Translations under genes and position numbers: made by a program | DNA from: a virus | Lineage: Duplodnaviria > Heunggongvirae > Uroviricota > Caudoviricetes | Length of the DNA: 12,824 nt | Strand: one strand, 5' to 3' | IMG/VR virus record: IMGVR_UViG_2740892209_000012 | Part shown: positions 1 through 12,824 of the stretch, one piece after another | How positions within the stretch are numbered: position 1 is the first letter of the stretch | How the letters are laid out: every line of letters starts with the position of its first letter | The notes under the pieces: model-generated | Seen by the model: only the letters and a program-made list of their open reading frames with translations | What the model was told of the DNA's origin: nothing | Databases searched by the model: none

Positions 1-170
1 GTTAAGCATCCACAGGCTGGTATCTGCAACCGATTATAACGGATGCTTAACGTAATGCGTGAAGTATGGACATATTTTATCAATTAGTGTTTTTTGCCGT
101 TTCATAATGTTTCAGATTGTTCATTATGTTTTTGATTATCAACGGATTTGCTATTTTCCTTGTTTCAGCT

Positions 171-227
171 TGTTTCACGTTGTAGCGCTTTGTGCAACGA
201 TCGGTGTAGTTAATGGTGTAGTTAATT
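171..227. repeat. attL: left copy of attachment-site direct repeat
   Basis: 192-227 matches 11247-11282 at 35 of 36 positions; similarity extends to 171-183 vs 11226-11238, with a divergent 8-bp patch between. Core contains tandem GGTGTAGTTAAT x2 (203-226). Confidence 0.75.
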
Positions 228-1478
228 GTGATGACCGGAATCAAAATTATGCGCAGAGCACTTAACAAACTGAGTGATACACAGCTAAGGAAAATCAACG
301 GCACACCCGCCCAAAAAACAGCCTTTCTTAATGACGGTGGAAACCTGAGCGTCAGGCATTCAACCAGCGGCCTTTTAACCTGGTATTTCACCTACAGGGC
401 CGGAACGGGAAGGGGAGCACGACCGGAACGGATTAAGCTGGGAAATTATCCTGATCTGAGTCTGAAAGCTGCCAGGGAAAAAGCGGCACAGTGTCGCGCT
501 TGGCTTGCTGAGGGGAAAAATCCACGTCATGAGATGAATTACACCGTACAGAAAGCGTTAAAGCCCGTAACGGTTGGCGATGCGCTTACCTACTGGCTTG
601 AGTCTTACGTAAAGGAAAACCGCGTGGATTATGCCGCCCTGAAAAAGCGCCTTAATAATCACGTAATACAGCACATTGGTGCTATGCCGCTGGATAAATG
701 CGAGCTACGGCACTGGCTGGCCTGTTTTGACCAGGTGGCAAAGCGAACGCCTGTTACTGCCGGATTCTTGCTACAGACGTGCAAACAGGCGCTTAAGTTC
801 TGCCGGAGGCGGCGCTATGCAATCAGCAACGTTCTTGATGATATGAGTGTGGCGGACGTTGGGAAAAAACCGGATATAAGCGAGCGTGTCTTAAGCACCA
901 AAGAACTTGGCGAATTATTGCAGGCACTGGACAAAAAAATATTTTCCCCTTACTACGTCGCACTAATCCGCCTCCTGATTGTTTTCGGATGCCGGACGGT
1001 AGAACTGAGGTTATCGGAGATCAGCGAGTGGGATTTTACCGAAATGCTCTGGACCGTGCCGAAAGAACACAGCAAAACGAAGGTGGCAATATTCCGGCCC
1101 ATACCGGAAGCAATACTGCCGTTCGTCACGCAGCTGGTGGAGCAGAACAGGCACACGGGCTTATTGCTGGGGGAAGTGAAACAGGAAACAAGCGTGTCGC
1201 AGTACGGCAGATTAGCGCACAGGAGGCTAAAACACCCTCACTGGTCACTGCATGACATCCGGCGCACCTTTACAACGATGCTGAACGATTTAGGCGTGGA
1301 TCCTCACGTCGTGGAGCAGCTTACAGGTCATCAGATGCCAGGGATGCAACGAGTCTATAACCATTCCCGTTATCTGGATGCGAAACGTGACGCGCTGGAT
1401 ATGTGGACGGAGCGGTTAGGGATACTGGCGGGAACACATGAAAACGTAACCACATTGCCAATAGCCAGAGAAATATAA
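228..1478 (+). CDS. int: Tyrosine recombinase / integrase, P4-family type
   Basis: 416-codon ORF. N-terminal arm-binding-like pattern (LNDGGNLSVR, WYFTYR, IKLGNYPDLSL..AR) and C-terminal catalytic signature (LHDIRRTF, GH......Y) typical of P4-like integrases. Begins right after the attL core. Start uncertain: GTG 228, ATG 231 or ATG 249. Confidence 0.9.
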   Translation: MMTGIKIMRRALNKLSDTQLRKINGTPAQKTAFLNDGGNLSVRHSTSGLLTWYFTYRAGTGRGARPERIKLGNYPDLSLKAAREKAAQCRAWLAEGKNPRHEMNYTVQKALKPVTVGDALTYWLESYVKENRVDYAALKKRLNNHVIQHIGAMPLDKCELRHWLACFDQVAKRTPVTAGFLLQTCKQALKFCRRRRYAISNVLDDMSVADVGKKPDISERVLSTKELGELLQALDKKIFSPYYVALIRLLIVFGCRTVELRLSEISEWDFTEMLWTVPKEHSKTKVAIFRPIPEAILPFVTQLVEQNRHTGLLLGEVKQETSVSQYGRLAHRRLKHPHWSLHDIRRTFTTMLNDLGVDPHVVEQLTGHQMPGMQRVYNHSRYLDAKRDALDMWTERLGILAGTHENVTTLPIAREI

Positions 1479-1500
1479 TTTTTTTTGCGATTTTTCAGGA

Positions 1501-1560
1501 TGCGGACAACGTGAAACAACGAGACACAACGACGAACAACAAGGAACAAAATGGAACAAC
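1501..1560. repeat. Six tandem 10-bp units each ending ACAAC/ACAAA, exactly helically phased
   Basis: tgcggACAAC gtgaaACAAC gagacACAAC gacgaACAAC aaggaACAAA atggaACAAC, directly after the int stop; a second CA-rich phased array (ACACAA units) at 1761-1810 flanks the AT-rich alpA upstream region. Confidence 0.6.
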
Positions 1561-1843
1561 GGGTTAAAAATCAGCCATCGTAATAACCATTTGATTTTTA
1601 TAGGTGTACTGTTTTTTTATACACTGGCGAATCACTCTTAAAAATATGTAAAAAAGGCGTAAAAGTAAAATTTTATGCCTTTGCATCATAATGAATTAAA
1701 AGAGTTTTTATTCTCATTCCCCCTGCTTCTGTAAAACGACCGCCGCCAGTGTTTGCCATTCCACAAACACCCTGACACAATCCGACACAACCCAACCCAA
1801 TAATCCACCCAATGACTCTTTAAGAAACAACAAAGGGGGAATT

Positions 1844-2032
1844 GTGTTAAGCACAGATCGCTTTATACGTGAAAAAGAATGTCAGCAACTTACAGGCCTG
1901 AGCCGCTCATGTCGGTACCGCCTGGAAAAAGCCGGACAATTCCCATCACGGCGTAAGCTGGGCGGTCGTTCCGTTGGCTGGTCTTTATCCGAAGTTTTGG
2001 CATGGAAGGACAGCTGCGAGGCAGTTCACTAA
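1844..2032 (+). CDS. alpA: AlpA/Vis-family HTH regulator (excision and transcription activator type)
   Basis: 62-aa ORF with GTG start preceded by AAGGGGGA Shine-Dalgarno; FIREKECQQLTGLSRSCRYRLEKAGQFPSRRKLGGRSVGWSLSEVLAW matches the AlpA-type small HTH pattern; position immediately downstream of int as in Gram-negative PICIs. Confidence 0.8.
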   Translation: MLSTDRFIREKECQQLTGLSRSCRYRLEKAGQFPSRRKLGGRSVGWSLSEVLAWKDSCEAVH

Positions 2033-2084
2033 TCAGGCTGGCGGCACACAGCCGCCACCCATCCACTAATACAGAGATCTAACC

Positions 2085-3371
2085 ATGAATACTGGATATT
2101 CTCCCGAACAAGGGCGGGGCTTCGTTCGTCCTGAAAAACAGAATCTGCAAAATTTTGCCGAAATTATTCCGGTTATTTCCGGCCTTACTGGCGGGAGTGA
2201 AACCAATATTGTTAACGCCAGAGCGTTGCAGATGTTTGATGATAAAAAGGGAGTAAATTTAACTTACACCCCTGACGGCAATCAGAATATGAGCATTATC
2301 TCTGAGTCAGGTTTCTACAAACTAATAAAAACAAAAAGCGCCCCGTTGCCGGAGCGCCTTTGTGAACAATTAACCTACTGCGCAAAAAATGAATCTGAGC
2401 AGTGGGATTATATCAACCATGTGGAGAAGCGCCACAATTGCCGAATAACGGGCAAAACAAAGGCCACCCGCTACAGTGGCCCCTCGACACAAGCTACACG
2501 TTATCCCCAACGCATGAGCATTGCCAACAATGCCACATTTGCGGCTGGTGGGCAATGCAATCAGTCTGGTTCAGTTCGTTGCCATACCTGCAATGAGCGC
2601 TTTTCCCTGTACTCTTTAAGGAATTGCTCAAGGGCAAAAGCACATGGCGCGAATCTTTCTGATTCATGCTCTATCTTTCTGCGCCGTCTTTTCCGTGCCG
2701 GTGATAATGTTTTGGTCAATTCTTTATCGGTCATTGTGTTGTCCTGCATAGCAATGCGCCGTAGTTACTCACACCACGGCGCTGGTGATGGTTACTCCTG
2801 CTCTTTGGCCTTGCGGCGCTGGCGGCGTTTGATTTCGCCGCGCATGGCTGCGTTTATAAACTGTCCCGTGCTTTCGCCTTCTTCTTTCACGTTCTCCATG
2901 CCTTCAATAATTTCATGGGCAATACGTGCAGTTACAGATTGTGATTTTGCATTCTTTGGACCCGTTGCCATGTTTAACCCCTCATGTTTTTGGTGTAAGA
3001 CAATATACACGAAAAAAAAATATTTTGAAGGGTTGGCGTGTAAGACACCATTGTTTTACATTGTGTCTTACACCTTATTGATGAAAGGCACAGAAACGAC
3101 GAAACCCCGCACTGTAGGAGCAGTAACGGGGCTTCTAACCACCAACGATAGCAACAGTATCGAGGTAGCTATGAGAAATCATACCACACACCCGAAAGGG
3201 CGGGACTCGCACAACCTGAATAAATACATCTGGCGTTTTATCGCCCTGAGCACGGCACAACCGCGCGTGATTACCATTGAGGCCACCAGCGAACAGGAAG
3301 CACGCCAGCAATCTCCGGCTGGCTGCGTGATGGTATTTGCTGCCCGTATTCGTCAGGGGGTAGGCTTATGA
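2085..3371 (+). CDS. Questionable 428-codon open frame; probably not one gene. Only the N-terminal ~85 codons look protein-like (BRO-N/antirepressor-like ISESGFYKLI motif)
   Basis: No stop for 1287 nt, but the central part is Cys/Ser/Arg/Leu-rich junk-like translation, runs antisense to a well-supported small minus-strand gene (2792-2971), and reads through an AT-rich operator/promoter region (2993-3080). The 3' end coincides with the Icd-like ORF starting at 3171. Confidence 0.2.
   Translation: MNTGYSPEQGRGFVRPEKQNLQNFAEIIPVISGLTGGSETNIVNARALQMFDDKKGVNLTYTPDGNQNMSIISESGFYKLIKTKSAPLPERLCEQLTYCAKNESEQWDYINHVEKRHNCRITGKTKATRYSGPSTQATRYPQRMSIANNATFAAGGQCNQSGSVRCHTCNERFSLYSLRNCSRAKAHGANLSDSCSIFLRRLFRAGDNVLVNSLSVIVLSCIAMRRSYSHHGAGDGYSCSLALRRWRRLISPRMAAFINCPVLSPSSFTFSMPSIISWAIRAVTDCDFAFFGPVAMFNPSCFWCKTIYTKKKYFEGLACKTPLFYIVSYTLLMKGTETTKPRTVGAVTGLLTTNDSNSIEVAMRNHTTHPKGRDSHNLNKYIWRFIALSTAQPRVITIEATSEQEARQQSPAGCVMVFAARIRQGVGL
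2324..2357 (-). terminator. Candidate intrinsic terminator for leftward transcription
   Basis: Stem GCGCCCCG (2338-2345) / CGGAGCGC (2350-2357), loop TTGC; on the minus strand it is followed by TTTTTGTTTTTATT (complement of 2324-2337). Confidence 0.35.
2792..2971 (-). CDS. Small basic hypothetical protein (59 aa), candidate autoregulated regulator
   Basis: Minus-strand ATG at 2971 preceded by GAGGGG Shine-Dalgarno (6-nt spacing); protein-like K/E-rich composition (MATGPKNAKSQSVTARIAHEIIEG...KRRQRRKAKEQE); promoter-like -35 TTCAAA / -10 TATATT upstream with a GTGTAAGACA operator-like repeat overlapping the -10/start region. Confidence 0.5.
   Translation of the reverse strand: MATGPKNAKSQSVTARIAHEIIEGMENVKEEGESTGQFINAAMRGEIKRRQRRKAKEQE
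2993..3073. promoter_or_regulatory. Divergent promoter/operator region with three GTGTAAGACA half-sites
   Basis: GTGTAAGACA at 2993-3002; perfect 11-bp inverted repeat GTGTAAGACAC (3038-3048) / GTGTCTTACAC (3063-3073) with a 14-bp spacer; lies between the minus-strand small gene and the plus-strand Icd-like ORF; -35-like TTTACA at 3055-3060 on the plus strand. Confidence 0.55.
3171..3371 (+). CDS. Icd-like small protein (host cell division inhibitor-like family seen in P1/P4-type immunity regions)
   Basis: ATG 3171 preceded by GAGG (5-nt spacing); 66 aa; the YIWRFIALSTAQPRVITIEATSEQEARQQSPAGCVMVFAARIR pattern resembles recalled Icd-like proteins; stop overlaps the next start (ATGA at 3368-3371). 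Confidence 0.45.
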   Translation: MRNHTTHPKGRDSHNLNKYIWRFIALSTAQPRVITIEATSEQEARQQSPAGCVMVFAARIRQGVGL

Positions 3372-3598
3372 GCCAGGAAATCACACTACAACAGGCAGCA
3401 GAACGCGCCCACCAAATCGAAGTTATTTGCGCACTGGCAGAGGATTACCCTAGCATGATGACCGACAGCGAATCAGGGGCAATCATCGGCTTACTTAAAC
3501 GCCTTAGCGGTGAGGTCTGCGTATTCCTGAGCGATGAACAGGAAAGAAGAACGCTTATTTCTAACGAAAAAAAATGCGGAGGGGTACATGTGCAATAA
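3368..3598 (+). CDS. Hypothetical protein (76 aa)
   Basis: ATG 3368 with GGGGG Shine-Dalgarno; ATGA overlap with the upstream ORF; overlaps the next ORF start by 11 nt. Confidence 0.55.
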   Translation: MSQEITLQQAAERAHQIEVICALAEDYPSMMTDSESGAIIGLLKRLSGEVCVFLSDEQERRTLISNEKKCGGVHVQ

Positions 3599-3818
3599 AA
3601 CCACACCGGACGCAGCAGAAGAAGCAATGCAAATACTGATACGTGCGCTCGTTGATGTTACCCACATGGTGGAGATTATGGAGAGAAAATCACAGTCGGA
3701 GCACGACAAAAGAAAACTTAAAACAATAAAAATAATTGCCAAAAACTCGCTGATAAAAGTTACAGACATCCTTAATGAGGACATTAAAAGAATAAGGGAG
3801 AAAATTTGTGATGCATAA
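3588..3818 (+). CDS. Hypothetical small protein (76 aa) in AT-rich segment
   Basis: ATG 3588 preceded by GCGGAGGGG Shine-Dalgarno; the ORF track extends it upstream to 3534 but the Shine-Dalgarno supports 3588; helical K/E/I-rich composition. Confidence 0.5.
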   Translation: MCNKTTPDAAEEAMQILIRALVDVTHMVEIMERKSQSEHDKRKLKTIKIIAKNSLIKVTDILNEDIKRIREKICDA

Positions 3819-4038
3819 AATCCCTTTTGAAGTATTAATCCACTCTGAAAACGCATTAATTAAAGCACGCGAAATGAATGCGTTGTTAATTAAATTAATT
3901 GAAGTGCCGGAAGGTGGCGAAGATCATTCATCATTAATGTTTGCCGCTGTTCAGACATTATTGACACCTGTTATTGATGAACTCAATAAGGCTATGGCAA
4001 TTCACGAGAATAATAAAGCGCCCCACACCGGAGAATAA
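3808..4038 (+). CDS. Hypothetical small protein (about 75 aa) in AT-rich segment
   Basis: GTG 3808 / ATG 3811 preceded by AGGGAG; overlaps the stop of the previous ORF (3816-3818); acidic helical composition. Confidence 0.5.
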   Translation: MMHKIPFEVLIHSENALIKAREMNALLIKLIEVPEGGEDHSSLMFAAVQTLLTPVIDELNKAMAIHENNKAPHTGE

Positions 4039-4043
4039 AAATA

Positions 4044-4343
4044 ATGAAACTTAAATATTCTGGCTTAACTGCCAGTGGCAAAACTCGCACTAAATTCATG
4101 CGCGGTGATATTTACCGCGACCAGTACGGCGGCACGGTAATGATTAAGGGCGTGGAGGAACGGCGCGTAACCTACCGTCGTGAAGGCTACGAATATGATT
4201 GCGTGATGCCTGTTTATCAGTTCGATCGTGATTTTTCTCTGGTGCAGGCCGTACCGCGTAACGTGCCCACCAGCAGGGAGAAAGCACGCGCCAATATTCA
4301 GGAAATAAAAAAGATGCTTAACGTATTCAGGGGTAAGAAATGA
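4044..4343 (+). CDS. Hypothetical basic protein (99 aa), translationally coupled to the primase gene
   Basis: ATG 4044 with GGAGA Shine-Dalgarno; stop TGA 4341-4343 overlaps the primase ATG 4340 (ATGA). Confidence 0.65.
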   Translation: MKLKYSGLTASGKTRTKFMRGDIYRDQYGGTVMIKGVEERRVTYRREGYEYDCVMPVYQFDRDFSLVQAVPRNVPTSREKARANIQEIKKMLNVFRGKK

Positions 4344-6088
4344 AACTGGCACCGAACGTAAAAAAACAACCACGCGGAATAAAACACAAAGACACAGAGG
4401 TAATTATTTTCGCGGGTAGTGATGCGTGGTCACATGCAAAACAGTGGCAGGAGCAGGACGGCCCCGCATCCGGCGATAATGTGCCGCCTGTGTGGCTTGG
4501 GCCAAATCAGCTTGCCGAACTTGATGCGCTGAAAATTGTTCCGGATGGGAAAAAGCGCGTAAGGCTGTACCAGGCCGGAGAACTGGATTTGGTGGAGACC
4601 AAAAAGATTGGTCAGAAGCTGGCGGCGGCAGATATTCAGGACGCAAATTTTTACCCCGAAGGAATGCACGTCCAGAAGTGTGAAAACTGGCGGCGCTATC
4701 TGAATGCTGAGCGTGAAAATATTGCCGCAGGGCTTACCATGCCGGAGCAGAAAAATACGCAACTGGCACAAATGGCAGACAGTGAGCGCGCGCAGCTGCT
4801 TGCCGAGCGCTTTGATGGCGTTTGTGTGCATCCTGAAAGTGAAATCGTTCACGTATGGCGCGGCGGGGTATGGTGTCCGGTCAGCACAATGGAGCTGAGC
4901 CGCGAAATGGTGGCGATCTATTCAGAGCACAGGGCCACTTTCAGCAAGCGCGTAATCAATAACGCCGTGGAAGCGTTAAAAGTTATTGCCGAACCAATGG
5001 GCGAGCCGTCCGGCTATTTGCTGCCGTTCGCCAATGGTGCGCTTGACCTGAAAACGGGGGAATTTTCCCCGCACACGCCGGAGAACTGGATCACCACGCA
5101 CAACGGCATTGAGTACACGCCACCAGCACCAGGGGAGAACATCCGCGATAACGCGCCAAACTTTCATAAATGGCTTAAGCACGCAGCCGGAAAAGACCCG
5201 CGCAAGATGATGCGTATATGTGCCGCGCTGTACATGATTATGGCGAACCGGTACGACTGGCAGATGTTTATTGAGGCCACCGGAGACGGCGGGAGCGGTA
5301 AAAGTACATTCACACACATAGCCAGCCTTCTGGCAGGGAAACAGAACACGGTAAGCGCTGAAATGACATCGCTTGATGATGCTGGTGGACGTGCGCAGGT
5401 TGTCGGGAGTCGTCTTATCGTCCTGGCTGACCAGCCGAAATATACAGGCGAAGGAACGGGCATCAAGAAAATCACGGGCGGTGACCCCGTGGAAATTAAC
5501 CCGAAATACGAAAAGCGTTTCACGGCTGTAATCAGGGCGGTGGTGCTGGCGACCAACAATAACCCGATGATATTCACCGAACGGGCCGGAGGTGTGGCAC
5601 GTCGTCGCGTGATTTTCCGTTTCGACAATATCGTCAGTGAGGCCGAAAAAGACAGGGAGCTACCGGAAAAGATCGCGGCTGAAATCCCTGTCATTATCCG
5701 CCGATTGCTGGCGAACTTTACCGACCCTGAGAAGGCACGGGCTTTACTACTGGAACAGCGTGACGGTGATGAAGCACTGGCAATAAAGCAACAGACGGAT
5801 CCGGTTATTGAGTTTTGCCAGTTCCTGAATTTTCTGGAGGAAGCGCGCGGCCTGATGATGGGGGGCGGTGGCGATTCAGTGAAGTACACGACCAGGAACA
5901 GCCTTTACCGCGTCTATCTGGCGTTTATGGCATACGCAGGCAGGAGCAAACCGCTAAACGTAAATGACTTTGGAAAGGCTATGAAGCCTGCCGCAAAAGT
6001 TTACGGACATGAATATATTACGCGGAAAGTTAAGGGGGTAACGCAGACTAACGCAATAACAACAGACGAGTGCGACGCGTTTTTATAA
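4340..6088 (+). CDS. Primase/replication initiator with D5_N-like and SF3-helicase P-loop domains (P4 alpha C-terminal type; PICI pri-rep-like)
   Basis: 582-aa ORF; FANGALDLKTGEF motif (D5_N-like), Walker A GDGGSGKST, Walker B-like RLIVLADQ; immediately followed by an iteron array. Confidence 0.9.
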   Translation: MKLAPNVKKQPRGIKHKDTEVIIFAGSDAWSHAKQWQEQDGPASGDNVPPVWLGPNQLAELDALKIVPDGKKRVRLYQAGELDLVETKKIGQKLAAADIQDANFYPEGMHVQKCENWRRYLNAERENIAAGLTMPEQKNTQLAQMADSERAQLLAERFDGVCVHPESEIVHVWRGGVWCPVSTMELSREMVAIYSEHRATFSKRVINNAVEALKVIAEPMGEPSGYLLPFANGALDLKTGEFSPHTPENWITTHNGIEYTPPAPGENIRDNAPNFHKWLKHAAGKDPRKMMRICAALYMIMANRYDWQMFIEATGDGGSGKSTFTHIASLLAGKQNTVSAEMTSLDDAGGRAQVVGSRLIVLADQPKYTGEGTGIKKITGGDPVEINPKYEKRFTAVIRAVVLATNNNPMIFTERAGGVARRRVIFRFDNIVSEAEKDRELPEKIAAEIPVIIRRLLANFTDPEKARALLLEQRDGDEALAIKQQTDPVIEFCQFLNFLEEARGLMMGGGGDSVKYTTRNSLYRVYLAFMAYAGRSKPLNVNDFGKAMKPAAKVYGHEYITRKVKGVTQTNAITTDECDAFL

Positions 6089-6102
6089 TTTTTTGTAATT
6101 GC

Positions 6103-6328
6103 TGTCTACCCTGTCTACCTGAGTAAAGAAAAATACATTTAATTCAGTGCATTAAGTTAGGTAGATAGCCTTTTTTTACTGTCTACCCACTATCTACCCT
6201 CTCTACCTGATTTTACCTGAATCAGACAGGGAGGTAGACACGGGGTAGATAGTGGATAAAAGCACTCTACCCCGCTGAAAGCCGCGCCATTACTGGCATG
6301 AGGGCCACTAAGGTAGATAAGGTAGACA
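6103..6328. repeat. Iteron-type replication origin
   Basis: About 11 copies of TGTCTACC / TATCTACC / CTCTACC and the inverse GGTAGACA / GGTAGATA in both orientations (e.g. 6103-6110, 6112-6119, 6160-6168, 6180-6188, 6191-6199, 6233-6240, 6244-6252, 6312-6319, 6321-6328) around an AT-rich spacer, directly downstream of the replication protein gene. Confidence 0.7.
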
Positions 6329-6376
6329 AGGGGAGGCACAACTCAAAACTTTTTAAACGAGGGGGTAAAAATAAAT

Positions 6377-6538
6377 ATGCACACTTCAGGGAAATTTAAT
6401 AAATCACTCAAAAAACGCAGAGACAGAACAGAACCGAAATATCGCGCGTTAGACATGACAGAGCACGCTTTAAAGGTGGCAATCAGAACGATAGACCGCC
6501 ACGCGGGGGAGGATACGCGAAAGCACATCCCGAACTGA
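6377..6538 (+). CDS. Possible small basic protein (53 aa), below the ORF-track size cutoff
   Basis: ATG 6377 preceded by GAGGGGG; a second 34-codon ORF (6550-6654) ends in an ATGA overlap with the ssb start. Both are speculative. Confidence 0.3.
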   Translation: MHTSGKFNKSLKKRRDRTEPKYRALDMTEHALKVAIRTIDRHAGEDTRKHIPN

Positions 6539-6650
6539 TAAGCGCATTCATGACCACGACGGCGGCAAATTTTGCCACGCTGACAGAGCGGGAGATTGCC
6601 GAAGCGGAACAGGTAACAACCATCAACGTTAAAACCGGAGAGGTGGAATC

Positions 6651-7073
6651 ATGACAGCACAGATAGCAGCTTACGGGCGGCTGGTGGACGACCCGCAGGT
6701 AAAACAGACCAGCAAGGGCACACCGATGACGCTGGCGCGTATGGCGGTCCCCCTTCCGTGCAGCCAGGCAGATGACGGAACGGCGACGATGTGGTTATCC
6801 GTCCTGGCATTTGGCAGACAGGCCGAAGCACTGGAAAGGCACCGCAAGGGTGAACTCCTGAGCGTGGCGGGTAACATGCAGATCAGCCAGTCGACTGGGC
6901 AGAACGGAGAAACGCGGCAGGGCTGGCAGGTTATCGCAGACAGTGTAATCAGTGCGCGAACGGCGCGACTGGGCGGCAAAAAAGGTCAACAGGGCCAGGC
7001 TACTGACGCGCTGAACAGGGCAAAACAACAGGCGGGGAATGATGATCCGTACGGGGATAACATACCGTTTTAA
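6651..7073 (+). CDS. Single-stranded DNA-binding protein-like (short SSB with acidic C-terminal tail)
   Basis: 140 aa; OB-fold-like N-terminus (GRLVDDPQVKQTSKG...) and C-terminal DDPYGDNIPF resembling the SSB acidic tail ending in IPF; followed by a strong terminator. Confidence 0.75.
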   Translation: MTAQIAAYGRLVDDPQVKQTSKGTPMTLARMAVPLPCSQADDGTATMWLSVLAFGRQAEALERHRKGELLSVAGNMQISQSTGQNGETRQGWQVIADSVISARTARLGGKKGQQGQATDALNRAKQQAGNDDPYGDNIPF

Positions 7074-7080
7074 GCGACGA

Positions 7081-7102
7081 GAGACAGAAGCCGGAGCAAT
7101 CC
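7081..7102 (+). terminator. Rho-independent terminator after ssb
   Basis: GCCGGA-GCAA-TCCGGC hairpin followed by TTTTTT. Confidence 0.7.
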
Positions 7103-7160
7103 GGCTTTTTTACGGGTCCTCCTGGCGGGGTGGGCCTGAACACGGGGCGGGAAGCGCGGA
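7103..7160 (+). other. Degenerate cos-like sequence (pseudo-cosQ/cosN), paralogous to the 9530-9606 region
   Basis: ACGGGTCCTCCTGG followed by GGGCGGGAAGCG (8 of 12 matches to cosN) and CGG-AAAAAAGCG; the preceding hairpin is near-identical to the one at 9530-9545. Confidence 0.35.
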
Positions 7161-7286
7161 AAAAAGCGCATTTTTGTGATTTTATCGTCATCATCATCAT
7201 GAGCGTAATTTATTGTTTTTAATTGTTTTGATGCAAAAAAGATGATGGTTGTGGTTAATTTTCGTTCGACATCTTTGCAGGCAGAT

Positions 7287-7327
7287 AAAAAAGCCCGATA
7301 AGGTCAGAGGTGGCTTATCGGGCTTTT
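7287..7327. terminator. Bidirectional-looking stem-loop (10-bp stem) flanked by A-run and T-run
   Basis: GCCCGATAAG (7293-7302) / CTTATCGGGC (7314-7323), with AAAAAA upstream and TTTT downstream. Confidence 0.45.
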
Positions 7328-7422
7328 GCATATGAGGCTTTTTGGTGCACTGACACACATGAGCGGGATCATCATTTCATAATTTGCAACACAACTCAAT
7401 ATCATTGCACAAAACGCAATCC

Positions 7423-7453
7423 TGATTATAATCAGAGCTGGATGAACATCCAG
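7423..7453. promoter_or_regulatory. Two adjacent palindromes upstream of the capsid operon (candidate operator/activator sites)
   Basis: Perfect palindrome TGATTATAATCA (7423-7434) and CTGGATG-AA-CATCCAG (7438-7453), about 35 bp upstream of the ATG at 7489. Confidence 0.35.
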
Positions 7454-7488
7454 TTATGATTTTTTAAGTCGAAGAGGAATTTCTTACT

Positions 7489-7695
7489 ATGGCTGAAGAG
7501 AAAAAAGGCGGTGTTTCGGTGTACATAAGCCCCGAAATCGTGGAGGTGCTCAAGCAGCGCCACAAAAAAAACTATGAGGCTGGCGTGGCGGCTGGACTGG
7601 ATCCGCTGATGACGCCGGAGCCGTCGATAGGTTCACTTGTACGCTCTTATTTACTTGCGGCGCTTGGGATGCATAAAAATTATGGGGGTGAATAA
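7489..7695 (+). CDS. Small hypothetical protein (68 aa), possibly ribbon-helix-helix-like, first gene of the capsid operon
   Basis: ATG 7489 with AGAGGA upstream; GVSVYISPEIVEVLKQ resembles an RHH beta-strand/helix start; stop overlaps the MCP start (TAATG). Confidence 0.55.
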   Translation: MAEEKKGGVSVYISPEIVEVLKQRHKKNYEAGVAAGLDPLMTPEPSIGSLVRSYLLAALGMHKNYGGE

Positions 7696-8750
7696 TGGCA
7701 GGCAAAGCAACGGCACTTAACACTAACCAGCTTTTCATGTACCTGAATCGCGGGGATATTGCGGATTTTAAATTCAGCCCTCTGTTTACTACGCTGTTTT
7801 TCCCGAACGTGGCGACATTCAGCACGCAAAACATCATGCTGGATACCCTGGACATTGAAGAAGTCACCATGTCGGCGTTTTGTTCGCCTATGGTGGGTAG
7901 CCAGGTTCAGCGCGATAAAGGGTACGAAACCAGCACGATTAAACCTGGCTACATGAAGCCAAAGCACGAAATCGATCCAACGAAAACCATCATGCGCATG
8001 GCTGGAGAAGATCCGGCACAGCTTAACGACCCTACCTATCGCCGTATGCGCCTGATTACTGGCAATATGCGCCGCCAGATAAACGCCATAAAAGCGCGCG
8101 TGGAATGGCTGGCGGTAAATGCGGTAACGACCGGAAAAAACATCATTGAGGGCGAAGGCATAGAGCGCTATGAAATCGACTGGAAGATACCGGAAAAAAA
8201 CATCATAGAGCAGGCCGACGGGAAAAAATGGTCAGAGCAGGACAAAGAAACCCACGATCCAATCTATGATATCGAACTATACGCCGATCAGGCTGGTTGC
8301 CCCGCAAACGTCATGATTATGGGCGCTGAGGTATGGCGAACGTTACGCAGCTTTAAAAAATTCCGTGAGCTGTACGATCTTTCCCGTGGTTCAGAATCCG
8401 CCGCCGAACTGGCCTGTAAAAACCTGGGCGAAGTGGTGAGCTTTAAAGGCTATCTTGGTGATCTGGCCCTTATCGTCTATTCCGGCAAATACACTGACAG
8501 CGATGGTACCGAAAAATATTTCCTTGAGCCTGATTTGCTGGTCCTGGGCAACACCAACAATAAAGGGCTGGTGGCCTATGGTGCGATAATGGATCAGGAA
8601 GCGGTAAGAACGGGCGCAACACAAAACATGTTTTACCCGAAAAACTGGATTGAGGACGGCGATCCGGCGATTGAGTACGTGCAGACGCACAGCGCACCGC
8701 AGCCGGTTCCGGCAGATATTCGCAAATTTGTTACCGTCAAAATTGGTTAA
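7695..8750 (+). CDS. Major capsid protein, lambda gpE-like
   Basis: 351 aa; multiple blocks align with recalled lambda E (FKFSPLF..LFF, PGYMKPKHE, EDPAQLNDPTYRRMR, WSEQDK..HDP, RSFK, LVLGNT..GL..YG, YPKNW...GDPA, SAP). Confidence 0.9.
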   Translation: MAGKATALNTNQLFMYLNRGDIADFKFSPLFTTLFFPNVATFSTQNIMLDTLDIEEVTMSAFCSPMVGSQVQRDKGYETSTIKPGYMKPKHEIDPTKTIMRMAGEDPAQLNDPTYRRMRLITGNMRRQINAIKARVEWLAVNAVTTGKNIIEGEGIERYEIDWKIPEKNIIEQADGKKWSEQDKETHDPIYDIELYADQAGCPANVMIMGAEVWRTLRSFKKFRELYDLSRGSESAAELACKNLGEVVSFKGYLGDLALIVYSGKYTDSDGTEKYFLEPDLLVLGNTNNKGLVAYGAIMDQEAVRTGATQNMFYPKNWIEDGDPAIEYVQTHSAPQPVPADIRKFVTVKIG

Positions 8751-8761
8751 CGGGGGATTCT

Positions 8762-9097
8762 ATGGACACTCCATACATTGAGTTATTTGCAGGCAGTCAG
8801 CAGGTCGCCACGACGCTGGTACATTTTGCCGCTGATGCTGGCGTTATTCAGGAATTTACCCCGCTGATGCTGGCGGACAATGGCGAGTTTAAGCCGTGGG
8901 ATGGTAAGGAATCTGGCAAGGCTGTTTATCTGACCTCGTACCCTGTGGACACGTCAAAGCAGAAATCAGCACAGTGTTACAAGACGGGGATATTCAATAT
9001 TGCCGCCGTTAACTGGCCTGAGAGCGTCGACACCGATGCGAAAAAATGCGCCGCCTTTGCGGGTTCCGGCGTATCCGTTCAGCCGCTGGCCCGATAA
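8762..9097 (+). CDS. Head decoration protein, lambda gpD-like
   Basis: 111 aa; C-terminal YKTGIFNIAAVNWPESVDTDAKKCAAFAGSGVSVQ resembles lambda D ([34 protein letters not shown]); GGGGGA Shine-Dalgarno; lies downstream of the E-like gene (order reversed relative to lambda). Confidence 0.8.
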   Translation: MDTPYIELFAGSQQVATTLVHFAADAGVIQEFTPLMLADNGEFKPWDGKESGKAVYLTSYPVDTSKQKSAQCYKTGIFNIAAVNWPESVDTDAKKCAAFAGSGVSVQPLAR

Positions 9098-9109
9098 GCA
9101 GGGGGAACG

Positions 9110-9523
9110 ATGGCAACGAATGAAAGCATCATGACGCTACCGCTGGCGAGTAAATTTAAAGCCGAAGCGCGGGCAATGGCTGACAGAGGTTTATCAACCT
9201 ATGAGGCCGTATATCAACTAAACAAACTGGAAGAGCAGGACAAGCCGCGCGCTGATGCGATTATGGCGCTTCATGAGCATAAAGACTATCAGCCGCTGTT
9301 GCGTGCAATGGCAAACGTGCCTTGTATCGATGTTGGTACGGCTAAAAGCATCCTTAGCATGACCATAGAGCAGGAGCGCCCAAAGGTTGCACCAGAGCTT
9401 ACCGCAGCCTTTGAAAACTTTATGGACATGCACAGCCCGCAAGCCGTATCAGCTGGCATGGCATACGATGGCAGAAACCAGGGCGATGACGGCGACATCG
9501 ATCGCATACTGAAAACCATCTGA
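9110..9523 (+). CDS. Hypothetical protein (137 aa), last gene of the capsid operon
   Basis: ATG 9110 with AGGGGGAA Shine-Dalgarno; protein-like composition; followed by a strong terminator. No family recognised. Confidence 0.7.
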   Translation: MATNESIMTLPLASKFKAEARAMADRGLSTYEAVYQLNKLEEQDKPRADAIMALHEHKDYQPLLRAMANVPCIDVGTAKSILSMTIEQERPKVAPELTAAFENFMDMHSPQAVSAGMAYDGRNQGDDGDIDRILKTI

Positions 9524-9529
9524 GACAAG

Positions 9530-9552
9530 GCCGGAGAAATCCGGCTTTTTTT
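9530..9552 (+). terminator. Rho-independent terminator immediately upstream of cos
   Basis: GCCGGA-GAAA-TCCGGC hairpin followed by TTTTTTT. Confidence 0.7.
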
Positions 9553-9640
9553 ACGGGTCCTTTCCGGCATATGGACCCGTTACGGGGCGGCGACCTCGCG
9601 GTTTTTCGCTATTTATGAGCCTTTTCAGGGGGGTGGTGGT
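9553..9640 (+). other. Lambda-type cohesive end site (cosQ-cosN-proximal cosB), forward orientation
   Basis: ACGGGTCCTTTCCGG (cosQ-like, matches recalled lambda right end), GTTACG then GGGCGGCGACCT (9585-9596, identical to the lambda 12-nt cohesive end), then CGCGGTTTTTCGCTATTTATGA (near-identical to the lambda left end start); located about 135 bp upstream of the Nu1-like gene. Confidence 0.8.
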
Positions 9641-9729
9641 GGTTTTGTTGTTTGCTCTATCTTTATGAATGAAAAGGGAAAGATGCAAACAATACACCAA
9701 CCTGAAGCAGTAATTAAGTTGGTGTATTA

Positions 9730-10272
9730 ATGAAATCGCACCTGATGAACAAAAAAAACATGGCGAAAAGCTGCCGTGTAAGTGCGACAGCGTTCGACAA
9801 GTGGGGAGTGACTCCCGTTGAACGTAAAGGCCGTGAGGCGTTTTACGATGTTGCCAGCGTGATAGACAATAGGGTTAACAATGCAATTAGCCAGCTTACA
9901 AACGACAAAGGCGATATTGATGATGATGAACTCTTACGAGTCAGGATCAGATTACTGACAGCACAGGCGGAGGCGCAGGAACTTAAAAACGAGCGCGATC
10001 GCGGTGACGTGATTGATACTGAGTTTTGCCTGTACGCGCTTTCAAAGCTGGCGAGTCAGATTTCATCAATCATGGACAGCCTCCCGCTTACTATGCAAAG
10101 GAGCTTCCCACAGATTACCCCCGCCATGCTGGATAGGCTTAAAAGGGAAGTGGTTAAAGCCTGTAATGCCAGTGCCAGAGTTGCCGACAACCTCCCACAG
10201 ATACTGGCTGATTACTTGAAAGAAACAACCGGAAACGTACCGGAAAAGTTGCTACAGAAGAAAGGCGAGTAA
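9730..10272 (+). CDS. Terminase small subunit, lambda Nu1-like
   Basis: 180 aa; LTAQAEAQELKNERDRGDVIDTEFCLYALSKLASQISSIMDSLPLTMQRSFPQ aligns with recalled lambda Nu1 (LTRAQADAQELKNARDSAEVVETAFCTFVLSRIAGEIASILDGLPLSVQRRFPE); the N-terminal NKK... region matches the Nu1 N-terminus; start may be ATG 9730 or ATG 9745. Confidence 0.85.
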   Translation: MKSHLMNKKNMAKSCRVSATAFDKWGVTPVERKGREAFYDVASVIDNRVNNAISQLTNDKGDIDDDELLRVRIRLLTAQAEAQELKNERDRGDVIDTEFCLYALSKLASQISSIMDSLPLTMQRSFPQITPAMLDRLKREVVKACNASARVADNLPQILADYLKETTGNVPEKLLQKKGE

Positions 10273-10274
10273 CA

Positions 10275-10500
10275 GACGCGCAATTATTGAACAAAACTGA
10301 GAAACGACATGAAAGCGTCATAAATCGCCATTTTAGATGATTACCGTGTCGTTTCTTTTTATTGTGTATCTATTTAAAAACAAATAGTTATGTTCGAGAA
10401 GTACCGACATGCTTTTTCCAGAAAAATTTTCATAAACAGATAAAAACCGCGAGGTCGCCGCCCCGTAACGGGCCATAATTCCAGGAAGGACCCGACGACA
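10275..10500 (-). other. Second lambda-type cos site in inverted orientation with extended lambda-like cosB
   Basis: The reverse complement reads cosQ-like CGGGTCCTTCCTGG, then GTTACG-GGGCGGCGACCT-CGCGGTTTTT (cosN on plus strand at 10452-10463), then TTTATGAAAATTTTT, CATAACTATTTGTTTTTAAATAGATA, AAAAAGAAACGACACGG and GTCGTTTCTCAGTTTTG, mirroring recalled lambda cosB blocks (R3/R2/R1 region). It shares a 36-bp inverted repeat with cos1 (9571-9606 vs 10442-10477, 1 mismatch). Confidence 0.7.
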
Positions 10501-10527
10501 CCAGACTATCAGAACGATGGGGGCACA

Positions 10528-10809
10528 ATGACAGAAGCCGAAATACTGCGATTAATCCGCCGCGTTGCCGGAATCAGCCAGCAGGCCGACGAACAGACCA
10601 CGCAGCCGGACAGCGTGACCGCCGAAAATTATGTTCGTGTGGTTGCTGAGGTGATTCGCCGTAATGGTATCCAGCTTAATGATGTGGATATGCGCAACAT
10701 ACGGATCCGCGTTCTTGAAATGCTGGCCTACAATCGCCGCGTGGCACTGTATCGGGAAACGGAGAAAATTACGTACCACTGGAAGAAGCCGGAGCGGTTG
10801 CGGCGGTAA
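10528..10809 (+). CDS. Hypothetical protein (93 aa)
   Basis: ATG 10528 with GGGGG Shine-Dalgarno; protein-like composition; starts 28 bp beyond the cos2 cosQ-like end. No family recognised. Confidence 0.6.
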   Translation: MTEAEILRLIRRVAGISQQADEQTTQPDSVTAENYVRVVAEVIRRNGIQLNDVDMRNIRIRVLEMLAYNRRVALYRETEKITYHWKKPERLRR

Positions 10810-10810
10810 C

Positions 10811-10977
10811 TGGTTGATATTTTCGAAATTCGCCAGCGGCGAACATCGGGGAAACCAGCCTAACCCGTTGATATTTTCGGGAACCTCAAATTGAAGAGGT
10901 CGGAAACATAACCCGTCATATTCTGGATGCTGATAATTACCACGCAGCCCATTAAGGCCTAACCCGTTGATTCTTCC
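10811..10977. repeat. Four direct repeats of a TAACCCGTTGATATTTTCGG-like unit at roughly 50-bp spacing (candidate integrase arm-type sites)
   Basis: Copies at 10811-10825 (partial), 10859-10880, 10907-10926 and 10957-10977, in the noncoding arm adjacent to attR. Confidence 0.45.
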
Positions 10978-11225
10978 ACAATCCCCCATTGGGGGAGGCT
11001 GGGCGGCCTGCTGTGGGCTTTTCCACCATTGGTGGAAAGGCGCACATCTGGATCATCATTACGGTGATCAAGGGTATGTAAAACCCACCAGCCTGATTGA
11101 CATTTAACCGGAAAAAAGCCAGGTAGCCCCGTTATGGGGATCCCCATATCGACATTAACGCCCCTCATGAATTGGCGCGCTTCCCCCTGGAAAGATGACC
11201 CGCCTGTATATTTCTTGTGTCTATT

Positions 11226-11282
11226 TGTTCCACGTTGTTTCATACAGTGCAACGATCGGTGTAGTTAATGGTGTAGTCAATT
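11226..11282. repeat. attR: right copy of attachment-site direct repeat
   Basis: 11247-11282 matches 192-227 (35 of 36); the upstream block 11226-11238 matches 171-183. Confidence 0.75.
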
Positions 11283-11363
11283 TGCGATTTTTAGCACTTT
11301 TTGCAGTGCAAATCATTTAATTAAATCAATGGCTTGCCTTGATGTAGTGATAAAAGGACATAT

Positions 11364-12824
11364 TTATTCATCTTTCGGCGCAGAATGCTGGCGACCAAAA
11401 ATCACCTCCATCCGCGCACCGCCCAGCATGCTCTCTCCGGCGACGATTTTACCCTCATATTGCTCGGTGATTTCGCGGGCTACCGCCAGCCCCACACCTT
11501 GCCCAGGGCGTAAAGTATCAACCCGTTGACCACGGTCGAAAATGACCTCTCGCTTGCTTAATGGAATACCGGGGCCATCATCCTCGACCACAATATAGAG
11601 ATGCTCGTCGGTTTGCCTTGCAGAAATTTCGACAAACTCGAGGCAATATTTACAGGCGTTATCCAGCACGTTGCCCATCACTTCGACAAAATCGTTCTGC
11701 TCACCAACAAAGCTGATTTCTGGCGAGATATCGAGAGAGATATTGACCCCTTTGCGTTGATACACTTTGTTCAGCGCCGAGGTGAGATTGTCCAACAGTG
11801 GCGCGACCGGATGCAGCTCGCGGCTAAGCAATGTCCCGCCGCGCATACTGGCACGATGCAGGTAGTAGCCAATTTGCTGTGAAATGCGGCTGATTTGCTC
11901 CAGCATTACCGGCTCAGCATCACTGACGCTCATCTTCTCACTACGCAGAGAACGCAGCGTACTTTGCAGCACCGCCAGTGGCGTTTTCAGACTATGGGTC
12001 AGGTCGGTGAGCGTTGTACGATATTTGTCGTAACGTTCGCGTTCACTTTTTAACAGTCGGTTCAGGTTTCGTACCAGACTGGTCAGTTCTCGCGTTGTGG
12101 CTGGATTGAGCAATTCACGGTTATGTTCTTCCAGTTCGCGGACTTCTTTTGCCAGGGCTTCGATGGGGCGTAAACTCCACCAGGCGGCGACCCACAGCAG
12201 CGGGATCACTAACAGCAGATTGGCTGAGAGCACATAGATAAACCAGCTCCAGACCATATAGGAACTTTTTAGCTCCACCGGAATGGTATCCACCACCACA
12301 ATGGTTAACTTTGGCATCCGCGATGTTGCCGGGTAGACGTTTACCGCCACCGAGTGGGTCATCTCCGCGTCGTCATCATCTTCCCGCACTTCCTGCAACT
12401 GTTGCTGTATCGAATGATCTCCACTCAGCAAGAGGCTGGTATCGTTAACATCCGCTTCAATTTCATGAAAACCATTCGATTTCAGCCAGTCAGGCTGGAT
12501 CATCTTCATCAGCCAGGGCACGTCACGTTGCGCCCATAAAAGCTGCCCGTTCTCATCATAAATTAGTGTCATCGTGGGGCTTTGCTTGTCGATATTTTCG
12601 GGTAACTCGACATGCAACTTATTGTTTTCCCACTTCGCAAGGGTATAGAACAGATTGCTCTCGCCACGTAACAGCCGAAACGTGGTTTTATCGAAACTGA
12701 CGCTATAACCGATCAGCGCAACCATTCCGTAGGCAAGCGAAAGCACCAATACTACTGCTGCCGTTGCTAACAGAAAACGTACCCGCAGCGAGAGCGGGAA
12801 AAAAAGATGCAGTAATTTTTTCAT
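11364..12824 (-). CDS. phoQ: Sensor histidine kinase PhoQ (PhoP/PhoQ two-component system), complete
   Basis: 486-aa product matching recalled E. coli PhoQ essentially throughout: N-terminal transmembrane segment, periplasmic acidic patch [11 protein letters not shown], second transmembrane segment, H-box [15 protein letters not shown]-binding boxes DDGPGIP and [12 protein letters not shown]; start codon at the window edge (12822-12824). Confidence 0.97.

Follow-up and report, generated by a model that had tools for sequence, protein, structure and literature searches.

The window analysed here, a stretch of 12,824 nucleotides, holds an integrase-borne island that lies against the 3' end of an intact phoQ (Table 1). 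All island ORFs with family matches are on the + strand. By alignment, the integrase differs in one residue from that of EcCICFT073, the prototype Gram-negative phage-inducible chromosomal island (PICI) from E. coli CFT073 (Fillol-Salom 2018 ISME J, PMC6092414; 2019 Mol Cell, PMC6739421). In EcCICFT073, AlpA is the activator of the PICI cycle (PMC6092414). The 428-aa ORF after alpA is also intact in CFT073, with 17 synonymous versus 64 non-synonymous codon differences, and its status as a gene over the whole ORF is uncertain. Like the origins of other E. coli PICIs, the iteron arrays of this island are located 3' of pri-rep (PMC6092414). The head-related block includes a phrog_1999 match and has its EcCICFT073 counterparts in c1499/c1500. 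The cos1-like site resembles the published CFT073 cos.1 sequence. The Nu1-type TerS had no similarity to the 144-aa protein found at the rppA position of CFT073.

Table 1. Features of the window (coordinates are window positions; a point marks features without strand).
Feature	Coordinates	Strand	Basis and remarks
Chromosomal spacer upstream of roxA (ycfD), left flank	1-67	.	part of the 75-bp roxA-phoQ intergenic region
attL core GGACATATTT	68-77	+	block shared by attL, attR and attB; equals published EcCICFT073 core; inferred 7-bp overlap GGACATA at 68-74
Candidate core-type integrase site C' (TTTTATCA)	75-82	+	lies on the element side and pairs with C as a perfect 8-nt inverted repeat when attP is reconstructed
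P' arm of attP	78-227	+	element DNA; TGTTTCA-like motifs ~10 bp apart by eye (~100-197), plus left copy of long repeat
Long repeat, left copy	152-227	+	within P' arm; doubled unit GGTGTAGTTAAT GGTGTAGTTAAT at 203-226, 22 nt before int ATG
Tyrosine integrase, 409 aa, N-terminal arm-binding domain	249-1478	+	Pfam Arm-DNA-bind_3 (PF13356, residues 8-95) 9.4e-19; Phage_integrase 5.4e-17
AlpA	1844-2032	+	Pfam Phage_AlpA 3e-18; identical to CFT073 protein
428-aa ORF with Icd-like C-terminus	2085-3371	+	phrog_6196 8.7e-55 on residues 339-426
Small conserved PICI ORFs	3368-4343	+	Pfam/PHROG; last is a DUF4222 protein, 4044-4343
P4-type primase/helicase (Pri-Rep)	4340-6088	+	Pfam D5_N, DUF5906, Pox_D5
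Replication origin	6096-6333	.	TRTCTACC iteron arrays in both orientations, directly 3' of pri-rep
Single-strand DNA-binding protein	6651-7073	+	Pfam SSB 1.1e-13
Head-related block	7489-9523	+	small ORF, capsid E/D homologues, 137-aa protein
Lambda E-like major capsid homologue	7695-8750	+	Pfam Phage_cap_E 5.9e-52
Lambda D-like decoration homologue	8762-9097	+	Pfam HDPD 2.5e-17
137-aa protein	9110-9523	+	in head-related block
cos1-like site	9553-9620	+	lambda cosN 12-mer GGGCGGCGACCT at 9585-9596; just upstream of terS as in lambda
Nu1-type small terminase (TerS), 180 aa	9730-10272	+	Pfam Phage_Nu1 2.3e-23; phrog_57 3.1e-53
Second exact cosN 12-mer, inverted, cos2-like	10452-10463	-	sequence match
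Last conserved island ORF, 93 aa	10528-10809	+	phrog_1561 3.9e-54; in all related islands examined
Long repeat, right copy	11207-11282	+	in P arm; doubled unit GGTGTAGTTAAT GGTGTAGTCAAT at 11258-11281
IHF-consensus match AATCAATGGCTTG	11324-11336	+	between P-arm units and core; putative function
Candidate core-type integrase site C (TGATAAAA)	11348-11355	+	inverted-repeat partner of C'
attR core GGACATATTT	11356-11365	+	ends with the two bases that open the phoQ stop codon as read on the + strand
phoQ, intact, 486 aa	11364-12824	-	coding sequence unaltered; only sequence downstream of the stop replaced

The element is a PICI of the EcCICFT073 family in the published ycfD(roxA)-phoQ site. Gram-negative PICIs are recognised by a left-end int followed by alpA and a unidirectional rightward gene set, by their own replicon, by a size of ~8-15 kb without lysis or tail genes, and by a dedicated att site (Fillol-Salom 2018). 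Here int is at the left end, alpA follows and the gene set runs rightward; a D5_N/DUF5906 primase has an iteron origin directly 3'; the element measures 11,288 bp between cores; and the site is ycfD-phoQ, with a core GGACATATTT identical to that in Table S1. Pfam, PHROG and PADLOC scans for structural and packaging families found only the capsid E/D homologues and TerS, as in EcCICFT073. Capsid-forming PICIs (cf-PICIs) were rejected as a class for this element, which has no portal, protease, connector, HNH or TerL matches in the window (Pfam/PHROG). A P4-like satellite was also rejected, since the same scans gave no Sid, Psu or Delta families and the cos and TerS are of lambda type and not of the P2-helper type. 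The first-pass annotation had read the locus as a phage satellite rather than as what is left of a prophage. That call agrees with the combination of int, alpA, P4-type primase, origin iterons, capsid E/D homologues, cos and Nu1-type TerS in 11.3 kb; it is a reading already known, and the island adds one more ordinary example to a family that has been characterised well.

Like EcCICFT073, the island has the order int, alpA, Icd-like, DUF4222, P4-type primase, iteron ori, SSB, capsid E/D, cos, packaging gene and 93-aa ORF, besides the same site and core, the identical AlpA and the nearly identical integrase. The two align over 88% of the window at 95% identity, and parts of the early region are just 93% identical. 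They differ in the packaging gene, which is rppA (c1503, 144 aa) in EcCICFT073 and the unrelated 180-aa Nu1-type terS here, in a PerC gene that is present there and missing from the island here, and in length (11,462 bp versus 11,288 bp). Sister PICIs with a Nu1-type TerS are EcCIDI14, the phoQ-site island of O157:H7 and EcCIATCC25922. They share the module of capsid E/D, TerS and 93-aa ORF, and they have the doubled arm units described below at equal spacing. The clone D i14 and O157 islands have a different replicon with a RepA helicase. The att specificity also differs, being ISEc45/abgR-smrA for EcCIDI14 and tRNA-Pro for ATCC 25922. Phage P4 resembles the island in its distantly related Int, its AlpA/Vis, its primase and its satellite lifestyle. 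It differs in carrying Sid, Psu, Delta and plasmid-maintenance genes, which Pfam/PHROG scans did not find here, in its att site and in its helper, P2, in place of a lambdoid (cos/Nu1-type) helper.

The island extends from 78 to 11365 (11,288 bp) and is inserted at the phoQ stop codon. We take these coordinates because the outer 10-bp core restores the empty site and because they match the published core, site and size of EcCICFT073 (att core GGACATATTT, ycfD-phoQ, AE014075 1377749-1389210, 11.4 kb; Fillol-Salom 2018, Table S1, PMC6092414). When the island was excised in silico at this core, the empty roxA-phoQ site was recreated. Window positions 1-77 and 11366-11615 are contiguous, and identical in 327/327 positions, in 4829 of 5426 complete E. 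coli genomes, while the occupied left junction was seen in ~600 genomes. In the empty-site genomes, positions 1-77 match at 100% and continue directly into phoQ. The order in K-12 is roxA, 75 bp, phoQ, and the end of roxA lies immediately left of window position 1, as seen in sequences L001 and L002. In L002, the interval published for EcCICFT073 takes in both copies of the core completely, and these form its two ends. For EcCICFT073, experiments have demonstrated excision, circularisation and an integration that depends on int and attP (Fillol-Salom 2018, PMC6092414).

The first-pass annotation had instead placed the ends at a 57-bp imperfect direct repeat. The sequence confirmed this repeat (171-227 against 11226-11282, 48/57) and its 36-nt near-perfect core (192-227 against 11247-11282, 35/36, with an exact run of 31 nt), and the likeness stretches to 76 nt (152-227 against 11207-11282, 61/76). 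The repeat is not due to chance, because exact direct repeats in 30 shuffled windows were at most 16 nt long. However, it does not bracket the island: both copies are inside the element, because chromosomal sequence stops at ~77 on the left and restarts at ~11356 on the right. The pieces between repeat and core (78-151 and 11283-11355) are element DNA, carried with sister islands to other loci. The smaller points of that annotation also stood. The phoQ stop, TTA on the + strand at 11364-11366, is 81 nt beyond the right copy where ~80 bp had been given, no tRNA was found at the target, and the int start abuts the left repeat core if the mechanical ORF start (GTG 228) is used, the start annotated in relatives being ATG 249. 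The insertion itself, put ~80 bp past phoQ, is at the phoQ stop codon.

Elements with the long repeat and element arms were found at four other sites, namely tqsA, abgR-smrA, cspD-clpS and an ISEc45 gene. Sister islands located at abgR-smrA, within tqsA and within the ISEc45 gene all have segment 78-260, with the homology starting exactly at the junction. For the P' arm, homology to the elements at the four other loci runs from ~74 onward, and the sequence left of ~74 is unrelated. The P' arm was present in 714 genomes; among 40 sampled rows it adjoined an integrase gene in 34, and in the remaining six a short hypothetical ORF overlapped or neighboured it. A circular metagenomic contig of 10,979 bp (L036, with a 119-nt exact terminal overlap) has an uninterrupted attP that reads repeat, P arm, core, P' arm and repeat, followed by int. 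A similar attP-like junction stands at the head of L083. A 22-mer search of public metagenome and virome contigs for the excised attP of this exact island type gave no viral matches and two chance metagenome matches.

The attP reconstructed from the two ends has, at the core, TGATAAAA-GGACATA-TTTTATCA, an inverted repeat matching in 8/8 positions around a 7-nt spacer. Inverted repeats of that kind were found in 0 of 2000 random 90-nt pieces of the window. The C' site is kept as TTTTAT(C/A)A in sister elements, and the inverted repeat matches in 7/8 positions in L004 and in 5-7/8 in other lineages, tqsA and cspD among them. From the C-O-C' symmetry alone, we infer a 7-bp overlap GGACATA. In each copy of the long repeat, a 12-bp unit, GGTGTAGTTAAT, stands twice in a row, and its distance to the 10-bp core is fixed. 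There are four such units in the window, a count reached in 0 of 200 shuffles. They start at -98 and -86 from the core start and at +126 and +138 from the core end, and over the five att specificities examined the positions were -95 to -98, -83 to -86, +126 to +129 and +138 to +141. The proximal unit edges are 79.5 bp (upstream) and 130.5 bp (downstream) from the core centre. Matches to the IHF consensus number 6 in the window against 0.62 expected, and the consensus is also matched at the equivalent position in the tqsA-site island L005 and in L036.

The doubled units are most likely arm-type sites for the N-terminal arm-binding domain of the integrase, as judged from sequence. The tqsA lineage has GGTGTAGTCACT at three of its four unit positions; the remaining one, on the P arm, reads GGTGTAGTTATT in L005 and GGTGTAGTCATT in L036. 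TCACT is thus the prevailing form of the unit on the two arms of this lineage, and it goes together with changes at residues 36-38 and 42 of the integrase, which reads VRHSTSGLL where the units are TTAAT and VKYLTSGKL where they are TCACT. The alleles of AlpA do not follow the unit sequence. The association between residues and units rests on essentially one evolutionary change, and the units could instead be targets of AlpA or of another protein.

An arm-binding N-domain, repeated sites on two arms and inverted core sites around 7 bp are the attP features of a heterobivalent tyrosine integrase. Like lambda Int and its attP, the system here has an arm-binding N-domain, two-sided arm sites, inverted core-type sites, a 7-bp overlap and an IHF-consensus match between arm and core. 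As with IntS of KplE1, attL extends over the stretch directly before int. The arm sites here are unlike those of both systems in number, sequence and spacing, no xis gene lies beside int here, and the likeness is one of sequence. The helper-embedded PICIs (HE-PICIs, 11capE group) have two co-oriented doubled tandem motifs, 81+/-2 and 132+/-2 bp from the attP centre (PMC10111431). Doubled co-oriented copies stand likewise on either side here, at 79.5/130.5 bp, an approximate agreement given that the paper leaves its measuring convention unstated. The motif is TGTATTGC there and TGTAGTTAAT here. The HE-PICIs further differ in having an integrase of another clade and prophage late genes as targets, in place of the phoQ 3' end. 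Their motif tgTGTATTGCantgTGTATTGCa was rejected as a description of this attP, whose unit GGTGTAGTTAAT has TGTA alone in common with it. The doubled motif of HE-PICIs is stated to be absent from other PICIs (PMC10111431).

We therefore give a probability of about 0.85 to the reading that this is an EcCICFT073-family island at 78-11365 with junctions at GGACATATTT, in which the long repeat is internal and its copies would be the P and P' arms of attP with integrase-bound units. The long repeat is then most likely a pair of integrase docking sites ~75-125 bases inward of the true island ends. That the 57-bp copies are themselves attL and attR, with an island of 171-11282 in an intergenic site ~80 bp downstream of phoQ, is very improbable. 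No other direct repeat in the window is as long or as good as this one, it flanks the gene set, and the 'att site core' listed for EcCIDI14, CGGTGTAGTTAATGGTGTAGTTAATT, is the same as its sequence (Fillol-Salom 2018, Table S1). But an empty site with a single long-repeat scar occurs in 0 of 5426 complete E. coli genomes, against the exact empty site made by the outer core in 4829, and the 75-bp roxA-phoQ gap of K-12 contains nothing similar to the repeat. EcCIDI14, when cut at the outer junction, leaves an exact intact ISEc45 gene (323/323). The empty allele whose existence the first-pass annotation had proposed to check is thus real, and it is not made by the repeat. Two concentric pairs of repeats, the outer 10-bp core and the inner 76-nt repeat, are also the pattern expected of a nested insertion, in which 78-151 and 11283-11355 are remnants of an older element and a second element entered via the long repeat. 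This is hardly credible, since the supposed remnants always accompany the integrase, keep the same spacing at four other chromosomal loci, join directly to the remainder of the element in the circular contig, and are found alone in none of the 5426 genomes.

It is also conceivable, but unlikely, that the repeats are internal to the attP arms while the units are bound by AlpA, as a Xis/Vis-like winged-helix protein, or serve mainly as an int promoter or operator. The family of AlpA includes the P4 excisionase Vis, AlpA has been named as an alternative binder of the doubled HE-PICI motif (PMC10111431), the left units are close upstream of the int ATG, and an overlap of attL with the integrase promoter is known in KplE1. 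However, islands with different units (L005 with TCACT, L092 with TTAAT) have one AlpA allele in common, whereas the arm-domain residues 36-38/42 of the integrase change along with the units. Moreover, int expression is not under AlpA control in EcCICFT073 (PMC6092414), and four co-oriented half-sites over both arms fit an integrase tetramer.

Under the preferred reading, with the long-repeat copies as P and P' arms, the unit doublets (GGTGTAGTTAAT x2), with proximal edges ~80 bp upstream and ~131 bp downstream of the core centre, would be bound by the N-terminal domain of the integrase, while its catalytic and core-binding domains would act on TGATAAAA and TTTTATCA around the overlap GGACATA. 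The P arm would probably be bent by IHF at 11324-11336. As a mere 22 nt separate the left units from the int ATG, an integrase bound to them could regulate its own gene as well. Helper-dependent induction, packaging, high-frequency transfer and interference were shown for EcCICFT073 with lambda and phi80 (PMC6092414; PMC6739421). By extension from that work, a lambdoid helper phage would turn on alpA, and the island would excise, replicate from the iteron origin after pri-rep, be packaged from cos and re-integrate at attB. The Nu1-type TerS in the place of RppA presumably redirects the helper large terminase to the island cos.

More tentatively, and with slightly less than an even chance, the doubled units at ~-80/+131 may be a general arm code of PICI integrases, read by residues 36-38 and 42, with the target set almost wholly by the 7-bp overlap that the conserved core-type sites enclose. 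If so, this would explain how integrases 87-91% identical are found at phoQ, tqsA and abgR-smrA, and one 77-78% identical at cspD-clpS, and these integrases could be retargeted by editing seven attP bases. In the founding table of Gram-negative PICIs, several of the entries given as 'att site cores' (EcCIDI14, yejM-luxR group) would then be arm motifs, the real targets being an ISEc45 secondary site for EcCIDI14 and the 3' end of tRNA-Pro for the yejM-luxR group. A confusion of arm sites with att cores seems to have entered the published att-core table for sister islands. Should the model of arms and overlap be right, the movement of this family of satellite integrases between chromosomal targets would have a simple explanation. 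As a matter of method, the longest direct repeat that flanks an integrase-borne island may be something other than the att site, in this case apparently a pair of arm sites. For annotation, the right coordinates are 78-11365; the phoQ stop is touched by the insertion, all sequence that used to follow this stop has been exchanged, and roxA is parted from phoQ by 11.3 kb. The sister island L005 at tqsA is a true cf-PICI, with portal, protease, connector, HNH and TerL genes.

The 57-bp imperfect direct repeat that the first-pass annotation took as the island boundary is present at 171-227 and 11226-11282 (48/57), with a near-perfect 36-nt core (192-227 and 11247-11282, 35/36) that includes a 31-nt exact run. 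The similarity reaches leftward to 76 nt (152-227 and 11207-11282, 61/76). Because the longest exact direct repeat in shuffled versions of the window (n = 30) was at most 16 nt, this long repeat is not due to chance. However, both copies lie inside the element, and the long repeat is an internal part of it.

The window is from E. coli, and its flanks were matched in all 5426 complete genomes. The end of roxA (ycfD) is located directly left of window position 1, as seen in two phoQ-site loci (L001 and L002, the latter from CFT073). Only about 600 genomes matched the left flank 1-151 in full; elsewhere the match ended at 77 and was followed by phoQ, and in K-12 W3110 the roxA-phoQ gap is only 75 bp. 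A three-way alignment gave ...GTGAAGTATGG(G/A)CATATTTATTCATCTTTCGG... for the empty site, ...GTGAAGTATGGACATATTT|TATCAATTAG... for the left junction and ...GTGATAAAAGGACATATTT|ATTCATCT... for the right junction. The block common to all three is GGACATATTT, at 68-77 and 11356-11365, and its final two bases fall in the phoQ stop codon. When 1-77 was joined in silico to 11366-11615, the resulting 327 nt were contiguous and 100% identical in 4829 of the 5426 genomes, while the alternative junction keeping one long-repeat copy (41-227 joined to 11283-11480) was found in 0/5426. The island therefore spans 78-11365 (11,288 bp) and is inserted at the phoQ stop codon, not about 80 bp downstream of phoQ, and the left and right boundaries proposed earlier (171-11282) were off by about 95 and 83 bp, respectively. 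By chance alone, 12.8 kb should hold about 78 pairs of 10-bp exact repeats (N^2/2 divided by 4^10), so the 10-bp core is insignificant by itself and its status rests on the empty-site comparison. Other details of the earlier description held: phoQ is intact (486 aa, 11364-12824, minus strand), its stop lies 81 nt past the right copy, the window contains no tRNA or tmRNA gene, and the mechanical integrase ORF, from GTG 228, abuts the left repeat core, the start annotated in close relatives being ATG 249.

After excision, the attP junction is predicted to read ...GTGATAAAAGGACATATTTTATCAATTAG... and the attB junction ...GAAGTATGGACATATTTATTCATC..., with the crossover placed at the outer 10-bp core and not within the long-repeat sequence GTGCAACGATCGGTGTAGTTAATGG. 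The predicted attP-specific 22-mer ATAAAAGGACATATTTTATCAA of the window island had no match in IMG/VR, and its two matches in JGI metagenomes were rejected as chance, with no further similarity to the window. A natural excised form of the exact window island type was not found by these searches (IMG/VR, JGI metagenomes, 22-mer search). In the kept roxA-phoQ spacer (window 1-51), the halves of an 11-nt inverted repeat, GTTAAGCATCC ... GGATGCTTAAC, enclose a 29-nt loop; this repeat remains beside roxA once the island is inserted, and phoQ loses it and adjoins island DNA instead.

A close relative of the window island occupies the roxA-phoQ interval of CFT073. It is EcCICFT073 (AE014075 1377749-1389210, 11.4 kb), published with att core GGACATATTT and att gene ycfD-phoQ (Fillol-Salom 2018 Table S1, PMC6092414). 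On L002, this interval begins with the left core and closes with the right core, both included in full. The reading of the layout as a phage satellite is correct, and the family is already known: int, alpA, primase, iterons, capsid homologues and cos are arranged as in EcCICFT073, the architecture being common from int to the terminal ORF, with one residue different in the integrase and AlpA identical. EcCICFT073 was reported to excise spontaneously and circularise, as detected by PCR, to integrate dependent on int and attP, and to have a working pri-rep-ori replicon and an activator, AlpA, switched on by helpers lambda and phi80 (PMC6092414); RppA (c1503, 144 aa) and two cos sites were identified in follow-up (PMC6739421). 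With an integrase one residue different, the window island would be expected to share this life cycle, with Int-dependent excision and integration, helper-phage induction via AlpA, origin replication and cos packaging. No complete genome had the exact window mosaic, the best match having 95% coverage and 96% identity. No Rfam family was found in the window and no PADLOC defence match among the unassigned ORFs.

Features of the window island and its doubled units
Feature	Position	Description
left doubled unit	203-226	GGTGTAGTTAAT GGTGTAGTTAAT
int		Arm-DNA-bind_3 and Phage_integrase domains
alpA		after int
428-aa ORF	2085-3371	L002 4585-5871; between alpA and replication genes
DUF4222 protein		
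primase		D5_N/DUF5906
TRTCTACC iterons	6096-6333	
SSB		
capsid and decoration homologues		lambda E-like and D-like
cosN 12-mers	9585 (+) and 10452 (-)	
Nu1-type small terminase	9730-10272	180 aa; Pfam 2.3e-23, phrog_57 3.1e-53
terminal ORF		93 aa
right doubled unit	11258-11281	GGTGTAGTTAAT GGTGTAGTCAAT

The segment 78-260, which contains the left repeat copy, was present in 714 genomes. Its match abutted an annotated integrase gene in 34 of 40 sampled rows and lay under or beside a short hypothetical ORF in the other 6. Copies were also found at other sites: between abgR and smrA (L004, strain 488), inside tqsA (L005, E. coli 2015C-3121), inside an ISEc45 transposase gene (L006, and L007, which is EcCIDI14 of clone D i14) and between cspD and clpS (L082). 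In alignments of the island ends, sequences outside the junctions were unrelated; left homology started exactly at ...ATTTTAT(C/A)AATTAG and right homology reached up to the local core. In silico excision of the ISEc45 copy at the outer junction (...CGCTGTGA|GTTGATG... in EcCIDI14) restored an intact ISEc45 gene (323/323), as it occurs in 707 genomes. An 11,098-nt metagenomic contig of the tqsA lineage (L036), whose integrase is 92% identical, has a 119-nt exact terminal overlap and is thus circular or concatemeric; its order is repeat, P arm, core ATAACAGCA, P' arm, repeat and int. The head of L083 has the same type of order for the cspD-clpS lineage.

The long repeat brackets the genes from the integrase to terS, and it could be taken as the att repeat itself or as a sign of a nested element. 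The former model was rejected on the count of single-repeat junctions (0/5426) against outer-core empty sites (4829/5426) and on the restoration of the ISEc45 gene by outer excision. The absence of single-repeat junctions also counts against the nested-element model, as do the end alignments of the sister islands. The long repeat is internal because it is co-mobile with the element, excision at the outer junction works in a sister island and attP is contiguous in nature.

Positions 1-112 of L083 form an attP-type junction (P arm, core, P' arm), while its right end (10475-10586) is an ordinary attR followed by chromosome, with a single T/C difference just past the core. L083 may represent two insertions in tandem, or its assembly may combine circular and integrated forms. 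The core-to-core length is exactly 11,288 bp in both the window island (68-11356) and the abgR-smrA island (L004 15989-27277), whose head module differs from the window's in having a protease-capsid fusion and a DUF1441 protein. The equal length is probably a coincidence; other relatives range from 10,478 to 15,635 bp.

The near-perfect part of each long-repeat copy is a doubled 12-nt unit. With up to two mismatches, GGTGTAGTTAAT had 6 matches in the window against 0.78 expected, a number reached by 0/200 shuffles, and four of the six were the arm units, with zero or one mismatch. Unit starts were nearly invariant in five att specificities: relative to the core start they fell at -95 to -98 and -83 to -86, and relative to the core end at +126 to +129 and +138 to +141. 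This survey covered E. coli complete genomes and IMG/VR loci, the yejM-type island being represented by ATCC 25922. IMG/VR proviruses mostly begin exactly at int, so that they are without attL and only about 18 loci had upstream sequence; a scan of genome contigs with the integrase gave one locus only, from Shigella flexneri. The window integrase has an N-terminal arm-binding domain, and integrase residues 36-38 and 42 change together with the units. All TTAAT-unit lineages have VRHSTSGLL there, including L082/L083, which are only 77-78% identical overall, and the TCACT-unit lineage has VKYLTSGKL. In the tqsA lineage, three of four units are GGTGTAGTCACT; the remaining one, which belongs to the P arm, reads GGTGTAGTTATT (L005) or GGTGTAGTCATT (L036). 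The AlpA allele is not tied to the units, since E14/K15/K59 occurs with TCACT (L005) and with TTAAT (the O157:H7 phoQ-site island, L092).

We read the long repeat as a putative pair of arm-type integrase binding regions of attP, whose four units would be bound by the N-terminal domain of the integrase. When attP is reconstructed, the 7-nt GGACATA sits between the halves of a perfect 8-nt inverted repeat, TGATAAAA / TTTTATCA, an arrangement that matches the classic layout of core-type site, overlap and core-type site; GGACATA would be the 7-bp overlap. The homologous inverted repeat scores 7/8 in L004 and is less well matched elsewhere. An IHF-consensus match is located at 11324-11336, between the P-arm units and the core, and IHF may bend the P arm. 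The attP sites reconstructed for helper-embedded PICIs contain a doubled motif, tgTGTATTGCantgTGTATTGCa, twice in the same orientation, 81+/-2 bp upstream and 132+/-2 bp downstream of the attP centre, with the arm domains of an integrase tetramer or AlpA as suggested binders (Williams laboratory, PMC10111431, 'Attachment sites'). In the window, the edges of the doubled units nearest the core are 79.5 and 130.5 bp away from its centre, about the same geometry, although the measuring convention of that paper is unstated; the unit sequence differs, and that motif was stated to be absent from other PICIs (PMC10111431). Our modest addition is that the doubled-unit arm architecture of helper-embedded PICIs has a counterpart in this integrase clade. 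In KplE1, attL extends over the sequence preceding int, an overlap linked to autoregulation of the integrase (PMC2951348); similarly, the window has its units upstream of int, ending 22 nt before the ATG. Terminator and promoter scans of both island ends gave nothing above shuffled background; no int promoter was placed, so autoregulation of int via the units is only speculative.

For some sister islands, the published att core appears to be this same long repeat. The published core of EcCIDI14, CGGTGTAGTTAATGGTGTAGTTAATT (Fillol-Salom 2018 Table S1, PMC6092414), is the doubled arm unit (L007 2408-2573, 13164-13270; L006 13985-14150, 24695-24850), and the interruption of the ISEc45 transposase gene lies about 130 bp left and about 75 bp right of it. 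Because EcCIDI14 and the abgR-smrA island have identical integrases, ISEc45 looks like a secondary site of that integrase; it shares only GTGA with the primary core. For the yejM-luxR PICIs, the published core is TTTGTAGTTATACG doubled, again a doubled unit (ATCC 25922, L093 2043-2275, 13507-13606). On the left it starts 131 bp after a tRNA-Pro 3' end, and on the right about 60 bp separate its end from a damaged tRNA-Pro 3' fragment, CTCTCGTGGACCAAA; the tRNA-Pro 3' end is probably the true target of these PICIs. The P' arm of L093 also has two inverted unit copies at 2276-2310.

The L005 island (16173-31620), which splits tqsA, is a capsid-forming PICI with portal, protease, connectors, HNH, TerS and TerL. 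It has the integrase/arm module of the window (integrase 91% identical), so this recombination module is common to classical and capsid-forming PICIs.

IHF-consensus matches numbered 6 in the whole window against 0.62 expected. Three of them (minus strand) lie within GTTGATATTTTCG-type repeats at 10807-10972, between the last ORF and the P arm, and ATCC 25922 has a similar triple repeat (L093 13021-13200). As a second repeated motif, TTGTTTCA was not enriched over the whole window (19 matches, 15.8 expected). By eye, TGTTTCA/TTGTnnCA-like motifs recur every ~10 bp in the P' arm and the distal part of both repeat copies (100-197, 11215-11242), a spacing that may point to curved DNA or to additional weak sites for proteins.

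At the rppA position, the window encodes a Nu1-family protein with no detectable similarity to the 144-aa protein of CFT073. An exact lambda cosN 12-mer stands on either side of its gene, the two in opposite orientation (9585-9596, 10452-10463), and the gene is immediately downstream of cos1, as is the case for Nu1 in lambda. We found no paper on the role of this cassette; the TerS would direct the helper's large terminase to cos1. The TerS module is a common alternative cassette, also present in the O157:H7 phoQ-site island, clone D i14 and ATCC 25922. The window and CFT073 differ by 133 nucleotides across the 428-aa ORF, yet it is intact in both; RefSeq annotates only an Icd-like C-terminus and small opposite-strand genes there. 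Its codon differences are 17 synonymous against 64 non-synonymous, with the first third almost identical, and the frame does not look like one under simple purifying selection.

Follow-up and report, generated by a model that had tools for sequence, protein, structure and literature searches.

The window, i.e., the whole stretch of 12,824 nucleotides analyzed here, carries an E. coli phage satellite (PICI), an 11.3-kb island inserted at roxA/phoQ, just past phoQ. In the int-alpA region, the island shares 99.6% identity with the model island EcCICFT073, and RefSeq annotates the proteins WP_000085269 (Int) and WP_000953274 (AlpA) both in CFT073 and in a relative matching the window at 100% identity over positions 1400 to 1900. 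With this identity and the shared Int and AlpA, the published genetics of EcCICFT073 applies to the sequence studied here. The island ends and the two genes of interest are located as follows.

Positions 68 to 77, no strand assigned: att core at the left island end, GGACATATTT.
Positions 228 to 1478, plus strand: int, a P4-family tyrosine integrase with an N-terminal Arm-DNA-bind_3 domain; the RefSeq start is the ATG at 249.
Positions 1844 to 2032, plus strand: alpA, encoding a 62-aa Phage_AlpA (PF05930) winged-helix protein from a GTG start; it corresponds to WP_000953274, annotated by RefSeq at the same position in EcCICFT073.
Positions 11356 to 11365, no strand assigned: att core at the right island end, the same decamer as the left copy, overlapping 2 bases of the phoQ stop codon.

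In K-12, the unoccupied site reads GGGCATATTT. The alpA product matched Pfam Phage_AlpA with an E value of 3e-18, as well as the AlpA-family PDB entry 8c3t, and the island further encodes a D5-type primase, SSB, a capsid protein, and a Nu1-like small terminase. Relatives of the island were found in 859 of 5426 complete E. coli genomes and on 80 IMG/VR contigs, and a search of contigs with the integrase sequence returned a single Shigella locus. These relatives occupy at least three chromosomal sites (roxA/phoQ, tqsA, and comM) and have the arm in common from just beyond the core.

It was previously reported that alpA of EcCICFT073 is needed for island transfer, that overexpression of AlpA leads to int-dependent excision and replication, and that AlpA activates the alpA promoter while leaving Pint unaffected (PMC6092414). 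In the P4-like prophage CP4So, AlpA is a proven excisionase, and the alpA promoter is silenced by H-NS (PMC5148205). The name AlpA is also borne by a Pseudomonas antiterminator, a Q-like protein of more than 140 residues and eight helices, with helix-turn-helix residues 128 to 142 and a GGGACG site between -35 and -10 (PMC9371919). We considered this antiterminator/ABE model and rejected it, as the protein here is a 62-aa Phage_AlpA member and the shared name is coincidental.

Between int and alpA lies the repeat array that is the subject of this study.

Positions 1501 to 1560, plus strand: array 1, six head-to-tail 10-bp units of the form nnGnrACAAy, starting 23 bp past the int stop codon; a predicted AlpA (RDF) operator array.

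The units of array 1 are, in order, TGCGGACAAC, GTGAAACAAC, GAGACACAAC, GACGAACAAC, AAGGAACAAA, and ATGGAACAAC. Their ACAA cores start at 1506, 1516, 1526, 1536, 1546, and 1556, so that all units lie on one strand at a spacing of exactly 10 bp, i.e., one helical turn. ACAAC by itself showed no enrichment over the whole window (29 occurrences versus 27.8 expected). When the window was shuffled 1000 times with dinucleotide composition preserved, three or more ACAA in succession at 10-bp steps occurred at a mean of 0.002 runs per shuffle, the longest run being three, and none of 100000 shuffles of the array 1 60-mer produced a run of at least five. Window-wide, phased ACAA runs of at least three were detected only at array 1 (six, plus strand), in the attL arm (four, minus strand), and in the attR arm (three, minus strand). 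The six phased 10-bp units described at this position in an earlier note were thus borne out by the shuffles and by TRF, which returned a period of 10, though one of the six units ends in ACAAA and the other five in ACAAC. Coding by small minus-strand ORFs across array 1 (1370 to 1549 and 1416 to 1559) was considered and rejected, as relatives carry 10- and 11-bp indels there. Origin iterons were likewise rejected; the likelier origin is a separate and unrelated repeat cluster at 6080 to 6340, directly after the primase gene, which contains no phased ACAA.

Conservation was assessed over the first 140 nt of the int-alpA spacer in 42 distinct versions, taken from E. coli genomes and IMG/VR contigs. 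Array 1 is present in all 42 versions, with 5 to 7 units in register and a nearly invariant ACAA. The three A positions of ACAA carry 1.8 to 2.0 bits and the C carries 1.1 bits, while between the cores 0.8 bits fall on the G at -3 and 0.2 to 0.3 bits on each remaining position. Relatives are ~74 to 87% identical in this region; their units have been reshuffled and gained or lost by 10-bp steps, and one relative shows the gain of exactly one 10-bp unit. With ACAA fixed and the inter-core bases divergent, the data argue for selection on the motif once per helical turn.

The same type of unit recurs in both attachment-site arms, next to a second and distinct class of repeat.

Positions 99 to 133, minus strand: attL arm block 1, nearer the core, four weaker units (GTTTCA, GTTTCA, GTTCA, and GTTTTT) at steps of 10, 10, and 9 bp.
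Positions 158 to 193, minus strand: attL arm block 2, TTGT at 160, 170, 180, and 190, with minus-strand units CTGAAACAAG, GTGAAACAAG, GCGCTACAAC, and GTTGCACAAA.
Positions 203 to 226, plus strand: doubled 12-bp-period motif of attL, GGTGTAGTTAAT twice, directly before int; probable integrase arm-type sites.
Positions 11213 to 11243, minus strand: attR arm, TTGT at 11215, 11225, and 11235, with minus-strand units ATGAAACAAC, GTGGAACAAA, and TAGACACAAG, nearly identical to array 1 units.
Positions 11258 to 11281, plus strand: attR copy of the doubled motif, GGTGTAGTTAAT followed by GGTGTAGTCAAT, co-oriented with the attL copy.

Block 2 of attL is conserved among relatives inserted at three different chromosomal sites. 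Arm and array 1 units are of the common nnGnrACAAy type, and several pairs are one base apart, e.g., ATGAAACAAC and ATGGAACAAC or GTGAAACAAG and GTGAAACAAC. In each arm the 10-bp units are followed by GTGCAACGATC and then by the doubled motif, which lies 9 to 14 bp from the arm units and at ~80 bp from the core on one side and ~130 bp on the other. Window positions 1 to 300 yielded no sigma-70-like int promoter. A position weight matrix was built from the seven arm units alone and used to score phased triplets elsewhere in the window. The top phased match was array 1 (21.9 to 27.8), followed by a second site upstream of alpA, termed array 2 (17.9), compared to a shuffle maximum with a mean of 10.3, a standard deviation of 2.5, and a largest value of 19.8. 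Of the two repeat classes at PICI att sites, the 10-bp units have AlpA as their likely reader and the doubled 12-mers the integrase.

Array 2 lies at the far end of the int-alpA region, which is organized downstream of array 1 as follows.

Positions 1561 to 1752, no strand assigned: AT-rich spacer, GC 22 to 33% over ~1540 to 1720, with a conserved block at 1608 to 1627, a conserved hairpin at 1653 to 1682, and a curvature peak at ~1649.
Positions 1753 to 1781, plus strand: candidate sigma-70 alpA promoter, TTGCCA, 17 nt, CACAAT, with a TG upstream, called by consensus match alone.
Positions 1772 to 1801, plus strand: array 2, two good units, CTGACACAAT and CCGACACAAC, and a degenerate one, CCAACCCAAT, oriented as in array 1 and lying over the -10 and start of the candidate alpA promoter.

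A second phased array had been proposed to span 1761 to 1810, of which two exact GACACAA units stand, CTGACACAAT at 1772 to 1781 and CCGACACAAC at 1782 to 1791; the next unit, CCAACCCAAT, is in register but degenerate, and CCACAAA at 1761 is out of register. The TRF score of array 2 is 35, and its phased score under the att-arm model, given above with the shuffle maxima, is suggestive but not decisive for an array of phased units. In a first alignment array 2 seemed unconserved; sorting of the relatives by variant revealed the retained units. Three variants of the alpA promoter region occur among the relatives, each with TTGCCA, 17 nt, and (C/A)ACAAT and then a second unit that reads nnGACACAAy or nnGACACATC, and TTTGCCA with its 17-nt spacing to (C/A)ACAAT is kept in all relatives. 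Because the promoter variants all retain units, array 2 in essence amounts to the candidate core promoter of alpA with two units over its -10 and start. The proposal that the two arrays flank the alpA upstream region is therefore half right, as array 2 largely coincides with the candidate core promoter TTGCCA-17-CACAAT, whereas the AT-rich stretch described between the arrays was confirmed by its GC content.

Within the spacer, the hairpin at 1653 to 1682 varies in a compensatory manner among relatives and has a G.U pair workable on the plus strand only, and it probably terminates int transcripts; with the hairpin as int terminator, array 1 falls in the int 3' UTR. Array 1 ends ~190 bp upstream of the -35 element of the sole promoter-like site. 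In 61 of 70 loci, 220 to 221 bp (21.0 turns) separate the last array 1 core from the -10 unit, although the total spacer length ranges from 353 to 384 bp. This constant distance is compatible with placement on the same face of the helix, and shared ancestry could also explain it.

The published reporter fusions can be placed on these features. From the primer table, the PalpA-lacZ insert of pJP2038 maps to window positions 1446 to 1901 and holds both arrays and the spacer, and the fusion with this insert is activated by AlpA in trans (PMC6092414). An AlpA-responsive element lies within 1446 to 1901, and the arrays are the only arm-type repeats in the fragment. The mapped Pint-lacZ fragment contains all of the attL arm, and the finding that this fusion is unchanged by AlpA (PMC6092414) is either a mild point against AlpA binding or the result of a different promoter geometry. 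The location of the array 2 units over the -10 and start also counts against AlpA as their reader, since this position predicts repression, as opposed to the reported activation.

A sister family of islands, L016, provided a comparison in which the 10-bp unit differs.

L016 sister family, cspD/yljB locus (between macB and the island): arm cores GTTCG at 666, 676, 739, and 749; arm units read CTTGTTCGCC.

The int-alpA spacer of L016 carries CGARC three times at exact 10-bp steps (2336, 2346, and 2356), and this arrangement is kept in three sub-variants. L016 shares the doubled 12-mer with the window family and retains 83% identity in the integrase arm domain, but only 56.5% in AlpA, where residues of the helix-turn-helix are substituted. 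A 10-mer model derived from the L016 arms did not pick out the L016 spacer array, which was found only with the 5-mer core at exact 10-bp steps. The units of arm and spacer appear to change together, and to do so with AlpA and not with the integrase arm domain; based on two families and in view of the negative 10-mer model, we rate this covariation as suggestive. As both families reside in E. coli and their unit cores differ, a host factor is unlikely to be the reader.

Altogether, we hold with rather more confidence than doubt that array 1 is an operator array for AlpA, the winged-helix excisionase (RDF) and activator of the island, a prediction made from sequence. The layout matches that of known RDF operators (KplE1 TorI, 186 Apl, and P2 Cox), which makes an AlpA-binding array the best reading. 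The general idea of the earlier note, a one-face array that would serve cooperative protein binding, agrees with the conserved 10-bp cores and with the units in both att arms. Among the three candidate proteins it named, AlpA is favored by the TorI-like layout and by units that seem to change with AlpA, whereas integrase and a helper-encoded activator are less favored.

It is established that an excisionase can read phased direct repeats both at att and at a regulatory site (186, P2, and KplE1). The closest layout is that of KplE1 (CPS-53), where TorI sites I1 to I5 in attL have been tested by mutagenesis (Panis et al. 2010, PMC2951348). These sites are direct repeats of 8 bp with 2-nt gaps, a 10-bp period shared with the units here, and have GTTCG-type cores; they form two blocks that lie between the att core and the promoter of int, with the IntS arm sites coming next, by the int start (PMC2951348); the KplE1 attL sequence that carries them is CAGTTCGTcaTGGTTCGCttCAGATCGT. 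The order in attL here is alike, with two blocks of 10-bp units, the doubled 12-mer, and int, and a small winged-helix protein is the reader in KplE1 and would be here. The TorI core GTTCG is also the arm core of L016 and is contained in the array 1 unit GACGAACAAC. TorI and AlpA are 26% identical, however, and TorI sites have been described in attL only and repress the int promoter, whereas the island has an additional six-unit array outside att and its AlpA activates alpA with no effect on Pint.

Excisionases in general bind direct repeats spaced by one helix turn, cooperatively and in head-to-tail order, and Apl of phage 186 has five sites at att and seven at pR-pL (PMC7498355). Apl shares with P2 Cox and HP1 Cox the use of one small protein, which bends the DNA, on repeats at att and on a second regulatory array (PMC7498355, PMC3936717). 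These proteins belong to other sequence families, and their second array lies between face-to-face promoters and acts in repression, in contrast to an array ~190 bp upstream of an activated promoter. Vis of satellite P4 belongs to the AlpA family and is encoded at the head of the operon that runs into the primase gene; excision requires it, and it bends att DNA and regulates promoters. PICI AlpA is only remotely related to this protein (PMC6092414), which passages of PMC7498355 and PMC11963761 cite as the AlpA homologue of P4. Similarly, BldC/RdfS-type MerR-like proteins form cooperative head-to-tail multimers with one turn per protomer and act in both transcription and excision (PMC11963761), but they are distant proteins of other organisms, and the analogy is mechanistic only. 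In the literature that we searched, we found no mapping of AlpA sites in PICIs, no description of array 1 or of a unit shared between the arms and the int-alpA region, and no data on cooperative binding or bending by a PICI AlpA.

The doubled motif also has a counterpart. In HE-PICIs, attP carries tgTGTATTGCa twice, and the four arm domains of an integrase tetramer were proposed to dock there (Mageeney et al. 2023, PMC10111431). GGTGTAGTTAAT is doubled here with the same 12-bp period, co-orientation, and core distances of ~80 and ~130 bp; the HE-PICI motif differs in sequence, TGTATTGC, and the integrases are 40 to 45% identical. According to that study, the doubled motif was not found in other PICIs, and neither phased 10-bp units nor an int-alpA array were described (PMC10111431). 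Examined as a third family, the HE-PICIs had the doubled motif, almost no int-alpA spacer, and no clear phased units, and so did not separate AlpA from integrase. CP4-57 has its own doubled motif, TAGGCCCA, before intA and a CA-rich leader before alpA, with yfjH between intA and alpA, and no comparable phased array was found in its intA-alpA region. As an observation that speaks against AlpA, HE-PICIs, whose AlpA is ~57% identical, lack the array and have an int-alpA gap of just ~60 bp.

The units could instead be arm-type sites for the N-terminal Arm-DNA-bind_3 domain of the integrase, with array 1 regulating int/alpA or sequestering integrase, and among the alternatives this unlikely one survives best. 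The integrase does have an arm-binding domain, and the units are located in both att arms, as integrase arm sites are. Lambda integrase arm sites P'1 to P'3 are tandem ~10-bp repeats, which counts for this alternative, so that geometry alone also fits the N-terminal domain of the integrase. The reader of the doubled motif was, moreover, left open (PMC10111431). Yet the doubled 12-bp motif already gives four co-oriented half-sites, which fits an integrase tetramer, and it occupies the place of the IntS arm sites of KplE1. It also tracks the integrase clade, being TGTATTGC in HE-PICIs and TAGGCCCA in CP4-57, whereas from the window to L016 the 10-bp unit changes with the same 12-mer and a largely retained arm domain. 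With at least 17 sites in all and array 1 lying 1.43 kb from the attL core (68 to 77), the distribution is atypical of arm sites; the arm copies of the unit are situated within ~150 bp of a core, as arm-type sites are, but array 1 is not.

Slightly less probable again is that some other DNA-binding protein reads the array, i.e., the helper-phage inducer of alpA or a host winged-helix regulator of the OmpR/PhoP type, which uses 10- to 11-bp head-to-tail repeats. The G-n-r-A-C-A of the unit, which we take to resemble OmpR-type half-sites, would speak for such a protein. So does the induction of alpA by helper phages (PMC6092414). Neither protein, however, has an obvious reason to use phased sites in both att arms beside integrase sites; a helper-phage activator is disfavored because sites there are unexpected for it, and a unit core that differs between two island families in one host species is better explained by an island-encoded reader than by a host regulator.

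We regard it as very improbable that array 1 acts as RNA, as a CA-rich tract in the int 3' UTR or in read-through into alpA that is bound by Hfq, another protein, or AlpA. Array 1 is probably transcribed, as it is situated past the int stop codon and ahead of the first conserved hairpin, and it is predicted to be unpaired. P4 Vis has also been reported to bind RNA. On the other hand, opposite-strand units in both att arms indicate recognition of duplex DNA, ACAA is conserved whereas GGA and other RNA motifs are not, and no Rfam family was matched in a scan of the whole window. The suggestion that the repeats form an ARN-rich Hfq tract did not hold, since a 10-nt period cannot be divided by 3 and breaks the triplet register of (ARN)n in each unit, and the arm copies lie on the opposite strand.

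Curvature was predicted with a wedge model, and intrinsic bending of the arrays, put forward as an option in the earlier note, was not supported: array 1 reached 14 to 17 degrees (window mean, 9), which is moderate, array 2 reached 6 to 7 degrees, and the peak lay in the spacer at ~1649, the second-highest value in the window. Array 1 has one A4 run only and no phased A-tracts. That the repeats are non-functional products of slippage or duplication, or intrinsically bent DNA with no specific partner, is just as improbable as an RNA role, for although unit number varies by 10-bp steps, as it would under slippage, and array 1 exceeds the mean curvature, cores fixed amid diverged inter-core bases speak for selection and not recent duplication, and both arrays fall below the 95th percentile of the window (18.9 degrees), array 2 even below average.

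Returning to AlpA as the predicted reader, we infer both its role as binder and the route by which binding ~190 bp upstream would lead to activation. Six AlpA monomers would bind head to tail on array 1, one per helical turn and on one DNA face, and this cooperative filling would bend the DNA. Next to the probable integrase arm sites, AlpA bound to the arm units would give attL and attR the form required for excision. A helper phage that raises AlpA might then cross one threshold, at which excision at the arms and expression of alpA and the downstream operon are turned on together, in keeping with the published positive autoregulation. From its position ~190 bp upstream, array 1 may activate the promoter by relief of silencing, such as that by H-NS in CP4So, on the curved AT-rich spacer or by in-phase, same-face contact with the two promoter units. 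That array 1, the promoter units 21 helical turns away across the curved AT-rich spacer, and the arm arrays together form one circuit read by AlpA is a tentative proposal, to which we give clearly less credence than to AlpA binding at array 1.

EcCICFT073 is the reference Gram-negative phage-inducible island, and AlpA is its master activator according to published work. The geometry of the doubled motif now extends beyond helper-embedded PICIs. With the nnGnrACAAy unit present at the att arms and upstream of alpA, within an existing reporter fragment, the proposed switch is directly testable. If the proposal is true, cooperative filling of ~17 sites would set a sharp threshold at which excision and a self-sustaining alpA ON state fire together, and the array would supply the cis-element so far missing from Gram-negative PICI induction, where the helper-phage signal perhaps enters.

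The spacer between int and alpA holds two conserved elements apart from the arrays of 10-bp units:

1608-1627, block CTG(G/T)TTTTTTATACAY between array 1 and the hairpin, kept in all relatives
1653-1682, hairpin with a 12-bp stem, AAAGGCGTAAAA / TTTTATGCCTTT, conserved in relatives

The hairpin shows compensatory changes in relatives (GGCGT/ACGCC and GGCAT/ATGCC), and the window version carries a G.U pair that is tolerated on the plus strand only. The hairpin is probably the terminator of int, even though the minus strand offers the better T-tract. It is adjoined, at ~1649, by the second-highest predicted curvature in the window. Promoter-like spacing was looked for at the block and none was found.

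The length of the array differs among related islands. In the int-alpA spacer of an IMG/VR contig (L060), one 10-bp unit is exactly duplicated (GAGCAACAAT), and in another subfamily of relatives 11 bp have been inserted ahead of the array. Over evolution, array length changes by whole units. In the sister island family (L016, ~2110-2150, and L073-L096), int has a clear terminator, and after it comes a 10-bp phased mini-array of another kind: (G/A)AATATC repeated two to three times, with AAGTTCG in some members. This mini-array motif bears no resemblance to the family's own arm units. The alpA leader of CP4-57 in K-12 (L219, 3205-3245) is CA-rich as well, with AACCAA present twice at a 10-bp step immediately ahead of the start codon. 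This AACCAA pair recalls the ACCCAA/CCCAAT portion of array 2 in the window.

Two features were recorded in the island interior:

2085-3371, ORF of 428 aa immediately downstream of alpA
6080-6340, cluster of short tandem repeats TTTTTATAAT, CTGTCTACC, ACTATCTACCC, AGACACGGAGGT and TAAGGTAGA, immediately after the D5-type primase gene

A Pfam match was sought for the 428-aa ORF and none was found. Because this accessory zone is unlike both CFT073 and L001, a relative that is otherwise identical, the islands are mosaic there. The repeat cluster is probably the island replication origin.

At the island ends, the following were identified:

68-77 and 11356-11365, direct repeat GGACATATTT bounding the island
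203-226 and 11258-11281, doubled motif GGTGTAGTTAAT x2 with a 12-bp period, co-oriented, one copy per att arm
11324-11336, match AATCAATGGCTTG to the IHF consensus WATCAANNNNTTR, in attR, with the doubled motif on one side and the core on the other

The unoccupied site in K-12 reads GGGCATATTT (L010, 3290-3330). Since the right core copy overlaps the phoQ stop codon, the island splits phoQ from its native downstream hairpin, now found at 1-52 of the window.

In the window, the doubled motif lies ~130 bp from the core centre on the right and ~80 bp on the left. Its geometry is the same as that of tgTGTATTGCa x2, a motif reported for helper-embedded PICIs only (PMC10111431), and CP4-57 has its own doubled motif, TAGGCCCAnnnn x2, immediately upstream of intA (L219, 693-716). 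The doubled motif may represent a general arm-site layout of P4-family integrases.

Follow-up and report, generated by a model that had tools for sequence, protein, structure and literature searches.

The described system closest to the locus analysed here is the eta/kil region of satellite phage P4. In P4, the ORF running from 8812 to 8168 begins on the stop codon of vis (ATGATGATG over TGA), its residues 161-208 match the Icd-like family NF033153 (E 1.4e-20), and M150 opens the nested 65-aa kil. Translation of eta has been reported to prevent termination, with the late promoter reading through (Forti et al. 1999, J Bacteriol 181:5225, as cited in PMC10111431). In PMC10111431 itself such genes, P4 eta included, are treated as domain-swapping proteins of a 'Bro network'. 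In P. aeruginosa, AlpA acts by processive antitermination, by which RNA polymerase passes terminators downstream of its promoter (PMC7969949, PMC9371919), and the AlpA of phage-inducible chromosomal islands (PICIs) activates the genes that lie downstream (PMC6092414). Gram-negative PICIs have no known master repressor (Fillol-Salom et al. 2018, PMC6092414). In the island EcCICFT073, a reporter fused to 'ORF3' was alpA-dependent (PMC6092414). Judging from gene order, this ORF3 is probably c1487, the long reading frame described below as it occurs in CFT073. A further system for comparison is the immI operon of phage P1, which consists of c4 RNA, icd and ant, with icd preceding ant and with control exerted by the c4 antisense RNA.

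The window, i.e. the whole stretch of 12,824 nt of viral DNA that was analysed (IMG/VR record IMGVR_UViG_2740892209_000012), shares its basic architecture with P4 eta/kil. In both, a long ORF is situated at the 3' end of an alpA homologue (vis in P4) and upstream of the primase operon, and a short Icd-like gene with its own start is nested in frame at the 3' end of this ORF. The two loci carry some differences as well. P4 eta comprises 197-214 codons and overlaps the vis stop, whereas the ORF of the window has twice that length and begins 52 nt past alpA. P4 eta is co-directional with all its neighbours, while the window ORF runs antisense through a leftward two-gene operon, a terminator and an operator region; it also carries antirepressor remnants, unlike P4 eta. 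The CI RNA, seqA immunity elements and an internal promoter lie within P4 eta, whereas the window ORF holds no RNA of the C4/isrK type. Rfam searches returned no C4, isrK or other credible family, either for the whole window (E up to 1) or for positions 1990-3420 (E up to 10), and a P4-type immunity RNA or circuit is therefore unsupported in the window. The pairwise similarity of the window ORF to P4 eta is not significant (E 0.57); what links the two is their common C-terminal family and their location.

The likeness to P1 immI lies in the presence of Icd-family and antirepressor genes in one translationally coupled unit; in the window, however, the antirepressor remnant precedes icd, and a c4-like RNA was not detected. 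The BRO-N, AntA and Rha genes of the PICI 'Bro zone' (PMC10111431) occupy the same place directly after alpA and are homologous to codons 1-48 and 46-81 of the window ORF. They are intact, behind the same leader, in one related island (L024) and in a Salmonella locus (L089), whereas neither domain is complete in the window. In P. aeruginosa the agent of read-through is AlpA, while in the proposal made below for PICIs it would be the ribosome. A PDB search with the window AlpA did not match that of P. aeruginosa, the sole match being 8c3t, another AlpA-family protein. Antitermination by PICI AlpA itself is only an analogy.

Anatomy of the long reading frame

On sequence grounds, the window is a PICI of the EcCICFT073 type. 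Its int, alpA, primase and packaging genes are co-oriented, as is characteristic of Gram-negative PICIs, and the reference island is closely similar, the E. coli CFT073 island showing 93.8% identity over positions 1800-3600 and the same gene order. The region could be matched in 1761 of 5426 complete E. coli genomes. The AlpA protein is identical in islands of this type, and alpA, which served as a control gene, shows the signature of purifying selection (9/0/30 variable sites at the three codon positions).

The plus-strand frame of 428 codons described in the earlier note is indeed open and begins with an ATG (Table 1). The spacing between this ATG and the alpA stop amounts to 52-57 nt in nearly all relatives, and the spacer hairpin (-17.3 kcal/mol, z -4.3) is found in every leader variant. 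From an antirepressor-like start, the ORF passes through the leftward terminator, the antisense of two leftward genes and a repeat-bearing control region into icd, a cell-division-inhibitor gene. Its exact sequence has been deposited as 'Icd-like protein'. Annotation is inconsistent, as the warning of the earlier note about over-extended gene calls had anticipated: GenBank gives an 'Icd-like protein' of 428-430 aa (c1487, the homologue in CFT073), RefSeq only small genes. The excess of C over G on the plus strand of the bridging part is modest (GC skew of about -0.06 to -0.14), a point against the bridge proposed below.

Table 1. Coordinates of the long reading frame, its parts and its neighbours within the window
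Feature	Position	Strand	Basis
alpA, AlpA-family regulator, directly upstream of the long ORF	1844..2032	+	Pfam Phage_AlpA, E 3e-18
GC-rich hairpin GGCGGC-acaca-GCCGCC in the alpA-ORF spacer, without U-tract	2036..2060	+	Fold of 2030-2090
428-codon ORF, eta-like, probably bridging	2085..3371	+	ATG start, stop-free; homologues in relatives
Conserved leader peptide M..(G/E)Y(S/T/A)P(E/V)(Q/R)GRGF(V/A)RP	2085..2135	+	34 distinct leader sequences
AntA/Rha-type antirepressor N-terminus, remnant, aa 1-48	2085..2228	+	Homology to intact genes
BRO-N domain, middle fragment cut on both sides, aa 46-81	2220..2327	+	Pfam, PHROG, intact relatives
Segment B, putative translated spacer and 3' UTR of the leftward operon	2328..2560	+	Open, without codon-position constraint
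Intrinsic terminator of the leftward operon, crossed by the plus-strand ORF	2334..2361	-	Fold and U-tract
Small basic leftward gene, likely start 2734 (57 aa)	2561..2749	-	phrog_21027, E 1.6e-15
YlcI/YnfO-family gene, 59 aa, complete	2792..2971	-	NF041551, phrog_949
Divergent control region with operator-like repeats and leftward promoter-like site (3029->3002)	2972..3170	.	Long frame stop-free through the region
Conserved hairpin CCCCG...CGGGG (3105-3131) with invariant CTTCTAACCACCAACG tail	3105..3147	+	Covariation
Icd-like (P4 kil-like) gene nested in frame, 66 codons (363-428)	3171..3371	+	NF033153, phrog_6196

The leader measures 16-20 aa and is preceded, 9-12 nt upstream, by a weak Shine-Dalgarno-like GAGA. 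Among its distinct sequences, codons 7, 12, 13 and 15 show synonymous variation only, and close variants differ at 1/1/5 sites per codon position. Residues 1-29 gave no match when searched against phage genomes. Both the weakness of the Shine-Dalgarno at ATG 2085 and a start without alpA overlap count against a P4-like bridge.

The BRO-N-like N-terminal fragment proposed in the earlier note was confirmed. Pfam Bro-N (PF02498) matches residues 49-87 below its cut-off (E 0.013; 16.6 against 25.6 bits) and covers profile positions 34-81 of 96 only, so that this is not a complete domain. Support comes from PHROG anti-repressor families, which match residues 48-84 (E 8e-6 to 1e-3), and from intact BRO-N proteins with 61-81% identity over the fragment, that to residues 45-95 of the Salmonella BRO-N protein (L089) being 71%. 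Similarity to the intact members, which are represented among the relatives by P0018, P0019 and P0022, stops at residue 81, and an intermediate chimera (P0008) retains the full BRO C-terminus. The truncated antirepressor remnant suggested earlier is actually a chimera of two antirepressor genes, of AntA/Rha and BRO-N type. The AntA/Rha-type match of residues 1-48 had gone without mention; L024 encodes an intact antirepressor of 266 aa whose residues 1-48 are 85% identical to them, and residues 6-33 are 86% identical to the Rha protein of Salmonella L089, with P0013 and P0014 as further relatives. Pfam gave no AntA/Rha domain (PF08346 / PF09669) in the long ORF at E up to 1. The 5' part of the frame is made up of a leader and leftovers of two antirepressor genes, apparently fused via two in-frame deletions, and both antirepressor types are found intact between alpA and the long ORF in related islands. 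The variable sites of the remnant (4/6/3) show neither a third-position excess nor a codon-position signature of selection.

The view that only this N-terminal fragment is coding could not be maintained, given this distribution in the remnant and the last 66 codons of the frame, which the earlier note had passed over and which are a real, nested Icd-like gene. Taken alone, it matches NF033153 with E 1.4e-19 and phrog_6196 with E 6e-45, and it is called by PGAP in relatives; within the long ORF, residues 381-424 match NF033153, a 48-residue domain, with E 2.9e-18 (65.7 bits, cut-off 25). The Shine-Dalgarno of icd, GAGGT, lies 6-10 nt 5' of its ATG and is not covered by the hairpin at 3105-3131, which together with its tail occupies the region 24-66 nt 5' of this ATG. 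In the hairpin alignment 93% of the cells are paired, both sides have changed in six of the eight pairs, and none of 500 shuffles equalled this. A long-range pairing of the leader with the hairpin, suggested by inspection (CGGGGCTTC in both), was rejected, as leader and hairpin types assort independently. P4-like kil leaders are present in two loci (L022, L047).

On the downstream side, the icd stop overlaps the ATG of the next gene (ATGA, 3368-3371), and between 2085 and the primase stop at 6088 the coupled ORFs follow one another without a break, the ATG overlaps being -4, -11, -8, +5 and -4. Among the 150 best Icd-like matches in 1.84 billion representative proteins, the domain is situated at the extreme C-terminus in 127, and in 91 of these 127 it is preceded by 100 aa or more (median upstream length 216 aa). 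The upstream parts of the long proteins are rich in Ser and Cys and poor in acidic residues. Seven of ten tested carry no Pfam domain at all; in three of ten distant long examples a Phage_ASH domain adjoins the Icd-like domain.

The middle of the frame and the opposing operon

The minus-strand terminator placed by the earlier note at 2324-2357 is real, but it runs from 2361 to 2334, where a 12-pair stem is followed by TTTTTGTTTTT (-20.5 kcal/mol, z -5.0). Folded on the plus strand, the same hairpin reaches only -13.7 kcal/mol, and no more than UUUGUG comes after it. As had been observed from the translation, residues 82-362 are enriched in Cys, Ser and Arg (5.3, 11.0 and 7.8%) in comparison with the real proteins of the window (1.2, 4.3 and 6.5%). 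The frame also runs, as stated there, antisense to better-supported genes, namely the YlcI/YnfO gene and the gene of 57-62 aa, and through an operator region with three copies of GTGTAAGACA (2993-3002, 3038-3047 and, inverted, 3064-3073). A rightward promoter may lie inside 2972-3170; if present, expression of icd would need no read-through.

The two minus-strand ORFs do share a frame, with two stops between them, but 2561-2749 is not a decayed continuation of the gene at 2792-2971. The YlcI-like protein is complete, as both NF041551 (E 5.2e-18, 64.8 bits, cut-off 30, profile positions 1-42 of 42) and phrog_949 (residues 1-59 on profile positions 1-61 of 61) are matched over the whole length, and no continuation is needed. 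The 57-aa gene represents a separate family and carries a Shine-Dalgarno of its own at the 2734 start; PGAP calls it at 2561-2734 in relatives. Diverged homologues in two loci (L004, L005) retain the motif ERFAPCAF.LE.FLKEYR, and the gene is missing from L007, where ylcI is intact. A reading of YlcI as a ribbon-helix-helix repressor was considered and dropped: a single-sequence AlphaFold model (pLDDT 83) consists of two helices, for which Foldseek found no significant match in the PDB, and a PDB sequence search likewise returned none.

Codons 82-362 are without amino-acid constraint and do not behave as a gene under purifying selection, in agreement with the earlier view that the frame does not look coding beyond its N-terminal part (here, beyond about codon 81). 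In segment B, the variable sites are distributed 35/35/27 and all other frames carry stops, while in the ylcI overlap the pattern (22/34/48) tracks the minus frame, whose codon-usage score of +0.40 is the highest among the frames there. The scoring of codon usage per frame, recommended in the earlier note, prefers minus frames across 2561-2971 and is close to 0 in segment B. Over codons 82-362 the log-odds range from -0.43 to +0.07, against +0.2 to +0.4 in real genes.

Openness of the frame among relatives

Relatives were collected via AlpA, which makes the sample of loci unbiased for the long ORF. A scan of genome contigs with AlpA, in a set holding one representative per species, added one useful locus (Shigella). 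Stops were counted in sequence made non-redundant at 75% identity, after the leader and the antirepressor-derived parts had been taken out.

In the 74 distinct loci, the interval from alpA to icd measures 731-2590 nt, is highly mosaic and is tiled in every case by one to four long plus-strand ORFs. In 45 loci one ORF spans the interval and continues in frame into icd, and most others end 8-32 nt short of the icd ATG; in about 40% of the distinct loci there are two to four ORFs split at differing places, or a stop ahead of icd. Non-redundant segments without an opposing leftward ORF amount to 804 codons, in which about 60 stops were expected and 2 observed, both of them hand-over points between tiled ORFs. 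For segments facing leftward ORFs (874 codons), 48 stops were expected from the other plus frames and none was found. Under a frame-specific antisense null of 2.5-4.8% stops per codon at least 22 were still expected against zero observed (P about 2e-12 at 3.1%). Chance falls far short of explaining such openness.

The frame also stays open where whole modules differ. L007 has lost one leftward gene (361 codons), L004 and L005 have an additional one inserted (476 and 478 codons), four loci carry different ylcI and intergenic modules (L001, L003, L006, L008), and modules are duplicated in two (L022, L052). In the five loci with intact antirepressors (L024, L034, L035 and the Salmonella loci L089 and L090), the ATG of the next ORF overlaps the antirepressor stop, and this ORF extends over 230-606 codons to the icd stop or to no more than about 30 nt from the icd ATG. 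Interrupted frames occur in a few relatives (loci L009, L015 and L049; proteins P0002, P0006, P0007 and P0015), so that either the frame is dispensable or those islands are decaying. When indel lengths in BLAST alignments were examined as multiples of three, compensating gaps of 1-2 nt in mosaic sequence dominated.

Selection most likely keeps the frame open, i.e. it maintains uninterrupted translation, and not the amino-acid sequence of the middle. The description of the ORF as a composite artefact is accordingly correct for the N-terminal remnant and the unconstrained middle, but not for the openness, which is kept in at least 74 distinct mosaic relatives. The earlier note had regarded conserved full-length homologues as the evidence that would speak against an artefact; such conservation was found for openness and length, not for amino-acid sequence.

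Proposed function and alternative explanations

The ORF at 2085-3371 is probably the PICI counterpart of P4 eta, a translated bridge for AlpA-driven transcripts across an opposing operon. A helper phage would turn on alpA, and the alpA promoter would then drive rightward transcription into DNA that is otherwise read to the left. Ribosomes initiating at ATG 2085 would trail RNA polymerase past the hairpin of the leftward terminator, along the sequence antisense to the ylcI operon and across the operators. Translation would in this way act as anti-termination, blocking premature termination that is either Rho-dependent, on pyrimidine-rich untranslated antisense RNA, or hairpin-dependent. The same ribosomes would also reach icd and, by translational coupling, the replication genes as far as that for primase. 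As a more tentative extension, islands of the E. coli type may possess a dedicated 'ribosome escort' of hundreds of arbitrary stop-free codons, by which AlpA-dependent transcripts induced by the helper get past an opposing operon of repressor type, with its terminator and operators, and induction bypasses the island's own leftward control module, with the GRGFVRP leader and the covarying hairpin upstream of icd as possible control points.

On the route from 'alpA on' to the expression of replication genes in Gram-negative PICIs, a frame selected for its translatability and not for its product would offer a concrete link. Ribosomes would keep transcription that starts at the alpA promoter going against the leftward ylcI module, in the manner reported for P4 eta. 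For annotation, thousands of GenBank entries give an 'Icd-like protein' of 300-500 aa where RefSeq has one of 66 aa. Much of the protein diversity seen in these entries, and in the 'Bro zone' as read by domain swapping, may be antisense and intergenic DNA simply kept free of stops, and the locus would show cleanly, in nature, that selection can act on the continuity of a reading frame and leave its sequence free.

Two other explanations would also give the open frame a function. It is unlikely that the protein itself is selected, as a functional Eta-like fusion of a fast-evolving, modular 'Bro-network' N-terminal region with an Icd-like domain. The amino-acid conservation of the leader and the treatment of P4 eta in PMC10111431 are in line with such a fusion, as are the length of most database Icd-like proteins, their C-terminal domain and the Phage_ASH domain adjoining it in some distant examples. 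The middle, however, lacks a third-position excess and has the composition of antisense sequence, and the constraint in the ylcI overlap belongs to the minus frame; in addition, the loci without a single icd-fused ORF are numerous, and whole segments have been swapped, deleted or inserted with no common sequence retained. Somewhat less likely again is a role in which openness only delivers ribosomes to icd by termination-reinitiation, or melts the hairpin at 3105-3131, without any protection of the transcript. The position of the stops in unfused relatives, once within the TAGGAG Shine-Dalgarno, would suit this, together with the covarying hairpin just 5' of icd and the tight coupling of the downstream genes. 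For delivery a short upstream ORF would be enough, yet 250-600 codons are open back to alpA or to the antirepressor stop, and icd has a good Shine-Dalgarno of its own outside the hairpin.

That nothing is maintained, and that an antirepressor remnant lies by chance in frame with stop-free antisense and intergenic DNA and with icd, is very improbable. Long shadow ORFs do arise by chance in this window, one of 241 codons being located antisense to the primase gene at 5164-5889, and the middle of the frame, without amino-acid constraint and with poor codon usage, belongs to an ORF that RefSeq leaves unannotated. Such shadow ORFs resemble the part at 2561-2971, which is antisense to real genes, shares third codon positions with them and has an antisense-type composition. 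Unlike the long ORF, they are not conserved across unrelated gene variants, are not continued through intergenic DNA and do not hand over to a next ORF within a few bases. Across the distinct mosaic relatives the frame is open also after whole-gene insertions and deletions, with 2 stops in non-redundant sequence against about 60 plus 22-48 expected; where it ends, the stop is 8-32 nt from the next start, and the architecture of P4 is the same. A false impression of openness from near-clonal loci is argued against by the 75% non-redundancy filter. Equally improbable is an avoidance of stops unrelated to translation, for example through DNA-binding-site or RNA-structure constraints on both strands. 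The region does contain operators, a terminator and two or more conserved hairpins, but such constraints are local and would not clear one sole frame over 1 kb in a dozen unrelated variants, while in the other five frames 2.5-7.5% of the codons are stops.

Anatomy of the long frame downstream of alpA

Over 1800-3600 the window shows 93.8% identity to the EcCICFT073 island region of the E. coli CFT073 chromosome, and matches to this stretch were found in 1761 of 5426 complete E. coli genomes. Based on this identity and on the gene content (see table), the long ORF could be assigned to the zone that immediately follows alpA in a Gram-negative phage-inducible chromosomal island (PICI). In these islands a "Bro zone" after alpA has been described (PMC10111431).

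The 428-codon ORF and all other features described in the earlier note are present; the note regarded the ORF as a composite artefact with only a BRO-N-like N-terminal fragment coding. Residues 49-87 match Bro-N as a sub-threshold fragment (Pfam; 16.6 bits against a cut-off of 25.6 bits, profile positions 34-81 of 96), and PHROG anti-repressor families match as well. When residues 1-105 were searched against proteins, the relatives fell into three groups: AntA-type antirepressors sharing residues 1-48, BRO-N proteins sharing residues 46-81, and a 175-aa chimera (P0008) of the window N-terminus and an intact BRO C-terminus. An intact layout was found in the Salmonella loci L089 and L090, where a 263-aa Rha-type antirepressor sharing the leader comes after alpA; the antirepressor stop is overlapped by the ATG of a 180-aa BRO-N protein, and the BRO stop by that of a further ORF, which crosses the terminator sequence (..KSAPLPERLCE..) and stops 32 nt before the icd ATG. 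According to the alignment, the window ORF changes from antirepressor N-terminus to BRO middle at about nt 2228 and from BRO middle to bridge at about nt 2327; judging from these sequences, two in-frame deletions of such a layout can give the window version. Variable sites in this part (4/6/3 by codon position) lack a third-position excess, and the proposed truncated antirepressor remnant is borne out as a relic of AntA/Rha-type and BRO-N genes. The restriction of coding to this fragment does not hold, since codons 363-428 are a real Icd-like gene (icd; family match with E 1.4e-19), preceded by its own Shine-Dalgarno sequence and annotated by PGAP in relatives.

The first 16-20 codons form a leader, whose motif Y.PE.GRGF(V/A)RP is kept at the amino-acid level in all leader types (34 distinct sequences), with only synonymous changes at codons 7, 12, 13 and 15. 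Residues 1-29 gave no match in a search of phage genomes. In the spacer that separates alpA from the ATG at 2085 lies a GC-rich hairpin without U-tract.

Features of the window and variable sites by codon position
Feature	Position	Strand	Match	Variable sites	Reading
Integrase	228-1478
alpA (control)	1844-2032		Pfam Phage_AlpA, E 3e-18	9/0/30	purifying selection
GC-rich hairpin	2036-2060
Long ORF	2085-3371	+
Leader	2085-2135	+
Segment B	2328-2560	+		35/35/27	without coding signature
Leftward terminator	2361->2334	-
57-62 aa gene	2561-2734/2749	-	phrog_21027, E 1.6e-15
ylcI (YlcI/YnfO family)	2792-2971	-	NF041551, E 5e-18	22/34/48 (overlap, in long frame)
GTGTAAGACA repeats	2993-3073
Hairpin and tail	3105-3147
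icd	3171-3371	+		11/14/24	coding
Small rightward genes, chain	upstream of primase
Primase (D5/DUF5906 type)	4340-6088
ORF antisense to primase	5164-5889	-
Imperfect inverted repeat	6175-6256
Head-related genes and phoQ	phoQ at right end of window

The opposing operon and its control region

As had been noticed from the sequence, the translation is Cys/Ser/Arg-rich (residues 82-362), and the frame runs antisense to better-supported genes, two leftward genes lying beneath it, and through an operator region. The minus-strand terminator was confirmed as a strong one, with 12 pairs, a U-tract and a folding energy of -20.5 kcal/mol (z -5.0). The two minus-strand ORFs do share a frame with two stops between them. 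The ORF at 2561-2734/2749 is a gene in its own right rather than a decayed extension of ylcI, as it belongs to a family of its own, its 2734 ATG (57-aa form) is preceded by a good Shine-Dalgarno sequence, diverged homologues retain the motif ERFAPCAF.LE.FLKEYR, and it is missing in one relative (L007) with ylcI intact. The YlcI-like protein aligns with its family profiles over their whole length.

Between ylcI and icd, GTGTAAGACA occurs three times, two copies forming a 14-nt inverted repeat (3038-3051/3060-3073), together with a leftward promoter-like site. By inspection, other control-region variants carry different palindromes, e.g. TGTGCGCACA repeats in three loci (L061, L072, L082), which points to operators that are specific to each module and serve the leftward gene products. 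At 24-66 nt 5' of the icd ATG, a hairpin CCCCG...CGGGG with an inner ACTG/CAGT helix is followed by an invariant CTTCTAACCACCAACG tail, without U-tract. Among 24 distinct variants, both partners vary in six of the eight pairs, a result that no shuffle equalled. The succession of hairpin and tail may loosely resemble rrn-type boxB-boxA signals. A small hairpin, TTGCCG-aataa-CGGGCAA, was also seen by inspection in segment B (the stretch after the antirepressor remnant and 3' UTR of the leftward operon), in the part encoding ..ITGKTKAT... Distant long ORFs with an Icd end share the peptide motif GKTKA(T/A), which stands at the very start of two of them (P0127 and P0157), hinting at a conserved nucleic-acid element in this 3' UTR.

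Openness of the frame among relatives

In the first three relatives compared, sequence beneath ylcI and in the control region is strongly diverged, with the long frame open in all three. Further loci were fetched via the AlpA protein, which introduces no bias for or against the long ORF (10 E. coli contexts, 69 IMG/VR contigs and one Shigella locus). In nearly all of them an ORF of 247-497 codons with the conserved leader starts 52-57 nt past the alpA stop. All 74 distinct alpA-to-icd intervals (731-2590 nt) are tiled by one to four long plus-strand ORFs; in 45 of them one ORF spans the interval and continues in frame into icd, and in most others the stop lies 8-32 nt 5' of the icd ATG, once within the TAGGAG Shine-Dalgarno sequence. 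Three loci with intact antirepressor genes (L024, L034, L035) have a second ORF, whose ATG overlaps the antirepressor stop and which extends over 453-606 codons to the icd stop. The frame stays open despite deletion of a leftward gene (L007), insertion of an extra one (L004, L005), unrelated replacements of ylcI and the control region, and module duplication, while each of the other five frames carries many stops. A few alleles are interrupted (loci L009, L015, L049; proteins P0002, P0006, P0007, P0015).

For stop counts, redundancy was removed at 75% identity, and leader and antirepressor-derived parts were excluded. Over 804 codons not opposite leftward ORFs, the other plus frames predict about 60 stops, against two seen, both hand-over stops between tiled ORFs. 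Opposite leftward ORFs (874 codons), 48 were expected and none was seen. Because antisense frames differ in stop content, frame-specific stop density was measured in the confident genes of the window (2.5-4.8% per codon; 3.1% for the frame sharing third positions, as here); at least 22 stops are then expected (P ~2e-12 at 3.1%). Long antisense frames do arise here without conservation, as the 241-codon ORF opposite the primase gene, a chance shadow ORF, illustrates; such ORFs cannot explain openness across unrelated variants and through intergenic DNA.

Outside icd and the leader, which is the exception, the encoded sequence lacks constraint in this frame. In the ylcI overlap the least variable position is position 2 of the minus frame, so it is the minus gene that is constrained. 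Codon usage favours the minus frames in 2561-2971 and the plus frame in the antirepressor remnant, and segments B and F score about zero. Coding-potential scoring per frame thus agreed with the earlier note, though the frame is kept open.

Four loci (L022, L047, L052, L058) carry tandem icd-type modules, in which the upstream icd copy is joined to the bridging ORF that follows; in some, a P4-like kil leader (..GAGGAGGCTGCCAACATGGCT, MATTPTL..) is very similar to the sequence upstream of P4 kil. The islands of loci L086-L088 lie beside terminase-related genes and have a different integrase and, at the alpA position, a 67-aa gene without Pfam match. About 90 nt after an intact 149-aa BRO-N gene comes a bridging ORF of 310 codons, which has its own ATG and a stop 32 nt 5' of the icd ATG. 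The bridge is therefore present in another PICI lineage too.

Relation to P4 eta/kil and proposed role

In the P4 genome, an ORF (8812->8168) has its ATG codons over the vis stop, residues 161-208 match the Icd-like family (E 1.4e-20), and the nested 65-aa kil begins at M150. [quoted passage not shown] Both systems have a long frame from alpA/vis with a nested Icd-like gene. The window ORF differs in a 52-nt gap after alpA, in its antirepressor remnants and above all in its antisense passage through a leftward operon; a search of the window for a CI-type RNA, as in P4, found none. Pairwise similarity to eta is not significant. The long frame was rated a variant of the eta/kil arrangement. Of the "composite artefact" reading, two elements stand, a remnant at the N-terminus and the absence of protein-like constraint; "artefact" is wrong because the frame is eta-like, maintained open by selection and contains a real nested icd gene.

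From the observed anatomy, conserved openness without sequence constraint, hand-over geometry and P4 parallel, we infer translation and an anti-termination effect, a translated bridge being the best-supported reading. Ribosomes that initiate at 2085 would keep up with the RNA polymerase that started at the alpA promoter and traverse the leftward terminator hairpin, the pyrimidine-rich antisense RNA and the operators; premature termination would thereby be averted, and the bridge would supply the coupled icd-to-primase genes. From 2085 up to the primase stop at 6088, each ORF overlaps or adjoins the next. A reporter fused to "EcCICFT073 ORF3" is alpA-dependent (Fillol-Salom et al. 2018, PMC6092414), which fits transcription from the alpA promoter into the long frame, ORF3 being presumed from gene order to be c1487, the CFT073 copy. 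Against this mechanism stand the weak Shine-Dalgarno sequence at 2085, the interrupted alleles, a possible internal rightward promoter and an only modest plus-strand C-over-G skew. Through the bridging frame, the step from alpA induction to expression of PICI genes becomes accessible to testing.

GenBank contains an identical 428-aa sequence under the name "host cell division inhibitor Icd-like protein", and c1487 was found on 452 contigs. GenBank submissions give the 428-430 aa ORF this name, whereas RefSeq annotates only a 66-95 aa Icd-like gene, ylcI and the 57-aa gene, leaving 2033-2560 empty; an eta-like open frame explains this widespread conflict. Among the best 150 Icd-like matches in 1.84 billion representative proteins, the domain forms the extreme C-terminus in 127. 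At least 100 residues precede the domain in 91 of the 127; these parts are Ser/Cys-rich and acid-poor, and of ten tested, seven had no Pfam domain and three a Phage_ASH domain. The layout of a long frame with nested icd is therefore general.

Just 3' of the primase gene lies a long imperfect inverted repeat, which came up only through a spurious, sub-threshold mir-135 match (E 0.31). PICI replication origins are reported to lie downstream of pri, and the repeat could be part of one.

Follow-up and report, generated by a model that had tools for sequence, protein, structure and literature searches.

In lambdoid phages, the early-left (PL) operon strings together small, coupled genes, most of them dispensable, that precede or surround the genes for replication and recombination, and the left operon of satellite P4 is built likewise. 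Their products include the division inhibitor Kil or Icd as well as helical inhibitors of small size like CIII, Gam, and Ral or, in P4, epsilon and Cnr. The prototype of Gram-negative phage-inducible chromosomal islands (PICIs) is EcCICFT073 of E. coli CFT073 (Fillol-Salom et al. 2018, PMC6092414). RgdR (ECs1581) and C1493 bind DNA non-specifically, activate LEE1 and repress motility, and RgdR increases Congo-red binding and, when expressed by itself, exerts regulatory effects across the host (PMC3378721); RgdR function was assayed for the EDL933, CFT073, and ED1a variants only (Flockhart et al. 2012, PMC3378721). In strain ECOR61, expression of orf24, an accessory gene of a phage, causes growth arrest through a "prophage" locus whose six linked genes comprise, among others, an Icd-like gene and one for a DNA primase (Silas et al. 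2023, bioRxiv 10.1101/2023.04.06.535777). Suppressor insertions were found there in the Icd-like gene and the next two genes, which are 186 and 192 nt long and show 8-nt and 1-nt overlaps, and the growth-arrest effector is the Icd-like protein (bioRxiv 10.1101/2023.04.06.535777).

The DNA analyzed here (IMG/VR record IMGVR_UViG_2740892209_000012; 12,824 nt, in the following called the window) contains what, judged by gene content and DNA identity, is an E. coli phage satellite, a PICI of the EcCICFT073 family of about 11.1 kb. DNA identity with EcCICFT073 is 96.5% across window positions 1–3616 and 88.9% across 4013–6979, and both islands share their chromosomal site and flanks between roxA and phoQ. 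As expected of a PICI, an integrase gene followed by one for an AlpA-family regulator forms the left end of the island, and a replication module with a primase-helicase is transcribed away from the regulatory region (Table 1). The element also falls into the 10–15-kb size class and has att repeats as well as capsid-E-like (Phage_cap_E) and decoration-D-like (HDPD) genes (cf. c1499/c1500), without lysis or tail genes.

Table 1. Features of the island and of its early gene chain (window positions).
Feature	Position	Strand	Details
attL-side direct repeat of island	152–227	none	76-nt direct repeat, partner at 11207–11282, 80% identity
Tyrosine integrase	228–1478		Pfam Phage_integrase and Arm-DNA-bind_3
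AlpA-family regulator	1844–2032		downstream of integrase; Pfam Phage_AlpA
YlcI/YnfO-family gene	2792–3010	-	72 aa; NF041551, E 8.8e-18; divergent from chain
Operator-like repeats GTGTAAGACA	2993–3073		direct copies at 2993 and 3038, inverted copy at 3064–3073; in divergent control region
Icd-like gene	3171–3371	+	66 aa, pI 10.8; first in chain; NF033153, E 1.4e-19; phrog_6196
orfA	3368–3598	+	76 aa, acidic; optional cassette (judged by distribution); phrog_1478
orfB	3588–3818	+	76 aa, pI 8.6; AT-rich allele, class c1; phrog_5146
AT-rich replaced block	3617–4012	none	396 nt, GC 0.359; orfB body and orfC body
orfC	3811–4038	+	75 aa, acidic; from ATG 3811, alternative start GTG 3808; phrog_2196
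DUF4222/RgdR-family gene	4044–4343	+	99 aa, pI 10.05; RGD at residues 20–22; PF13973, E 5e-24
D5-type primase-helicase	4340–6088	+	582 aa; last gene of chain; D5_N, DUF5906, Pox_D5 domains (Pfam)
SSB gene	6651–7073		

Six genes of this chain, with starts at 3171, 3368, 3588, 3808/3811, 4044, and 4340, lie on the same strand and are joined throughout by overlaps of 4–11 nt or a 5-nt gap. The Icd-like gene and orfA meet in an ATGA junction (stop TGA at 3369–3371, ATG at 3368), as do the DUF4222 gene and the primase gene (TGA and ATG 4340). orfA overlaps orfB, which is preceded by the ribosome-binding site GGAGGGG, by 11 nt, and the end of orfB at 3818 overlaps either possible start of orfC, of which the RefSeq annotation of an identical gene uses ATG 3811. 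An initial reading of the sequence alone had described a chain of overlapping frames, and this is correct for all junctions except the one between orfC and the DUF4222 gene, where the 5-nt gap is found. Its proposal of one tightly coupled operon leading into the primase gene is supported by the spacing, from which we infer that the genes at 3171–6088 are transcribed together. No promoter- or terminator-like sites above chance were detected within the gene chain, and when C4- or CI-like RNAs were sought with Rfam before the Icd-like gene, the single match was a chance one, located elsewhere. From its position, the YlcI/YnfO-family gene is a candidate repressor of the operon. The Icd-like gene, found in 66 of 70 related loci, scores 69.9 bits against NF033153 in an NCBIfam profile search (cut-off 25), while division inhibition itself is predicted. 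The DUF4222 protein scores 84 bits against PF13973 (gathering score 27) and retains the length, basic pI, and RGD motif of RgdR.

The suspected AT-richness around 3600–4040 is borne out by windowed GC calculation: among all 451-nt segments of the 12,824 bases, the one beginning at 3617 has the lowest GC content (0.357; mean 0.492, s.d. 0.043). GC content is 0.377 in both orfB and orfC (GC3 of 0.40 and 0.34, respectively) and 0.48–0.55 in neighboring genes (GC3 of 0.48–0.58). The block at 3617–4012 is exactly what fails to align with EcCICFT073, with sharp edges, and its counterpart there is a segment of 616 nt (GC 0.44) without DNA similarity to it that contains three gene bodies (orfB.c0, F4, and orfC.c0) compared to two in the window (orfB.c1 and orfC.c1). 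Its breakpoints fall within gene ends that are conserved, the 5′ one of orfB and the 3′ one of orfC, so the block represents the replacement of one allelic cassette by another and not the insert that had been assumed. Cross-locus conservation is 0.87–0.90 over the first 30 nt of orfB and steps from 0.69 to 0.95 at 12 nt before the orfC stop. The same GC trough is seen in EcCICFT073 and in OI-51 of E. coli EDL933 despite their different alleles, which argues against reading it as a mark of recent foreign origin; it rather is a family trait, and this matters for composition-based scans for defense islands. The H-NS motif TCGATAAATT is not enriched, with 15 matches versus 14.1 expected and one of them inside the block. 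The AT-rich block thus is a swapped allelic cassette, i.e., a shuffled part of the operon and not foreign defense cargo.

Gene content at this position was compared across 70 related loci and 63 primase-anchored loci, two overlapping samples from one collection that were picked by similarity to window genes. The 70 related loci show 25 different architectures, so the anticipated variability at this site is real. orfA is present in 17 of the 70 and 23 of the 63 loci, and orfB.c1 is followed by orfC.c1 wherever it occurs (11/11 loci). However, window-type orfC (orfC.c1) lacks orfB.c1 in 11 of 22 loci, which contradicts the idea of orfB and orfC as one two-gene unit, and other orfB alleles are paired with the unrelated gene F4. 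Judged by these distributions, orfA and orfB are optional cassettes. By contrast, a gene of the orfC family immediately precedes rgdR/DUF4222 and the replicase gene in 70/70 and 58/63 loci (the remaining 5 of the 63 have none) and therefore is near-core instead of cargo as suggested before. DUF4222 itself adjoins the primase gene in all 63 primase-anchored loci. The orfC–DUF4222 pair precedes at least four kinds of replicase, namely the D5-type primase-helicase (89–99% identity), a 47% variant, RepA/AAA_25 helicases, and a DUF927 primase, and orfC stays beside DUF4222 regardless of the packaging module. This adjacency is kept in another element by an orfC relative of 31% identity, beside a RepA-type helicase, and a relative of about 36% identity is found directly upstream of the primase gene in a Klebsiella satellite. 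Alleles at this one position have diverged deeply, with 31–41% identity between orfC classes and about 30% between orfB classes.

orfB and orfC are real, selected genes. Values of dN/dS are 0.35 for orfB (calculated against the diverged copy L084) and 0.19–0.30 for orfC and lowest in the annotated frames of both genes, and reading frame and length are kept across alleles with dS of up to 1.2. AlphaFold2 models each product as a two-helix hairpin (orfB, helices H9–34 and H38–75, pLDDT 86; orfC, pLDDT 84.6), in agreement with the earlier description of two helical proteins of about 76 aa, and we predict that both are soluble hairpins without an enzymatic fold. Their families had been called unrecognised, yet PHROG profiles match orfB (phrog_5146, 4.5e-8) and orfC (phrog_2196, 3.7e-10) as well as orfA (phrog_1478, 3.2e-28); the description holds insofar as no functional annotation is attached to these families. 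Scans of Pfam, NCBIfam, and PADLOC returned nothing for orfA, orfB, or orfC, PADLOC-DB 2.0 gave no defense-component match for any of eight small proteins, and the sister cassettes F4, F8, F9, F10, and F11 had no match in Pfam. Foldseek searches with the orfB model against the PDB and the orfC model against BFVD and the PDB found generic helical hairpins only (E ≥ 0.15), and no PDB sequence profile matched orfB or orfC with better than E 0.1. A common origin of the cassettes orfA, orfB, F4, orfC, F9, and F10 was rejected: with hhalign probabilities below 2% throughout, no paralogy is detectable between any two of them in spite of their equal size and fold.

The orfB family (24 and 523 clusters) is almost exclusively found in Escherichia/Shigella, as is the orfC family in its 120 clusters from Escherichia/Shigella, with 14 matches among 1.84 billion representatives; the sampled contexts of both are satellite-type islands. 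Phage genomes searched with orfB gave no match, and those searched with orfC gave only one, a satellite-like Klebsiella record of 16.5 kb. Names and terms for these small genes gave no match in PMC6739421 and PMC10460865, both of which use EcCICFT073.

On balance, we lean with modest confidence toward reading the locus as the rightward early operon of a PICI with exchangeable cassettes, in which orfB and orfC would be small binding proteins of a takeover segment. The chain at 3171–6088 (Icd-like gene, orfA, orfB, orfC, rgdR/DUF4222, and primase-helicase gene) would be transcribed from the divergent control region around 2990–3170. Its promoter-proximal part would be a series of independent cassettes, each about 75 codons long, whose conserved junction sequences maintain translational coupling, and alleles may be shuffled between satellites via recombination at these junctions. 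The block at 3617–4012 would then be one allelic replacement that put the AT-rich orfB body and window-type orfC in place of orfB(c0)–F4–orfC(c0). Within a satellite program of host and helper takeover, presumably begun by the Icd-like division inhibitor, orfB and orfC might act stoichiometrically by binding another protein like Kil, CIII, Gam, and Ral of lambdoid phages do, a mechanism suggested by size, predicted fold, and analogy. orfC would most likely be a modulator or co-factor of the basic, DNA-binding RgdR/DUF4222 protein, and window-type orfB may be an optional add-on, found only together with window-type orfC. The allele classes of orfC and DUF4222 are freely recombined and thus give no hint of the allele-specific co-evolution of a tight complex.

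The large diversity of alleles at one position could also stem from an arms race with helper phages or host immunity, with orfB/orfC or neighboring cassettes acting as anti-helper interference or anti-defense proteins. Such roles would fit genes that are early, small, and acidic or helical and, for orfB and orfC, nearly restricted to satellites, and EcCICFT073 interferes with lambda via genes that were still unidentified in 2018 (PMC6092414). However, dN/dS values of 0.19–0.35 indicate purifying and not diversifying selection within allele classes, orfC is fixed beside DUF4222 whichever packaging module is present, and there is no PADLOC, Pfam, or NCBIfam match. Furthermore, Rpp-type packaging interference maps elsewhere in this island family according to the title and abstract of PMC6739421. 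We consider an interference or anti-defense function, which corresponds to the proposal of the sequence-only reading stripped of its foreign insert, unlikely.

The location directly upstream of a translationally coupled replicase gene evokes accessory factors of the replication module that load, regulate, or target the replicase, like Cnr does for the P4 alpha primase. An orfC-like gene abutting the primase gene in the Klebsiella satellite and DUF4222 abutting it in 63/63 loci are consistent with such a role. It seems clearly unlikely, though, when the same orfC–DUF4222 pair stands ahead of at least four different replicases and RgdR has host-wide regulatory effects on its own (PMC3378721).

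A regulatory role of the pair can be pictured more broadly. By raising LEE1 expression, lowering motility, and increasing Congo-red binding, RgdR has effects that resemble the phenotype of hns mutants, i.e., loss of H-NS silencing. It is conceivable, if quite improbable, that orfC and RgdR form a conserved satellite module that rewires nucleoid-dependent host transcription upon induction, with the acidic orfC hairpin modulating RgdR, while the interchangeable cassettes upstream (orfB, F4, orfA, and F10) serve as sensors or adaptors that choose the phage protein that triggers Icd-dependent arrest. If true, PICIs would carry a combinatorial phage-sensing array.

That basic orfB and acidic orfC form a toxin–antitoxin or abortive-infection pair is suggested by the overlap of two genes, each of about 75 codons, with products of opposite net charge, by orfB.c1 always occurring with orfC.c1 whereas orfC.c1 also occurs alone, and by phage-triggered growth arrest through what looks like a sister operon, matched only in gene lengths and overlaps. 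We regard this reading as very improbable: half of the orfC.c1 loci (11/22) lack orfB.c1 so that the two are no obligate pair, other orfB alleles go with the unrelated F4, no promoter-like site above chance gives the pair a promoter of its own, and the effector in ECOR61 is the Icd-like protein and not a gene like orfB or orfC. Both products are plain helical hairpins without any structural or PDB-sequence match, and the toxin–antitoxin or defense function envisaged from sequence alone finds no matching model in Pfam, NCBIfam, or PADLOC. Finally, the notion that the frames of the AT-rich block are chance openings in a non-coding spacer, inspired by short ORFs without a named family and an equally open antisense ORF of 121 codons (3491–3856), has virtually no standing, since the annotated frames have the lowest dN/dS, alleles with dS of up to 1.2 retain both length and frame, ribosome-binding sites, coupling, and confident structure models are found, and the antisense ORF runs into a stop at codon 7 in L084, for which it was rejected as a gene.

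The early operon with exchangeable cassettes hence is the reading that we keep. It retains the coupled operon, the AT-rich block, and the variable position of the sequence-only reading and abandons the insert, the single unit, orfC as cargo, and the foreign origin; the toxin–antitoxin or defense assignment finds no matching model. Roughly one in three complete E. coli genomes (1,750/5,426) carries some part of the operon region, and RgdR alone among its small genes has an assigned role. Leads for further work are the exchange of cassettes at fixed junctions, the locking of orfC to rgdR across four replicase types, and the likely identity of a sister operon with a published locus of phage-triggered growth arrest.

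Among the described systems, lambdoid PL and P4 left operons share genes with the window: homologues of orfA are found at 38–41% identity in Fels-1 and in lambdoid prophages of Klebsiella, within their early-left operons, and DUF4222 homologues likewise occur in lambdoid early-left operons. However, no sequence or profile similarity of their proteins to orfB or orfC was detected, and these two are essentially absent from true phage genomes. OI-51/CP-933C of E. coli O157:H7 EDL933 occupies the same site with the same operon logic (Icd-like gene, a 61-aa gene and a 63-aa orfA allele, an 80-aa orfC-class gene, RgdR of 99 aa, and replicase) but differs in its DUF927 replicase and capsid module, and its gene at the orfC position is of a remote class with an hhalign probability of only 43% versus the window-type profile. 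The 186- and 192-nt genes of the ECOR61 growth-arrest locus equal the 61-aa gene and the 63-aa orfA allele of EDL933 in lengths and overlaps, and on these features only, the locus is likely a sister operon; it differs from the window by a long Icd-like protein and by F10/orfA63 cassettes instead of orfB.c1/orfC.c1. EcCICFT073 represents the satellite family to which the window island belongs. Its orfA protein, WP_000076671.1, shares this accession with the 99%-identical orfA of strain 300033, and it is likened to the window gene via the accession. The PerC region of EcCICFT073 is absent from the window island, whose Nu1-like small terminase gene (9730–10272) in turn has no counterpart in EcCICFT073. 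Both islands share the same order of int, alpA, a divergent YlcI-like gene, Icd-like gene, orfA, small cassettes, DUF4222 (c1493), primase, SSB, capsid-E-like, and decoration-D-like genes.

The element in the window is an EcCICFT073-type PICI, i.e., a relative of the prototype Gram-negative PICI (PMC6092414), with which it shares gene set and gene order (see the table below). The island spans ~11.1 kb between the two copies of a terminal direct repeat and has phoQ as its right flank, and EcCICFT073 itself lies between roxA and phoQ in CFT073. The DNA identity of the two islands is 96.5% over 1-3616 and 88.9% over 4013-6979. The finding is real but largely ordinary: the window island is a variant of a known satellite family with an exchanged pair of uncharacterised small genes, orfB and orfC. 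Two more of its blocks do not align to EcCICFT073 (6980-7286, without the PerC-family gene that CFT073 has, and 9627-10416, containing the Nu1-like small terminase gene), so that mosaicism extends to the packaging end of the island. Just 3' of the primase gene, an imperfect long hairpin with repeated CTACC-type motifs (6175-6256; a chance Rfam match to mir-135) could be a replication origin or a terminator. A near-identical pair of terminator-like hairpins, GCCGGAG(C/A)AATCCGGCTTTTTT, follows the SSB gene (7090-7111) and a 137-aa gene (9530-9551).

Features of the island and of the gene chain leading into its primase gene
Feature	Position	Strand	Remark
Direct repeat, left end	152-227		76 nt
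Tyrosine integrase gene	228-1478
AlpA gene	1844-2032
YlcI/YnfO-family gene	2792-3010	-	one of two minus-strand genes
GTGTAAGACA, three copies	2993-3002, 3038-3047, 3064-3073		two direct, one inverted
Icd-like gene	start 3171	+
Junction Icd-like gene/orfA	3368	+	ATGA
orfA	3368-3598	+	76 aa
Junction orfA/orfB	3588-3598	+	11-nt overlap
orfB	3588-3818	+	76 aa
Junction orfB/orfC	3808/3811-3818	+	overlap of 8 or 11 nt
orfC	3808/3811-4038	+	RefSeq start ATG 3811 (75 aa)
Junction orfC/DUF4222 gene	4039-4043	+	5-nt gap
DUF4222 gene (rgdR)	4044-4343	+
Junction DUF4222 gene/primase gene	4340	+	ATGA
D5-type primase-helicase gene	4340-6088	+
SSB gene			in island
Lambda-E-like capsid protein gene			in island
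Lambda-D-like decoration protein gene			in island
Nu1-like small terminase gene	9730-10272
Direct repeat, right end	11207-11282		76 nt

The sequence-only reading had described an AT-rich two-gene insert at ~3600-4040. Its composition was seen correctly, since orfB and orfC each have a GC content of 0.377 (GC3 0.40 and 0.34; 0.48-0.58 in neighbouring genes, with GC 0.49 for the whole island) and the 451-nt window of lowest GC in the entire sequence starts at 3617 (GC 0.357, ~3 sd under the mean). Yet the block is not an insertion but a replacement of allelic cassettes at conserved junctions, because its breakpoints fall in conserved gene ends between which EcCICFT073 carries allele bodies. More precisely, 3617-4012 is the sole left-half part of the island without DNA similarity to EcCICFT073 and measures 396 nt (GC 0.359) compared to 616 nt (GC 0.442) in CFT073. 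The left breakpoint lies 29 nt inside orfB, 3' of the common ...CCGGACGCAGC, and the right one 26 nt ahead of the orfC stop, with common TAAAGCGCCCCACACCGGAGAATAA from there. The replaced segment of EcCICFT073 comprises the bodies of an orfB allele, of F4 (another small cassette family; 73 aa) and of a 77-aa orfC allele. Recombination inside the conserved gene ends brought about the exchange. Across related loci, the first 30 nt of orfB have a majority-base frequency of 0.87-0.90, versus 0.53-0.75 around them, and the frequency rises from 0.69 to 0.95 at 12 nt before the orfC stop. Some part of 3000-4400 is found in 1,750 of 5,426 complete E. coli genomes, but only 43 of them contain 80% or more of the two-gene block.

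Low GC upstream of rgdR is a family trait and neither dates nor marks a recent foreign acquisition in the window island, because sister islands with other alleles have the same trough directly 5' of rgdR: GC is 0.43 for F4 and 0.40 for orfC in EcCICFT073, and 0.42, 0.43, and 0.39 for the three cassettes of EDL933 OI-51. AT-richness is common to all Escherichia orfC alleles (mean GC 0.392, range 0.364-0.419, GC3 0.354). GC in the orfB family extends from 0.372 to 0.519, and AT-richness distinguishes the allele class of the window in the case of orfB only. The orfC-like genes of a Klebsiella satellite and of a metagenomic element have a GC of ~0.50 and are not AT-rich.

We compared this position in two overlapping samples of loci, both chosen by similarity to window genes: 80 IMG/VR loci with a DUF4222 homologue plus one RefSeq locus (strain 300033) and the window, and 63 loci anchored on the primase. 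Gene content at this position is variable, with 25 architectures among the 70 loci of the first sample that have a complete interval from the Icd-like gene to DUF4222. These 70 loci carry the short Icd-like gene in 66 cases, the orfB family in 40 (and in 14 as an orfB-F4 fusion), F4 in 27, and orfA in 17; the orfB family and orfA are present in 32 and 23 of the 63 primase-anchored loci, all of which have DUF4222 abutting the primase. By contrast, orfC is near-core rather than cargo, lying directly upstream of DUF4222 in 70/70 loci and being present in 58/63, and is positionally locked to rgdR with at least four replicase types. The window's allele class c1 of orfB is followed by orfC.c1 in 11/11 loci, orfC.c1 directly follows the Icd-like gene in 10/22, and an F4 domain precedes the other class, orfC.c0, in 41/43; allele classes of orfC and DUF4222 are shuffled against each other. 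Another satellite type, which has RepA helicase, ProQ/FinO, PerC, and TerS and is integrated at tRNA-Pro, likewise carries the orfB.c1-orfC.c1-DUF4222 block.

Where the common orfB allele adjoins F4, its product finishes in a glycine run (...ENGGG; e.g., L019:3326-3760, L025:2944-3409, L033:3091-3545) that is probably encoded by a poly-G tract. Separate orfB genes end in ...GGGYA or ...GGLCVMIVLIP before the stop and the fusions are single ORFs of 144-155 aa. This junction could be slippage-prone or phase-variable.

The six plus-strand genes from the Icd-like gene onward form a tightly coupled string with the replicase last. Coupling by overlaps into the primase, as read from the sequence, stands for tight junctions and for Shine-Dalgarno-like sequences ahead of every start, but the junction at 4044 is a gap. 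No promoter- or terminator-like sites above shuffled expectation were found inside the chain. The three GTGTAAGACA repeats between the YlcI/YnfO-like and Icd-like genes are likely the operator of a divergent control region. A 428-codon plus-strand ORF (2085-3371) is open through both minus-strand genes and this region, with the Icd-like gene as its 3' end. Its middle looks like a shadow frame, its first ~170 codons have weak anti-repressor (Ant-type) PHROG matches (residues 51-84), and its equivalent in strain 300033 is annotated by PGAP as a truncated Icd-like pseudogene; the ORF may be what is left of a long Icd-like gene that the regulatory module has interrupted. At the other end of the chain, sister islands encode different replicases (RepA-family helicases per RefSeq) that have only the first ~140 residues in common with the primase (residues 1-141, window 4340-4760; ~57% identity; L040-L066 and others), which suggests a swappable N-terminal replicase domain adjoining DUF4222.

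Both orfB and orfC are under selection and encode predicted two-helix hairpins. Against a copy of 82% DNA identity (L084), orfB has a dN/dS of 0.35 and orfC one of 0.19, with higher values in the other two frames (0.56-0.63 and 1.1-2.4); within allele classes, it is 0.20-0.31 for orfC and 0.26 for DUF4222. A hydrophobic antisense ORF of 121 codons across orfB (3491-3856, minus strand) has a stop at codon 7 in L084 and is therefore probably a shadow of the K/E/I-rich sense gene. In the AlphaFold2 models, orfB (H9-34, H38-75; pLDDT 86) and orfC (H6-31, H39-69; pLDDT 85) each form a pair of antiparallel helices, in line with the earlier description as ~76-aa helical proteins, but their family is not unrecognised: orfA, orfB, and orfC all match PHROG families, each of unknown function. 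Searches of the orfB and orfC models and profiles against PDB and BFVD returned nothing informative, and no relatedness among cassette families was detectable. The predicted pI is mildly basic for orfB (8.6), acidic for orfA (4.8) and orfC (5.4), and strongly basic for DUF4222 (10.05). Both families are very narrow. Window-type orfB forms 24 clusters at 90% identity and the whole family 523 (named matches among the 120 listed are all Escherichia or Shigella), orfC forms 120, and an orfC profile search of 1.84 billion representatives found 14 proteins only. A search of 50,697 phage records gave no match for orfB and a single one for orfC, a 16.5-kb Klebsiella satellite-like record with the orfC-like gene directly upstream of a primase.

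We hold the descriptive part as a whole (PICI type, coupled chain, cassette replacement, hairpin genes, orfC-rgdR lock) with high confidence. As for how the chain works, we propose that it is transcribed from the divergent control region adjoining the YlcI-like gene and that it would upon induction arrest division through the Icd-like protein. Tentatively and with some doubt, we suggest that the orfB and orfC hairpins act by binding other proteins. The most likely partner of orfC would be RgdR, while orfB.c1 would act with either orfC.c1 or some variable target in the host or helper. Lambdoid phages would offer a parallel in their small early-left proteins. A role of the small proteins in interference or anti-defence is a less likely alternative, with which their allelic diversity is compatible. 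A role as replication accessories is weakened by the occurrence of the orfC-DUF4222 pair with unrelated replicases. The earlier suggestion of a toxin-antitoxin pair is unlikely, given the lack of a family match, the frequent occurrence of orfC alone, and the pairing of other orfB alleles with an unrelated gene. Chance ORFs in the AT-rich block are excluded by selection and conservation. Of use here are the precise limits of the cassettes, the near-core pairing of orfC with rgdR, the evidence for the GC dip as a family trait, and the likely connection with an operon published as causing growth arrest in response to a phage trigger.

The lambdoid early-left gene pool demonstrably contributes orfA and DUF4222: orfA has relatives of 38-41% identity in early-left operons of Fels-1 and Klebsiella lambdoid prophages, and DUF4222 is also found near xis in a CFT073 lambdoid prophage. 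DUF4222 is the family of RgdR (ECs1581, OI-51/CP-933C, E. coli O157:H7), a 99-aa protein of pI 10 that binds DNA non-specifically, activates LEE1, and represses motility, and its CFT073 orthologue C1493 acts alike (PMC3378721; PMC10877973). The window protein keeps its length, charge, and RGD motif (residues 20-22). Like the window island, OI-51 occupies the site between roxA and phoQ; its chain comprises an Icd-like gene, a 61-aa gene, a 63-aa orfA allele, an 80-aa gene at the orfC position that is weakly related to the window-type orfC profile (hhalign probability 43%), RgdR, and a DUF927 primase. A 'prophage' locus of ECOR61, whose six linked genes comprise one for a DNA primase and an Icd-like one, is reported to cause growth arrest upon expression of the T7-group accessory gene orf24 (bioRxiv 10.1101/2023.04.06.535777). 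Suppressor insertions hit its Icd-like gene and the two next genes of 186 and 192 nt, which overlap by 8 nt and 1 nt (preprint supplement). These lengths and overlaps are exactly those of the 61-aa and 63-aa genes of EDL933 OI-51 (L088 3712-4815; ECOR61 contig QOYT01000045.1 8940-9675), and by this match in gene lengths and overlaps, the ECOR61 'prophage superinfection-exclusion system' may be a PICI early operon of the window's family.

Follow-up and report, generated by a model that had tools for sequence, protein, structure and literature searches.

The stretch of DNA analysed here, a 12.8-kb window (12,824 nucleotides) from the viral sequence IMGVR_UViG_2740892209_000012, holds a complete PICI (phage-inducible chromosomal island, a phage parasite) of the E. 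coli EcCICFT073 type (68–11365, plus strand). This 11.3-kb island has at each end a direct copy of the 10-bp att core GGACATATTT (68–77 and 11356–11365), a sequence found twice in the window against 0.03 copies expected, and it occupies the ycfD(roxA)–phoQ site, with phoQ at the right edge of the window. Both the core and the ycfD–phoQ site are listed for EcCICFT073 (PMC6092414 Table S1). The genes encode a tyrosine integrase, small regulators, a DUF4222 protein, the pri-rep product, an SSB, a major capsid protein and a head decoration protein, and make this a unidirectional island of the int-alpA-pri-rep kind, inserted at an att site that is specific to PICIs; site and gene order are the same in HM670 and CFT073. 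The replication module comprises the pri-rep gene (4340–6088, plus strand), the intergenic region that separates this ORF from the next gene (6089–6376) and the island SSB gene (6651–7073, plus strand; Pfam SSB, 1.1e-13; phrog_44, 4e-35). The origin region, as we shall call the sequence between rep and the next gene, is 100% identical in several E. coli chromosomes, including that of HM670, where the island lies between roxA (ycfD) and phoQ. A match to it is present in 565 of 5426 complete E. coli genomes (~10%), at up to four places in one genome, and is always chromosomal; matches in the plasmid collection are rare (three records), and phage records searched with this sequence yielded none.

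Other parts of the island show features of their own. The gene that follows the origin region (6377–6660) lacks one nucleotide of the run GGGGGAAGG (~6509) by comparison with HM670 and Shigella, and its product is 53 residues long here versus 92 residues for the protein annotated in HM670/Shigella. The upstream early-gene region differs from that of EcCICFT073: in the window, 2085–3371 is taken up by a 428-aa ORF, an Ant/Icd-like fusion with an Ant/Bro-like N-terminal match and a C-terminal Icd-like cell-division-inhibitor domain, whereas in CFT073 and HM670 this place is occupied by a number of small genes, one of them an Icd-like gene of 66 aa. Two non-coding segments derive from phages. The first (7107–7276) shares 87–90% identity with the unannotated region between Rz and the small terminase gene in Stx and VT1-Sakai phages, which is where lambdoid cos sites lie, and the second (10376–10469) is 90% identical to the cos/terminase region of phage 21; they may be a pair of cos-like sites that serve different helpers. 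Duplex stability in the window is lowest at 10351–10391, beside the phage-21-like cos segment, and 10807–11528, near the right end of the island, contains five exact IHF-consensus sites (WATCAANNNNTTR), the whole window having six against 0.62 expected.

The iteron array downstream of pri-rep

Eleven iterons of 9–10 bp, with the consensus CTRTCTACCY and the core TCTACC, occupy 6102–6329, six on the plus strand and five on the minus strand, when matches to the 10-mer CTRTCTACCY with at most two mismatches are listed. Adjacent copies start 9 or 11 bp apart, approximately one helical turn, and the first iteron begins 14 nt past the pri-rep stop codon. The initial annotation had described about eleven repeats in both orientations at 6103–6328, immediately after the pri-rep gene, and it had both the coordinates and the count right, as well as the position (ORF end at 6088, first iteron at 6102). 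The repeats far exceed what chance would give. TCTACC occurs 13 times on the two strands of the whole window versus 2.81 expected, a count reached in none of 200 shuffles, and 11 of these copies lie inside 6105–6326, those outside the array being only two isolated hexamers at 998 and 12332. The longer motif T[ACG]TCTACC is found ten times in the 12.8-kb window, always within 6103–6328, against 0.43 expected and a maximum of three in shuffled sequence. No second iteron cluster was found anywhere in the complete island. That the array is a chance cluster or a low-complexity artefact can be dismissed in view of these ten exact matches versus 0.43 expected and of the conservation of the cores across 51 alleles and in several genera.

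The order of the elements is as follows. Iterons 1 and 2 (CTGTCTACCC and CTGTCTACCT; 6102–6111 and 6111–6120, plus strand) are direct copies that overlap by one base. They are followed by a 40-bp AT-rich stretch (6120–6159; 22.5% GC), which is presumed to be the DNA unwinding element by analogy with the SaPI/PICI model (PMC6092414, PMC9371898). This stretch holds the least stable 41-mer of 6080–6380 (dG −44.6, versus a window mean of −56.6 and an sd of 4.4), and its duplex stability ranks eighth lowest in the whole window. Iteron 3 (CTATCTACCT; 6159–6168) is on the minus strand and is followed by three direct plus-strand copies, iterons 4 to 6 (CTGTCTACCC, CTATCTACCC and CTCTCTACCT; 6179–6188, 6190–6199 and 6199–6208), whose starts are 11 and 9 bp apart. 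Then come iterons 7 and 8 on the minus strand (GTGTCTACCT and CTATCTACCC; 6232–6241 and 6243–6252), iteron 9 on the plus strand (CACTCTACCC; 6263–6272), which is the most divergent copy, and iterons 10 and 11 on the minus strand (TTATCTACCT and TTGTCTACCT; 6311–6320 and 6320–6329). The plus strand of 6089–6208, hereafter the left module, thus starts with a T-tract and a pair of direct iterons, continues with the AT-rich stretch and a single inverted iteron and ends, after a 10-bp spacer, with three direct iterons; the spacer that corresponds in position on the right-hand side of the array (6273–6310) is GC-rich. The earlier picture of repeats around an AT-rich spacer therefore holds as far as the spacer is concerned, which is real, but the spacer is off-centre, with two iterons on its left and nine on its right.

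Conservation extends to two blocks that are not iterons, a GC-rich block (CTGAAAGCCGCGCCATTACTGGCATGA; 6275–6301) and the tract AAAACTTTTTAAAC (6345–6358) that follows the last iteron pair. Both are nearly invariant across 51 distinct E. coli-type origin alleles and are also present in the Klebsiella pKP187 remnant described below. In the alignment of these alleles, 45 of 66 iteron-core columns are invariant versus 37 of 222 other intergenic columns, and the conservation of the iteron cores is comparable to that of the last 60 nt of rep.

Scans for other signals were largely negative. Between 5900 and 6700, no terminator was predicted, and transcription therefore probably reads through the array. 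Such read-through, the location of the array between rep and the next gene and the fact that iterons in many replicons also serve autoregulation would all suit repeats that act mainly as operators for the SSB/capsid genes or for rep, bound by Rep itself or by a regulator such as AlpA, rather than as an origin. However, the promoter scan of 5900–6700 returned a single weak promoter-like match, located on the minus strand and not in excess of what shuffled sequence yields, the architecture is that of P4 ori and of SaPI-type origins, and the homologous region of CFT073 behaves as an origin. We therefore regard a purely regulatory array as very unlikely; a regulatory role could be additional to the origin function, not a replacement for it. 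Single-strand DNA folding of 6255–6345 revealed no hairpin on either strand (z-scores of +1.07 and −0.98), so the GC-rich block is not an obvious priming hairpin. The Rfam scan of the whole window gave no family, and the region is therefore not a known RNA, and no IHF consensus occurs in the array. The only candidate DnaA box, an 8/9 match at 6251–6259 (in GTGGATAAAAG, 6252–6262), was rejected: it is at chance level, the window having six such matches versus 2.7 expected, and it is not conserved in other alleles. The 11-mer GTGGATAAAAG is also found, identical, at the end of P4 crr (record L013, ~4280–4290), which we treat as a coincidence for the same two reasons.

The Rep protein and the EcCICFT073 origin

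The 582-aa product of pri-rep is an SF3 helicase-type initiator, with D5_N (8.7e-16), DUF5906 P-loop (5.1e-10) and C-terminal Pox_D5 (7.7e-5) matches in Pfam, a Walker A motif (GDGGSGKS) and further matches to phrog_864 (2.5e-170) and TIGR01613 (1.2e-31). Residues 186–430 match the SaPI5 PriRep structure (PDB 7OLA; E 6.6e-16). Residues 486–577 (5795–6070, plus strand) form a putative winged-helix origin-binding domain, which phmmer matches to the C-terminal origin-binding domain of P4 α (PDB 1KA8; E 6.8e-7) and which also gives a Pox_D5 match (2.9e-6) and a weak RFX_DNA_binding match (0.0077). Within this domain, residues 541–548 (VNDFGKAM; codons at 5960–5983, plus strand) include N542 and G545, which vary together with the two bases that precede the iteron core. 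In a low-confidence, single-sequence AlphaFold model of the domain (pLDDT 56.4), VNDFGKAM opens the helix 541–555, and this position would suit a helix that reads DNA.

No primase domain is detectable in Rep. Residues 1–147 (4340–4780) have no Pfam family, the only NCBIfam match of the protein is 'primase_Cterm', and in an alignment with P4 α the long N-terminal region of α, a Zn-ribbon/TOPRIM primase, is absent from Rep. The 'pri' of pri-rep is therefore a name only. Residues 1–147 are also the most mosaic segment of the protein, with 39–100% identity among alleles that are otherwise 81–100% identical. A search for homologous proteins with Rep returned only Reps that are 98–100% identical.

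The closest counterpart of this locus is one whose origin has already been described and tested, that of EcCICFT073 (Fillol-Salom et al. 2018, ISME J; PMC6092414). As presented in that paper, the origin of PICIs is the region directly 3' of the replication initiator gene, and its Fig. 2a, which covers a number of E. coli PICIs, shows the iterons as 'two sets flanking an AT rich region' (PMC6092414). In the experiment of Fig. 2b, a fragment carrying pri and ori of EcCICFT073 allowed the temperature-sensitive plasmid pKO3-blue to give colonies at 44 °C, the Δrep (Δpri) plasmid gave none, and the colonies obtained with the Δori plasmid are described as 'significantly reduced', in wording that does not state that they were abolished (PMC6092414). 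Our window shares with EcCICFT073 the ycfD/roxA–phoQ site, the att core GGACATATTT, the gene order and the AT-rich stretch; the origin regions are 94.8% identical over 401 bp, with few base changes inside iterons (for example GGTAGATAG versus GGTAGACAG), and each of the 11 iterons is at the same distance from the rep stop codon in both. The two Reps are 97–99% identical except in the N-terminal 140 residues (68%). Since the 11 offsets are the same and the Reps are so similar outside this N-terminal part, we conclude that the published and tested element has been re-identified in a close allele. The array is thus very probably the vegetative replication origin of an EcCICFT073-type PICI, a conclusion that we draw by sequence homology to a region whose function was tested in CFT073, and the same homology supports the initial claim that this iteron origin is served by the pri-rep protein encoded upstream. 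That such an array is an origin is already known, having been published in 2018; as an origin call, our result adds nothing new and amounts to a re-identification of the model origin of Gram-negative PICIs.

Resemblance to SaPI, plasmid and P4 origins

SaPI origins lie directly 3' of rep and contain 6–12 short iterons (5–6 nt) and an AT-rich region that has at least two iterons on each side in opposite directions, and the SaPI Reps bind the iterons via a C-terminal winged helix and are self-loading helicases (PMC9371898). The array resembles the origins of SaPIbov1, SaPI1 and SaPI5 in its place directly after rep, its short iterons, its AT-rich region and its SF3 Rep, which is homologous to the SaPI Reps as judged by the 7OLA match and the Walker A motif. 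Two plus-strand iterons flank the AT-rich stretch on the left, and on the right there is one minus-strand iteron and then further copies on both strands. There are also differences: the AT-rich region of SaPIs is near the middle of the origin, whereas here it is off-centre (two versus nine iterons), the iterons are 5–6 nt long in SaPIs versus 9–10 bp here, with no DNA similarity expected, and the C-terminal domain of Rep is by sequence of the P4 type, unlike that of SaPIs.

Classical iteron plasmids (F, P1, R6K, pPS10 and RK2) likewise have repeated initiator sites beside an AT-rich stretch, with the initiator encoded alongside. Their iterons, however, are 17–22 bp long and mostly in tandem direct orientation, their RepA/π/TrfA-type initiators have no helicase activity, and they need DnaA boxes and loading of the host DnaB. 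The present array has 9–10 bp iterons in both orientations and is served by a D5_N/DUF5906/Pox_D5 helicase. The first reading of the locus as a 'satellite/plasmid-type origin' is hence apt in its first half, as this is a satellite (PICI) origin that matches the published EcCICFT073 origin, but 'plasmid-type' was a loose term for iterons of this length in both orientations that are served by an SF3 helicase instead of an initiator of the RepA/π type.

The comparison with satellite phage P4 is more detailed. The P4 record places crr immediately downstream of α, as 2 × 120 bp with five type 1 repeats each, and ori 4.5 kb from crr, with α between them; both have TGTTCACC repeats. α reportedly binds the type I repeats, and crr is said to be required in cis. 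The likeness to our locus lies in the octamer-type iterons in both orientations (TGTCTACC here, TGTTCACC in P4), in the C-terminal domain of Rep, which is homologous to the α origin-binding domain (1KA8), and in the way a crr unit ends, with two inverted iterons and a AAAACTTTTT tract, which the right module of the array (6232–6358) resembles; an A-run/T-run tract like AAAACTTTTTAAAC also comes after the final pair of iterons in both P4 crr units. The differences are that the array has the iteron T(G/A)TCTACC, identical to the P4 type I iteron TGTTCACC at six of eight positions, that the two modules are contiguous and 3' of rep here, whereas ori and crr are 4.5 kb apart in P4, and that the crr unit is duplicated in P4 and single here. 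The iteron of P4 itself is used by relatives in Serratia and in IMG/VR, and loci L011 and L078 have ACTGTTCAC.

Read on the strand of α, P4 ori consists of a T-tract, two direct iterons, ~35 bp of AT-rich DNA, one inverted iteron, a 14-bp spacer and three direct iterons, and the left module follows this order. Its local alignment with P4 ori is collinear and scores 29, versus 16.8 ± 2.5 for dinucleotide shuffles, none of 500 of which scored as high, and the Serratia and Morganella relatives reach 43 and 41. The right module aligns weakly with a crr unit (20–22 versus 15.5 ± 2.1, with 5–19 of 500 shuffles as high), and this alignment is better in the relatives that share P4's iteron. In the cross-comparisons (left module with crr, right module with ori), the score was lower in every case, four of nine being nominally elevated (4–39 of 500 shuffles as high), all of them in relatives with P4's iteron. 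An equation of the whole array with P4 crr was tried and rejected, the alignment not being significant (22 versus 18.5 ± 2.4, with 31 of 300 shuffles as high); the comparison is informative only when made half by half. The right half thus resembles a P4 crr unit less securely than the left half resembles ori, as far as alignment can tell.

P4 itself suggests a different reading of the array, in which it would be only a crr-like accessory cluster of Rep sites that stimulates replication, with initiation taking place elsewhere. In P4, the element directly downstream of α is indeed crr and not ori, and the right half of the array has the likeness to a crr unit just described. We nevertheless consider this reading highly improbable, because the complete island contains no second iteron cluster, because the left half aligns with P4 ori itself, AT-rich stretch included, and because CFT073 rep and its putative ori together gave colonies with the temperature-sensitive plasmid at 44 °C in the experiment as described (PMC6092414). 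We tentatively read the PICI origin as a P4-ori-like and a crr-like module set side by side. Among the papers searched, we found none that makes this ori/crr comparison between P4 and a PICI origin, and we offer the ori-plus-crr reading as a side observation of modest novelty.

A mechanism can be proposed on this basis. After induction by a helper phage and excision, Pri-Rep would bind the 11 CTRTCTACCY iterons via its C-terminal winged-helix domain, as homology and co-variation suggest. The opposed iterons, at a spacing of 9–11 bp, would concentrate Rep on one face of the helix at the AT-rich stretch (6120–6159), where the DNA would melt and Rep would assemble as a self-loading hexameric SF3 helicase, by analogy with the SaPI and P4 models. 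The host replisome/polymerase, with the island SSB (6651–7073), would then copy the element. In this scheme, the left module (6089–6208) would be the equivalent of P4 ori and the right module (6232–6358) would probably act like crr, providing extra Rep sites in cis, which is the weaker part of the mechanism.

Covariation of iterons and Rep among relatives

We compared 90 loci, nine of them from E. coli genomes and the others from about 80 IMG/VR contigs and from Serratia and Morganella genomes; a scan of genome contigs with Rep gave three loci, and a scan of viral contigs with an alignment was far more productive. In all 90 (Rep identity 53–100%), a hexamer is repeated 6–11 times within 300 bp after rep. 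The layouts that we displayed are mostly that of the window, with a direct pair, the AT-rich stretch, one or two inverted iterons, two or three direct ones, further inverted and direct copies and a final inverted pair; reordered layouts occur at two loci (L073 and L075). What differs between groups is the iteron itself, which contains TCTACC, TGTTCAC, TGTTCAT or GTATACA, and which reads in its longer form CTRTCTACCY, CCYTCTACCY, ACTGTTCAC, RGTGTTCAT or GGTATACAT. One relative is a decayed PICI on an IncFIB plasmid, pKP187 of Klebsiella variicola (L095; NC_011282, 1036–3151), with a truncated integrase and a 128-aa ORF that corresponds to the C-terminal DNA-binding domain of Rep only; its origin is complete, with ten iterons and both conserved blocks.

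Across 55 distinct origins, the iteron class follows the Rep motif L-x-V-x1-x2-F-x3-KAM at residues 541–548. With Reps in which x1 is N and x3 is G, the dinucleotide TG or TA precedes 237 of 280 iterons and CC or CT precedes none; with A..S Reps, 228 of 287 iterons are preceded by CC, CT or CA, and none by TG. One locus whose Rep is only 70% identical (L073) still fits this rule. The N-terminal segment of Rep recombines freely between the two iteron classes, while the C-terminal motif and the iterons stay paired. A second switch, from the iteron GGTGTTCAT to GGTATACAT, goes with a change in the putative wing from KTRGVV to (K/R)(A/N)RGMV. In a group of IMG/VR loci (L080–L093), two sets of near-identical Reps have two or three differences in the putative wing, and their iterons differ in the central three bases, which makes GGTGTTCAT versus GGTATACAT a candidate natural specificity switch. 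Relative to P4 α, the C-terminal domains of the Reps with P4-like TGTTCA iterons are 43–52% identical versus 29–35% for the TCTACC Reps, and the helicase core is 53–58% identical in all Reps. Because the C terminus of Rep and the iterons are adjacent, co-inheritance alone could give much of this co-variation, and the main split between TG/TA and CC may represent few evolutionary events.

The pairing with Rep also bears on the idea that the array serves packaging, as a cos/pac site, or recombination, as a cluster of integrase arm sites or otherwise. Such sites also have repeats in both orientations, but the repeats co-vary with Rep and not with Int, the att cores are at 68 and 11356, the IHF sites cluster at 10807–11528 and none is in the array, and the cos-like segments are elsewhere (7107–7276 and 10376–10469); we give this idea almost no credence.

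For the array as a PICI origin, the comparisons lead us to a broader proposal, which we hold tentatively and would call quite possible: that the PICI origin is a P4-ori-like module fused to one crr-like module, that its specificity is set by a code in the winged helix of Rep (N542/G545 and the wing) and that the GC-rich block at 6275–6301 is a further site for a host factor or for Rep. In this code, as read from the sequence comparisons, N542/G545 would go with TG/TA-TCTACC, A/S at these positions would go with CC-TCTACC, and changes in the wing would go with GTGTTCAT versus GTATACAT. The architectural link between PICIs and P4 bears on whether they share a replication module by descent. The iteron variants that are paired with variants of the Rep C terminus could guide specificity swaps and the design of orthogonal PICI-based delivery vectors. 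If the proposal is true, these pairs would mark out groups of distinct replication specificity, which would allow several islands to live side by side in the same cell.

Follow-up and report, generated by a model that had tools for sequence, protein, structure and literature searches.

Just 3' of ssb, the window (the whole 12,824-nucleotide stretch that we analysed) carries what is apparently an intact cos site of a different lambda-like phage group, one that includes Shiga-toxin phages: positions 7114-7276 appear to form a complete cassette of cosQ, cosN and cosB such as is predicted for lambdoid phages with a DUF1441/PHROG 141 small terminase subunit (TerS). On the strength of the sequence comparisons described below, we consider this post-ssb site to be probably an accessory cos on which the terminase of a second lineage of helpers acts directly. 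If it is indeed the intact cos of a different phage group, then the satellite may be carried by helpers of more than one kind.

The bulk of the window is a PICI of approximately 11 kb that adjoins phoQ and matches EcCICFT073 with 95% identity and 88% coverage (megablast, complete E. coli genomes). It is a variant of the roxA-phoQ island, of which the CFT073 version at that locus is EcCICFT073, the model Gram-negative PICI. We took an EcCICFT073-type PICI to be an element of about 10-15 kb with att repeats, an integrase, AlpA, a primase-type replication module and cos sites, without a full set of virion genes; the window contains att-like repeats, an integrase, AlpA, a D5_N primase, an SSB and cos sites, and its head genes are limited to one E-like and one D-like gene (Table 1). 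The att-like sequences are direct repeats of 76 nt (80% identity; 152-227 and 11207-11282) that flank the island on the roxA side and at the 3' end of phoQ, and are presumably attL and attR. Iteron-like repeats of CTGTCTACCCTGTCTACCTGA just 3' of the primase gene (6102-6122, 6190-6210 and, inverted, 6307-6328) probably mark the island's replication origin. Repeats of the ACAACG type with a 10-bp period (1506-1550) lie 3' of the integrase gene and have inverted matches in both att-like repeats (157-183 and 11212-11242); these may be arm-type binding sites for the recombinase or an excisionase. A 428-aa ORF (2085-3371) without a Pfam or PADLOC match falls in a region that differs among island variants; its PHROGs matches are to an Ant/BRO-like segment near the N-terminus and, strongly, to a 'transcriptional repressor' at residues 339-426.

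Table 1. Coordinates of the post-ssb cos site and of other features in the window
Feature	Position	Strand	Basis or remark
Tyrosine integrase	228-1478		Pfam scan of long ORFs
AlpA	1844-2032		
D5_N/DUF5906 primase-helicase	4340-6088		Pfam scan
ssb, last replication-module gene	6651-7073	+	Pfam SSB PF00436, E = 1.1e-13; annotated as single-stranded DNA-binding protein in homologous islands
Intrinsic terminator hairpin AAGCCGGAGCAATCCGGCTT + T-run, abutting cosQ	7088-7111	+	Folding: -15.4 kcal/mol, z = -4.3
Post-ssb cosQ, GGGTCCT core within ACGGGTCCT	7114-7120	+	Exact match to lambda cosQ heptamer
Post-ssb cosN, CG/GGGCGGGAAGCG/CG (slashes, predicted nicks); predicted 12-nt cohesive end 7145-7156	7143-7158	+	Nicks inferred by analogy with lambda
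Post-ssb cosB, phage type	7159-7276	+	87-90% identity to DNA 5' of DUF1441 terS in Stx2 and VT1-Sakai phages
CATCAT x3, R3-like	7189-7200		Bases 45-56 from predicted left end
A/T-rich stretch	7205-7237		75-90% A+T
Inverted ATGATG, R2-like	7239-7247		
CATCTT, R1-like	7270-7275		
Second hairpin/terminator AAAAAAGCCCGATAAGG...CTTATCGGGCTTTT, right slot edge	7289-7326	+	Inverted repeat I18; -25.6 kcal/mol, z = -4.6
Lambda E major capsid protein homologue	7695-8750		Pfam scan
Lambda D decoration protein homologue	8762-9097		Pfam scan
cos1-position site, lambda-type: cosQ 9555-9561, cosN 9583-9598 GGGCGGCGACCT, satellite-specific cosB GGGGGGTGGTGGTGG	9555-9650	+	z = 34 vs lambda
Nu1-type small terminase homologue, full-length	9730-10272	+	Pfam Phage_Nu1 E = 2e-23; PHROG 57 E = 3e-53
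cos2-position site, inverted lambda-type cos: cosQ 10487-10493, cosN 10450-10465	10423-10494	-	Inverted repeat I1, 72 nt, 82% complementary
phoQ	11364-12824	-	Pfam scan

By local alignment, the interval 7108-7276 matches the cos of an Stx2 prophage over 171 bp (z = 82) and that of VT1-Sakai over 172 bp (z = 78). A phage collection returned nine Stx1/Stx2 phage records at 86.5-90.1% identity over 169-171 bp, with Stx2d-, Stx2a- and Stx1-converting phages (VT1-Sakai included) as the best matches, and sensitive blastn with 7000-7500 and 7105-7280 as queries placed the same interval at 87-90% in hundreds of STEC genomes. There, the match lies in unannotated DNA between lysis genes on one side and, on the other, a gene for a 'DUF1441 family protein' that is followed by genes for a large terminase, a portal and a ClpP-protease/capsid fusion; annotated prophages have the site between the lysis genes and terS, as is the case for lambda cos. 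The DUF1441 protein corresponds to Pfam PF07278 (E = 4e-48) and to PHROG 141, 'terminase small subunit' (E = 6e-66), which has only a distant relationship to the Nu1 family (PHROG 57). When IMG/VR was scanned with the pattern GGGTCCTCCNGGNGGGGTGG, approximately 120 loci were retrieved, and at about 95 of these a DUF1441 terS follows the motif in the same orientation, approximately 150-330 bp further 3'. The heads of DUF1441-TerS phages, among them VT1-Sakai and several Stx2a/Stx2d-converting phages, are Gifsy-2-like, with protease and coat genes fused.

The limits of this homology are instructive: it spans cosQ to the end of cosB without any coding sequence, stops at 7276/7277 (some 60 bp short of the start of the phage terS) and gives way to sequence that is shared with CFT073, so the cassette is exactly cosQ to the cosB end. 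At homologous sequence in phages mEp213 and LLS, specialists have inferred a cohesive end of 5'-GGGCGGCGCGCT (PMC12315714). Bearing in mind that our literature searches returned no experimentally mapped ends for the closest matching phages, we infer the phage cos from its position and its homology to lambda.

The cosN of the post-ssb site, which can be aligned with those of the Stx2 and VT1-Sakai prophages, has the left half GGGCGG and the flanking CG dinucleotides by which a lambda-like cosN is recognised (PMC4669245). Its cosQ starts 31 bp before the predicted first cohesive-end base (7145), compared with 30 bp both in lambda and in the cos1-position site of the window. The cosN is equal to that of lambda at cohesive-end bases 1-6 and at both CG dinucleotides, and differs only at bases 7-12; in lambda-like phages, cosQ is highly conserved and selection acts upon cosQ, the nick-flanking CG and cohesive-end bases 1-6, whereas bases 7-12 are naturally variable (N15, phiD326, Gifsy-1) and can be changed without measurable effect on cleavage (PMC4669245). 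The description of this cosN as degenerate or decayed, given in an earlier sequence-only reading, is therefore not one that we share. The central stretch is variable in the DUF1441-TerS phage family too, both in sequence and in length (GCGG, GTCGG, GCGGG, GAGCGT, CGCGCT): the interval from GGGCGG to CGCGG is 4, 5 or 6 nt in related phages (L002, L009, L010, L003 and others), so overhang length or nick register must differ among near relatives. Nevertheless, two features set the window's cosN apart from its phage counterparts. The G at 7153 is changed to A, at a position that is invariant in eight distinct aligned phage copies, which brings the two-fold rotational symmetry down to 6/16 (lambda and the Stx prophage, 10/16; the commoner PICI variant, 8/16), the functional weight of the central cosN positions being reported as low (PMC4669245). 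In addition, the variant GGGCGGGA[AG]GCG occurs in PICIs only and never beside a phage terS (18/18 loci).

The cosB that follows repeats, in its putative TerS sites, the order of complex lambda-like cosB sites, namely R3, a bend, an inverted R2 and then R1; for comparison with its R3-like blocks, R3 is at 50-65 in lambda and at 48-60 in N15 (PMC9026076). The CATCAT, ATGATG and CATCTT blocks are invariant in the eight distinct phage copies of this cosB type, and the window has kept them all. Across the whole site, it has retained every phage-invariant position except the one in cosN and another near 7263; the invariant blocks that are kept comprise the entire cosQ-cosN spacer, CACGGGGCGGG, GCGCGGAAAAA, GCGCATTTTTGTGATTTTATCGTCATCATCATCAT, AAAAAGATGATG and GTTCGACATCTTT. 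A search of 7150-7290, A/T-rich spacer included, for the IHF consensus WATCAANNNNTTR in strict and relaxed form found none.

The cassette is enclosed by two hairpins. The left one, at 7088-7111, has a 10-bp stem followed by a U-run, as is expected of an intrinsic terminator; it was absent from the list produced by a consensus terminator/promoter scan (which showed no enrichment), probably because its stem runs into the T-run. CFT073 has the identical hairpin, GCCGGAGCAATCCGGCTTTTTT, at the same position, after a perC gene, and then directly the next terminator without a cos; it is at this second terminator (7289-7326) that identity between the window and CFT073 picks up again. The left hairpin is common to satellites that have three different cos types in the post-ssb slot. 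More generally, all of the satellite cos copies that we examined across IMG/VR are fused to a terminator hairpin and T-run, two bases before GGGTCCT, and at least four different hairpins are used; this fusion to every copy examined marks a shared design rather than a duplication. An Rfam scan of 6900-7700 gave sub-threshold chance matches only. The next genes 3' of the site are a 68-aa ORF and then the capsid-protein homologue, and a small terminase gene is not directly 3'. Two minus-strand ORFs (7000-7200 and 7197-7358) overlap the site; neither is called in any annotation and both were set aside as genes, the DNA being homologous to non-coding phage cos.

In some other PICIs, the position after ssb contains other types of cos. 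At the ssb-hairpin junction, islands L066, L017 and L023 have a type-2 cos with GGCACCATCACCACC repeats, 93% identical over 168 bp to the cos found in a second group of phages; between this group and the first, TerS identity is 78%. In L034 and L077, the same junction leads into a type-3 cos with GGCGGCGGCAGC that is 91-94% identical over approximately 200 bp to a third phage group, with a TerS only 37-42% identical. It is common for a PICI to have two or three cos sites, and in all such islands that we examined the post-ssb site points the same way as the one at the cos1 position. The cos type of the window shows hardly any change from island to island, even where the primase differs or gives way to a RepA helicase and where the ssb alleles vary, and the islands that share it encode, after cos1, either the CFT073-type protein or a Nu1-type TerS. 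One of these, L127 (strain 2014C-3338; 5699-7096), is at the same phoQ locus and has an identical post-ssb cos with a helicase of the RepA family where the window has its primase, which points to shuffling of modules around a conserved cos slot; a second match to the site is found elsewhere in the same genome. Where PICIs have the window's cos type at the cos1 position, there is no TerS or Rpp gene beside it, which fits a site that would need no satellite specificity factor. We consider it possible, and propose only tentatively, that E. coli PICIs hold a dedicated, exchangeable post-ssb 'cos slot' that is filled with lambdoid cassettes of at least three cosB types, and that the island is thus directly packaged by several helper families, Stx phages among them.

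Two further observations concern the protein side of such a fit. In L017, a 629-aa homologue of the Stx-type fused ClpP-protease/capsid (1035-2924) lies between co-oriented cos sites at 418 and 2955 that differ in cosB type, so that the capsid-gene module, like the cos sites, appears to match the helper's head type. In some PICIs a DUF1441 TerS-like protein, 65-67% identical to a phage TerS, is encoded directly after a cos (L034, 9803-10273, Pfam E = 1e-35; also L019, L070, L077, L088 and L104); for DUF1441-TerS phages, this protein could act as the satellite's TerS or as an analogue of Rpp.

A copy of the window's site at 95% identity or above is present in 156 of 5,426 complete E. coli genomes (about 3%), and the phage-type site, at 80-90% identity, in approximately 600 of them; scans of contigs from one genome per species gave zero matches among the representatives, whether the hairpin-cosQ junction or the window's cos type (type 1) was sought. 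Among 20 related PICI copies, nucleotide diversity is 0.010 in cosB and 0.024 in cosQ-cosN, as against 0.076 at third-codon positions of ssb and 0.117 in the next ORF. Such low diversity is compatible with constraint; recent spread could also give it, and in the terminator that adjoins the cos it is even lower. Because the history of the modules is mosaic, we dropped this comparison as a proof of constraint. Point changes in cosQ were seen in three of the 20 copies, which indicates that the site is not maintained everywhere.

How, then, might the site work? In the mechanism that we propose, a DUF1441-TerS helper would replicate in a cell that holds the induced, concatemeric island; the helper's own TerS would bind the phage-like cosB repeats (7187-7276) and thereby place TerL to nick cosN at approximately 7144/7145 and 7156/7157. 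Packaging would proceed to the right, as it does from cos1, and a later cosQ/cosN would bring it to a stop once the head has been filled. For the post-ssb site, the island would not have to encode a specificity factor. Helpers of the lambda/phi80/21 type would be served by the lambda-type cos1, which comes with a cosB and a Nu1-like TerS of its own, and the two kinds of site together would widen the helper range of the island. With regard to that TerS, the homologue encoded at 9730-10272, between both lambda-type cos sites, shares 35% identity with lambda Nu1 across 179 aa, the C-terminal part included; at this position CFT073 has an unrelated 144-aa HTH protein, so the window's variant of the island may supply its own TerS and not an Rpp-type adaptor. 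For the direct reading of the post-ssb site by a second helper's terminase speak the precise capture of the cassette, its retained constrained positions and repeat blocks, the three types found in the slot, co-orientation with cos1 and persistence across backbones. There is also precedent, in that PICI cos sites are functional (PMC6092414) and a helper-embedded PICI and its helper's cos share 258 bp at 90% identity (PMC10111431). Against it stand the 7153 change with the symmetry reduced to 6/16, the restriction of the cosN variant to PICIs, the cosQ changes in 3/20 copies and the missing IHF consensus.

An earlier reading of the DNA saw in 7081-7160 a degenerate third copy of the island's own terminator-cos1 module, left by a past duplication, and much of what it described is there: the hairpin, the cosQ and the cosN-like element are all present, and a cos-like site does follow a terminator at the boundary between replication genes (primase, ssb) and capsid-packaging genes. 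The likeness of terminator and cosQ to the second site is likewise real, amounting to 41 columns (7080-7120 against 9522-9562; score 58, compared with 17.9 +/- 2.4 for dinucleotide shuffles, z = 16), so that the partner interval named in that reading, 9530-9567, was right as to the match and a few bases off in its position. This partner is the cos1-position site, which corresponds in place to EcCICFT073 cos1 (PMC6092414, PMC6739421). What the two share is GAGACA, the hairpin, the T-run and ACGGGTCCT, and beyond 7121 only the 9-mer ACGGGGCGG; the latter and cosQ are common to all lambda-like cos sites. The similarity thus comes close to being confined to the terminator hairpin, an outcome that the sequence-only reading had itself named as telling against a duplication: it covers hairpin plus cosQ and ends there, with 7121-7290 against 9563-9731 at z = 0.4, as compared with z = 82 for the phage cos. 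An alignment with the inverted site at 10423-10494, suggested in the same reading, is at chance level (z = 1.2). Nor is the post-ssb cosB related to that of cos1, which is of the GGTGGTGGTGG type, and the presence of the same hairpin in CFT073 with no cos behind it implies that this hairpin did not arrive through duplication of cos1. We regard an origin by duplication as very improbable.

A more serious competitor is that the cassette is a non-functional passenger, gained by recombination with a PICI or prophage (for example through shared cosQ/cosN-left sequence) and lying as neutral DNA between terminators, not yet decayed. To this can be reconciled the PICI-only cosN variant, the change at a phage-invariant cosN position with its loss of symmetry, the cosQ substitutions in 3/20 copies and a type-2 copy, in L017, that reads CG/AGGCGG at the nick-proximal base; moreover, the CFT073 island is functional although its slot contains no cos, and low diversity that extends to the adjacent terminator is expected after recent spread. 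We nonetheless judge a passenger to be unlikely, given that the capture runs precisely from cosQ to the cosB end with no phage coding sequence, that three different phage-matching cos types occupy one slot, that neither a constrained cos position nor a cosB repeat block has been lost in the window, and that the copy persists on many mosaic PICI backbones in about 3% of complete E. coli genomes. It is also conceivable that the hairpin pair insulates modules while cosQ and cosN provide an extra signal for the end of packaging to terminases that have started at cos1, without initiation at the site itself. The two strong hairpins that flank the cassette and its co-orientation with cos1 would suit such a role, as would the properties of lambda-like termination, which needs cosQ and cosN and not cosB, by terminases that show little cosN specificity (PMC4669245). 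However, this leaves unexplained a 118-bp phage-type cosB with its repeat blocks kept at approximately 90% identity, and CFT073 has both terminators without the cassette. In addition, a run from cos1 to the post-ssb site would produce cohesive ends that are mismatched at 4/12 bases (GGGCGGCGACCT versus GGGCGGGAAGCG), and two such mismatches already cost about fourfold in yield (PMC4669245); we therefore hold a role in termination or insulation alone to be quite improbable. The same arithmetic bears on the accessory cos that we favour: since termination is cosB-independent and little cosN-specific (PMC4669245), a run begun at one site could end at the other, and with extra co-oriented cos sites termination at a non-matching one could leave ends mismatched at 4/12 bases. 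In EcCICFT073, deletion of cos2 raised transfer (PMC6092414).

It is useful to set the post-ssb site against the systems that it most resembles. EcCICFT073 belongs to the same island family and has satellite versions of lambda-like cosQ and cosN that are fused to a terminator and hijack the helper terminase (PMC6092414, PMC6739421); the window, too, has sites at the cos1 and cos2 positions, whereas CFT073 has these two only and a post-ssb slot without a cos. Its cos1 has a satellite-specific cosB that is read by an Rpp-TerS complex (PMC6739421), unlike the post-ssb site, which has a phage-like cosB of the DUF1441/PHROG 141 TerS family and no adjoining Rpp or TerS gene. To the cos of DUF1441-TerS phages (VT1-Sakai, Stx2a/Stx2d; relatives mEp460, mEp213 and LLS) the site is 87-90% identical over approximately 170 bp, in the same order of cosQ, cosN, CATCAT, A/T-rich spacer and inverted repeat; it differs from them in that no terS/terL lies behind it, in that the terminator hairpin replaces the phage ATGATAAC-CATTATCA palindrome in front, and in a central cosN of GAAG where these phages have GCGG, GTCGG or GCGGG. 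With lambda cos (PMC4669245, PMC9026076) it shares the cosQ heptamer, a CG-flanked 12-bp cosN with the same left half and putative cosB repeats, one of them inverted; on the other hand, cohesive-end bases 7-12 are GAAGCG in the window and CGACCT in lambda, the R sequences are unrelated to lambda R3/R2/R1, and an IHF consensus is missing. A further parallel is the helper-embedded PICI 11capE (PMC10111431), which similarly has no matching terS of its own and a cos segment of a few hundred bp that is about 90% identical to that of its lambdoid helper; in that element, however, the segment is the only presumed cos and occupies the usual position, while the window's site is an additional one, in a separate slot, beside two lambda-type sites.

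That PICIs have cos sites, that EcCICFT073 has two of them and that cos segments can resemble those of helpers is already known. Full-text literature searches found no description of a third cos site in a separate slot, of a PICI cosB copied from a different TerS family, or of at least three interchangeable phage-matched cos types in one slot; nor did such searches, on the DUF1441 terminase, on PICI cos with Stx phages or multiple helpers and on the cosN string, turn up the post-ssb site itself. Why some PICIs have several cos sites is a question that was left open by the authors of PMC6739421, and an exchangeable cos slot, if true, would answer it; such a slot would also imply that Stx phages, when induced, mobilise these islands, and that the islands possibly interfere with that induction. 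If the post-ssb site is functional, the helper range of a satellite would be set partly by interchangeable cis-acting cassettes, and not only by proteins such as Rpp, which would also matter to the engineering of delivery particles from PICIs or cosmids. One would then predict that Shiga-toxin phages act as helpers, or are the targets, of a common family of islands, with consequences for how virulence genes spread upon Stx phage induction.

Follow-up and report, generated by a model that had tools for sequence, protein, structure and literature searches.

The 118 bp at positions 7371-7488 of the window, the whole 12,824-nt stretch of viral DNA analysed here, are read as a regulated promoter with its leader, driving the capsid operon of an EcCICFT073-type phage satellite and combining a LexA site, a nested hairpin and a second operator (probability roughly 0.6). 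Judged by the sequence, the likely switch is the host SOS response, as in SaPI operon I, with possible autoregulation in addition. The initial annotation had tentatively placed the control point for capsid and packaging genes at two palindromes just upstream of the first capsid-operon ORF and had proposed a helper signal or an island regulator as the switch. Both palindromes and the 68-aa ORF were found where it had put them, and the anatomy and conservation of promoter and leader support a control point at the head of the operon. The proposed switch was not borne out: because palindrome 2 matches a LexA box in both geometry and sequence and its variants drift toward the LexA consensus, host SOS is most likely the signal.

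The window represents a phage-inducible chromosomal island (PICI), a phage satellite, and adjoins phoQ. The genes int, alpA and a pri-type replication gene share one orientation and are followed by a lambda-type late module with cos sites; genes for an SSB and for E-like, D-like and Nu1-like proteins were also found in the window. The EcCICFT073 type is further defined by an Rpp/Nu1-like gene, a size of about 10-12 kb and a fixed chromosomal site. In the CFT073 island, gene order and the phoQ neighbour are identical to those of the window. The features are listed in Table 1. A cos site at the palindromes was rejected, as the exact cosN sequence occurs at two other places (Table 1). The 137-aa protein of the capsid operon matched positions 495-567 of 583 of phrog_53 (E 5e-9).

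Table 1. Features of the island and of the control region upstream of the capsid operon (window coordinates).
Feature	Position	Strand	Remarks
Integrase	228-1478		
AlpA	1844-2032		
D5_N primase	4340-6088		
Hairpin after ssb stop codon, AGCCGGAGCAATCCGGCT then T run	7089-7112	+	terminator-like; repeat families D6/D9 and I2
Predicted strong terminator T1, AAAAAAGCCCGATAAG ... CTTATCGGGCTTTT	7282-7334	+	inverted repeat I1, 21-nt arms, 86% complementary
Distal block with perfect TTGCAA (7384-7389)	7371-7403	+	21 bp upstream of proximal dyad
Dyad ATTGCAcaaaaCGCAAT (candidate operator)	7404-7420	.	consensus ATTGCA-N5-TGCAAT, right half TGCAAT; two TGCA-centred subsites 9 bp apart
Palindrome 1, TGATTATAATCA	7423-7434	+	contains perfect -10 hexamer TATAAT (7427-7432)
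Long hairpin T2 with U run	7430-7465	+	arms 7430-7443 and 7448-7461; inverted repeat I3
Candidate LexA box, AGCTGGATGAACATCCAGTT	7436-7455	.	core 7438-7453 is palindrome 2
Shine-Dalgarno AAGAGGAA	7472-7479	+	read from sequence; nearly invariant in alignments
68-aa ORF, c1498 homologue	7489-7695	+	first capsid-operon gene; begins MAEEKKGGVSVYISPEIVEVLKQ
Capsid operon genes after 68-aa ORF	7695-9523	+	
E-like major capsid gene	7695-8750	+	Pfam Phage_cap_E, E 6e-52
D-like decoration protein gene	8762-9097	+	Pfam HDPD, E 2.5e-17
137-aa protein gene	9110-9523	+	resembles C-terminal (Nu3-like scaffold) part of head maturation protease
cosN, exact GGGCGGCGACCT	9585-9596 and 10452-10463	+ and -	on both sides of Rpp-like gene

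To our knowledge, AlpA is the only switch described in Gram-negative PICIs; it is turned on by the helper phage and is reportedly unresponsive to SOS. Deletion of the capsid genes c1498-c1501 gave no phenotype. In CFT073, these genes behave as one expression unit and rise together on a temperature upshift, where neither a rise of the rest of the island nor DNA damage is reported (PMC12890032); the response to temperature counts against SOS control. A joint rise of c1498-c1501, reported without the rest of the island, fits a promoter of the operon's own.

Perfect inverted repeats are more frequent in the 415-bp intergenic region than expected by chance. Five with arms of at least 6 nt and spacers of 0-4 nt were found, compared with 0.55 in shuffles (P 0.003), and three had arms of at least 7 nt, compared with 0.14 (P 0.004). 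Across 92 aligned loci, which were picked via the protein and not via the DNA, column identity of promoter and leader was 0.90-0.94 and exceeded that of the coding sequence (0.86). The promoter region is near-identical in E. coli and Salmonella islands, though their proteins are just 54% identical. A phage origin of promoter or protein was rejected, with no blastn or tblastn match in 50,697 phage records. In species-representative genomes, the protein pattern gave no match and the DNA pattern only chance matches in unrelated phyla.

The core of the region resembles a sigma-70 promoter. The -35 element TTGCAC (7405-7410) matches the consensus at three of six positions and is separated by a 16-bp spacer from the perfect TATAAT, an arrangement that was not called by a consensus scan and that would start transcription near 7439. 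Palindrome 1, unique in the window even at two mismatches, appears from its sequence to be essentially this hexamer plus one arm of a longer hairpin. A change in its right arm from AATCA to AATTA is compensated in the distant TGATT (7457-7461) and not in its own left arm, and no covariation supporting palindrome 1 as a pairing unit of its own was seen among the aligned alleles. The divergent relative L096 carries TAAAAT at equal spacing from the dyad, without palindrome 1.

Several other candidates were rejected here. The upstream promoter called by the scan, TTCATA-18-TATCAT, has a -10 that is not conserved in Salmonella. A Fur box over the -10 matches at 12-14 of 19 positions, a level at which about 150 sites per Mb are expected. 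For a lambda CII site (TTGC-N6-TTGC), sigma-54, a MerR-type spacer dyad and CRP, the geometry was wrong when the sequence was read against their consensus sequences. Use of the same sites by AlpA or another island regulator was dismissed, as none of the three elements recurs near alpA. PerC was dismissed as the regulator because the island in the window has kept the promoter yet has neither perC nor its remnant. In many related islands, perC lies directly upstream.

Palindrome 2, CTGGATGAACATCCAG (CTGGATG-AA-CATCCAG), is unique in the window even at three mismatches and looks like the core of a good LexA/SOS box. The 20-bp palindromic site has the CTG-N10-CAG geometry, and both triplets are invariant in the 27 distinct alleles of the core group. 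It starts 4 nt past the TATAAT of a promoter with a weak -35 and covers the predicted start (about 7439-7440); Salmonella SOS boxes with LexA-dependent expression also overlap the transcription start (PMC8072944). With a matrix rebuilt from LexA boxes of which ruvAB alone was checked against a genome, the window allele had a heterology-type score of 5.9-7.4 and common alleles one of 4.2-5.6, compared with 1.1-9.3 for the 27 listed boxes (leave-one-out median 6.9). Whether or not ruvAB was part of the matrix, the window box scored level with the median known box. Random sequence yields a score of 7.5 or better about once per Mb, or roughly 0.013 times per window, and no second site of this quality occurs in those related loci of 12-50 kb in which a box is present. 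Frequent natural variants (CATACAG for CATCCAG and GGATA for GGATG) drift toward the LexA consensus TACTGTATATATATACAGTA (PMC8072944).

The ruvAB box of E. coli, CGCTGGATATCTATCCAGCA in the K-12 sequence preceding ruvA, has identical arms (CTGGAT-N4-ATCCAG), with the same unusual G for the consensus T at the fourth half-site position, and likewise lies in a promoter region. The two differ in the central four bases, GAAC here and ATCT in ruvAB, and in their flanks, and the candidate box is located in a mobile island. Because its centre, GATGAACATC, has a lower AT content than that of the consensus and CTGG replaces CTGT in both half-sites, the affinity for LexA may be modest. The box was not found in the divergent relatives L095 and L096, so SOS control would not be universal in the family. 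Palindrome 2 could also owe its conservation solely to its place at the hairpin top.

The TGCA-centred dyad is the strongest candidate for an operator bound by the 68-aa protein. It had not been listed in the initial annotation. Its left half doubles as the -35 element, its column identity across the 92 loci was 0.94, and it is the sole promoter element kept in L095 and L096, each of which carries two copies about 30-32 bp apart and lacks both palindromes. Elsewhere in the window, a single other match to TTGC-N7-GCAA occurs, which is the chance level. The distal block, with a column identity of 0.92 across the same loci and conserved between E. coli and Salmonella, may act as an UP element or add a third subsite to the operator. 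CopG of pMV158 and Arc of phage P22 are ribbon-helix-helix (RHH) autorepressors encoded by the first gene of their operon. The 68-aa protein resembles them as a small first-gene product with a candidate operator that overlaps the -35 and spacer. The element bound by CopG is 13 bp long and spans two TGCA motifs, with the same tetranucleotide and spacing as in the dyad consensus (PMC3413123).

The 68-aa ORF looks like a real gene. It is annotated by RefSeq, belongs to phrog_3255 (E 8.5e-46) and is conserved down to 43% identity in islands of E. coli, Shigella and Salmonella, with column identities of 0.88, 0.91 and 0.80 at codon positions 1, 2 and 3, so that third positions vary most. The initial annotation had likened its N-terminus to the start of an RHH protein; a strand-helix-helix pattern is present, with V9, V11 and I13 invariant or nearly so, but no RHH profile was significant. 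An AlphaFold model (pLDDT 75) showed an extended N-terminus and helices at 15-34 and 47-58, but Foldseek against PDB and BFVD returned nothing meaningful. No Pfam, NCBIfam or PDB-sequence match passed its threshold; the best hits, each in register and for one member, were RHH_1 (E 0.2; 12.1 bits, cut-off 20.5) and BrnA_antitoxin (E 0.017; 15.9 bits, cut-off 26.1). In hhalign comparisons with nine verified classical RHH proteins, P was 0.05 or worse and no better than in controls. The N-domains of TraM from F, R1 and pED208 (PDB 4qpo, 1dp3, 3omy, 3on0) gave the best profile match, in register and with P 0.005-0.007 among roughly 20 comparisons.

The motif Y-[IV]-S-x-[DE] is common to both families, with YVSDEIV in R1 TraM and YISPEIV in the 68-aa protein, and helix 1 is long in both. 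The best-conserved segments of the 68-aa protein are the putative ribbon V-S/T-V-Y-I-S-P and the helix 2 N-cap E-P-S-x-G. Tyr7 and Ser32, which contact DNA in pED208 TraM (PMC3159463), align with the invariant Y12 and S46, and P45-S46-x-G48, invariant and preceding helix 2, aligns with Ser32 and Ser34. Unlike TraM, the 68-aa protein lacks a C-terminal tetramerisation domain and is encoded in the capsid operon of a satellite instead of a conjugation locus; its target motif would not be GANTC, and the similarity is statistically weak. It departs from CopG and Arc in its longer helix 1, in an inter-helix loop of about 12 residues, unusually long for an RHH protein, and in scoring below the Pfam RHH thresholds. 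The ribbon reads Arg, Thr, Thr in CopG and Gly, Ser/Thr, Tyr here, without Arg, Lys, Asn or Gln at DNA-facing positions, and the overall charge is roughly neutral. The RHH signals are weak but convergent, none being significant alone, and a TraM-like RHH DNA-binding protein is plausible.

It was also considered whether the 68-aa protein is a translationally coupled capsid-assembly or capsid-associated factor and the dyad is bound by a host factor, for example a CytR-like one, a reading considered doubtful. The stop codon of the ORF overlaps the ATG of the E-like capsid gene, the protein is always found together with a capsid gene, which in L095 belongs to a different family, and the near-neutral charge and the lack of a significant DNA-binding domain fit as well. 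The dyad halves TTGCA and TGCAA, moreover, resemble the half-sites recognised by CytR. However, two other small genes lie between the 68-aa homologue and the capsid gene in L095, and no phage record searched encodes a relative, which would be unusual for a generic head-assembly factor. The best-conserved segments match the DNA-contacting parts of the RHH fold, the protein is inherited with the dyad across module boundaries, and the tandem CRP sites needed by CytR are not evident.

Hairpin T2 encloses palindrome 2 and has the -10 and the predicted start nested inside it. Its 14-bp stem is followed by UUUU, as expected of a terminator, and the scan also called it terminator-like; the stem is AU-rich, with five G-C pairs, and 4-5 U lie beyond it. 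For the window allele, the minimum free energy was -13.4 kcal/mol (z -3.7). Three pairs have changed on both sides, one from C-G to U-A at 7433/7458, while pair 7435/7456 alternates between U-A, G-C and C-G and pair 7436/7455 between A-U and G-C. In these closely related sequences, the covariation score and the percentage paired exceeded all 500 of 500 shuffles, and slid controls were far lower. An Rfam search gave only sub-threshold noise and no known RNA family.

Read-through RNA folds with a dG of -9.4 to -21.8 across alleles, with the outer stem formed in all but one, compared with only -0.7 to -5.1 for RNA started near 7439. T2 should thus halt read-through from upstream and spare transcripts begun at the embedded promoter. 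Two predicted terminators precede it. T1 looks bidirectional because it is flanked by an A run and a T run; its stem is invariant in the alignments, and it forms the left boundary of the late module, with similarity to other islands breaking at about window position 7287. The hairpin after ssb is also found 3' of perC or ssb in CFT073 and L009.

An action of the inverted repeat as RNA only, as a terminator or attenuator read through with a lambda Q-type helper antiterminator or by helper late transcription in embedded islands, with the likeness to a LexA box coincidental, is considered unlikely. The stem and U run, compensatory and G-U changes on the + strand, the terminator call by the scan and the three terminators in a row before the operon are all consistent with it, and some relatives (L096 to L098) sit inside helper late operons in the same orientation (also PMC10111431). 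However, upstream of 7430 no promoter is conserved: the TATCAT is not conserved in Salmonella, and a CATAAT has no -35. The invariant perfect TATAAT is placed so that a start inside the hairpin bypasses termination, and an uncompensated C-to-A change in the inner stem of 8 loci weakens the hairpin and improves the LexA match. L096 lacks a hairpin altogether, and the region resembles no phage late promoter region. Late control of the capsid operon of the lambda Q type is likewise unlikely. The arrangement resembles lambda PR'-tR' in having a terminator directly before late genes, and the helpers are lambdoid, but no conserved promoter precedes the terminator, phage late-region similarity is lacking, and the -10 lies inside the hairpin.

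It is quite unlikely that both palindromes are operators through which the 68-aa RHH protein or a helper-phage factor switches the operon on. In favour of this, the palindromes lie over the promoter and show high conservation in the E. coli/Salmonella group, the protein could plausibly have an RHH fold, the commonest allele has several copies of the hexamer AATCAT/ATGATT near the -10, and pED208 TraM-type RHH domains read short GANTC-like motifs (PMC3159463). Against it, the right arm of palindrome 1 co-varies with the distant 3' arm, LexA-box rules account for palindrome 2 in detail, including the direction of its natural variants, L095 and L096 keep the protein and the dyad without either palindrome, and no phage record contains the promoter or the protein.

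In the preferred reading, host LexA bound to the SOS box over the start site would hold the operon off. DNA damage would lead to self-cleavage of LexA and open the promoter in step with the lambdoid helper prophage, which is also induced by damage. T2 and the two upstream terminators would block transcription arriving from the replication module, and RNA begun inside T2, without the outer stem, would escape termination. The dyad, with its two TGCA subsites and the distal TTGCAA, would serve as a second operator, most likely bound by the first gene product, and a 68-aa TraM/CopG-like RHH dimer would then regulate the operon that encodes it.

SaPI operon I is LexA-regulated (Ubeda 2007, as cited in PMC6092414), and as far as that citation goes, the parallel would be a satellite operon for capsid morphogenesis and packaging that the host SOS repressor keeps shut until damage to DNA induces the helper prophage, and that is transcribed separately from the replication module, all as predicted here for the EcCICFT073-type island. 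Unlike SaPI operon I, the island has a Gram-negative host with CTG-N10-CAG and not the Gram-positive LexA motif, carries homologues of lambda-type E, D and Nu3, and has its promoter nested in a terminator hairpin with an extra dyad. In the searched literature on Gram-negative PICIs, LexA is mentioned only via citation of SaPI work. If the LexA box is genuine, these islands would read host DNA damage directly for their capsid module, via a self-contained and triple-insulated promoter, and would share a convergent logic with the staphylococcal SaPIs across very distant satellites. SOS induction is a condition under which a phenotype of c1498-c1501 might finally appear.

The small conserved first gene is an uncharacterised candidate regulator. 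A very unlikely extension is that the c1498-family protein is a LexA-silenced, TraM-like RHH regulator acting in trans, on TGCA-type sites or partner proteins in the island or helper; the LexA-controlled antirepressors of Gifsy prophages and Tum of coliphage 186 may be likened to it. DNA damage would then be sensed by the satellite itself, independently of the AlpA pathway induced by the helper, and the satellite might also be able to influence helper induction or packaging. Of 5,426 complete E. coli genomes, about 600 carry the region, and the exact 68-aa protein occurs on at least 1,000 contigs.

The window, 12.8 kb long, is an EcCICFT073-type phage-inducible chromosomal island (PICI). Its listed genes, from int to the 93-aa ORF, run in a single direction, and the chromosomal phoQ comes after them. 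Gene order and chromosomal site are the same in E. coli CFT073, and the 68-aa ORF at the head of the capsid operon is therefore the homologue of c1498. DNA similar to the window was found in about 600 of 5,426 complete E. coli genomes.

Features of the island and of the region upstream of its capsid operon
Feature	Coordinates	Remark
Integrase	228-1478	
AlpA	1844-2032	
DUF4222 protein		between AlpA and the D5_N primase
D5_N primase	4340-6088	
SSB	6651-7073	
Upstream terminators	7089-7112 and 7282-7334	just upstream of the promoter region
TGCA dyad (ATTGCAcaaaaCGCAAT)	7404-7420	
Palindrome 1 (TGATTATAATCA)	7423-7434	
Long inverted repeat	7430-7444 with 7447-7461	
Palindrome 2 (CTGGATGAACATCCAG)	7438-7453	
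68-aa ORF	7489-7695	
Lambda E-like major capsid protein	7695-8750	
D-like decoration protein	8762-9097	
137-aa protein	9110-9523	resembles the Nu3-like C-terminal part of head protease
Nu1-like Rpp-type protein	9730-10272	
93-aa ORF		last island gene, after the Nu1-like gene
cosN (GGGCGGCGACCT), lambda-type, exact	9585-9596 (+) and 10452-10463 (-)	opposite orientations, flanking the Nu1-like gene

Both palindromes and the 68-aa ORF were found exactly as listed in the initial annotation, and perfect inverted repeats occur in the intergenic region at about ten times the shuffled frequency. The ORF behaves like coding sequence, with a Shine-Dalgarno sequence, most variation at third codon positions, and homologues down to 43% identity. 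Among 92 loci, which were gathered through the 68-aa protein and are therefore unbiased by DNA motifs, conservation is higher in the 118 bp 5' of the ATG than within the gene. This DNA has hardly changed between E. coli and Salmonella islands whose proteins are just 54% identical. Judged by this conservation, the 118 bp are a functional regulatory region, and they very probably hold a regulated promoter; the initial annotation had placed the control point correctly. No Rfam family matched the region, and neither the promoter DNA nor the 68-aa protein was found in 50,697 phage records. A cos site is ruled out here, as the two exact copies of cosN lie on either side of the Rpp-like gene, the placement published for EcCICFT073 (PMC6092414, PMC6739421).

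The arrangement that best accounts for the region, with a probability of roughly 0.6, is a predicted LexA-controlled promoter nested in a terminator and combined with ribbon-helix-helix (RHH) autoregulation at the TGCA dyad. Binding of the small protein or of a helper factor, the role initially proposed for the palindromes, explains them less well than does a combination of -10 hexamer, LexA box and terminator stem.

Palindrome 1 includes TATAAT (7427-7432), 16 bp 3' of TTGCAC, and its right arm, AATCA, also starts the far longer inverted repeat. Most alleles carry this repeat as a perfect palindrome of 15+15 bp, AATCATAACTGGATG-AA-CATCCAGTTATGATT, with a T run behind it. Across 27 distinct alleles, two-sided changes were counted at three pairs of the long hairpin: 7433/7458 (C-G to U-A), 7435/7456 (U-A, G-C, C-G), and 7436/7455 (A-U, G-C), with several G-U intermediates on the + strand. 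The covariation score exceeded 500 of 500 shuffles, and slid controls scored far lower. In the same alleles palindrome 1 showed no covariation as a pairing unit of its own, and the change that matches a C-to-T substitution of its right arm is found in the distant arm and not within the palindrome's left arm. We read palindrome 1 as a predicted -10 hexamer plus a hairpin arm.

Folded read-through RNA forms a 14-bp stem with U's directly after it (dG -9.4 to -21.8 kcal/mol across alleles), the outer stem forming in all alleles except one. RNA begun at about 7439 is left with a stem of just 5 bp, separated from the U run by 7 nt (dG about -4 kcal/mol). This contrast suggests a promoter nested in a terminator, which would stop read-through from upstream and spare transcripts of its own promoter; the long hairpin probably acts in this way.

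Similarity to other island types breaks at the second upstream terminator, T1. Between it and the ssb terminator about 170 bp of non-coding DNA (7113-7281) are inserted; in CFT073 and one further locus (L009) the insert is missing and the two terminators abut. Similar DNA lies downstream of perC in PICIs without a capsid operon (L182), and the idea that the insert is a perC remnant was rejected. In many related islands, including EcCICFT073 (loci L004, L006-L011, L181), a PerC-family regulator is encoded immediately before the late promoter, upstream of T1, and one database protein (P0023) is a fusion of PerC and the 68-aa protein, apparently made by deletion.

Palindrome 2 has the CTG-N10-CAG geometry of the enterobacterial SOS box, whose consensus has been published as TACTGTATATATATACAGTA (PMC8072944). 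It shares its exact arms, CTGGAT and ATCCAG, with the ruvAB box, which reads CGCTGGATATCTATCCAGCA directly upstream of ruvA in K-12. On a heterology-index type score, approximate because ruvAB alone was verified among the 27 LexA boxes from which it was built, the window site scored 5.9-7.4 and commoner alleles 4.2-5.6, compared with 1.1-9.3 (leave-one-out median 6.9) for the 27 boxes. Leaving ruvAB out of the matrix did not affect the result. Random sequence of window composition gives about one site per Mb scoring 7.5 or better, and no other site as good occurred in the box-carrying related loci of 12-50 kb, including 50 kb of CFT073 with a lambdoid prophage. The CTG and CAG triplets are invariant across alleles. 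The two commonest variants, CATCCAG to CATACAG (8 loci) and GGATG to GGATA (about 20 loci), both shift towards the LexA consensus while the hairpin weakens or stays unchanged. The box begins 4 nt 3' of the perfect TATAAT, which places it over the predicted transcription start, where LexA typically represses. Palindrome 2 is, on these grounds, likely to be a functional LexA operator.

The TGCA dyad, an element absent from the initial annotation, overlies the -35 and spacer. It comprises two TGCA-centred subsites 9 bp apart, with a perfect TTGCAA 21 bp further upstream, and its geometry matches that of the CopG operator, in which two TGCA motifs are spanned by 13 bp (PMC3413123). The right half is TGCAAT in nearly all other loci and CGCAAT in the window, where 7415 is C as against T in nearly every one of the other 91 loci. 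The window's hairpin, too, has G-A and G-U positions in its outer stem; its candidate operator and terminator may accordingly both be weaker than those of common alleles.

The dyad is the sole promoter element retained in the most divergent relatives, L095 and L096, which carry two copies each, about 30-32 bp apart, and are without palindrome 1, hairpin or LexA box. The island L096 sits within a helper prophage and encodes a protein 51% identical to the 68-aa protein; L095 encodes one of 43% identity, with a capsid gene from another family and a tailspike gene coming next. Dyad and small gene therefore travel together. Module relatives in L096 (6001-12213) and L098 (6001-12204) lie within helper-prophage late operons, beside portal, protease, FI and tail genes, a setting resembling that of published helper-embedded PICIs (PMC10111431).

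The family of the 68-aa protein is tiny, with 25 matches in 5.8 billion clustered sequences and 16 in 1.84 billion cluster representatives. It is satellite-specific and invariably the first gene after the capsid-operon promoter. No match passed the threshold in Pfam, NCBIfam or PDB sequences, Foldseek against PDB and BFVD gave nothing useful, and in hhalign nine Pfam-verified RHH proteins aligned no better than controls. In the AlphaFold monomer (pLDDT 75) the N-terminus is extended and two helices span 15-34 and 47-58. Alignment by hhalign to TraM N-domains, with sequences confirmed against PDB, gave P 0.005-0.007 with strand and helix 1 in register, YISPEIV corresponding to YVSDEIV of R1 TraM. 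Sub-threshold Pfam matches to RHH_1 (E 0.2) and BrnA_antitoxin (E 0.017) cover the same segment, also in register. The best-conserved segments, the putative ribbon V-S/T-V-Y-I-S-P and the helix 2 start E-P-S-x-G, align with Tyr7 and with Ser32 and Ser34 of pED208 TraM, respectively, which contact bases and phosphates (PMC3159463). The RHH fold proposed from the N-terminus is reasonable given the weak TraM, RHH_1 and BrnA signals, but no profile or Foldseek match was significant; we consider the fold somewhat favoured and family membership putative. That the protein is an RHH autoregulator acting at the dyad is a tentative assignment, at slightly below even odds.

The predicted arrangement brings together elements of familiar kinds: a satellite packaging operon under SOS control as in Staphylococcus aureus pathogenicity islands (SaPIs), a candidate small RHH autoregulator as in CopG and Arc, and a promoter nested in a terminator. 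None of the three has previously been described in the EcCICFT073-type family in open-access text, and the finding is of moderate interest and directly testable. In that literature on Gram-negative PICIs, LexA is named solely when citing work on SaPI operon I, and no description of a LexA box was found. The island's known activator is AlpA, induced by helper phage, not SOS (PMC6092414). In CFT073 shifted to 37 C, c1498-c1501 rise together (PMC12890032), which supports a separate transcription unit and points to inputs besides DNA damage. No phenotype is known for c1499 and c1500, and c1498-c1501 can be replaced with transfer kept (PMC6092414, PMC10460865).

Further observations were made elsewhere in the island. 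Similarity of the 137-aa ORF, which follows the decoration gene, to head maturation proteases is confined to their C-terminal part (positions 495-567 of the 583 in phrog_53), the part corresponding to the lambda Nu3 scaffold; besides capsid and decoration proteins, the island may thus supply a scaffold of its own. The sole annotated minus-strand gene (2792-3010), within a disrupted Icd-like region, encodes a 72-aa YlcI/YnfO family protein without a Pfam match, whose strand-helix-turn-helix-like pattern (SVTARIAHEIIEGM...GESTGQFINAAMRGEI) is reminiscent of Arc/RHH proteins. A second LexA-box-like inverted repeat, TACTGTTTTTTTATACACTG (1607-1626, score 7.4-8.7), with one half-site CAC and not CAG, lies between int and alpA, and a similar site, TACTGGTTTTTTGTACACTA, occurs at the equivalent place (L001 coordinate 2090) in the related island L001, whose left part differs; alpA is reported not to be SOS-induced (PMC6092414). 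In the same intergenic region a (G/A)AACAAC-type unit is directly repeated five or six times with a period of about 10 bp (gaaacaacgagacacaacgacgaacaacaaggaacaaaatggaacaacggg, 1507-1565); the repeats are possible arm-type Int or AlpA binding sites.

What the first reader, a model, noticed from the sequence alone, without database searches (positions are those of the whole stretch)
7489..9523. Partial capsid module: island encodes its own gpE-like capsid and gpD-like decoration proteins but no portal, protease/scaffold or TerL
Classical PICIs and P4 remodel helper capsids with accessory proteins, and capsid-forming PICIs carry a near-complete head module. Here only the shell protein, a decoration protein and two unknown small proteins are present, with E-then-D order reversed relative to lambda. 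This suggests the satellite substitutes the capsid shell subunits while borrowing the helper portal, scaffold/protease, TerL and tails, possibly to build smaller capsids matched to an ~11-kb genome.
Basis: partly seen in the sequence, partly recalled or inferred. Interest (0 to 1): 0.75.

Follow-up and report, generated by a model that had tools for sequence, protein, structure and literature searches.

The report
Known PICI capsid, decoration, scaffold genes
This is the already-described partial head-gene cluster of an E. coli phage satellite closely related to EcCICFT073: a capsid protein, a decoration protein and, newly recognised here, a shortened scaffolding protein, all strongly conserved although published knockouts of the first two show no effect.

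Summary
Window 7695-8750 encodes a gpE-family major capsid protein (Pfam PF03864, E 6e-52). Window 8762-9097 encodes a gpD/SHP-family decoration protein (PF02924, E 2.5e-17). They sit in an 11,055-bp integrase/AlpA/primase island between roxA and phoQ. No portal, protease or large terminase gene is present.

It is not new. The island is about 95% identical to EcCICFT073, the model Gram-negative PICI. Its capsid gene is c1499 (crystal structure PDB 3BQW) and its decoration gene is c1500. Fillol-Salom et al. 2018 deleted both and saw no change in lambda interference or island transfer. Packaged DNA was phage-sized.

One claim is wrong. The 137-aa "unknown" protein (c1501) is an N-terminally shortened Nu3/gp6-type scaffolding protein (hhalign 96.9%, E 1.7e-10).

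Added here: the capsid and decoration genes are under strong purifying selection (dN/dS 0.05-0.27). They form a satellite-specific lineage (50-98% identity among PICIs, at most 48% to any phage). The module occurs in 598 of 5,426 complete E. coli genomes.

The likeliest role is a coat, cement and scaffold kit that assembles on helper portals, redundant with the helper shell in laboratory assays. Small capsids remain unsupported.

The parts
152..227 (.). attL copy of the island's flanking direct repeat (identical core about 193-223)
   Evidence: Direct-repeat family D1: 76 nt, 80% identity, spacing 11,055 bp.
228..1478 (+). Tyrosine integrase
   Evidence: PF13356 and PF00589. RefSeq relatives are annotated as integrase at the same site next to roxA.
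1844..2032 (+). AlpA-family regulator
   Evidence: PF05930, E 3e-18.
4044..6088 (+). DUF4222 protein (4044-4343) and D5_N/DUF5906 primase (4340-6088): the replication module
   Evidence: Pfam and PHROG hits.
6651..7073 (+). Single-strand DNA-binding protein
   Evidence: PF00436, E 1e-13.
7086..7160 (+). Terminator-like hairpin followed by a degenerate cos-like relic. It forms a direct repeat with 9530-9561.
   Evidence: Repeat families D6 and D14; alignment to cos1; fold of -15.4 kcal/mol.
7376..7461 (+). Conserved upstream control region of the capsid operon. It contains a TATAAT at 7427-7432, the near-palindrome ATTGCA-N5-CGCAAT at 7404-7420, and a hairpin with T-run at 7430-7466.
   Evidence: This stretch is the best-conserved part of the alignment of the upstream regions of eight islands, including ones whose capsid protein is only 64% identical. 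Hairpin z-score -4.0. The regulator is unknown.
7489..7695 (+). p68, a small PICI-specific protein of unknown function. Its stop overlaps the capsid gene's start.
   Evidence: phrog_3255, unknown function. No tblastn hit in 50,697 phage records. AlphaFold2 pLDDT 70.7 with two helices and no significant PDB fold match. dN/dS 0.23-0.39.
7695..8750 (+). gpE-family (HK97-fold) major capsid protein; orthologue of EcCICFT073 c1499
   Evidence: PF03864, E 5.9e-52. PDB 3BQW matches at E 8e-236. 98% aa identity to the CFT073 copy. dN/dS 0.06-0.13. 43-48% identity to lambda, phage 21 and PhiR12 capsids.
8762..9097 (+). gpD/SHP-family head decoration (cement) protein; orthologue of c1500
   Evidence: PF02924, E 2.5e-17. 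The best solved relatives are the head decoration proteins 1TD0/1TD3, which I recall to be phage 21 SHP. 43% identity to SHP. dN/dS 0.05-0.27.
9110..9523 (+). Shortened Nu3/gp6-type internal scaffolding protein; orthologue of c1501. It has two of the three 'Tri-box' repeats plus the C-terminal FExFMxxHSPxAV motif.
   Evidence: phrog_53 C-terminus, E 5e-9. tblastn to the C-terminus of the protease-Nu3 protein of phage PhiR12_2_star, E 5e-5. Alignment. hhalign 96.9%, E 1.7e-10, to phage 21 gp6 residues 68-186.
9527..9554 (+). Terminator-like hairpin with T-run closing the capsid operon
   Evidence: Sequence; fold of -14.6 kcal/mol.
9553..9620 (+). cos1 (cosQ-cosN; cohesive-end sequence GGGCGGCGACCT at 9585-9596)
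   Evidence: Exact match, 0.09 expected by chance. 95.8% identical to the cos region of phage PhiR5_1.
9730..10272 (+). Full-length Nu1-family small terminase. It occupies the slot held by rppA (c1503) in EcCICFT073.
   Evidence: PF07471, E 2e-23. 35% identity to lambda Nu1, 41% to PhiR5_1 and 46% to N15 gp1. No similarity to RppA.
10376..10490 (-). cos2, inverted relative to cos1 (cohesive-end sequence at 10452-10463), with a phage 21-type cosB (I2-R3-I1)
10528..10809 (+). p93, a conserved unknown protein downstream of cos2
   Evidence: phrog_1561, E 4e-54. Present in CFT073 and other islands.
11207..11282 (.). attR copy of the flanking direct repeat, next to phoQ (11364-12824, minus strand)

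Best explanation
Region 7489-9523 is the conserved morphogenetic operon of an EcCICFT073-family, cos-type, Gram-negative phage-inducible chromosomal island (PICI).

Shown:
- It encodes a PICI-specific 68-aa protein of unknown role.
- It encodes a gpE-family HK97-fold coat protein (c1499 orthologue, near-identical to PDB 3BQW).
- It encodes a gpD/SHP-family cement protein (c1500 orthologue).
- It encodes an N-terminally shortened Nu3/gp6-type internal scaffolding protein (c1501 orthologue).
- Together these are coat, cement and scaffold. This is the part of a lambda/21-type head that forms the shell. It lacks the portal, protease, large terminase, head-completion and tail functions.
- The coat and cement genes belong to a satellite-specific lineage and are under strong purifying selection.

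Inferred:
- After helper induction the operon is expressed from its own conserved promoter.
- Its products assemble on helper-supplied portal. They form either island-only shells or shells mixed with the helper's gp7/SHP. The helper protease then processes them.
- This gives the island extra or preferred procapsids for the DNA that its own TerS and cos sites direct to the helper's large terminase.
- The contribution is redundant with the helper's own shell in laboratory transfer assays, which would explain why published deletions show no phenotype.
- It need not change capsid size. Four 11.06-kb units make 44 kb, which fits a lambda-sized head.
For: - Identity of the proteins.
- Same island family and same roxA/phoQ site as EcCICFT073: 88% coverage at 95% nucleotide identity.
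- Selection: dN/dS is 0.06-0.13 for the coat gene and 0.05-0.27 for the cement gene. All twelve copies examined are intact.
- Lineage: PICI coat proteins are 50-98% identical to each other but only 38-48% to lambda, phage 21 or PhiR12 coats. They share diagnostic motifs and an N-arm insertion.
- Distribution: the E-D pair sits behind int/alpA/primase-or-helicase/SSB in E. coli, Salmonella and Serratia islands down to 52% identity. The module is in 598 of 5,426 complete E. coli genomes.
- Affinity with phage 21: the scaffold's C-terminal motif, the cement protein and the window's cos2 cosB are all closest to phage 21-type heads. The prophage integrated next to icd in CFT073 has a coat protein 100% identical to phage 21 gp7. 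PMC10111431 places EcCICFT073's helper at icd.
- Missing functions: portal, protease and TerL are absent.
Against: - Published genetics on EcCICFT073 (PMC6092414): deleting c1499 or c1500 did not change transfer by the resident helper (3.8e3 and 8.7e3 against 8e3 per ml) or lambda interference.
- An island with c1499 replaced by cat transferred at 1e5 per ml with the resident helper and 1e6 per ml with phage 80.
- Single-gene overexpression of every gene other than rppA did not inhibit lambda or phage 80 (PMC6739421).
- No particle has been shown to contain island coat protein.
- In other PICI lineages the gene after D is an AlpA-domain protein, or is absent, rather than a scaffold. The three-gene set is therefore not universal.
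Confidence: 0.45

Rival explanations
1. One reading: the island's coat, together with its shortened scaffold, builds smaller capsids (T below 7) sized for one 11-kb genome. This would exclude the helper genome, as the SaPIbov5 Ccm and P4 Sid strategies do.
For: - The scaffold homologue lacks the first of three repeats present in phage 21 gp6. Alternative scaffolds set capsid size in SaPI1 and P4 (my own knowledge of those systems).
- The coat N-arm differs from all phage relatives.
- Neither published construct was a clean test. The tetA insertion enlarged the island, and the size-neutral cat version replaced c1499.
Against: - With lambda as helper, all packaged DNA from EcCICFT073 lysates was phage-sized. 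No PICI-monomer band appeared after induction in CFT073 (PMC6092414).
- The tetA primers show that c1501 was left intact, so the three shell genes were whole in that background.
- Loss of the coat gene did not reduce transfer.
Confidence: 0.15
2. The module is an interference device. Island coat, scaffold or cement proteins co-assemble with, or sequester, head components of particular competing or helper phages and so lower their yield.
For: - Satellites commonly interfere at the level of the capsid.
- The proteins are diverged enough (38-48% identity) to act as poison subunits, yet retain the scaffold C-terminal motif of 21-type phages.
- Strong selection without any transfer phenotype (PMC6092414).
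Against: - Deleting c1499 or c1500 did not relieve lambda interference.
- Individually overexpressed genes other than rppA did not inhibit lambda or phage 80 (PMC6092414; PMC6739421).
- No match to known defence families (PADLOC).
Confidence: 0.15
3. The genes are kept as a spare copy or recombination substrate. They would be late genes captured from helpers that back up a helper capsid gene interrupted by helper-embedded relatives. They would have no role in an island sitting at phoQ.
For: - Relatives are integrated inside the lambda-type E gene of prophages and carry their own E gene (L014; PMC10111431).
- That paper proposes late-gene capture and a back-up role.
Against: - The coat lineage is satellite-specific and older than the lambda/21 split (62% identity). 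It is not a recent capture.
- It is conserved under purifying selection in islands at chromosomal sites in several genera.
- At most 48% identity to any phage coat gives no useful DNA homology for recombination.
Confidence: 0.12
4. The genes are decaying remnants with no current function.
For: No phenotype in any published assay (PMC6092414).
Against: - All copies are intact, with dN/dS of 0.05-0.13 at synonymous divergences up to about 0.9.
- Conservation extends across genera.
- The upstream promoter region is conserved.
Confidence: 0.03

Closest known systems
EcCICFT073 (E. coli CFT073 PICI; genes c1499, c1500, c1501; Fillol-Salom et al. 2018 and 2019)
   Same: - Same integration site (roxA/phoQ) and the same backbone.
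- About 95% nucleotide identity over 88% of the window.
- Identical p68/coat/cement/scaffold operon: coat 98% and cement 100% amino-acid identity.
- Two inverted cos sites.
   Different: - The slot between cos1 and cos2 holds a full-length Nu1-type TerS instead of RppA.
- cos2 has a phage 21-type cosB here but not in CFT073.
- The PerC-family gene upstream of the operon is missing. A cos-like relic sits there instead.
Capsid-forming PICIs (cf-PICIs, e.g. EcCIEDL933)
   Same: A satellite-specific capsid gene lineage distinct from phages, on the same int/alpA/primase backbone.
   Different: cf-PICIs carry portal, protease, head-tail connectors, HNH, TerS and TerL, and make complete small heads (bioRxiv 10.1101/2022.09.08.507074). 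This island has none of portal, protease, connectors or TerL, and its coat is gpE-family.
SaPIbov5 Ccm (capsid-protein homologue that redirects phage phi12 capsids)
   Same: A satellite-encoded homologue of the helper's major capsid protein in a cos-type island.
   Different: Ccm demonstrably changes capsid size and shape and blocks the phage (PMC8569155 abstract). No such effect was found for c1499. This island also adds cement and scaffold homologues.
Lambda and phage 21 head genes Nu3/gp6, D/SHP and E/gp7
   Same: Same three protein families: coat 43-48%, cement 36-43%, scaffold about 29% identity with shared repeats and the shared C-terminal motif.
   Different: - The order is inverted (E-D-Nu3 here, Nu3-D-E in the phages).
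- The scaffold is a free-standing gene, not nested in a protease gene, and lacks the first repeat.
- There are no neighbouring portal, protease or terminase genes.
P4 (Sid external scaffold, Psu decoration)
   Same: An 11-kb cos satellite that supplies capsid-associated proteins, including a decoration protein, and uses helper heads and tails.
   Different: P4 encodes no coat protein. Sid and Psu are unrelated in sequence. No P4-type genes were detected here.

Membership tests
Gram-negative PICI (EcCICFT073 type) | Integrase at one end and flanking att repeats at a specific chromosomal site | tested here: met
   Integrase at 228-1478. 76-nt repeats spaced 11,055 bp apart. Same roxA/phoQ site as EcCICFT073.
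Gram-negative PICI (EcCICFT073 type) | alpA regulator, with a primase or helicase replication module transcribed in the same direction | tested here: met
   PF05930 at 1844-2032. D5_N/DUF5906 primase at 4340-6088. SSB. The origin of replication was not mapped.
Gram-negative PICI (EcCICFT073 type) | Size of about 10-15 kb with no lysis or tail genes | tested here: met
   11,055 bp. No such domains in any ORF.
Gram-negative PICI (EcCICFT073 type) | Helper-type cos site(s) and a packaging-redirection gene | tested here: met
   Two exact GGGCGGCGACCT sites flank a Nu1-family TerS. The TerS variant is the type reported for the IHE3034 island (PMC6092414).
Gram-negative PICI (EcCICFT073 type) | Induction and high-frequency transfer by a helper phage | not testable with these tools
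   Shown experimentally only for EcCICFT073 (PMC6092414).
Phage_cap_E (lambda gpE) major capsid proteins | Full-length match above the Pfam gathering score, and the HK97 fold | tested here: met
   177 bits against a cut-off of 22.9. Near-identical to the solved structure 3BQW and related to lambda gpE 7VI9.
gpD/SHP head decoration proteins | Match to PF02924 above the gathering score | tested here: met
   63.5 bits against a cut-off of 29.1. Solved relatives 1TD0 and 1C5E. Trimer formation on capsids was not tested.
Nu3/gp6-type internal scaffolding proteins | Sequence homology to the scaffold portion of lambdoid protease-scaffold (C/Nu3) proteins | tested here: met
   hhalign 96.9%, E 1.7e-10. 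phrog_53 positions 495-567 of 583. tblastn E 5e-5.
Nu3/gp6-type internal scaffolding proteins | Encoded in frame within the 3' part of the head protease gene, sharing its C-terminus | tested here: not met
   It is a free-standing 137-aa gene and the island has no protease gene.
Nu3/gp6-type internal scaffolding proteins | Acts as an assembly scaffold that is removed from procapsids | not testable with these tools
   No experiment is available. c1501 has no assigned function in PMC6092414 Table S.
Capsid-forming PICI (cf-PICI) | Own portal, protease, head-tail connectors and large terminase | tested here: not met
   None is present.
P4-like satellites | sid, psu and delta capsid-size and decoration genes | tested here: not met
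   No corresponding Pfam or PHROG hits among the island's ORFs.

The most novel reading that the evidence does not exclude
The coat, cement and short-scaffold genes form a self-contained shell-building kit. With a cognate 21-type helper, the kit would assemble satellite-specific capsids on the helper's portal, possibly smaller than T=7. That would make these islands an evolutionary intermediate between classical PICIs, which only remodel or borrow helper capsids, and cf-PICIs, which build the whole head.

This could have been missed because the two marked EcCICFT073 constructs used so far were either oversized (tetA) or lacked the coat gene (cat).
Probability: 0.15. Interest if true: 0.7.

Novelty: already known. 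Interest (0 to 1): 0.3.

Why it matters
The presence of capsid and decoration genes in these islands has been in the literature since 2018, and the coat protein's crystal structure is deposited, so the finding itself adds nothing new.

What remains open is why a satellite keeps coat, cement and scaffold genes under strong selection, in about a tenth of complete E. coli genomes and across genera, when deleting the coat or cement gene has no measurable effect.

Recognising the third gene as a scaffold turns that puzzle into a concrete test: do these three proteins build a shell on a helper portal? If they do, the line between "capsid-borrowing" and "capsid-forming" satellites blurs. It would also bear on how EcCICFT073-derived delivery particles are engineered.

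Tried and rejected
- **Marker confounder (rejected).** I suspected that the published knockouts were confounded because the tetA marker is named c1501::tetA, which would disrupt the scaffold gene. The primer sequences in Table S6 place the cassette exactly between the c1501 stop codon and the terminator, so c1501 is intact.
- **Wrong helper type (weakened).** I suspected that only lambda and phage 80 had been tested, not a cognate helper. The CFT073 prophage at icd has a coat protein 100% identical to phage 21 gp7 and a phage 21 cos. PMC10111431 places EcCICFT073's helper at icd, so a 21-type helper was probably tested.
- **p68 as a gpW analogue (rejected).** Both are 68 aa, but BLAST found no similarity. 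The AlphaFold2 model (pLDDT 70.7) gave no significant PDB match. The best was a TraM DNA-binding domain at E 0.7. A ribbon-helix-helix reading stays a guess.
- **Genome-collection scan.** The scan of genome contigs with the coat protein returned nothing, because the pattern method finds close relatives only. Context came from the look-up of encoding contigs instead.
- **Other negative searches.** Rfam found no RNA family. PADLOC found no defence family. NCBIfam had nothing useful.
Full report
**What is in the window**

The window holds a small integrative island inserted between roxA and phoQ.
- A 76-nt direct repeat occurs at 152-227 and again at 11207-11282, spaced 11,055 bp apart.
- Between the repeats, all on the + strand, lie these genes:
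  - a tyrosine integrase and an AlpA regulator;
  - a DUF4222 protein, a D5_N/DUF5906 primase and an SSB;
  - the four ORFs of the finding;
  - a Nu1-family small terminase and a 93-aa unknown protein.
- phoQ follows on the minus strand.
- No tRNA or Rfam family is present.

**The observation**

The coordinates given are exact.
- The 351-aa product of 7695-8750 matches Pfam Phage_cap_E at E 5.9e-52 and PHROG 29 at E 3e-108. It aligns end to end with lambda gpE at 44% identity.
- The 111-aa product of 8762-9097 matches the gpD family at E 2.5e-17. It is 36% identical to lambda gpD and 43% to phage 21 SHP.
- The order E then D is the reverse of lambda's Nu3-D-E.
- No ORF carries portal, S49 protease or large-terminase domains, and none of suitable size exists.

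The 137-aa product of 9110-9523 is not an unknown protein. It is a shortened Nu3/gp6-type scaffold.
- It hits the C-terminal positions 495-567 of the 583-position "head maturation protease" PHROG at E 5e-9.
- It hits the C-terminus of the protease-Nu3 fusion protein of phage PhiR12_2_star at E 5e-5. The PhiR12 phages also have the closest coat genes.
- An alignment was made with phage 21 gp6, the PhiR12 C-terminal region and lambda Nu3.
  - The island protein has two copies of the repeat that phage 21 annotates as "Tri boxes" (IMAL-EA...VPGMTV..AK.IL).
  - It has the C-terminal motif FExFMxxHSPxAV.
  - It lacks the first about 65 residues.
- A profile-profile comparison gives 96.9% probability, E 1.7e-10. 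It aligns island residues 5-122 to gp6 residues 68-186.
- NCBI names many copies "phage head-tail connector protein". This appears to echo the old "preconnector" label that the phage 21 record gives gp5/gp6.

The 68-aa product of 7489-7695 stays unidentified.
- It has no homologue in 50,697 phage records.
- Its model (pLDDT 70.7, two helices) has no significant fold match.

**This is a known element**

- The whole window matches the CFT073 chromosome at the same site: 88% coverage at 95% identity. The RefSeq gene map there is the same.
- That element is EcCICFT073, the model Gram-negative PICI.
- Fillol-Salom et al. [quoted passage not shown]
- Their supplement lists c1501 as a 137-aa protein with no function.
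- The coat protein matches the deposited crystal structure 3BQW, "putative capsid protein of prophage", at E 8e-236.
- A later survey states that a major capsid gene is present in 21 of 29 reference Gram-negative PICIs and is not required for transfer (PMC10111431).

**What the published experiments say**

In PMC6092414:
- With lambda as helper, all packaged DNA was phage-sized.
- Deleting c1499 or c1500 did not restore lambda plaques.
- The same deletions left transfer by the resident prophage unchanged: 3.8e3 and 8.7e3 against 8e3 transductants per ml.
- A size-neutral marked island in which cat replaced c1499 transferred at 1e5 per ml with the resident helper and 1e6 per ml with phage 80.

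In PMC6739421:
- Only c1503 (rppA), among the genes after the origin, inhibited lambda when overexpressed.

I checked two possible confounders.
- The tetA marker named c1501::tetA does not disrupt c1501. Its homology arms end at the c1501 stop codon and begin at the following terminator.
- The resident helper is not an ill-matched phage. PMC10111431 places it at icd. The prophage at icd in CFT073 has a coat protein 100% identical to phage 21 gp7 and a phage 21 cos region.

One caveat survives and is my inference. The tetA island was enlarged by the cassette, and the cat island lacked the coat gene. Neither construct could therefore have shown unit-length island DNA in small island-made heads.

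**What I add**

1. The genes are not relics.
   - Twelve copies were compared, from E. coli, Salmonella and Serratia. All are intact.
   - Pairwise dN/dS is 0.06-0.13 for the coat gene and 0.05-0.27 for the cement gene, at synonymous distances up to about 0.9.
   - The scaffold gene (0.04-0.43) and p68 (0.23-0.39) are less constrained.
2. The coat proteins of these islands form their own lineage.
   - They are 50-98% identical to one another but only 38-48% to lambda, phage 21 or PhiR12 coats.
   - Those phage coats are 62-95% identical to each other.
   - The island proteins share diagnostic motifs and an N-arm insertion.
   - Every homologue examined down to 52% identity sits in an int/alpA/replication island followed by a gpD homologue.
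3. The 2-kb module is found at 80% or higher nucleotide identity in 598 of 5,426 complete E. coli genomes.
4. The third gene varies between lineages.
   - It is a Nu3-like scaffold in the lineages with 62-98% coat identity in E. coli.
   - It is absent in a Salmonella island.
   - It is an AlpA-domain protein in the 52-56% lineages.
   - The E-D pair is therefore the constant core.
5. The operon has its own strongly conserved upstream region, with a TATAAT, a near-palindrome and a hairpin with a T-run. It ends in a hairpin terminator just before cos1.

**Packaging context**

- Two exact copies of the lambda-type cohesive-end sequence lie in inverted orientation at 9585-9596 and 10452-10463. 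This matches cos1 and cos2 of EcCICFT073.
- Here they flank a full-length Nu1-type TerS (35% identity to lambda Nu1, 46% to N15 gp1). EcCICFT073 has RppA in that slot.
- The region next to cos2 is 90% identical over 94 nt to the I2-R3-I1 part of phage 21 cosB. EcCICFT073's cos2 is not.
- The cement protein and the scaffold motif are also closest to phage 21. The likely helpers are therefore lambdoid phages with 21-type heads.

**How it most likely works**

- Shown: the island encodes coat, cement and scaffold but no portal, protease, TerL, head-completion or tail genes. The coat and cement genes are maintained by selection in a satellite-specific lineage.
- Inferred: on helper induction these proteins assemble on helper portals, either alone or mixed with helper subunits. 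The helper protease matures them. Island DNA is loaded through the island's TerS and cos sites and the helper's TerL.
- The contribution would be redundant with helper shells in laboratory transfers.
- Size redirection is not required. Four 11.06-kb units give 44 kb, within my recollection of lambda's packaging range, and phage-sized DNA is what was observed for EcCICFT073.
- I give this reading about 0.45. The rivals are small capsids (0.15), capsid-level interference against untested phages (0.15), a spare copy for helper-embedded relatives (0.12) and relics (0.03).

**Verdict**

- The "no scaffold" element is wrong.
- The proposed small-capsid mechanism lacks support from the experiments done on a relative about 95% identical in nucleotide sequence.
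- The residual interest lies in the unexplained conservation of the genes and in the newly explicit coat, cement and scaffold combination, which makes direct tests easy to design.

Noticed in passing
window 9585-9596 (+) and 10452-10463 (-); cosB side 10376-10450: Two inverted cos sites flank terS, as published for EcCICFT073. In this window the cos2 flank is 90% identical to phage 21's I2-R3-I1 cosB segment, whereas EcCICFT073's cos2 flank is not. This suggests cos2 serves direct packaging by 21-type terminase and cos1 serves the island's own TerS. That would bear on the published open question of why some PICIs have two cos sites.
   Followed up: partly
window 9730-10272: A full-length Nu1-family TerS, including the C-terminal region that in lambda binds gpA, replaces RppA of EcCICFT073 in an otherwise near-identical late region. 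It is at most 46% identical to any phage TerS in the collection.
   Followed up: partly
window 7086-7160 versus 9527-9620: A 31-nt direct repeat (terminator hairpin plus ACGGGTCCT) and a degenerate cosN-like sequence precede the capsid operon, so the operon is bracketed by cos-like repeats. An exact-match search for a 15-nt piece of the repeat found the upstream copy only in the window's closest relative (L002). CFT073 and other islands have a PerC-family regulator gene at that position.
   Followed up: partly
window 7376-7466: The non-coding region upstream of p68 is more conserved than the coding genes across diverged islands. It contains ATTTGCAAC, the near-palindrome ATTGCA-N5-(T/C)GCAAT, a TATAAT and a hairpin with a T-run. 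The regulator is unknown. There is no similarity to the helper phage regions searched.
   Followed up: partly
L008 1277-11492 and L015 4292-11812: Two related islands with gpE-type coat and gpD-type cement genes are embedded among the tail and baseplate genes of myovirus-type (P2-like tail) prophages (baseplate V/W/J, P2 gpI-type tail protein, tail fibre, tube). By my recollection P2-type phages use a different coat family, which is an odd pairing if the host prophage is the helper.
   Followed up: no
P0030 (463 aa): One metagenomic homologue carries both the Phage_cap_E and the gpD (HDPD) domains in a single ORF. It is either an E-D fusion or a sequencing artefact.
   Followed up: no
L018 33690-41125 (CFT073 prophage at icd): The prophage integrated next to icd in CFT073, about 7 kb beyond phoQ, has a major capsid protein 100% identical to phage 21 gp7 and a phage 21 cos region. 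PMC10111431 places EcCICFT073's helper at icd, so the helper is probably a 21-type phage in its head module.
   Followed up: yes
window 2085-3371 (+), 2561-2749 (-), 2792-3010 (-): The 428-aa + strand ORF has no family hit. It overlaps two small minus-strand ORFs that correspond in position to a hypothetical gene and a YlcI/YnfO-family gene annotated in relatives. The long ORF is probably spurious.
   Followed up: partly
window 10528-10809: A 93-aa protein (phrog_1561, unknown function) is conserved downstream of cos2 in all close relatives. Its role is unknown.
   Followed up: no

Follow-up and report, generated by a model that had tools for sequence, protein, structure and literature searches.

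A Nu1-type small terminase gene between two opposed lambda-type cos sites in a chromosomal island of the EcCICFT073 family

Phage-inducible chromosomal islands (PICIs) carry virulence and defence genes from one enterobacterium to another. Experimental proof of cos function and of helper-induced excision, replication and transfer in this group of islands exists for EcCICFT073 only; Fillol-Salom et al. (2018 ISME J, PMC6092414; 2019 Mol Cell, PMC6739421) cloned its cos1 and cos2 sites and also deleted and swapped them. Each of the cloned sites supports transduction; deletion of cos1 abolishes high-frequency transfer and deletion of both sites abolishes transfer (PMC6092414, PMC6739421), while deletion of cos2 raises the transfer mediated by lambda and phi80 (PMC6092414). 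The cosB of cos1 is read by RppA together with the helper TerS (PMC6092414, PMC6739421); since Rpp has no TerL-binding tail, it must borrow the helper TerS. Two E. coli PICIs that encode a TerS, those of IHE3034 and 18098, were already noted in 2018, and the IHE3034 island showed almost no transfer out of its native strain (PMC6092414). In the literature we found no account of the cos sites, cosB types or packaging mechanism of EcCIIHE3034 or EcCI18098, and cos PICIs are not the subject of a 2026 paper on lateral transduction. The SaPIs of S. aureus follow the same concept, using either an own small terminase that redirects TerL (the SaPI TerS, in pac packaging) or a helper cos (the cos islands SaPIbov5 and SaPIbov4, the latter reportedly with two putative cos sites), but they belong to a different phage group and their sequences are unrelated to the one described here.

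The region described here belongs to an 11-kb PICI of the EcCICFT073 family, inserted between roxA and phoQ, and forms its packaging module; the whole stretch of DNA that was analysed, 12,824 nt, is referred to as the window (Table 1). The island gene set comprises int, alpA, pri-rep, ssb and the gpE-like and gpD-like genes, and is syntenic with that of CFT073 at roxA/phoQ. The traits of a PICI are present, namely a terminal integrase, flanking att repeats, alpA and pri-rep, and the spacing of the att repeats, 11055 bp, is the unit length of the island, within the range of about 10-15 kb for such islands. A survey of ORFs and Pfam domains found no lysis, tail or terL genes in the 11-kb unit, an accessory 428-aa ORF had no PADLOC match, and a sigma-70 scan returned zero promoters within the cassette. 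The 93-aa gene on the right flank adjoins the cassette in CFT073, in IHE3034 and in the IMG/VR loci as well.

Table 1. Positions of island and packaging-module features in the window.
Feature	Position	Strand	Details
attL-side direct repeat	152..227	+	76 nt, 80% identical, perfect core; partner 11207-11282
Tyrosine integrase	228..1478	+	Pfam Arm-DNA-bind_3, Phage_integrase
alpA regulator	1844..2032	+	Pfam Phage_AlpA, 65.8 bits (cutoff 21)
Primase/replicase (pri-rep)	4340..6088	+	Pfam D5_N, DUF5906, Pox_D5
Third cos-like element, other phage type	7107..7260	+	cosQ 7114-7120, cosN-like GGGCGGGAAGCG 7145-7156
gpE-like capsid gene	7695-8750	+	Pfam Phage_cap_E
gpD-like decoration gene	8762-9097	+	Pfam HDPD
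137-aa protein gene	9110-9523	+	match to phrog_1999
Terminator-like hairpin	9527..9552	+	GCCGGAGAAATCCGGC then T7; directly 5' of cosQ1; -16.1 kcal/mol, z = -4.2
Inverted-repeat left arm, containing the cos1 core	9554..9625	+	cos1 core 9555-9618; cosQ 9555-9561, cosN 9585-9596, I2-like 9597-9618
cosB1, island-specific	9619..9729	+	R3' 9638-9655 (+), R2' 9685-9702 (-), R1' about 9716-9728 (+)
terS	9730..10272	+	180-aa Nu1-family small terminase; Pfam Phage_Nu1 (PF07471), phrog_57
cosB2, lambdoid phage type	10273..10451	-	R3 10398-10415, I1-like 10378-10390, R2 10344-10361, R1 10295-10312
Inverted-repeat right arm, containing the cos2 core	10423..10494	-	cosN 10452-10463, cosQ 10487-10493
93-aa gene, right flank of cassette	10528..10809	+	phrog_1561; no function assigned
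attR-side direct repeat	11207..11282	+	pairs with 152-227

The first-pass annotation of this DNA knew of no described satellite with such an arrangement. The claim to novelty is wrong, as cos1 and cos2 of EcCICFT073 flank rppA in the same inverted layout (PMC6092414, PMC6739421). The two islands are alike in family and in the roxA/phoQ site, in the gpE-like, gpD-like and 137-aa genes upstream and the 93-aa gene downstream, and in having two opposed lambda-type cos cores around one specificity gene. They differ in what lies between the cores. The slot gene of EcCICFT073 encodes Rpp (144 aa), whereas in the window the slot is filled by a full-length Nu1-type TerS with no detectable similarity to it; cosB1 has GGTGGT-type elements in the window and an R3-PICI of the ACCACCACC type in EcCICFT073; and cosB2 is of the lambda/PhiR5 type in the former and of the PhiR12 type in the latter. 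The predicted mechanisms differ as well, with direct recruitment of the helper TerL in the window and hijacking of the helper TerS in EcCICFT073. The cos1-terS-cos2 stretch of EcCIIHE3034 is 98.9% identical to that of the window, although EcCIIHE3034 and EcCI18098 occupy another integration site (cspD-clpS) and have other left-hand genes. Lambda and N15 share cosQ, cosN and I2 with the window, in which cos1 and terS keep the phage order cos-cosB-terS; N15 also resembles the window in the TerS DNA-binding domain and in a motif of R3'. Unlike these phages, the island has no terL, its morphogenetic genes are limited to the gpE-like and gpD-like ones, its second cos faces the 3' end of terS, and it has two, arguably three, cos sites in 11 kb.

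Two exact copies of the 12-nt cosN GGGCGGCGACCT lie on opposite strands, 867 bp apart from start to start, as first annotated. By chance 0.09 matches would be expected at one mismatch or fewer, and none of 200 shuffled sequences contained two or more copies. In both copies the cosQ heptamer GGGTCCT is found at the lambda spacing, and an I2-like CGCGGTTTTT..TTTATGA is present at both, so that cos1 and cos2 each have the cosQ, cosN and I2 of a lambda-type cos. The shared inverted repeat is real, with arms of 72 nt that are 82% complementary; its earlier length of 36 bp was not recovered, the longest perfect run being 31 bp (9576-9606). The Nu1-like terS does lie between the two sites (Phage_Nu1, 83 bits against a cutoff of 30). 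An assembly artefact or collapsed repeat is excluded by the occurrence of the cassette in 484 of 5426 complete E. coli genomes, counted as the 1.2-kb stretch at 80% coverage or more, and in 30 independent IMG/VR contigs. The suggestion that the repeat forms a cruciform was without support.

Over its full length TerS is 46% identical to N15 gp1, 41% to PhiR5_1 Nu1 and 35% to lambda Nu1, and the alignment spans residues 3-180 of the 181 residues of lambda Nu1, with equivalent spans in the other two proteins. A C-terminal region homologous to the TerL-binding tail of Nu1 is retained. Within the N-terminal residues 1-60 the identity to N15 is 53%, against 26-32% to lambda and PhiR5_1, whereas the C-terminal residues 126-166 match PhiR5_1 at 51% and lambda and N15 at 32%. 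Judged from these alignments, TerS is a mosaic, with a DNA-binding domain like that of N15 and a C-terminus like those of PhiR5 and PhiR12. The partner terL (gpA) is absent beside terS, the next gene being that of the 93-aa protein. An assignment of terS as an Rpp homologue was ruled out, with E = 1.4 in BLASTP against RppA; sequence searches of the PDB gave no match for the 180-aa, the 137-aa or the 93-aa protein, RppC included.

In nearly all of 80 related loci with a recognisable cosN, cos1 is located 133 nt 5' of terS. Agreement of cos1 with lambda ends 22 nt past cosN (about 25 bp in the earlier annotation), and the site has no phage-type R elements. It has instead its own tripartite set, R3', R2' and R1', the elements of which (GGTGGTTTTGTTGTTTGC, GGTTGGTGTATTGTTTGC and GTTGGTGTATT) are related to one another and run forward-reverse-forward, as do R3, R2 and R1 of lambda. 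R3' starts at the canonical bp 48 from cosN, and among 48 distinct sequences no non-coding block is better conserved than R3' and R2'. The cosB of N15 consists of R3 only (Murialdo & Feiss 2022, PMC9026076), and GGTTGTTGTTT is common to N15 R3 and the island R3' at a similar distance from cosN (PMC9026076); the analogy is only approximate, since the island R3' lies 6-9 bp farther from cosN than N15 R3 does. Relatives with a variant cosN (loci L055-L066) were considered as phages that could have donated cosB1 and terS, and were rejected, since their surroundings are island-like: a p93-like gene comes after terS, and terL is absent.

The lambda-like cosB belongs to cos2 and is aimed into the 3' end of terS, as had been noticed, with the minus strand aligning through R3, I1, R2 and R1. 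The alignment with lambda and PhiR5_1 stops about 25 nt short of the terS stop codon. Identity to the PhiR5_1 cos is 82.9% over 150 nt, and a match to the IHF consensus has one mismatch. A whole cosB in the style of lambda (R3-I1-R2-R1, from alignment with lambda and PhiR5_1 and the IHF-like site) was found at cos2 only, and by its sequence cos2 is a complete lambdoid phage cos, cosQ-cosN-I2-R3-I1-R2-R1. The existence of two cosB specificities, one of the possibilities raised at first, thus gains comparative support, from the conserved R-like elements of cos1 beside an N15-like TerS domain and from the lambdoid cosB of cos2. Over 179 nt the cos2 of CFT073 shares 93.3% identity with the cos of PhiR12 phages, a site located directly 5' of their Nu1 gene. 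In relatives the cos2 slot is occupied by at least five phage cos types, always opposed to cos1, or is deleted; the other inverted modules are of the CAGATCC, phi4/21 and Stx-phage types. Among 74 related IMG/VR loci, 32 have no cos2 or only a truncated one, and in another 2 its cosN is degenerate. As cos2 is so often missing or truncated, it cannot be essential; in view of the rise in lambda- and phi80-mediated transfer of EcCICFT073 on its deletion, it may make no difference or even carry a cost when the helper is non-cognate. Comparison also favours the idea of an exchangeable cassette, in that the window and CFT073, near-identical on the outer sides of the two cos cores, have unrelated sequences between these cores.

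The third cos-like element resembles the Rz-terS intergenic region of Stx2 phages and VT1-Sakai, with an identity of about 90% across some 150 nt, and mEp460, with 77%; it can be aligned with cos1 and cos2 through cosQ. In view of the Stx2-phage identity, its interpretation as a decayed relic was dropped. In 10 IMG/VR loci an inverted element of the same type fills the cos2 slot. The copy in the window has the same orientation as cos1, and the argument against cross-termination given below holds for it only if its divergent cosN escapes the same TerL.

In complete genomes the cassette is also found reversed between unchanged flanks, in 6 genomes with the TerS type and 24 with the RppA type, the usual orientation being seen in 484 genomes for the window type and 68 for the CFT073 type. 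The reversed cassettes arose in at least three independent events, and the 24 of the RppA type are probably one clone; none was seen among about 70 IMG/VR loci. These isomers lend comparative support to the earlier suggestion of an invertible segment. The breakpoints of the flips are inside the repeat. In locus L010 both arms have the cos2-type cosQ-cosN spacer, which points to crossover or gene conversion outside cosN; the breakpoints in L008 fall within the 31-bp core and are for that reason uninformative. The spacers of L010 leave unsupported the idea that cleavage at both cos sites followed by religation is the sole route to a flip. The appeal of that idea is that both ends of the inner fragment would carry the same 5' overhang. 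We found no literature report of cos2 as a full phage-type cos copying that of a helper phage, of a tripartite cosB1 beside a mosaic TerS, or of a flipped PICI cos cassette; that the second site copies a real helper-phage cos, and that the whole cassette is flipped in some genomes, looks unreported so far.

The module is a self-contained cassette bounded by two opposed lambda-type cos cores (cosQ-cosN-I2). Its anatomy and homologies, the variable content of the cos2 slot and the flipped isomers are observed directly; which protein would read which cosB in the window island, and in which direction packaging would run, we infer as follows. The island TerS would bind cosB1 through its N15-like N-terminal domain, and its lambda/PhiR5-like C-terminal half would recruit the helper large terminase; cutting at cosN1 would then lead to packaging rightwards round the excised and replicated island. 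A helper terminase would need no modification to use cos2, provided that it is of the matching lambdoid type, and would package the other way. The opposite packaging directions that had been proposed agree with the geometry of the two sites, the direction itself being deduced from it. Going by lambda biology, since the sites have an identical cosQ-cosN-I2, it is the inverted orientation that would keep a terminase begun at one cos from ending at the other; in direct orientation cross-termination would be expected to delete or duplicate the cassette. Because near-identical cores face opposite ways, a recombination event between them turns the cassette round and leaves each cos intact, and both orientations occur in nature. 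We consider it probable that cos1 serves as a private site, that cos2 is accessory and matched to helpers, and that the opposed orientation prevents cross-termination. The window island appears to combine in this way both SaPI strategies in one cassette.

An alternative is that cos2 is a non-functional scar of illegitimate or cos-mediated recombination, a passenger from a helper cos, with only cos1 and terS of any importance. Its frequent loss among the related loci would fit this, as would the rise in EcCICFT073 transfer on cos2 deletion (PMC6092414) and the different slot types of closely related islands, which a recombination hot spot would predict. However, the copies that are present are complete (cosQ, 12/12 cosN, I2, R3, I1-like, R2 and R1) and 83-93% identical to extant phage cos; when cloned, cos2 of EcCICFT073 allows the transduction of a plasmid, and loss of both sites has a more severe effect than loss of cos1 alone. 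The presence of at least five phage types in one slot, always opposed, speaks for retention on repeated occasions and against a single accident, and we regard a scar as rather unlikely. Less likely still is a role of cos2 chiefly in interference, as a high-copy decoy that diverts the helper TerS and terminase from phage DNA instead of serving the transfer of the island. The cosB of cos2 is indeed of helper type, and PICIs do reach high copy number and interfere with helper packaging (PMC6739421); but the interference of EcCICFT073 maps to rppA, with deletion of c1503 restoring plaques, and loss of cos2 is frequent. Terminase on an intact cos would moreover still cut and package, which makes a decoy hard to separate from a public site.

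The flipped isomers raise a further alternative, that the cassette is a programmed invertible switch (phase variation) for the expression of terS or rpp or for the direction of packaging. An inverted repeat surrounds a single gene, both orientations are natural in two cassette types, and the terminator 5' of the left arm could allow orientation to govern expression. In spite of the inverted repeats and the two orientations, no recombinase of the Hin/Gin/Fim kind was found near the cassette: no invertase adjoins the repeat, the sole recombinase, the att integrase, lies some 8 kb off, and it is the cos core itself that makes up the repeat. Reversed cassettes are also rare (6 against 484, 24 against 68, and 0 of about 70 IMG/VR loci), and the arms of L010 resemble the outcome of homologous recombination with gene conversion, not of site-specific exchange. 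We give a programmed switch very little credence. The reading of cos1 as private and cos2 as accessory and helper-matched can be widened, with considerable reservation, to a multi-cos strategy, in which a private cos1 and its TerS or Rpp are joined by an opposed, exchangeable slot that takes up the whole cos of circulating lambdoid helpers and so sets the helper range, with an Stx-type cos elsewhere and a geometry that stops cross-termination and permits flips and swaps at the shared cores.

If the cos2 slot tracks the cosB types of helpers, the helper range of an island would be readable from its sequence. It would also solve the puzzle of why EcCICFT073 keeps a cos2 that lowers its transfer by lambda, as lambda would be the wrong helper for a cosB of the PhiR12 type. 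The TerS cassette predicts a mode of hijacking other than that of Rpp, in which the helper TerL is needed and the helper TerS is not. The flipped isomers, finally, show that cos sites themselves serve as recombination substrates, and recombination at cos is of relevance to the annotation of islands and to the design of PICI- and cosmid-based delivery vehicles.

The island carries an integrase, alpA, a D5-type primase, ssb, gpE-like capsid and gpD-like decoration genes and a 137-aa gene, followed by the cos-terS-cos cassette, a 93-aa gene and then the chromosomal phoQ. The window is syntenic with EcCICFT073 (88% coverage, 95% identity), and both occupy the roxA/phoQ site. The 428-aa ORF is not present in CFT073 at the corresponding position; Pfam and PADLOC scans gave no match. 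A PHROG "transcriptional repressor" family matches its last 90 residues, and there is a weak resemblance of its N-terminus to Ant/BRO-like anti-repressors; an accessory gene or a regulatory fusion is possible. For the 137-aa protein the match is phrog_1999, of unknown function, with a weak second match to the C-terminal portion of a family of head maturation proteases; a homologue is annotated as a head-tail connector in one RefSeq genome.

Coordinates of the island and of its packaging features in the window
Feature	Position	Orientation	Description
Island	152-227, 11207-11282		11.06 kb, bounded by these 76-nt direct repeats
428-aa ORF	2085-3371		
Hairpin copy	7090-7111		same hairpin as 9530-9551 before cos1
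Third cos-like element	7107-7260		after ssb; cosQ 7114-7120, cosN-like 7145-7156
137-aa gene	9110-9523		
Terminator-like hairpin	9527-9552		strong; -16.1 kcal/mol, z = -4.2
Inverted repeat	9554-9625 / 10423-10494		72 nt, 82% complementary
Perfect repeat core	9576-9606		31 bp
cosN1	9585-9596	+	GGGCGGCGACCT
R3' region	9632-9655		GGTGGTGGTGG
R3'	9638-9655	forward	GGTGGTTTTGTTGTTTGC
R2'	9685-9702	reverse	reverse complement = GGTTGGTGTATTGTTTGC
R1'	~9716-9728	forward	GTTGGTGTATT
terS	9730-10272		180 aa, intact, Nu1-family; Pfam Phage_Nu1 83 bits (cutoff 30); phrog_57
IHF-like site	10378-10390		within cos2
cosN2	10452-10463	-	GGGCGGCGACCT

The boundaries of the cassette are the two cos cores. The 12-nt lambda cohesive end occurs exactly twice in the window, in opposite orientations around the Nu1-like terS, as the first-pass annotation had proposed; if one mismatch is allowed, chance alone predicts 0.09 matches, and two or more turned up in none of 200 shuffled sequences. 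Both copies lie in an inverted repeat, the perfect core of which is slightly shorter than the 36 bp first claimed. Each is intact, with the cosQ heptamer GGGTCCT upstream at the lambda distance and an I2-like CGCGGTTTTT..TTTATGA downstream. An assembly artefact behind the inverted duplication is ruled out: of 5426 complete E. coli genomes, 484 contain the same 1.2-kb stretch at a coverage of at least 80%, and it recurs in 30 independent IMG/VR contigs.

The first-pass annotation knew of no described satellite with this arrangement; EcCICFT073, however, has a published cos1-rppA-cos2 module in the same inverted layout, with cosN1 (+) upstream of rppA and cosN2 (-) downstream in CFT073, in agreement with the cos sequences printed in the supplements (PMC6092414, PMC6739421). 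The slot gene is an Rpp in EcCICFT073, whereas in the window it is a Nu1-family TerS. TerS is also encoded by the IHE3034 and 18098 islands (PMC6092414), and the cassette of IHE3034 shares 98.9% identity with that of the window. The window carries a variant, with TerS in the slot, of the dual-cos module of EcCICFT073, which is already known and has been studied by experiment.

The island TerS aligns over its full length with N15 gp1 (46% identity), Nu1 of phage PhiR5_1 (41%) and lambda Nu1 (35%), including the region homologous to the TerL-binding tail at the Nu1 C-terminus. Identity over residues 1-60 is 53% to N15, 26% to PhiR5_1, 9% to PhiR12 and 32% to lambda; over residues 126-166 the values are 32%, 51%, 44% and 32%, respectively. 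By these identities the protein is a mosaic. That it is itself an Rpp was ruled out: it has no similarity to RppA, and a PDB search gave no RppC match.

CosB1 contains three related elements arranged forward-reverse-forward, like R3/R2/R1 of lambda. A GGT-rich block containing R3' starts at bp 48 from cosN, the position of R3 in lambda, N15 and the Rpp islands according to Murialdo and Feiss (PMC9026076); R3 of N15 (GAGGTTGTTGTTT) and R3' have the motif GTTGTTGTTT in common. Among 48 distinct sequences from related loci, no non-coding block is better conserved than R3' and R2', and in almost all of the 80 loci that have a recognisable cosN, cos1 precedes terS by 133 nt. Some related islands (IMG/VR loci L055-L066) keep cosB1 and terS (88% nucleotide identity) with a different 12-nt cosN, GGGCGGAAGGCG or GGGCGTCAGGCG, ~145 nt upstream of terS. 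This suggests a cos1 in which the part read by TerL follows other lineages of helper and the part read by TerS does not change. The R3-PICI core proposed for Rpp islands (CFT073 cos1 bp 48-65, ACCACCACC) is the reverse complement of the motif in the R3' region, at an equal distance from cosN; two unrelated specificity proteins, TerS and Rpp, may recognise related motifs, each on a different strand.

The lambda-like cosB of cos2, noted earlier as pointing into the 3' end of terS, is borne out by alignment. It is a genuine phage-type cos: on the minus strand, window cos2 can be aligned with lambda and, more closely, with PhiR5_1 (82.9% over 150 nt), through R3, the IHF-like site, R2 and R1, ending ~25 nt before the terS stop codon. 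The EcCICFT073 cosB sequences have been termed "completely divergent" (PMC6092414, PMC6739421); yet CFT073 cos2 shares 93.3% identity with the cos of PhiR12 phages along 179 nt that extend to the end of the final R element, and in these phages that cos stands immediately before Nu1. Other relatives have a CAGATCC-type cosB, a phi4/21-type cosB or a cos-like element of Stx-phage type in the opposed slot. Among 74 IMG/VR loci with available downstream sequence and TerS 81-100% identical, 30 have an intact opposed cos2, 10 the Stx-type element, 2 a degenerate cosN2 and 9 a cos2 truncated inside cosN; 23 have no cos2. Cos2 is therefore a variable, dispensable slot matching phage cos types, not a fixed part of the module.

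The third cos-like element, preceded by the hairpin copy, has ~90% identity with the stretch between Rz and terS in Stx2-converting phages and VT1-Sakai. IHE3034 and JNE181771 have it conserved, the CFT073 locus lacks it, and in 10 IMG/VR loci an element of this type fills the cos2 slot in inverted orientation.

An invertible segment, one of several readings offered at first, is supported by reversed cassettes. A chimeric query (left flank and cosN joined to cosB2 and the antisense terS 3' end) matched six complete genomes in full length as a single piece, and annotation places terS on the other strand from the flanking genes, which are unchanged. The same test found the RppA-type cassette flipped in 24 genomes, with 68 in the CFT073 orientation; in one, WP4-S17-ESBL-08, the RppA, gpD-like and 93-aa proteins are identical to those of CFT073 and rppA is reversed. 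A third case is the CAGATCC-type cosB2, which is flipped in genomes of the JNE181771 type and direct in several IMG/VR loci; with the two cassettes above, this gives at least three independent flips. The breakpoints lie within the inverted repeat. Both repeat arms of WP4-S17-ESBL-08 (locus positions 2670-2712 and 3438-3480) have the cos2-type cosQ-cosN spacer. The probable route there is homologous recombination accompanied by gene conversion, and simple cleavage at cosN with religation is disfavoured; such conversion of one cos core by the other means that the arms evolve in concert. Because both arms contain a full cosQ-cosN-I2, each isomer retains two complete cos sites, and the flip should be roughly neutral. 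The literature searched contained no mention of cassette inversion.

As a model, the island TerS would bind R3' and R2' of cosB1 and recruit helper TerL through its PhiR5/PhiR12-like tail, and for that reason cos1 would be a private initiation site for rightward packaging. A helper terminase of the matching lambdoid type could start at cos2 and package leftward. Lambda termination requires cosQ-cosN-I2 in the direction of travel; the opposed orientation would stop a terminase begun at one cos from terminating at the other, and with directly oriented sites the 0.87-kb cassette would be deleted or duplicated. Weak points of the model are the frequent loss of cos2, a scan of the cassette that found no sigma-70 consensus promoter, and the terminator-like hairpin directly upstream of cosQ1.

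The function of both cos sites, with cos1 as the Rpp-dependent one, has been shown for EcCICFT073 only (PMC6092414, PMC6739421). There, lambda and phi80 transduce plasmids that carry either site as a clone, and island transfer drops strongly on deletion of cos1, rises on deletion of cos2 and is abolished by the double deletion (PMC6092414); RppA (c1503) and helper TerS form a heterocomplex, and it is this complex that recognises cosB at cos1 (Fillol-Salom et al. 2019, PMC6739421). The rise fits a PhiR12-type cosB mismatched with lambda and phi80. Relative to the literature searched, what appears to be new is cos2 as a complete helper-type cos from diverse phage cos types, the pairing at cos1 of a private, three-part cosB with a mosaic TerS, and the natural inversion isomers of the cassette.

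Follow-up and report, generated by a model that had tools for sequence, protein, structure and literature searches.

A TerS-encoding chromosomal island of the EcCICFT073 family with two convergent lambda-type cos sites in Escherichia coli

The window, that is, the whole stretch of 12,824 nucleotides that was analysed, contains an island of 11.3 kb which lies between the chromosomal genes roxA (ycfD) and phoQ of Escherichia coli. All genes of the island are encoded on the plus strand. The features are given below in the order in which they occur, together with the basis of each assignment.

68–77, plus strand: attL core GGACATATTT, left boundary of the island, with exact core positions from an alignment with the empty roxA-phoQ site of K-12
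228–1478, plus strand: tyrosine integrase (Pfam Arm-DNA-bind_3, 1e-18; Phage_integrase, 5.6e-17)
1844–2032, plus strand: AlpA regulator/excisionase (Pfam PF05930, 3e-18)
2085–3371, plus strand: BRO-N/Ant-like protein of 428 aa (Pfam and PHROGs scans)
4044–4343, plus strand: DUF4222 protein of the replication module (Pfam)
4340–6088, plus strand: D5/P4-type primase (Pfam D5_N, DUF5906, Pox_D5)
6651–7073, plus strand: SSB of the replication module (Pfam SSB)
7104–7180, plus strand: degenerate third cos-like copy with a cosQ-like core and a disrupted cosN (direct repeats D6/D14, alignments)
7695–8750, plus strand: homologue of the lambda gpE-family major capsid protein, equivalent to c1499 (PF03864, 5.9e-52; 44% identity to gpE)
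8762–9097, plus strand: homologue of the gpD-family head decoration protein, equivalent to c1500 (PF02924, 2.5e-17; 36% identity to gpD)
9110–9523, plus strand: 137-aa protein of unknown function, phrog_1999 (PHROGs; weak match to head maturation protease/scaffold C-terminus)
9530–9552, plus strand: terminator-like hairpin with a T-run, immediately before cosQ (read from the sequence; duplicated at 7090–7111)
9555–9625, plus strand: cos1 core, with cosQ-like GGGTCCTTTCCGG at 9555–9567, cosN at 9585–9596 and a proximal I2/R4-like segment up to 9625
9626–9729, plus strand: cosB1, with three R-like boxes of N15-like sequence (GGTTTTGTTGTT; inverted repeats I4 and I5)
9730–10272, plus strand: full-length small terminase (TerS) of the Nu1 family, 180 aa, between the two cos sites and in the position of rppA in EcCICFT073
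10291–10416, minus strand: cosB2, with R3 at 10396–10411, an AT-rich I1-like spacer, R2 at about 10347–10365 and R1 at about 10291–10309 (inverted repeat I2)
10417–10494, minus strand: cos2 core, with cosN at 10452–10463 and cosQ-like GGGTCCTTCCTGG at 10481–10493, at lambda spacing
10528–10809, plus strand: conserved PICI ORF of 93 aa, phrog_1561 (PHROGs)
11356–11365, plus strand: attR core GGACATATTT, right boundary of the island (same comparison with the empty K-12 site)
11364–12824, minus strand: phoQ, adjoining attR

Three of these features, namely the minus-strand cos2, the Nu1-family TerS (9730–10272) and the degenerate third cos-like copy (7104–7180), had been missed by an earlier sequence-only reading of this DNA.

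The host DNA is E. coli chromosome, as the phoQ end is matched by 5426 of 5426 complete genomes; at least 80% of the window is matched in 41 of the 5426 complete E. coli genomes. The two att cores are 11.3 kb apart and delimit an element downstream of phoQ. A 76-nt direct repeat (152–227 and 11207–11282) was considered as the attachment sequence and rejected, the empty K-12 site placing the GGACATATTT core further out.

The closest known system is EcCICFT073, the model PICI of Gram-negative bacteria, for which helper-dependent transfer was shown in 2018–2019 (PMC6092414, PMC6739421). The att core and the ycfD(roxA)-phoQ site of the island are those published for this element (PMC6092414). The island is collinear with EcCICFT073 at the same att site, with 89–99% nucleotide identity over most of its length, the gaps in identity being the cassette between the cos cores and a short variable stretch after alpA. 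Both elements have the order int, alpA, DUF4222, primase, ssb, capsid E homologue and decoration homologue, followed in the right part by cos1, a specificity gene, an inverted cos2 and the conserved 93-aa ORF. Because the att core and site and the gene order are the same and the identity reaches 89–99%, we assign the island, with its integration site between the E. coli genes roxA and phoQ, to the EcCICFT073 family of PICIs. The other characters of this family are likewise present: a small size (family range about 10–15 kb) with a dedicated att site and a flanking direct repeat, a unidirectional int-alpA-primase/replication module (Pfam, all on the plus strand), and a cos1 that combines helper-like cosQ and cosN with a non-helper cosB. 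What is lacking is the Rpp protein (139–154 aa, wHTH) downstream of cos1, where the 180-aa TerS is found instead. That character defines the Rpp subtype and not the PICI family as a whole, and the 2018 paper lists TerS-encoding members.

In Pfam and PHROGs scans, none of the ORFs of the window had a domain of a TerL, portal, protease, tail or lysis protein, which bears out the earlier statement that the element is devoid of a large terminase. Like cf-PICIs, the island encodes capsid-related proteins and a TerS; however, cf-PICIs are reported to encode the full set of proteins for capsid formation and packaging and to depend on the helper for tails alone, whereas TerL, portal, protease and head-tail connectors of its own are all absent from the island (Pfam, PHROGs). 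Genes resembling psu, sid or delta gave no match in the same scans, and the likeness to P4-type satellites is limited to the types of integrase, AlpA and primase, while the cos is of lambda type.

A lambda-type cos in an island of the EcCICFT073 family is a phenomenon that has already been described, in 2018–2019. EcCICFT073 and other cos PICIs of the Rpp type (PMC6092414, PMC6739421, Murialdo & Feiss 2022, PMC9026076) have lambda-type cosQ and cosN and are without TerL, as is the case here. The copy in the window represents the little-studied subtype, which has a predicted small terminase of its own and a second, oppositely oriented cos.

The span 9553–9640 reads ACGGGTCCTTTCCGGCATATGGACCCGTTACG, directly followed by GGGCGGCGACCT and then by CGCGGTTTTTCGCTATTTATGAG and further bases. 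The lambda cosN GGGCGGCGACCT is exact (12/12) at 9585–9596 on the plus strand, as had been noticed previously, and a second exact copy is found at 10452–10463 on the minus strand; these two matches in the window compare with none in 200 dinucleotide-preserving shuffles. It had also been claimed that the surrounding sequence matches lambda cos almost base for base. The claim holds within cosN, the core of cosQ and the proximal segment but is somewhat overstated for the whole span, for which an ungapped comparison with lambda (DE3 record, in which cos is annotated) gave 68 identical positions out of 88. When taken part by part, cosN is identical at 12/12 positions, bp +13 to +36 at 21/24 and the cosQ side at 24/32, with the core GGGTCCTTTCCGG exact. 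Beyond +37 there are only 43 identities in 109 positions (39%, ungapped), and cos1 is therefore without a lambda cosB. On the cosQ side, phage PhiR5_1 is a nearer match (31/32) than lambda. In both cos1 and cos2, the distance from GGGTCC to cosN is that found in lambda, 21 and PhiR5_1, and the two cos cores form a 72-nt inverted repeat (9554–9625 and 10423–10494) that is 82% complementary. A BLASTN search against 50,697 phage records, which had been proposed as a check, matched lambda-type cos regions in 87 of them, mostly at 80–90% identity and with E values down to 1e-23.

The cosB that follows cos1 had no BLAST-detectable similarity to any phage cosB deposited in these 50,697 records. Its three boxes (9638–9655 direct, 9685–9702 inverted, 9718–9728 direct) have lambda-like spacing, and the box sequence GGTTTTGTTGTT resembles the R3 of phage N15, GAGGTTGTTGTT, at bp 48–59. 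With these N15-like boxes cos1 would have the complex cosB layout of R3, IHF site, inverted R2 and R1. The cos-gene 1 module of N15 ('Monarch' group; Feiss 2015, PMC4669245) has the R box GTTGTTGTT at about the same distance from cosN. It differs from the island in its simple cosB, consisting of R3 and a remote rR2, as opposed to the three R-like boxes here, and in its cosN GGGCGGCGTCCG, which deviates from the lambda cosN of the island at 3 of 12 positions. A search for an N15-style remote rR2 inside terS revealed no convincing copy.

The TerS encoded directly after cosB1 is assigned to the Nu1 family by Pfam (PF07471, score of 83 bits with the cutoff at 30, residues 33–148) and by PHROGs (phrog_57, 3e-53 over residues 1–174), and it aligns from end to end with Nu1, 21 gp1 and N15 gp1. 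Its segments differ in their closest relatives. The DNA-binding domain (residues 1–46) has an identity of 58% to N15 gp1, as opposed to about 30% to the proteins from lambda, 21 and PhiR5_1; the pattern AFDKWGV..PVE.KGRE, in which AFDKWGV is the recognition-helix stretch, is common to TerS and N15 gp1, as is a shortened linker. The core (residues 71–130) is closest to PhiR5_1 Nu1 (65%). For the last 40 residues the identity is 45% to PhiR5_1 Nu1 and 25–27% to all others, including the TerS proteins of satellites from other genera and N15 (27%), so that this part is not N15-like. The best phage match to the whole C-terminal half is again PhiR5_1 (58%). [quoted passage not shown] As no deposited phage Nu1 exceeds 58% in the C-terminal half, none of these phages can be singled out as the TerL partner. 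The dN/dS ratio of terS is 0.12–0.24, and the gene is therefore under purifying selection.

The AlphaFold model of TerS is of low confidence (mean pLDDT 54), with elements in the order helix-helix-strand-strand-helix, and a Foldseek search of the PDB with this model gave only non-significant matches of the MerR-type wHTH. A PDB sequence search with TerS retrieved neither RppC nor the Nu1 DNA-binding domain, and a scan of genome contigs with TerS peptide patterns, which were probably too specific, gave no confirmed relative.

Relatives in Enterobacter and Citrobacter indicate which parts of the system stay together. The cosB1 blocks are kept in these genera although the TerS proteins are only 57–58% identical overall, and the DNA-binding domain of TerS is 76–78% identical to those of the Enterobacter and Citrobacter satellites. 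In the Citrobacter islands the cosN is different (GAGGCGGCAGCGTCGC) while the cosB1 blocks persist, and cosB1 is unchanged throughout the islands of the TerS type. This pattern fits a division of labour in which the satellite would keep its DNA-binding domain and cosB1, the C-terminus and cosN being the variable parts.

On the other side of terS, cosB2 extends leftwards to the terS stop codon and has a complete R3-I1-R2-R1 layout of phage type. Its R3, CATGTCGGTACTTCTC, has 15 of 16 positions in common with the R3 of phage 21, and over the 76 nt that directly follow the cos2 cosN the identity to phage 21 is 88%; R2 and R1 form an inverted pair that resembles the boxes of PhiR5_1 more than those of 21. 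The cos of phage 21 and of CFT073 prophage 4 thus has its cosN, proximal segment, R3 box and R3-I1-R2-R1 layout in common with cos2, but cos2 is inverted relative to the island genes and is not followed by a terS start. Prophage 4, the validated natural helper of EcCICFT073, encodes a TerS that is 100% identical to that of phage 21, and its cos region is identical to that of 21 over the stretch that was aligned, from cosQ to the terS start. A general rule that cos2 is always helper-like was nevertheless rejected, the cosB of CFT073's own cos2 not being close to that of prophage 4. The PICI work on lateral transduction was likewise discarded as an explanation of the inverted cos pair, as that paper deals with pac-type SaPIs only.

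Islands at three chromosomal att sites have kept the inverted cos pair. Between islands the R boxes of cos2 differ as concerted triplets: the ATGTCG type is found in the window, Nissle and IHE3034, the CAGATCC type in L001 and O157, and the ATGTCCGG type in CFT073. One and the same TerS accession is found in islands that differ in their cos2 box type (L001 as opposed to Nissle and IHE3034). The concerted change of the triplets speaks for cosB2 being read, now or recently, by a cognate TerS other than the island's own. Cos2 is absent, with cos1 and terS kept, from relatives embedded in prophages (Enterobacter L010-12, E. coli L016) and from L017. These relatives raise the possibility that the islands can do without cos2 or that it is left over from recombination.

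A replacement is evident when the window is compared with CFT073. The BLASTN identity is 96% for 7287–9625 and 99.3% for 10417–11454, with no match between the two, and since CFT073 homology stops at 9625 and resumes at 10417 we regard 9626–10416 as a swapped cassette with respect to EcCICFT073. Both breakpoints fall inside the cos cores. The two cassettes are unrelated: the one in the window consists of the N15-like cosB1, the full-length TerS of 180 aa and the 21-like cosB2, while EcCICFT073 has its own cosB and rppA, coding for 144 aa. This swap is observed directly, as are the sequence anatomy, homology and conservation described above.

The TerS-type cassette is the commoner of the two in complete E. 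coli genomes, being present at a coverage of at least 80% in 595 of 5426, as opposed to 53 genomes of the same set for the RppA-type cassette, which is the one that has been studied. Nissle 1917 carries a cassette that is 100% identical to that of the window, in an island that adjoins a tRNA-Pro gene; in O157:H7, at the roxA-phoQ site, the cassette is 97% identical over the 86% that matches. The protein WP_000835278.1 is annotated as TerS in the IHE3034 island, in Nissle 1917 and in L001. TerS-encoding E. coli PICIs were catalogued in 2018 for strains IHE3034 (EcCIIHE3034) and 18098 (EcCI18098), and for neither was high-frequency transfer detected when mitomycin C was used for induction, with the resident prophages (PMC6092414). 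EcCIIHE3034 has the same convergent layout as the window, with terS between a forward cos1 and a reverse cos2, and an identical cosB2 over the 190 nt compared, but it is located at a different att site (cspD-clpS). In the literature we found no description of the cos sites or packaging specificity of EcCIIHE3034 and EcCI18098, and our searches for a helper, a packaging mechanism or a later paper on packaging of TerS-type E. coli PICIs yielded none.

Helper dependence and the function of cos1 have been established for the sister element. Induction of EcCICFT073 by a lambdoid helper and its replication as concatemers have been shown, and its cos1 serves for packaging by the terminases of lambda, phi80 and CFT073 prophage 4; it has two cos sites in which cosQ and cosN are like those of lambda and phi80 while no phage cosB could be recognised, and its transfer by lambda and phi80 requires cos1 and the phage terS, cos2 being non-essential (PMC6092414, PMC6739421). 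The gene that directly follows cos1 encodes RppA (c1503), a protein which, on binding to the phage TerS, diverts it to the cosB of the PICI (PMC6092414, PMC6739421). [quoted passage not shown]

We favour the explanation, with a probability of about 0.8 for the whole, that the island is a PICI of a TerS subtype which would receive TerL from a lambdoid helper, use cos1 by means of its own TerS, and offer cos2 to a helper of the 21 type. The notion of a cos-type satellite that depends on the TerL of a lambdoid helper had been put forward before and gains support from EcCICFT073, which is collinear with the island and packaged via cos1 by lambdoid phages. As formulated, it is incomplete in three ways, as the island has a small terminase of its own, two convergent cos sites and a cosB that is not that of lambda. 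By analogy with EcCICFT073, a lambdoid helper would induce the island, the island primase would replicate it, and cleavage of the resulting concatemers at cosN would be followed by their packaging by the helper TerL. We infer that TerS pairs with cosB1, its N15-type winged-helix domain binding to the N15-like R boxes, and that its lambdoid-type C-terminal half recruits the helper TerL. DNA would then be packaged rightwards from cos1, in a manner that resembles the redirection of helper TerL by SaPI TerS, although in a cos system. SaPIs, in which a satellite TerS together with the helper TerL acts on the satellite's own recognition site, embody the same concept but package by a headful (pac) mechanism with a TerS of an unrelated family, whereas the island is of cos type with a Nu1-family TerS. 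Cos2 may serve as an entry site of opposite direction that a helper terminase of 21 specificity could use without an island protein. Four island units amount to 45.2 kb and would fit a lambda-sized head. As lambda DNA has been reported to be a substrate of N15-type terminase as well, an N15-type TerS in the island would not necessarily exclude the genome of the helper.

A more specific version, in which both convergent cos sites are working entries of different specificity around an exchangeable cassette, cos1 being served by the mosaic TerS and cos2 by a 21-type terminase, is put forward tentatively, and we would rather bet against it than on it. If it is true, the cos pair with its dual specificity would widen the helper range, and islands would exchange cassettes of the TerS and Rpp types with one another, and cosB2 types with phages, by recombination in the cos cores that they share. 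It would also bear on two questions left open in 2019, why there are two cos sites and how Rpp originated (PMC6739421). Its predictions, derived from sequence, are an N15-type TerS/cosB1 pair, a 21-type cos2, a helper TerL like that of PhiR5_1 or PhiR12, and exchange at the cos cores.

Several other explanations were considered. TerS may act in the manner of Rpp, forming mixed oligomers with the helper Nu1 through its central region, which would block the helper and redirect packaging to cosB1, with the helper TerS still being needed. TerS sits exactly in the rppA slot of the cassette, hetero-oligomers are plausible given the 65% identity of its core to lambdoid Nu1, and EcCICFT073 strictly needs the phage TerS. 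TerS is, however, unrelated to RppA (BLASTP E = 1.4, alignment identity 11%) and, unlike the shorter Rpp proteins, retains a full-length Nu1-like C-terminal half. We consider this process rather doubtful, at roughly one chance in a few, and prefer a TerS that recruits the helper TerL itself.

Alternatively, cos2 may be the main packaging entry, the helper terminase reading cosB2 while TerS and cosB1 are mainly devoted to interference or are redundant. The complete architecture of cosB2 with its close match to the R3 of phage 21 would agree with this, as would the covariation of the cos2 R boxes as sets, which suggests selection, and the 21 specificity of the natural helper of the EcCICFT073 family. 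Yet it is cos1 and not cos2 that is required for transfer of EcCICFT073, the prophage-embedded relatives and L017 have retained cos1-terS without cos2, and it is cosB1 and the DNA-binding domain of TerS that are conserved across genera. It is thus unlikely that cos2 is the principal site, and we keep to cos1 in this role.

It is more unlikely still that the gpE-like and gpD-like proteins form small capsids of the island's own, into which 11.3-kb monomers would be packaged, with the helper supplying only portal, protease, TerL and tails. Genes for a major capsid protein, a decoration protein and possibly a scaffold-like protein do lie directly upstream of cos1, and PICIs of P. multocida with a capsid homologue form small capsids; but all packaged EcCICFT073 DNA was phage-sized, and c1499 and c1500 had no phenotype, their deletion leaving interference intact and still giving transductants (PMC6092414, PMC6739421). 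A decayed lambdoid prophage with fossil, non-functional cos sites can practically be dismissed: the few lambda-like late genes (homologues of E, D and Nu1), rearranged in order with respect to lambda, and the degenerate cos copy at 7104–7180 might be taken as such leftovers, but the compact int-alpA-primase-ssb organisation is kept with intact ORFs at several distinct att sites (roxA-phoQ, the tRNA-Pro side, cspD-clpS, and also within prophage genes). Moreover, an exact cosN is present on each strand, purifying selection acts on terS, and the mobility of the sister element has been shown by experiment.

The third cos-like copy (7104–7180) is 99% conserved in four relatives and is probably a relic. 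The 137-aa ORF (9110–9523) was suspected to encode a Nu3-like scaffold because of its weak PHROG match; it has no Pfam match, and BLASTP against lambda gpC gave no significant similarity.

E. coli PICIs are of wider importance as vehicles by which defence genes and regulators of virulence (rdgR, perC) pass from one strain to another, and the rdgR/perC cargo of these islands is given in the 2018 supplement (PMC6092414). The 93-aa ORF to the right of cos2 is possibly a candidate for the rdgR gene reported for these islands. The flank in which it lies is 99% identical to CFT073, where WP_000133413.1 is annotated at the same position; this protein is also annotated at the equivalent position in L001.

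The island carries a second complete cos in addition to the plus-strand site (cos1), and it lies in the opposite orientation:

10291-10494, minus strand: cos2, an inverted, complete cos with an exact cosN at 10452-10463, a cosQ-like core and a phage-21-like cosB (R3-I1-R2-R1).

As cos2 approaches the terS gene from the opposite side, the two sites are convergent. The sequence-only reading did not include cos2.

The boxes of this second site differ between islands. All three cos2 R boxes of the islands L001 (13640-13860) and L006 (O157:H7) contain TCAGATCC rather than CATGTCG, and by sequence these appear to represent a different specificity from the CATGTCG type; the sole phage match to them, SerU-LTIIb, is weak (72%). 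For CFT073, the papers on EcCICFT073 describe a cos2 in which a phage cosB could not be identified. At this site (L004, 28140-28300) we find a ATGTCCGG/CCGGACAT motif three times, in an R3/R2/R1-like arrangement.

At cos1, a (GGT)n run (window 9632-9647) is the R3-equivalent of the TerS-type cosB1. The binding site proposed for Rpp in EcCICFT073, ACCACCACC (L004 cos1, bp 55-63), is this same trinucleotide repeat in reversed orientation. In the Citrobacter relatives L013-L015 (about 6820-7000), cosN is divergent (GAGGCGGCAGCGTCGC) and the cosB1 blocks GGTGGTGGTGTTGTTGTT and CAATACACCCAC are retained. Since cosN differs there and the cosB1 blocks are kept, sequence comparison suggests that cosN changes with the helper, whereas cosB1 stays with the satellite TerS.

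The MCP-Dec-cos1-TerS module of the island is shared with three Enterobacter relatives (L010-L012) and with one in E. coli 22AR0322 (L016), all four of which are inserted within late genes of lambdoid prophages (capsid E, portal) and have cos1 only. In L010, a TIR-domain gene follows alpA.

A further cos-like sequence and a pair of repeats lie elsewhere in the window:

7104-7180: a degenerate cos-like sequence, the third of its kind, immediately 3' of the SSB terminator.
192-227 and 11247-11282: near-identical 36-nt direct repeats within a longer 76-nt repeat (80%).

In the degenerate copy, GGGTCCTCCTGG resembles cosQ and GGGCGGGAAGCG, with a gap of 2 nt, resembles cosN; (TCA)4 stands at the position of (GGT)n in cos1. 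Conservation of this copy is 99% in four related islands, and CFT073 lacks it. The 36-nt repeats are placed just inside both att cores and may be arm-type binding sites of the integrase; they do not form the att core itself.

Two gene positions are of note, the first in the variable zone after alpA:

2085-3371: a 428-aa ORF (phrog_6196), BRO-N/anti-repressor-like at its N-terminus and repressor-like at its C-terminus.

The DNA of this region is 96.6% identical to CFT073, and in L001 different small genes are annotated at the same position. The second lies between the decoration gene and cos1 (window 9110-9523), where two unrelated versions of the gene occur: one for a 137-aa protein (phrog_1999), present in the window, and one for an AlpA-like HTH protein of 127 aa, present in relatives that are more distant (L010, L013 and L016).
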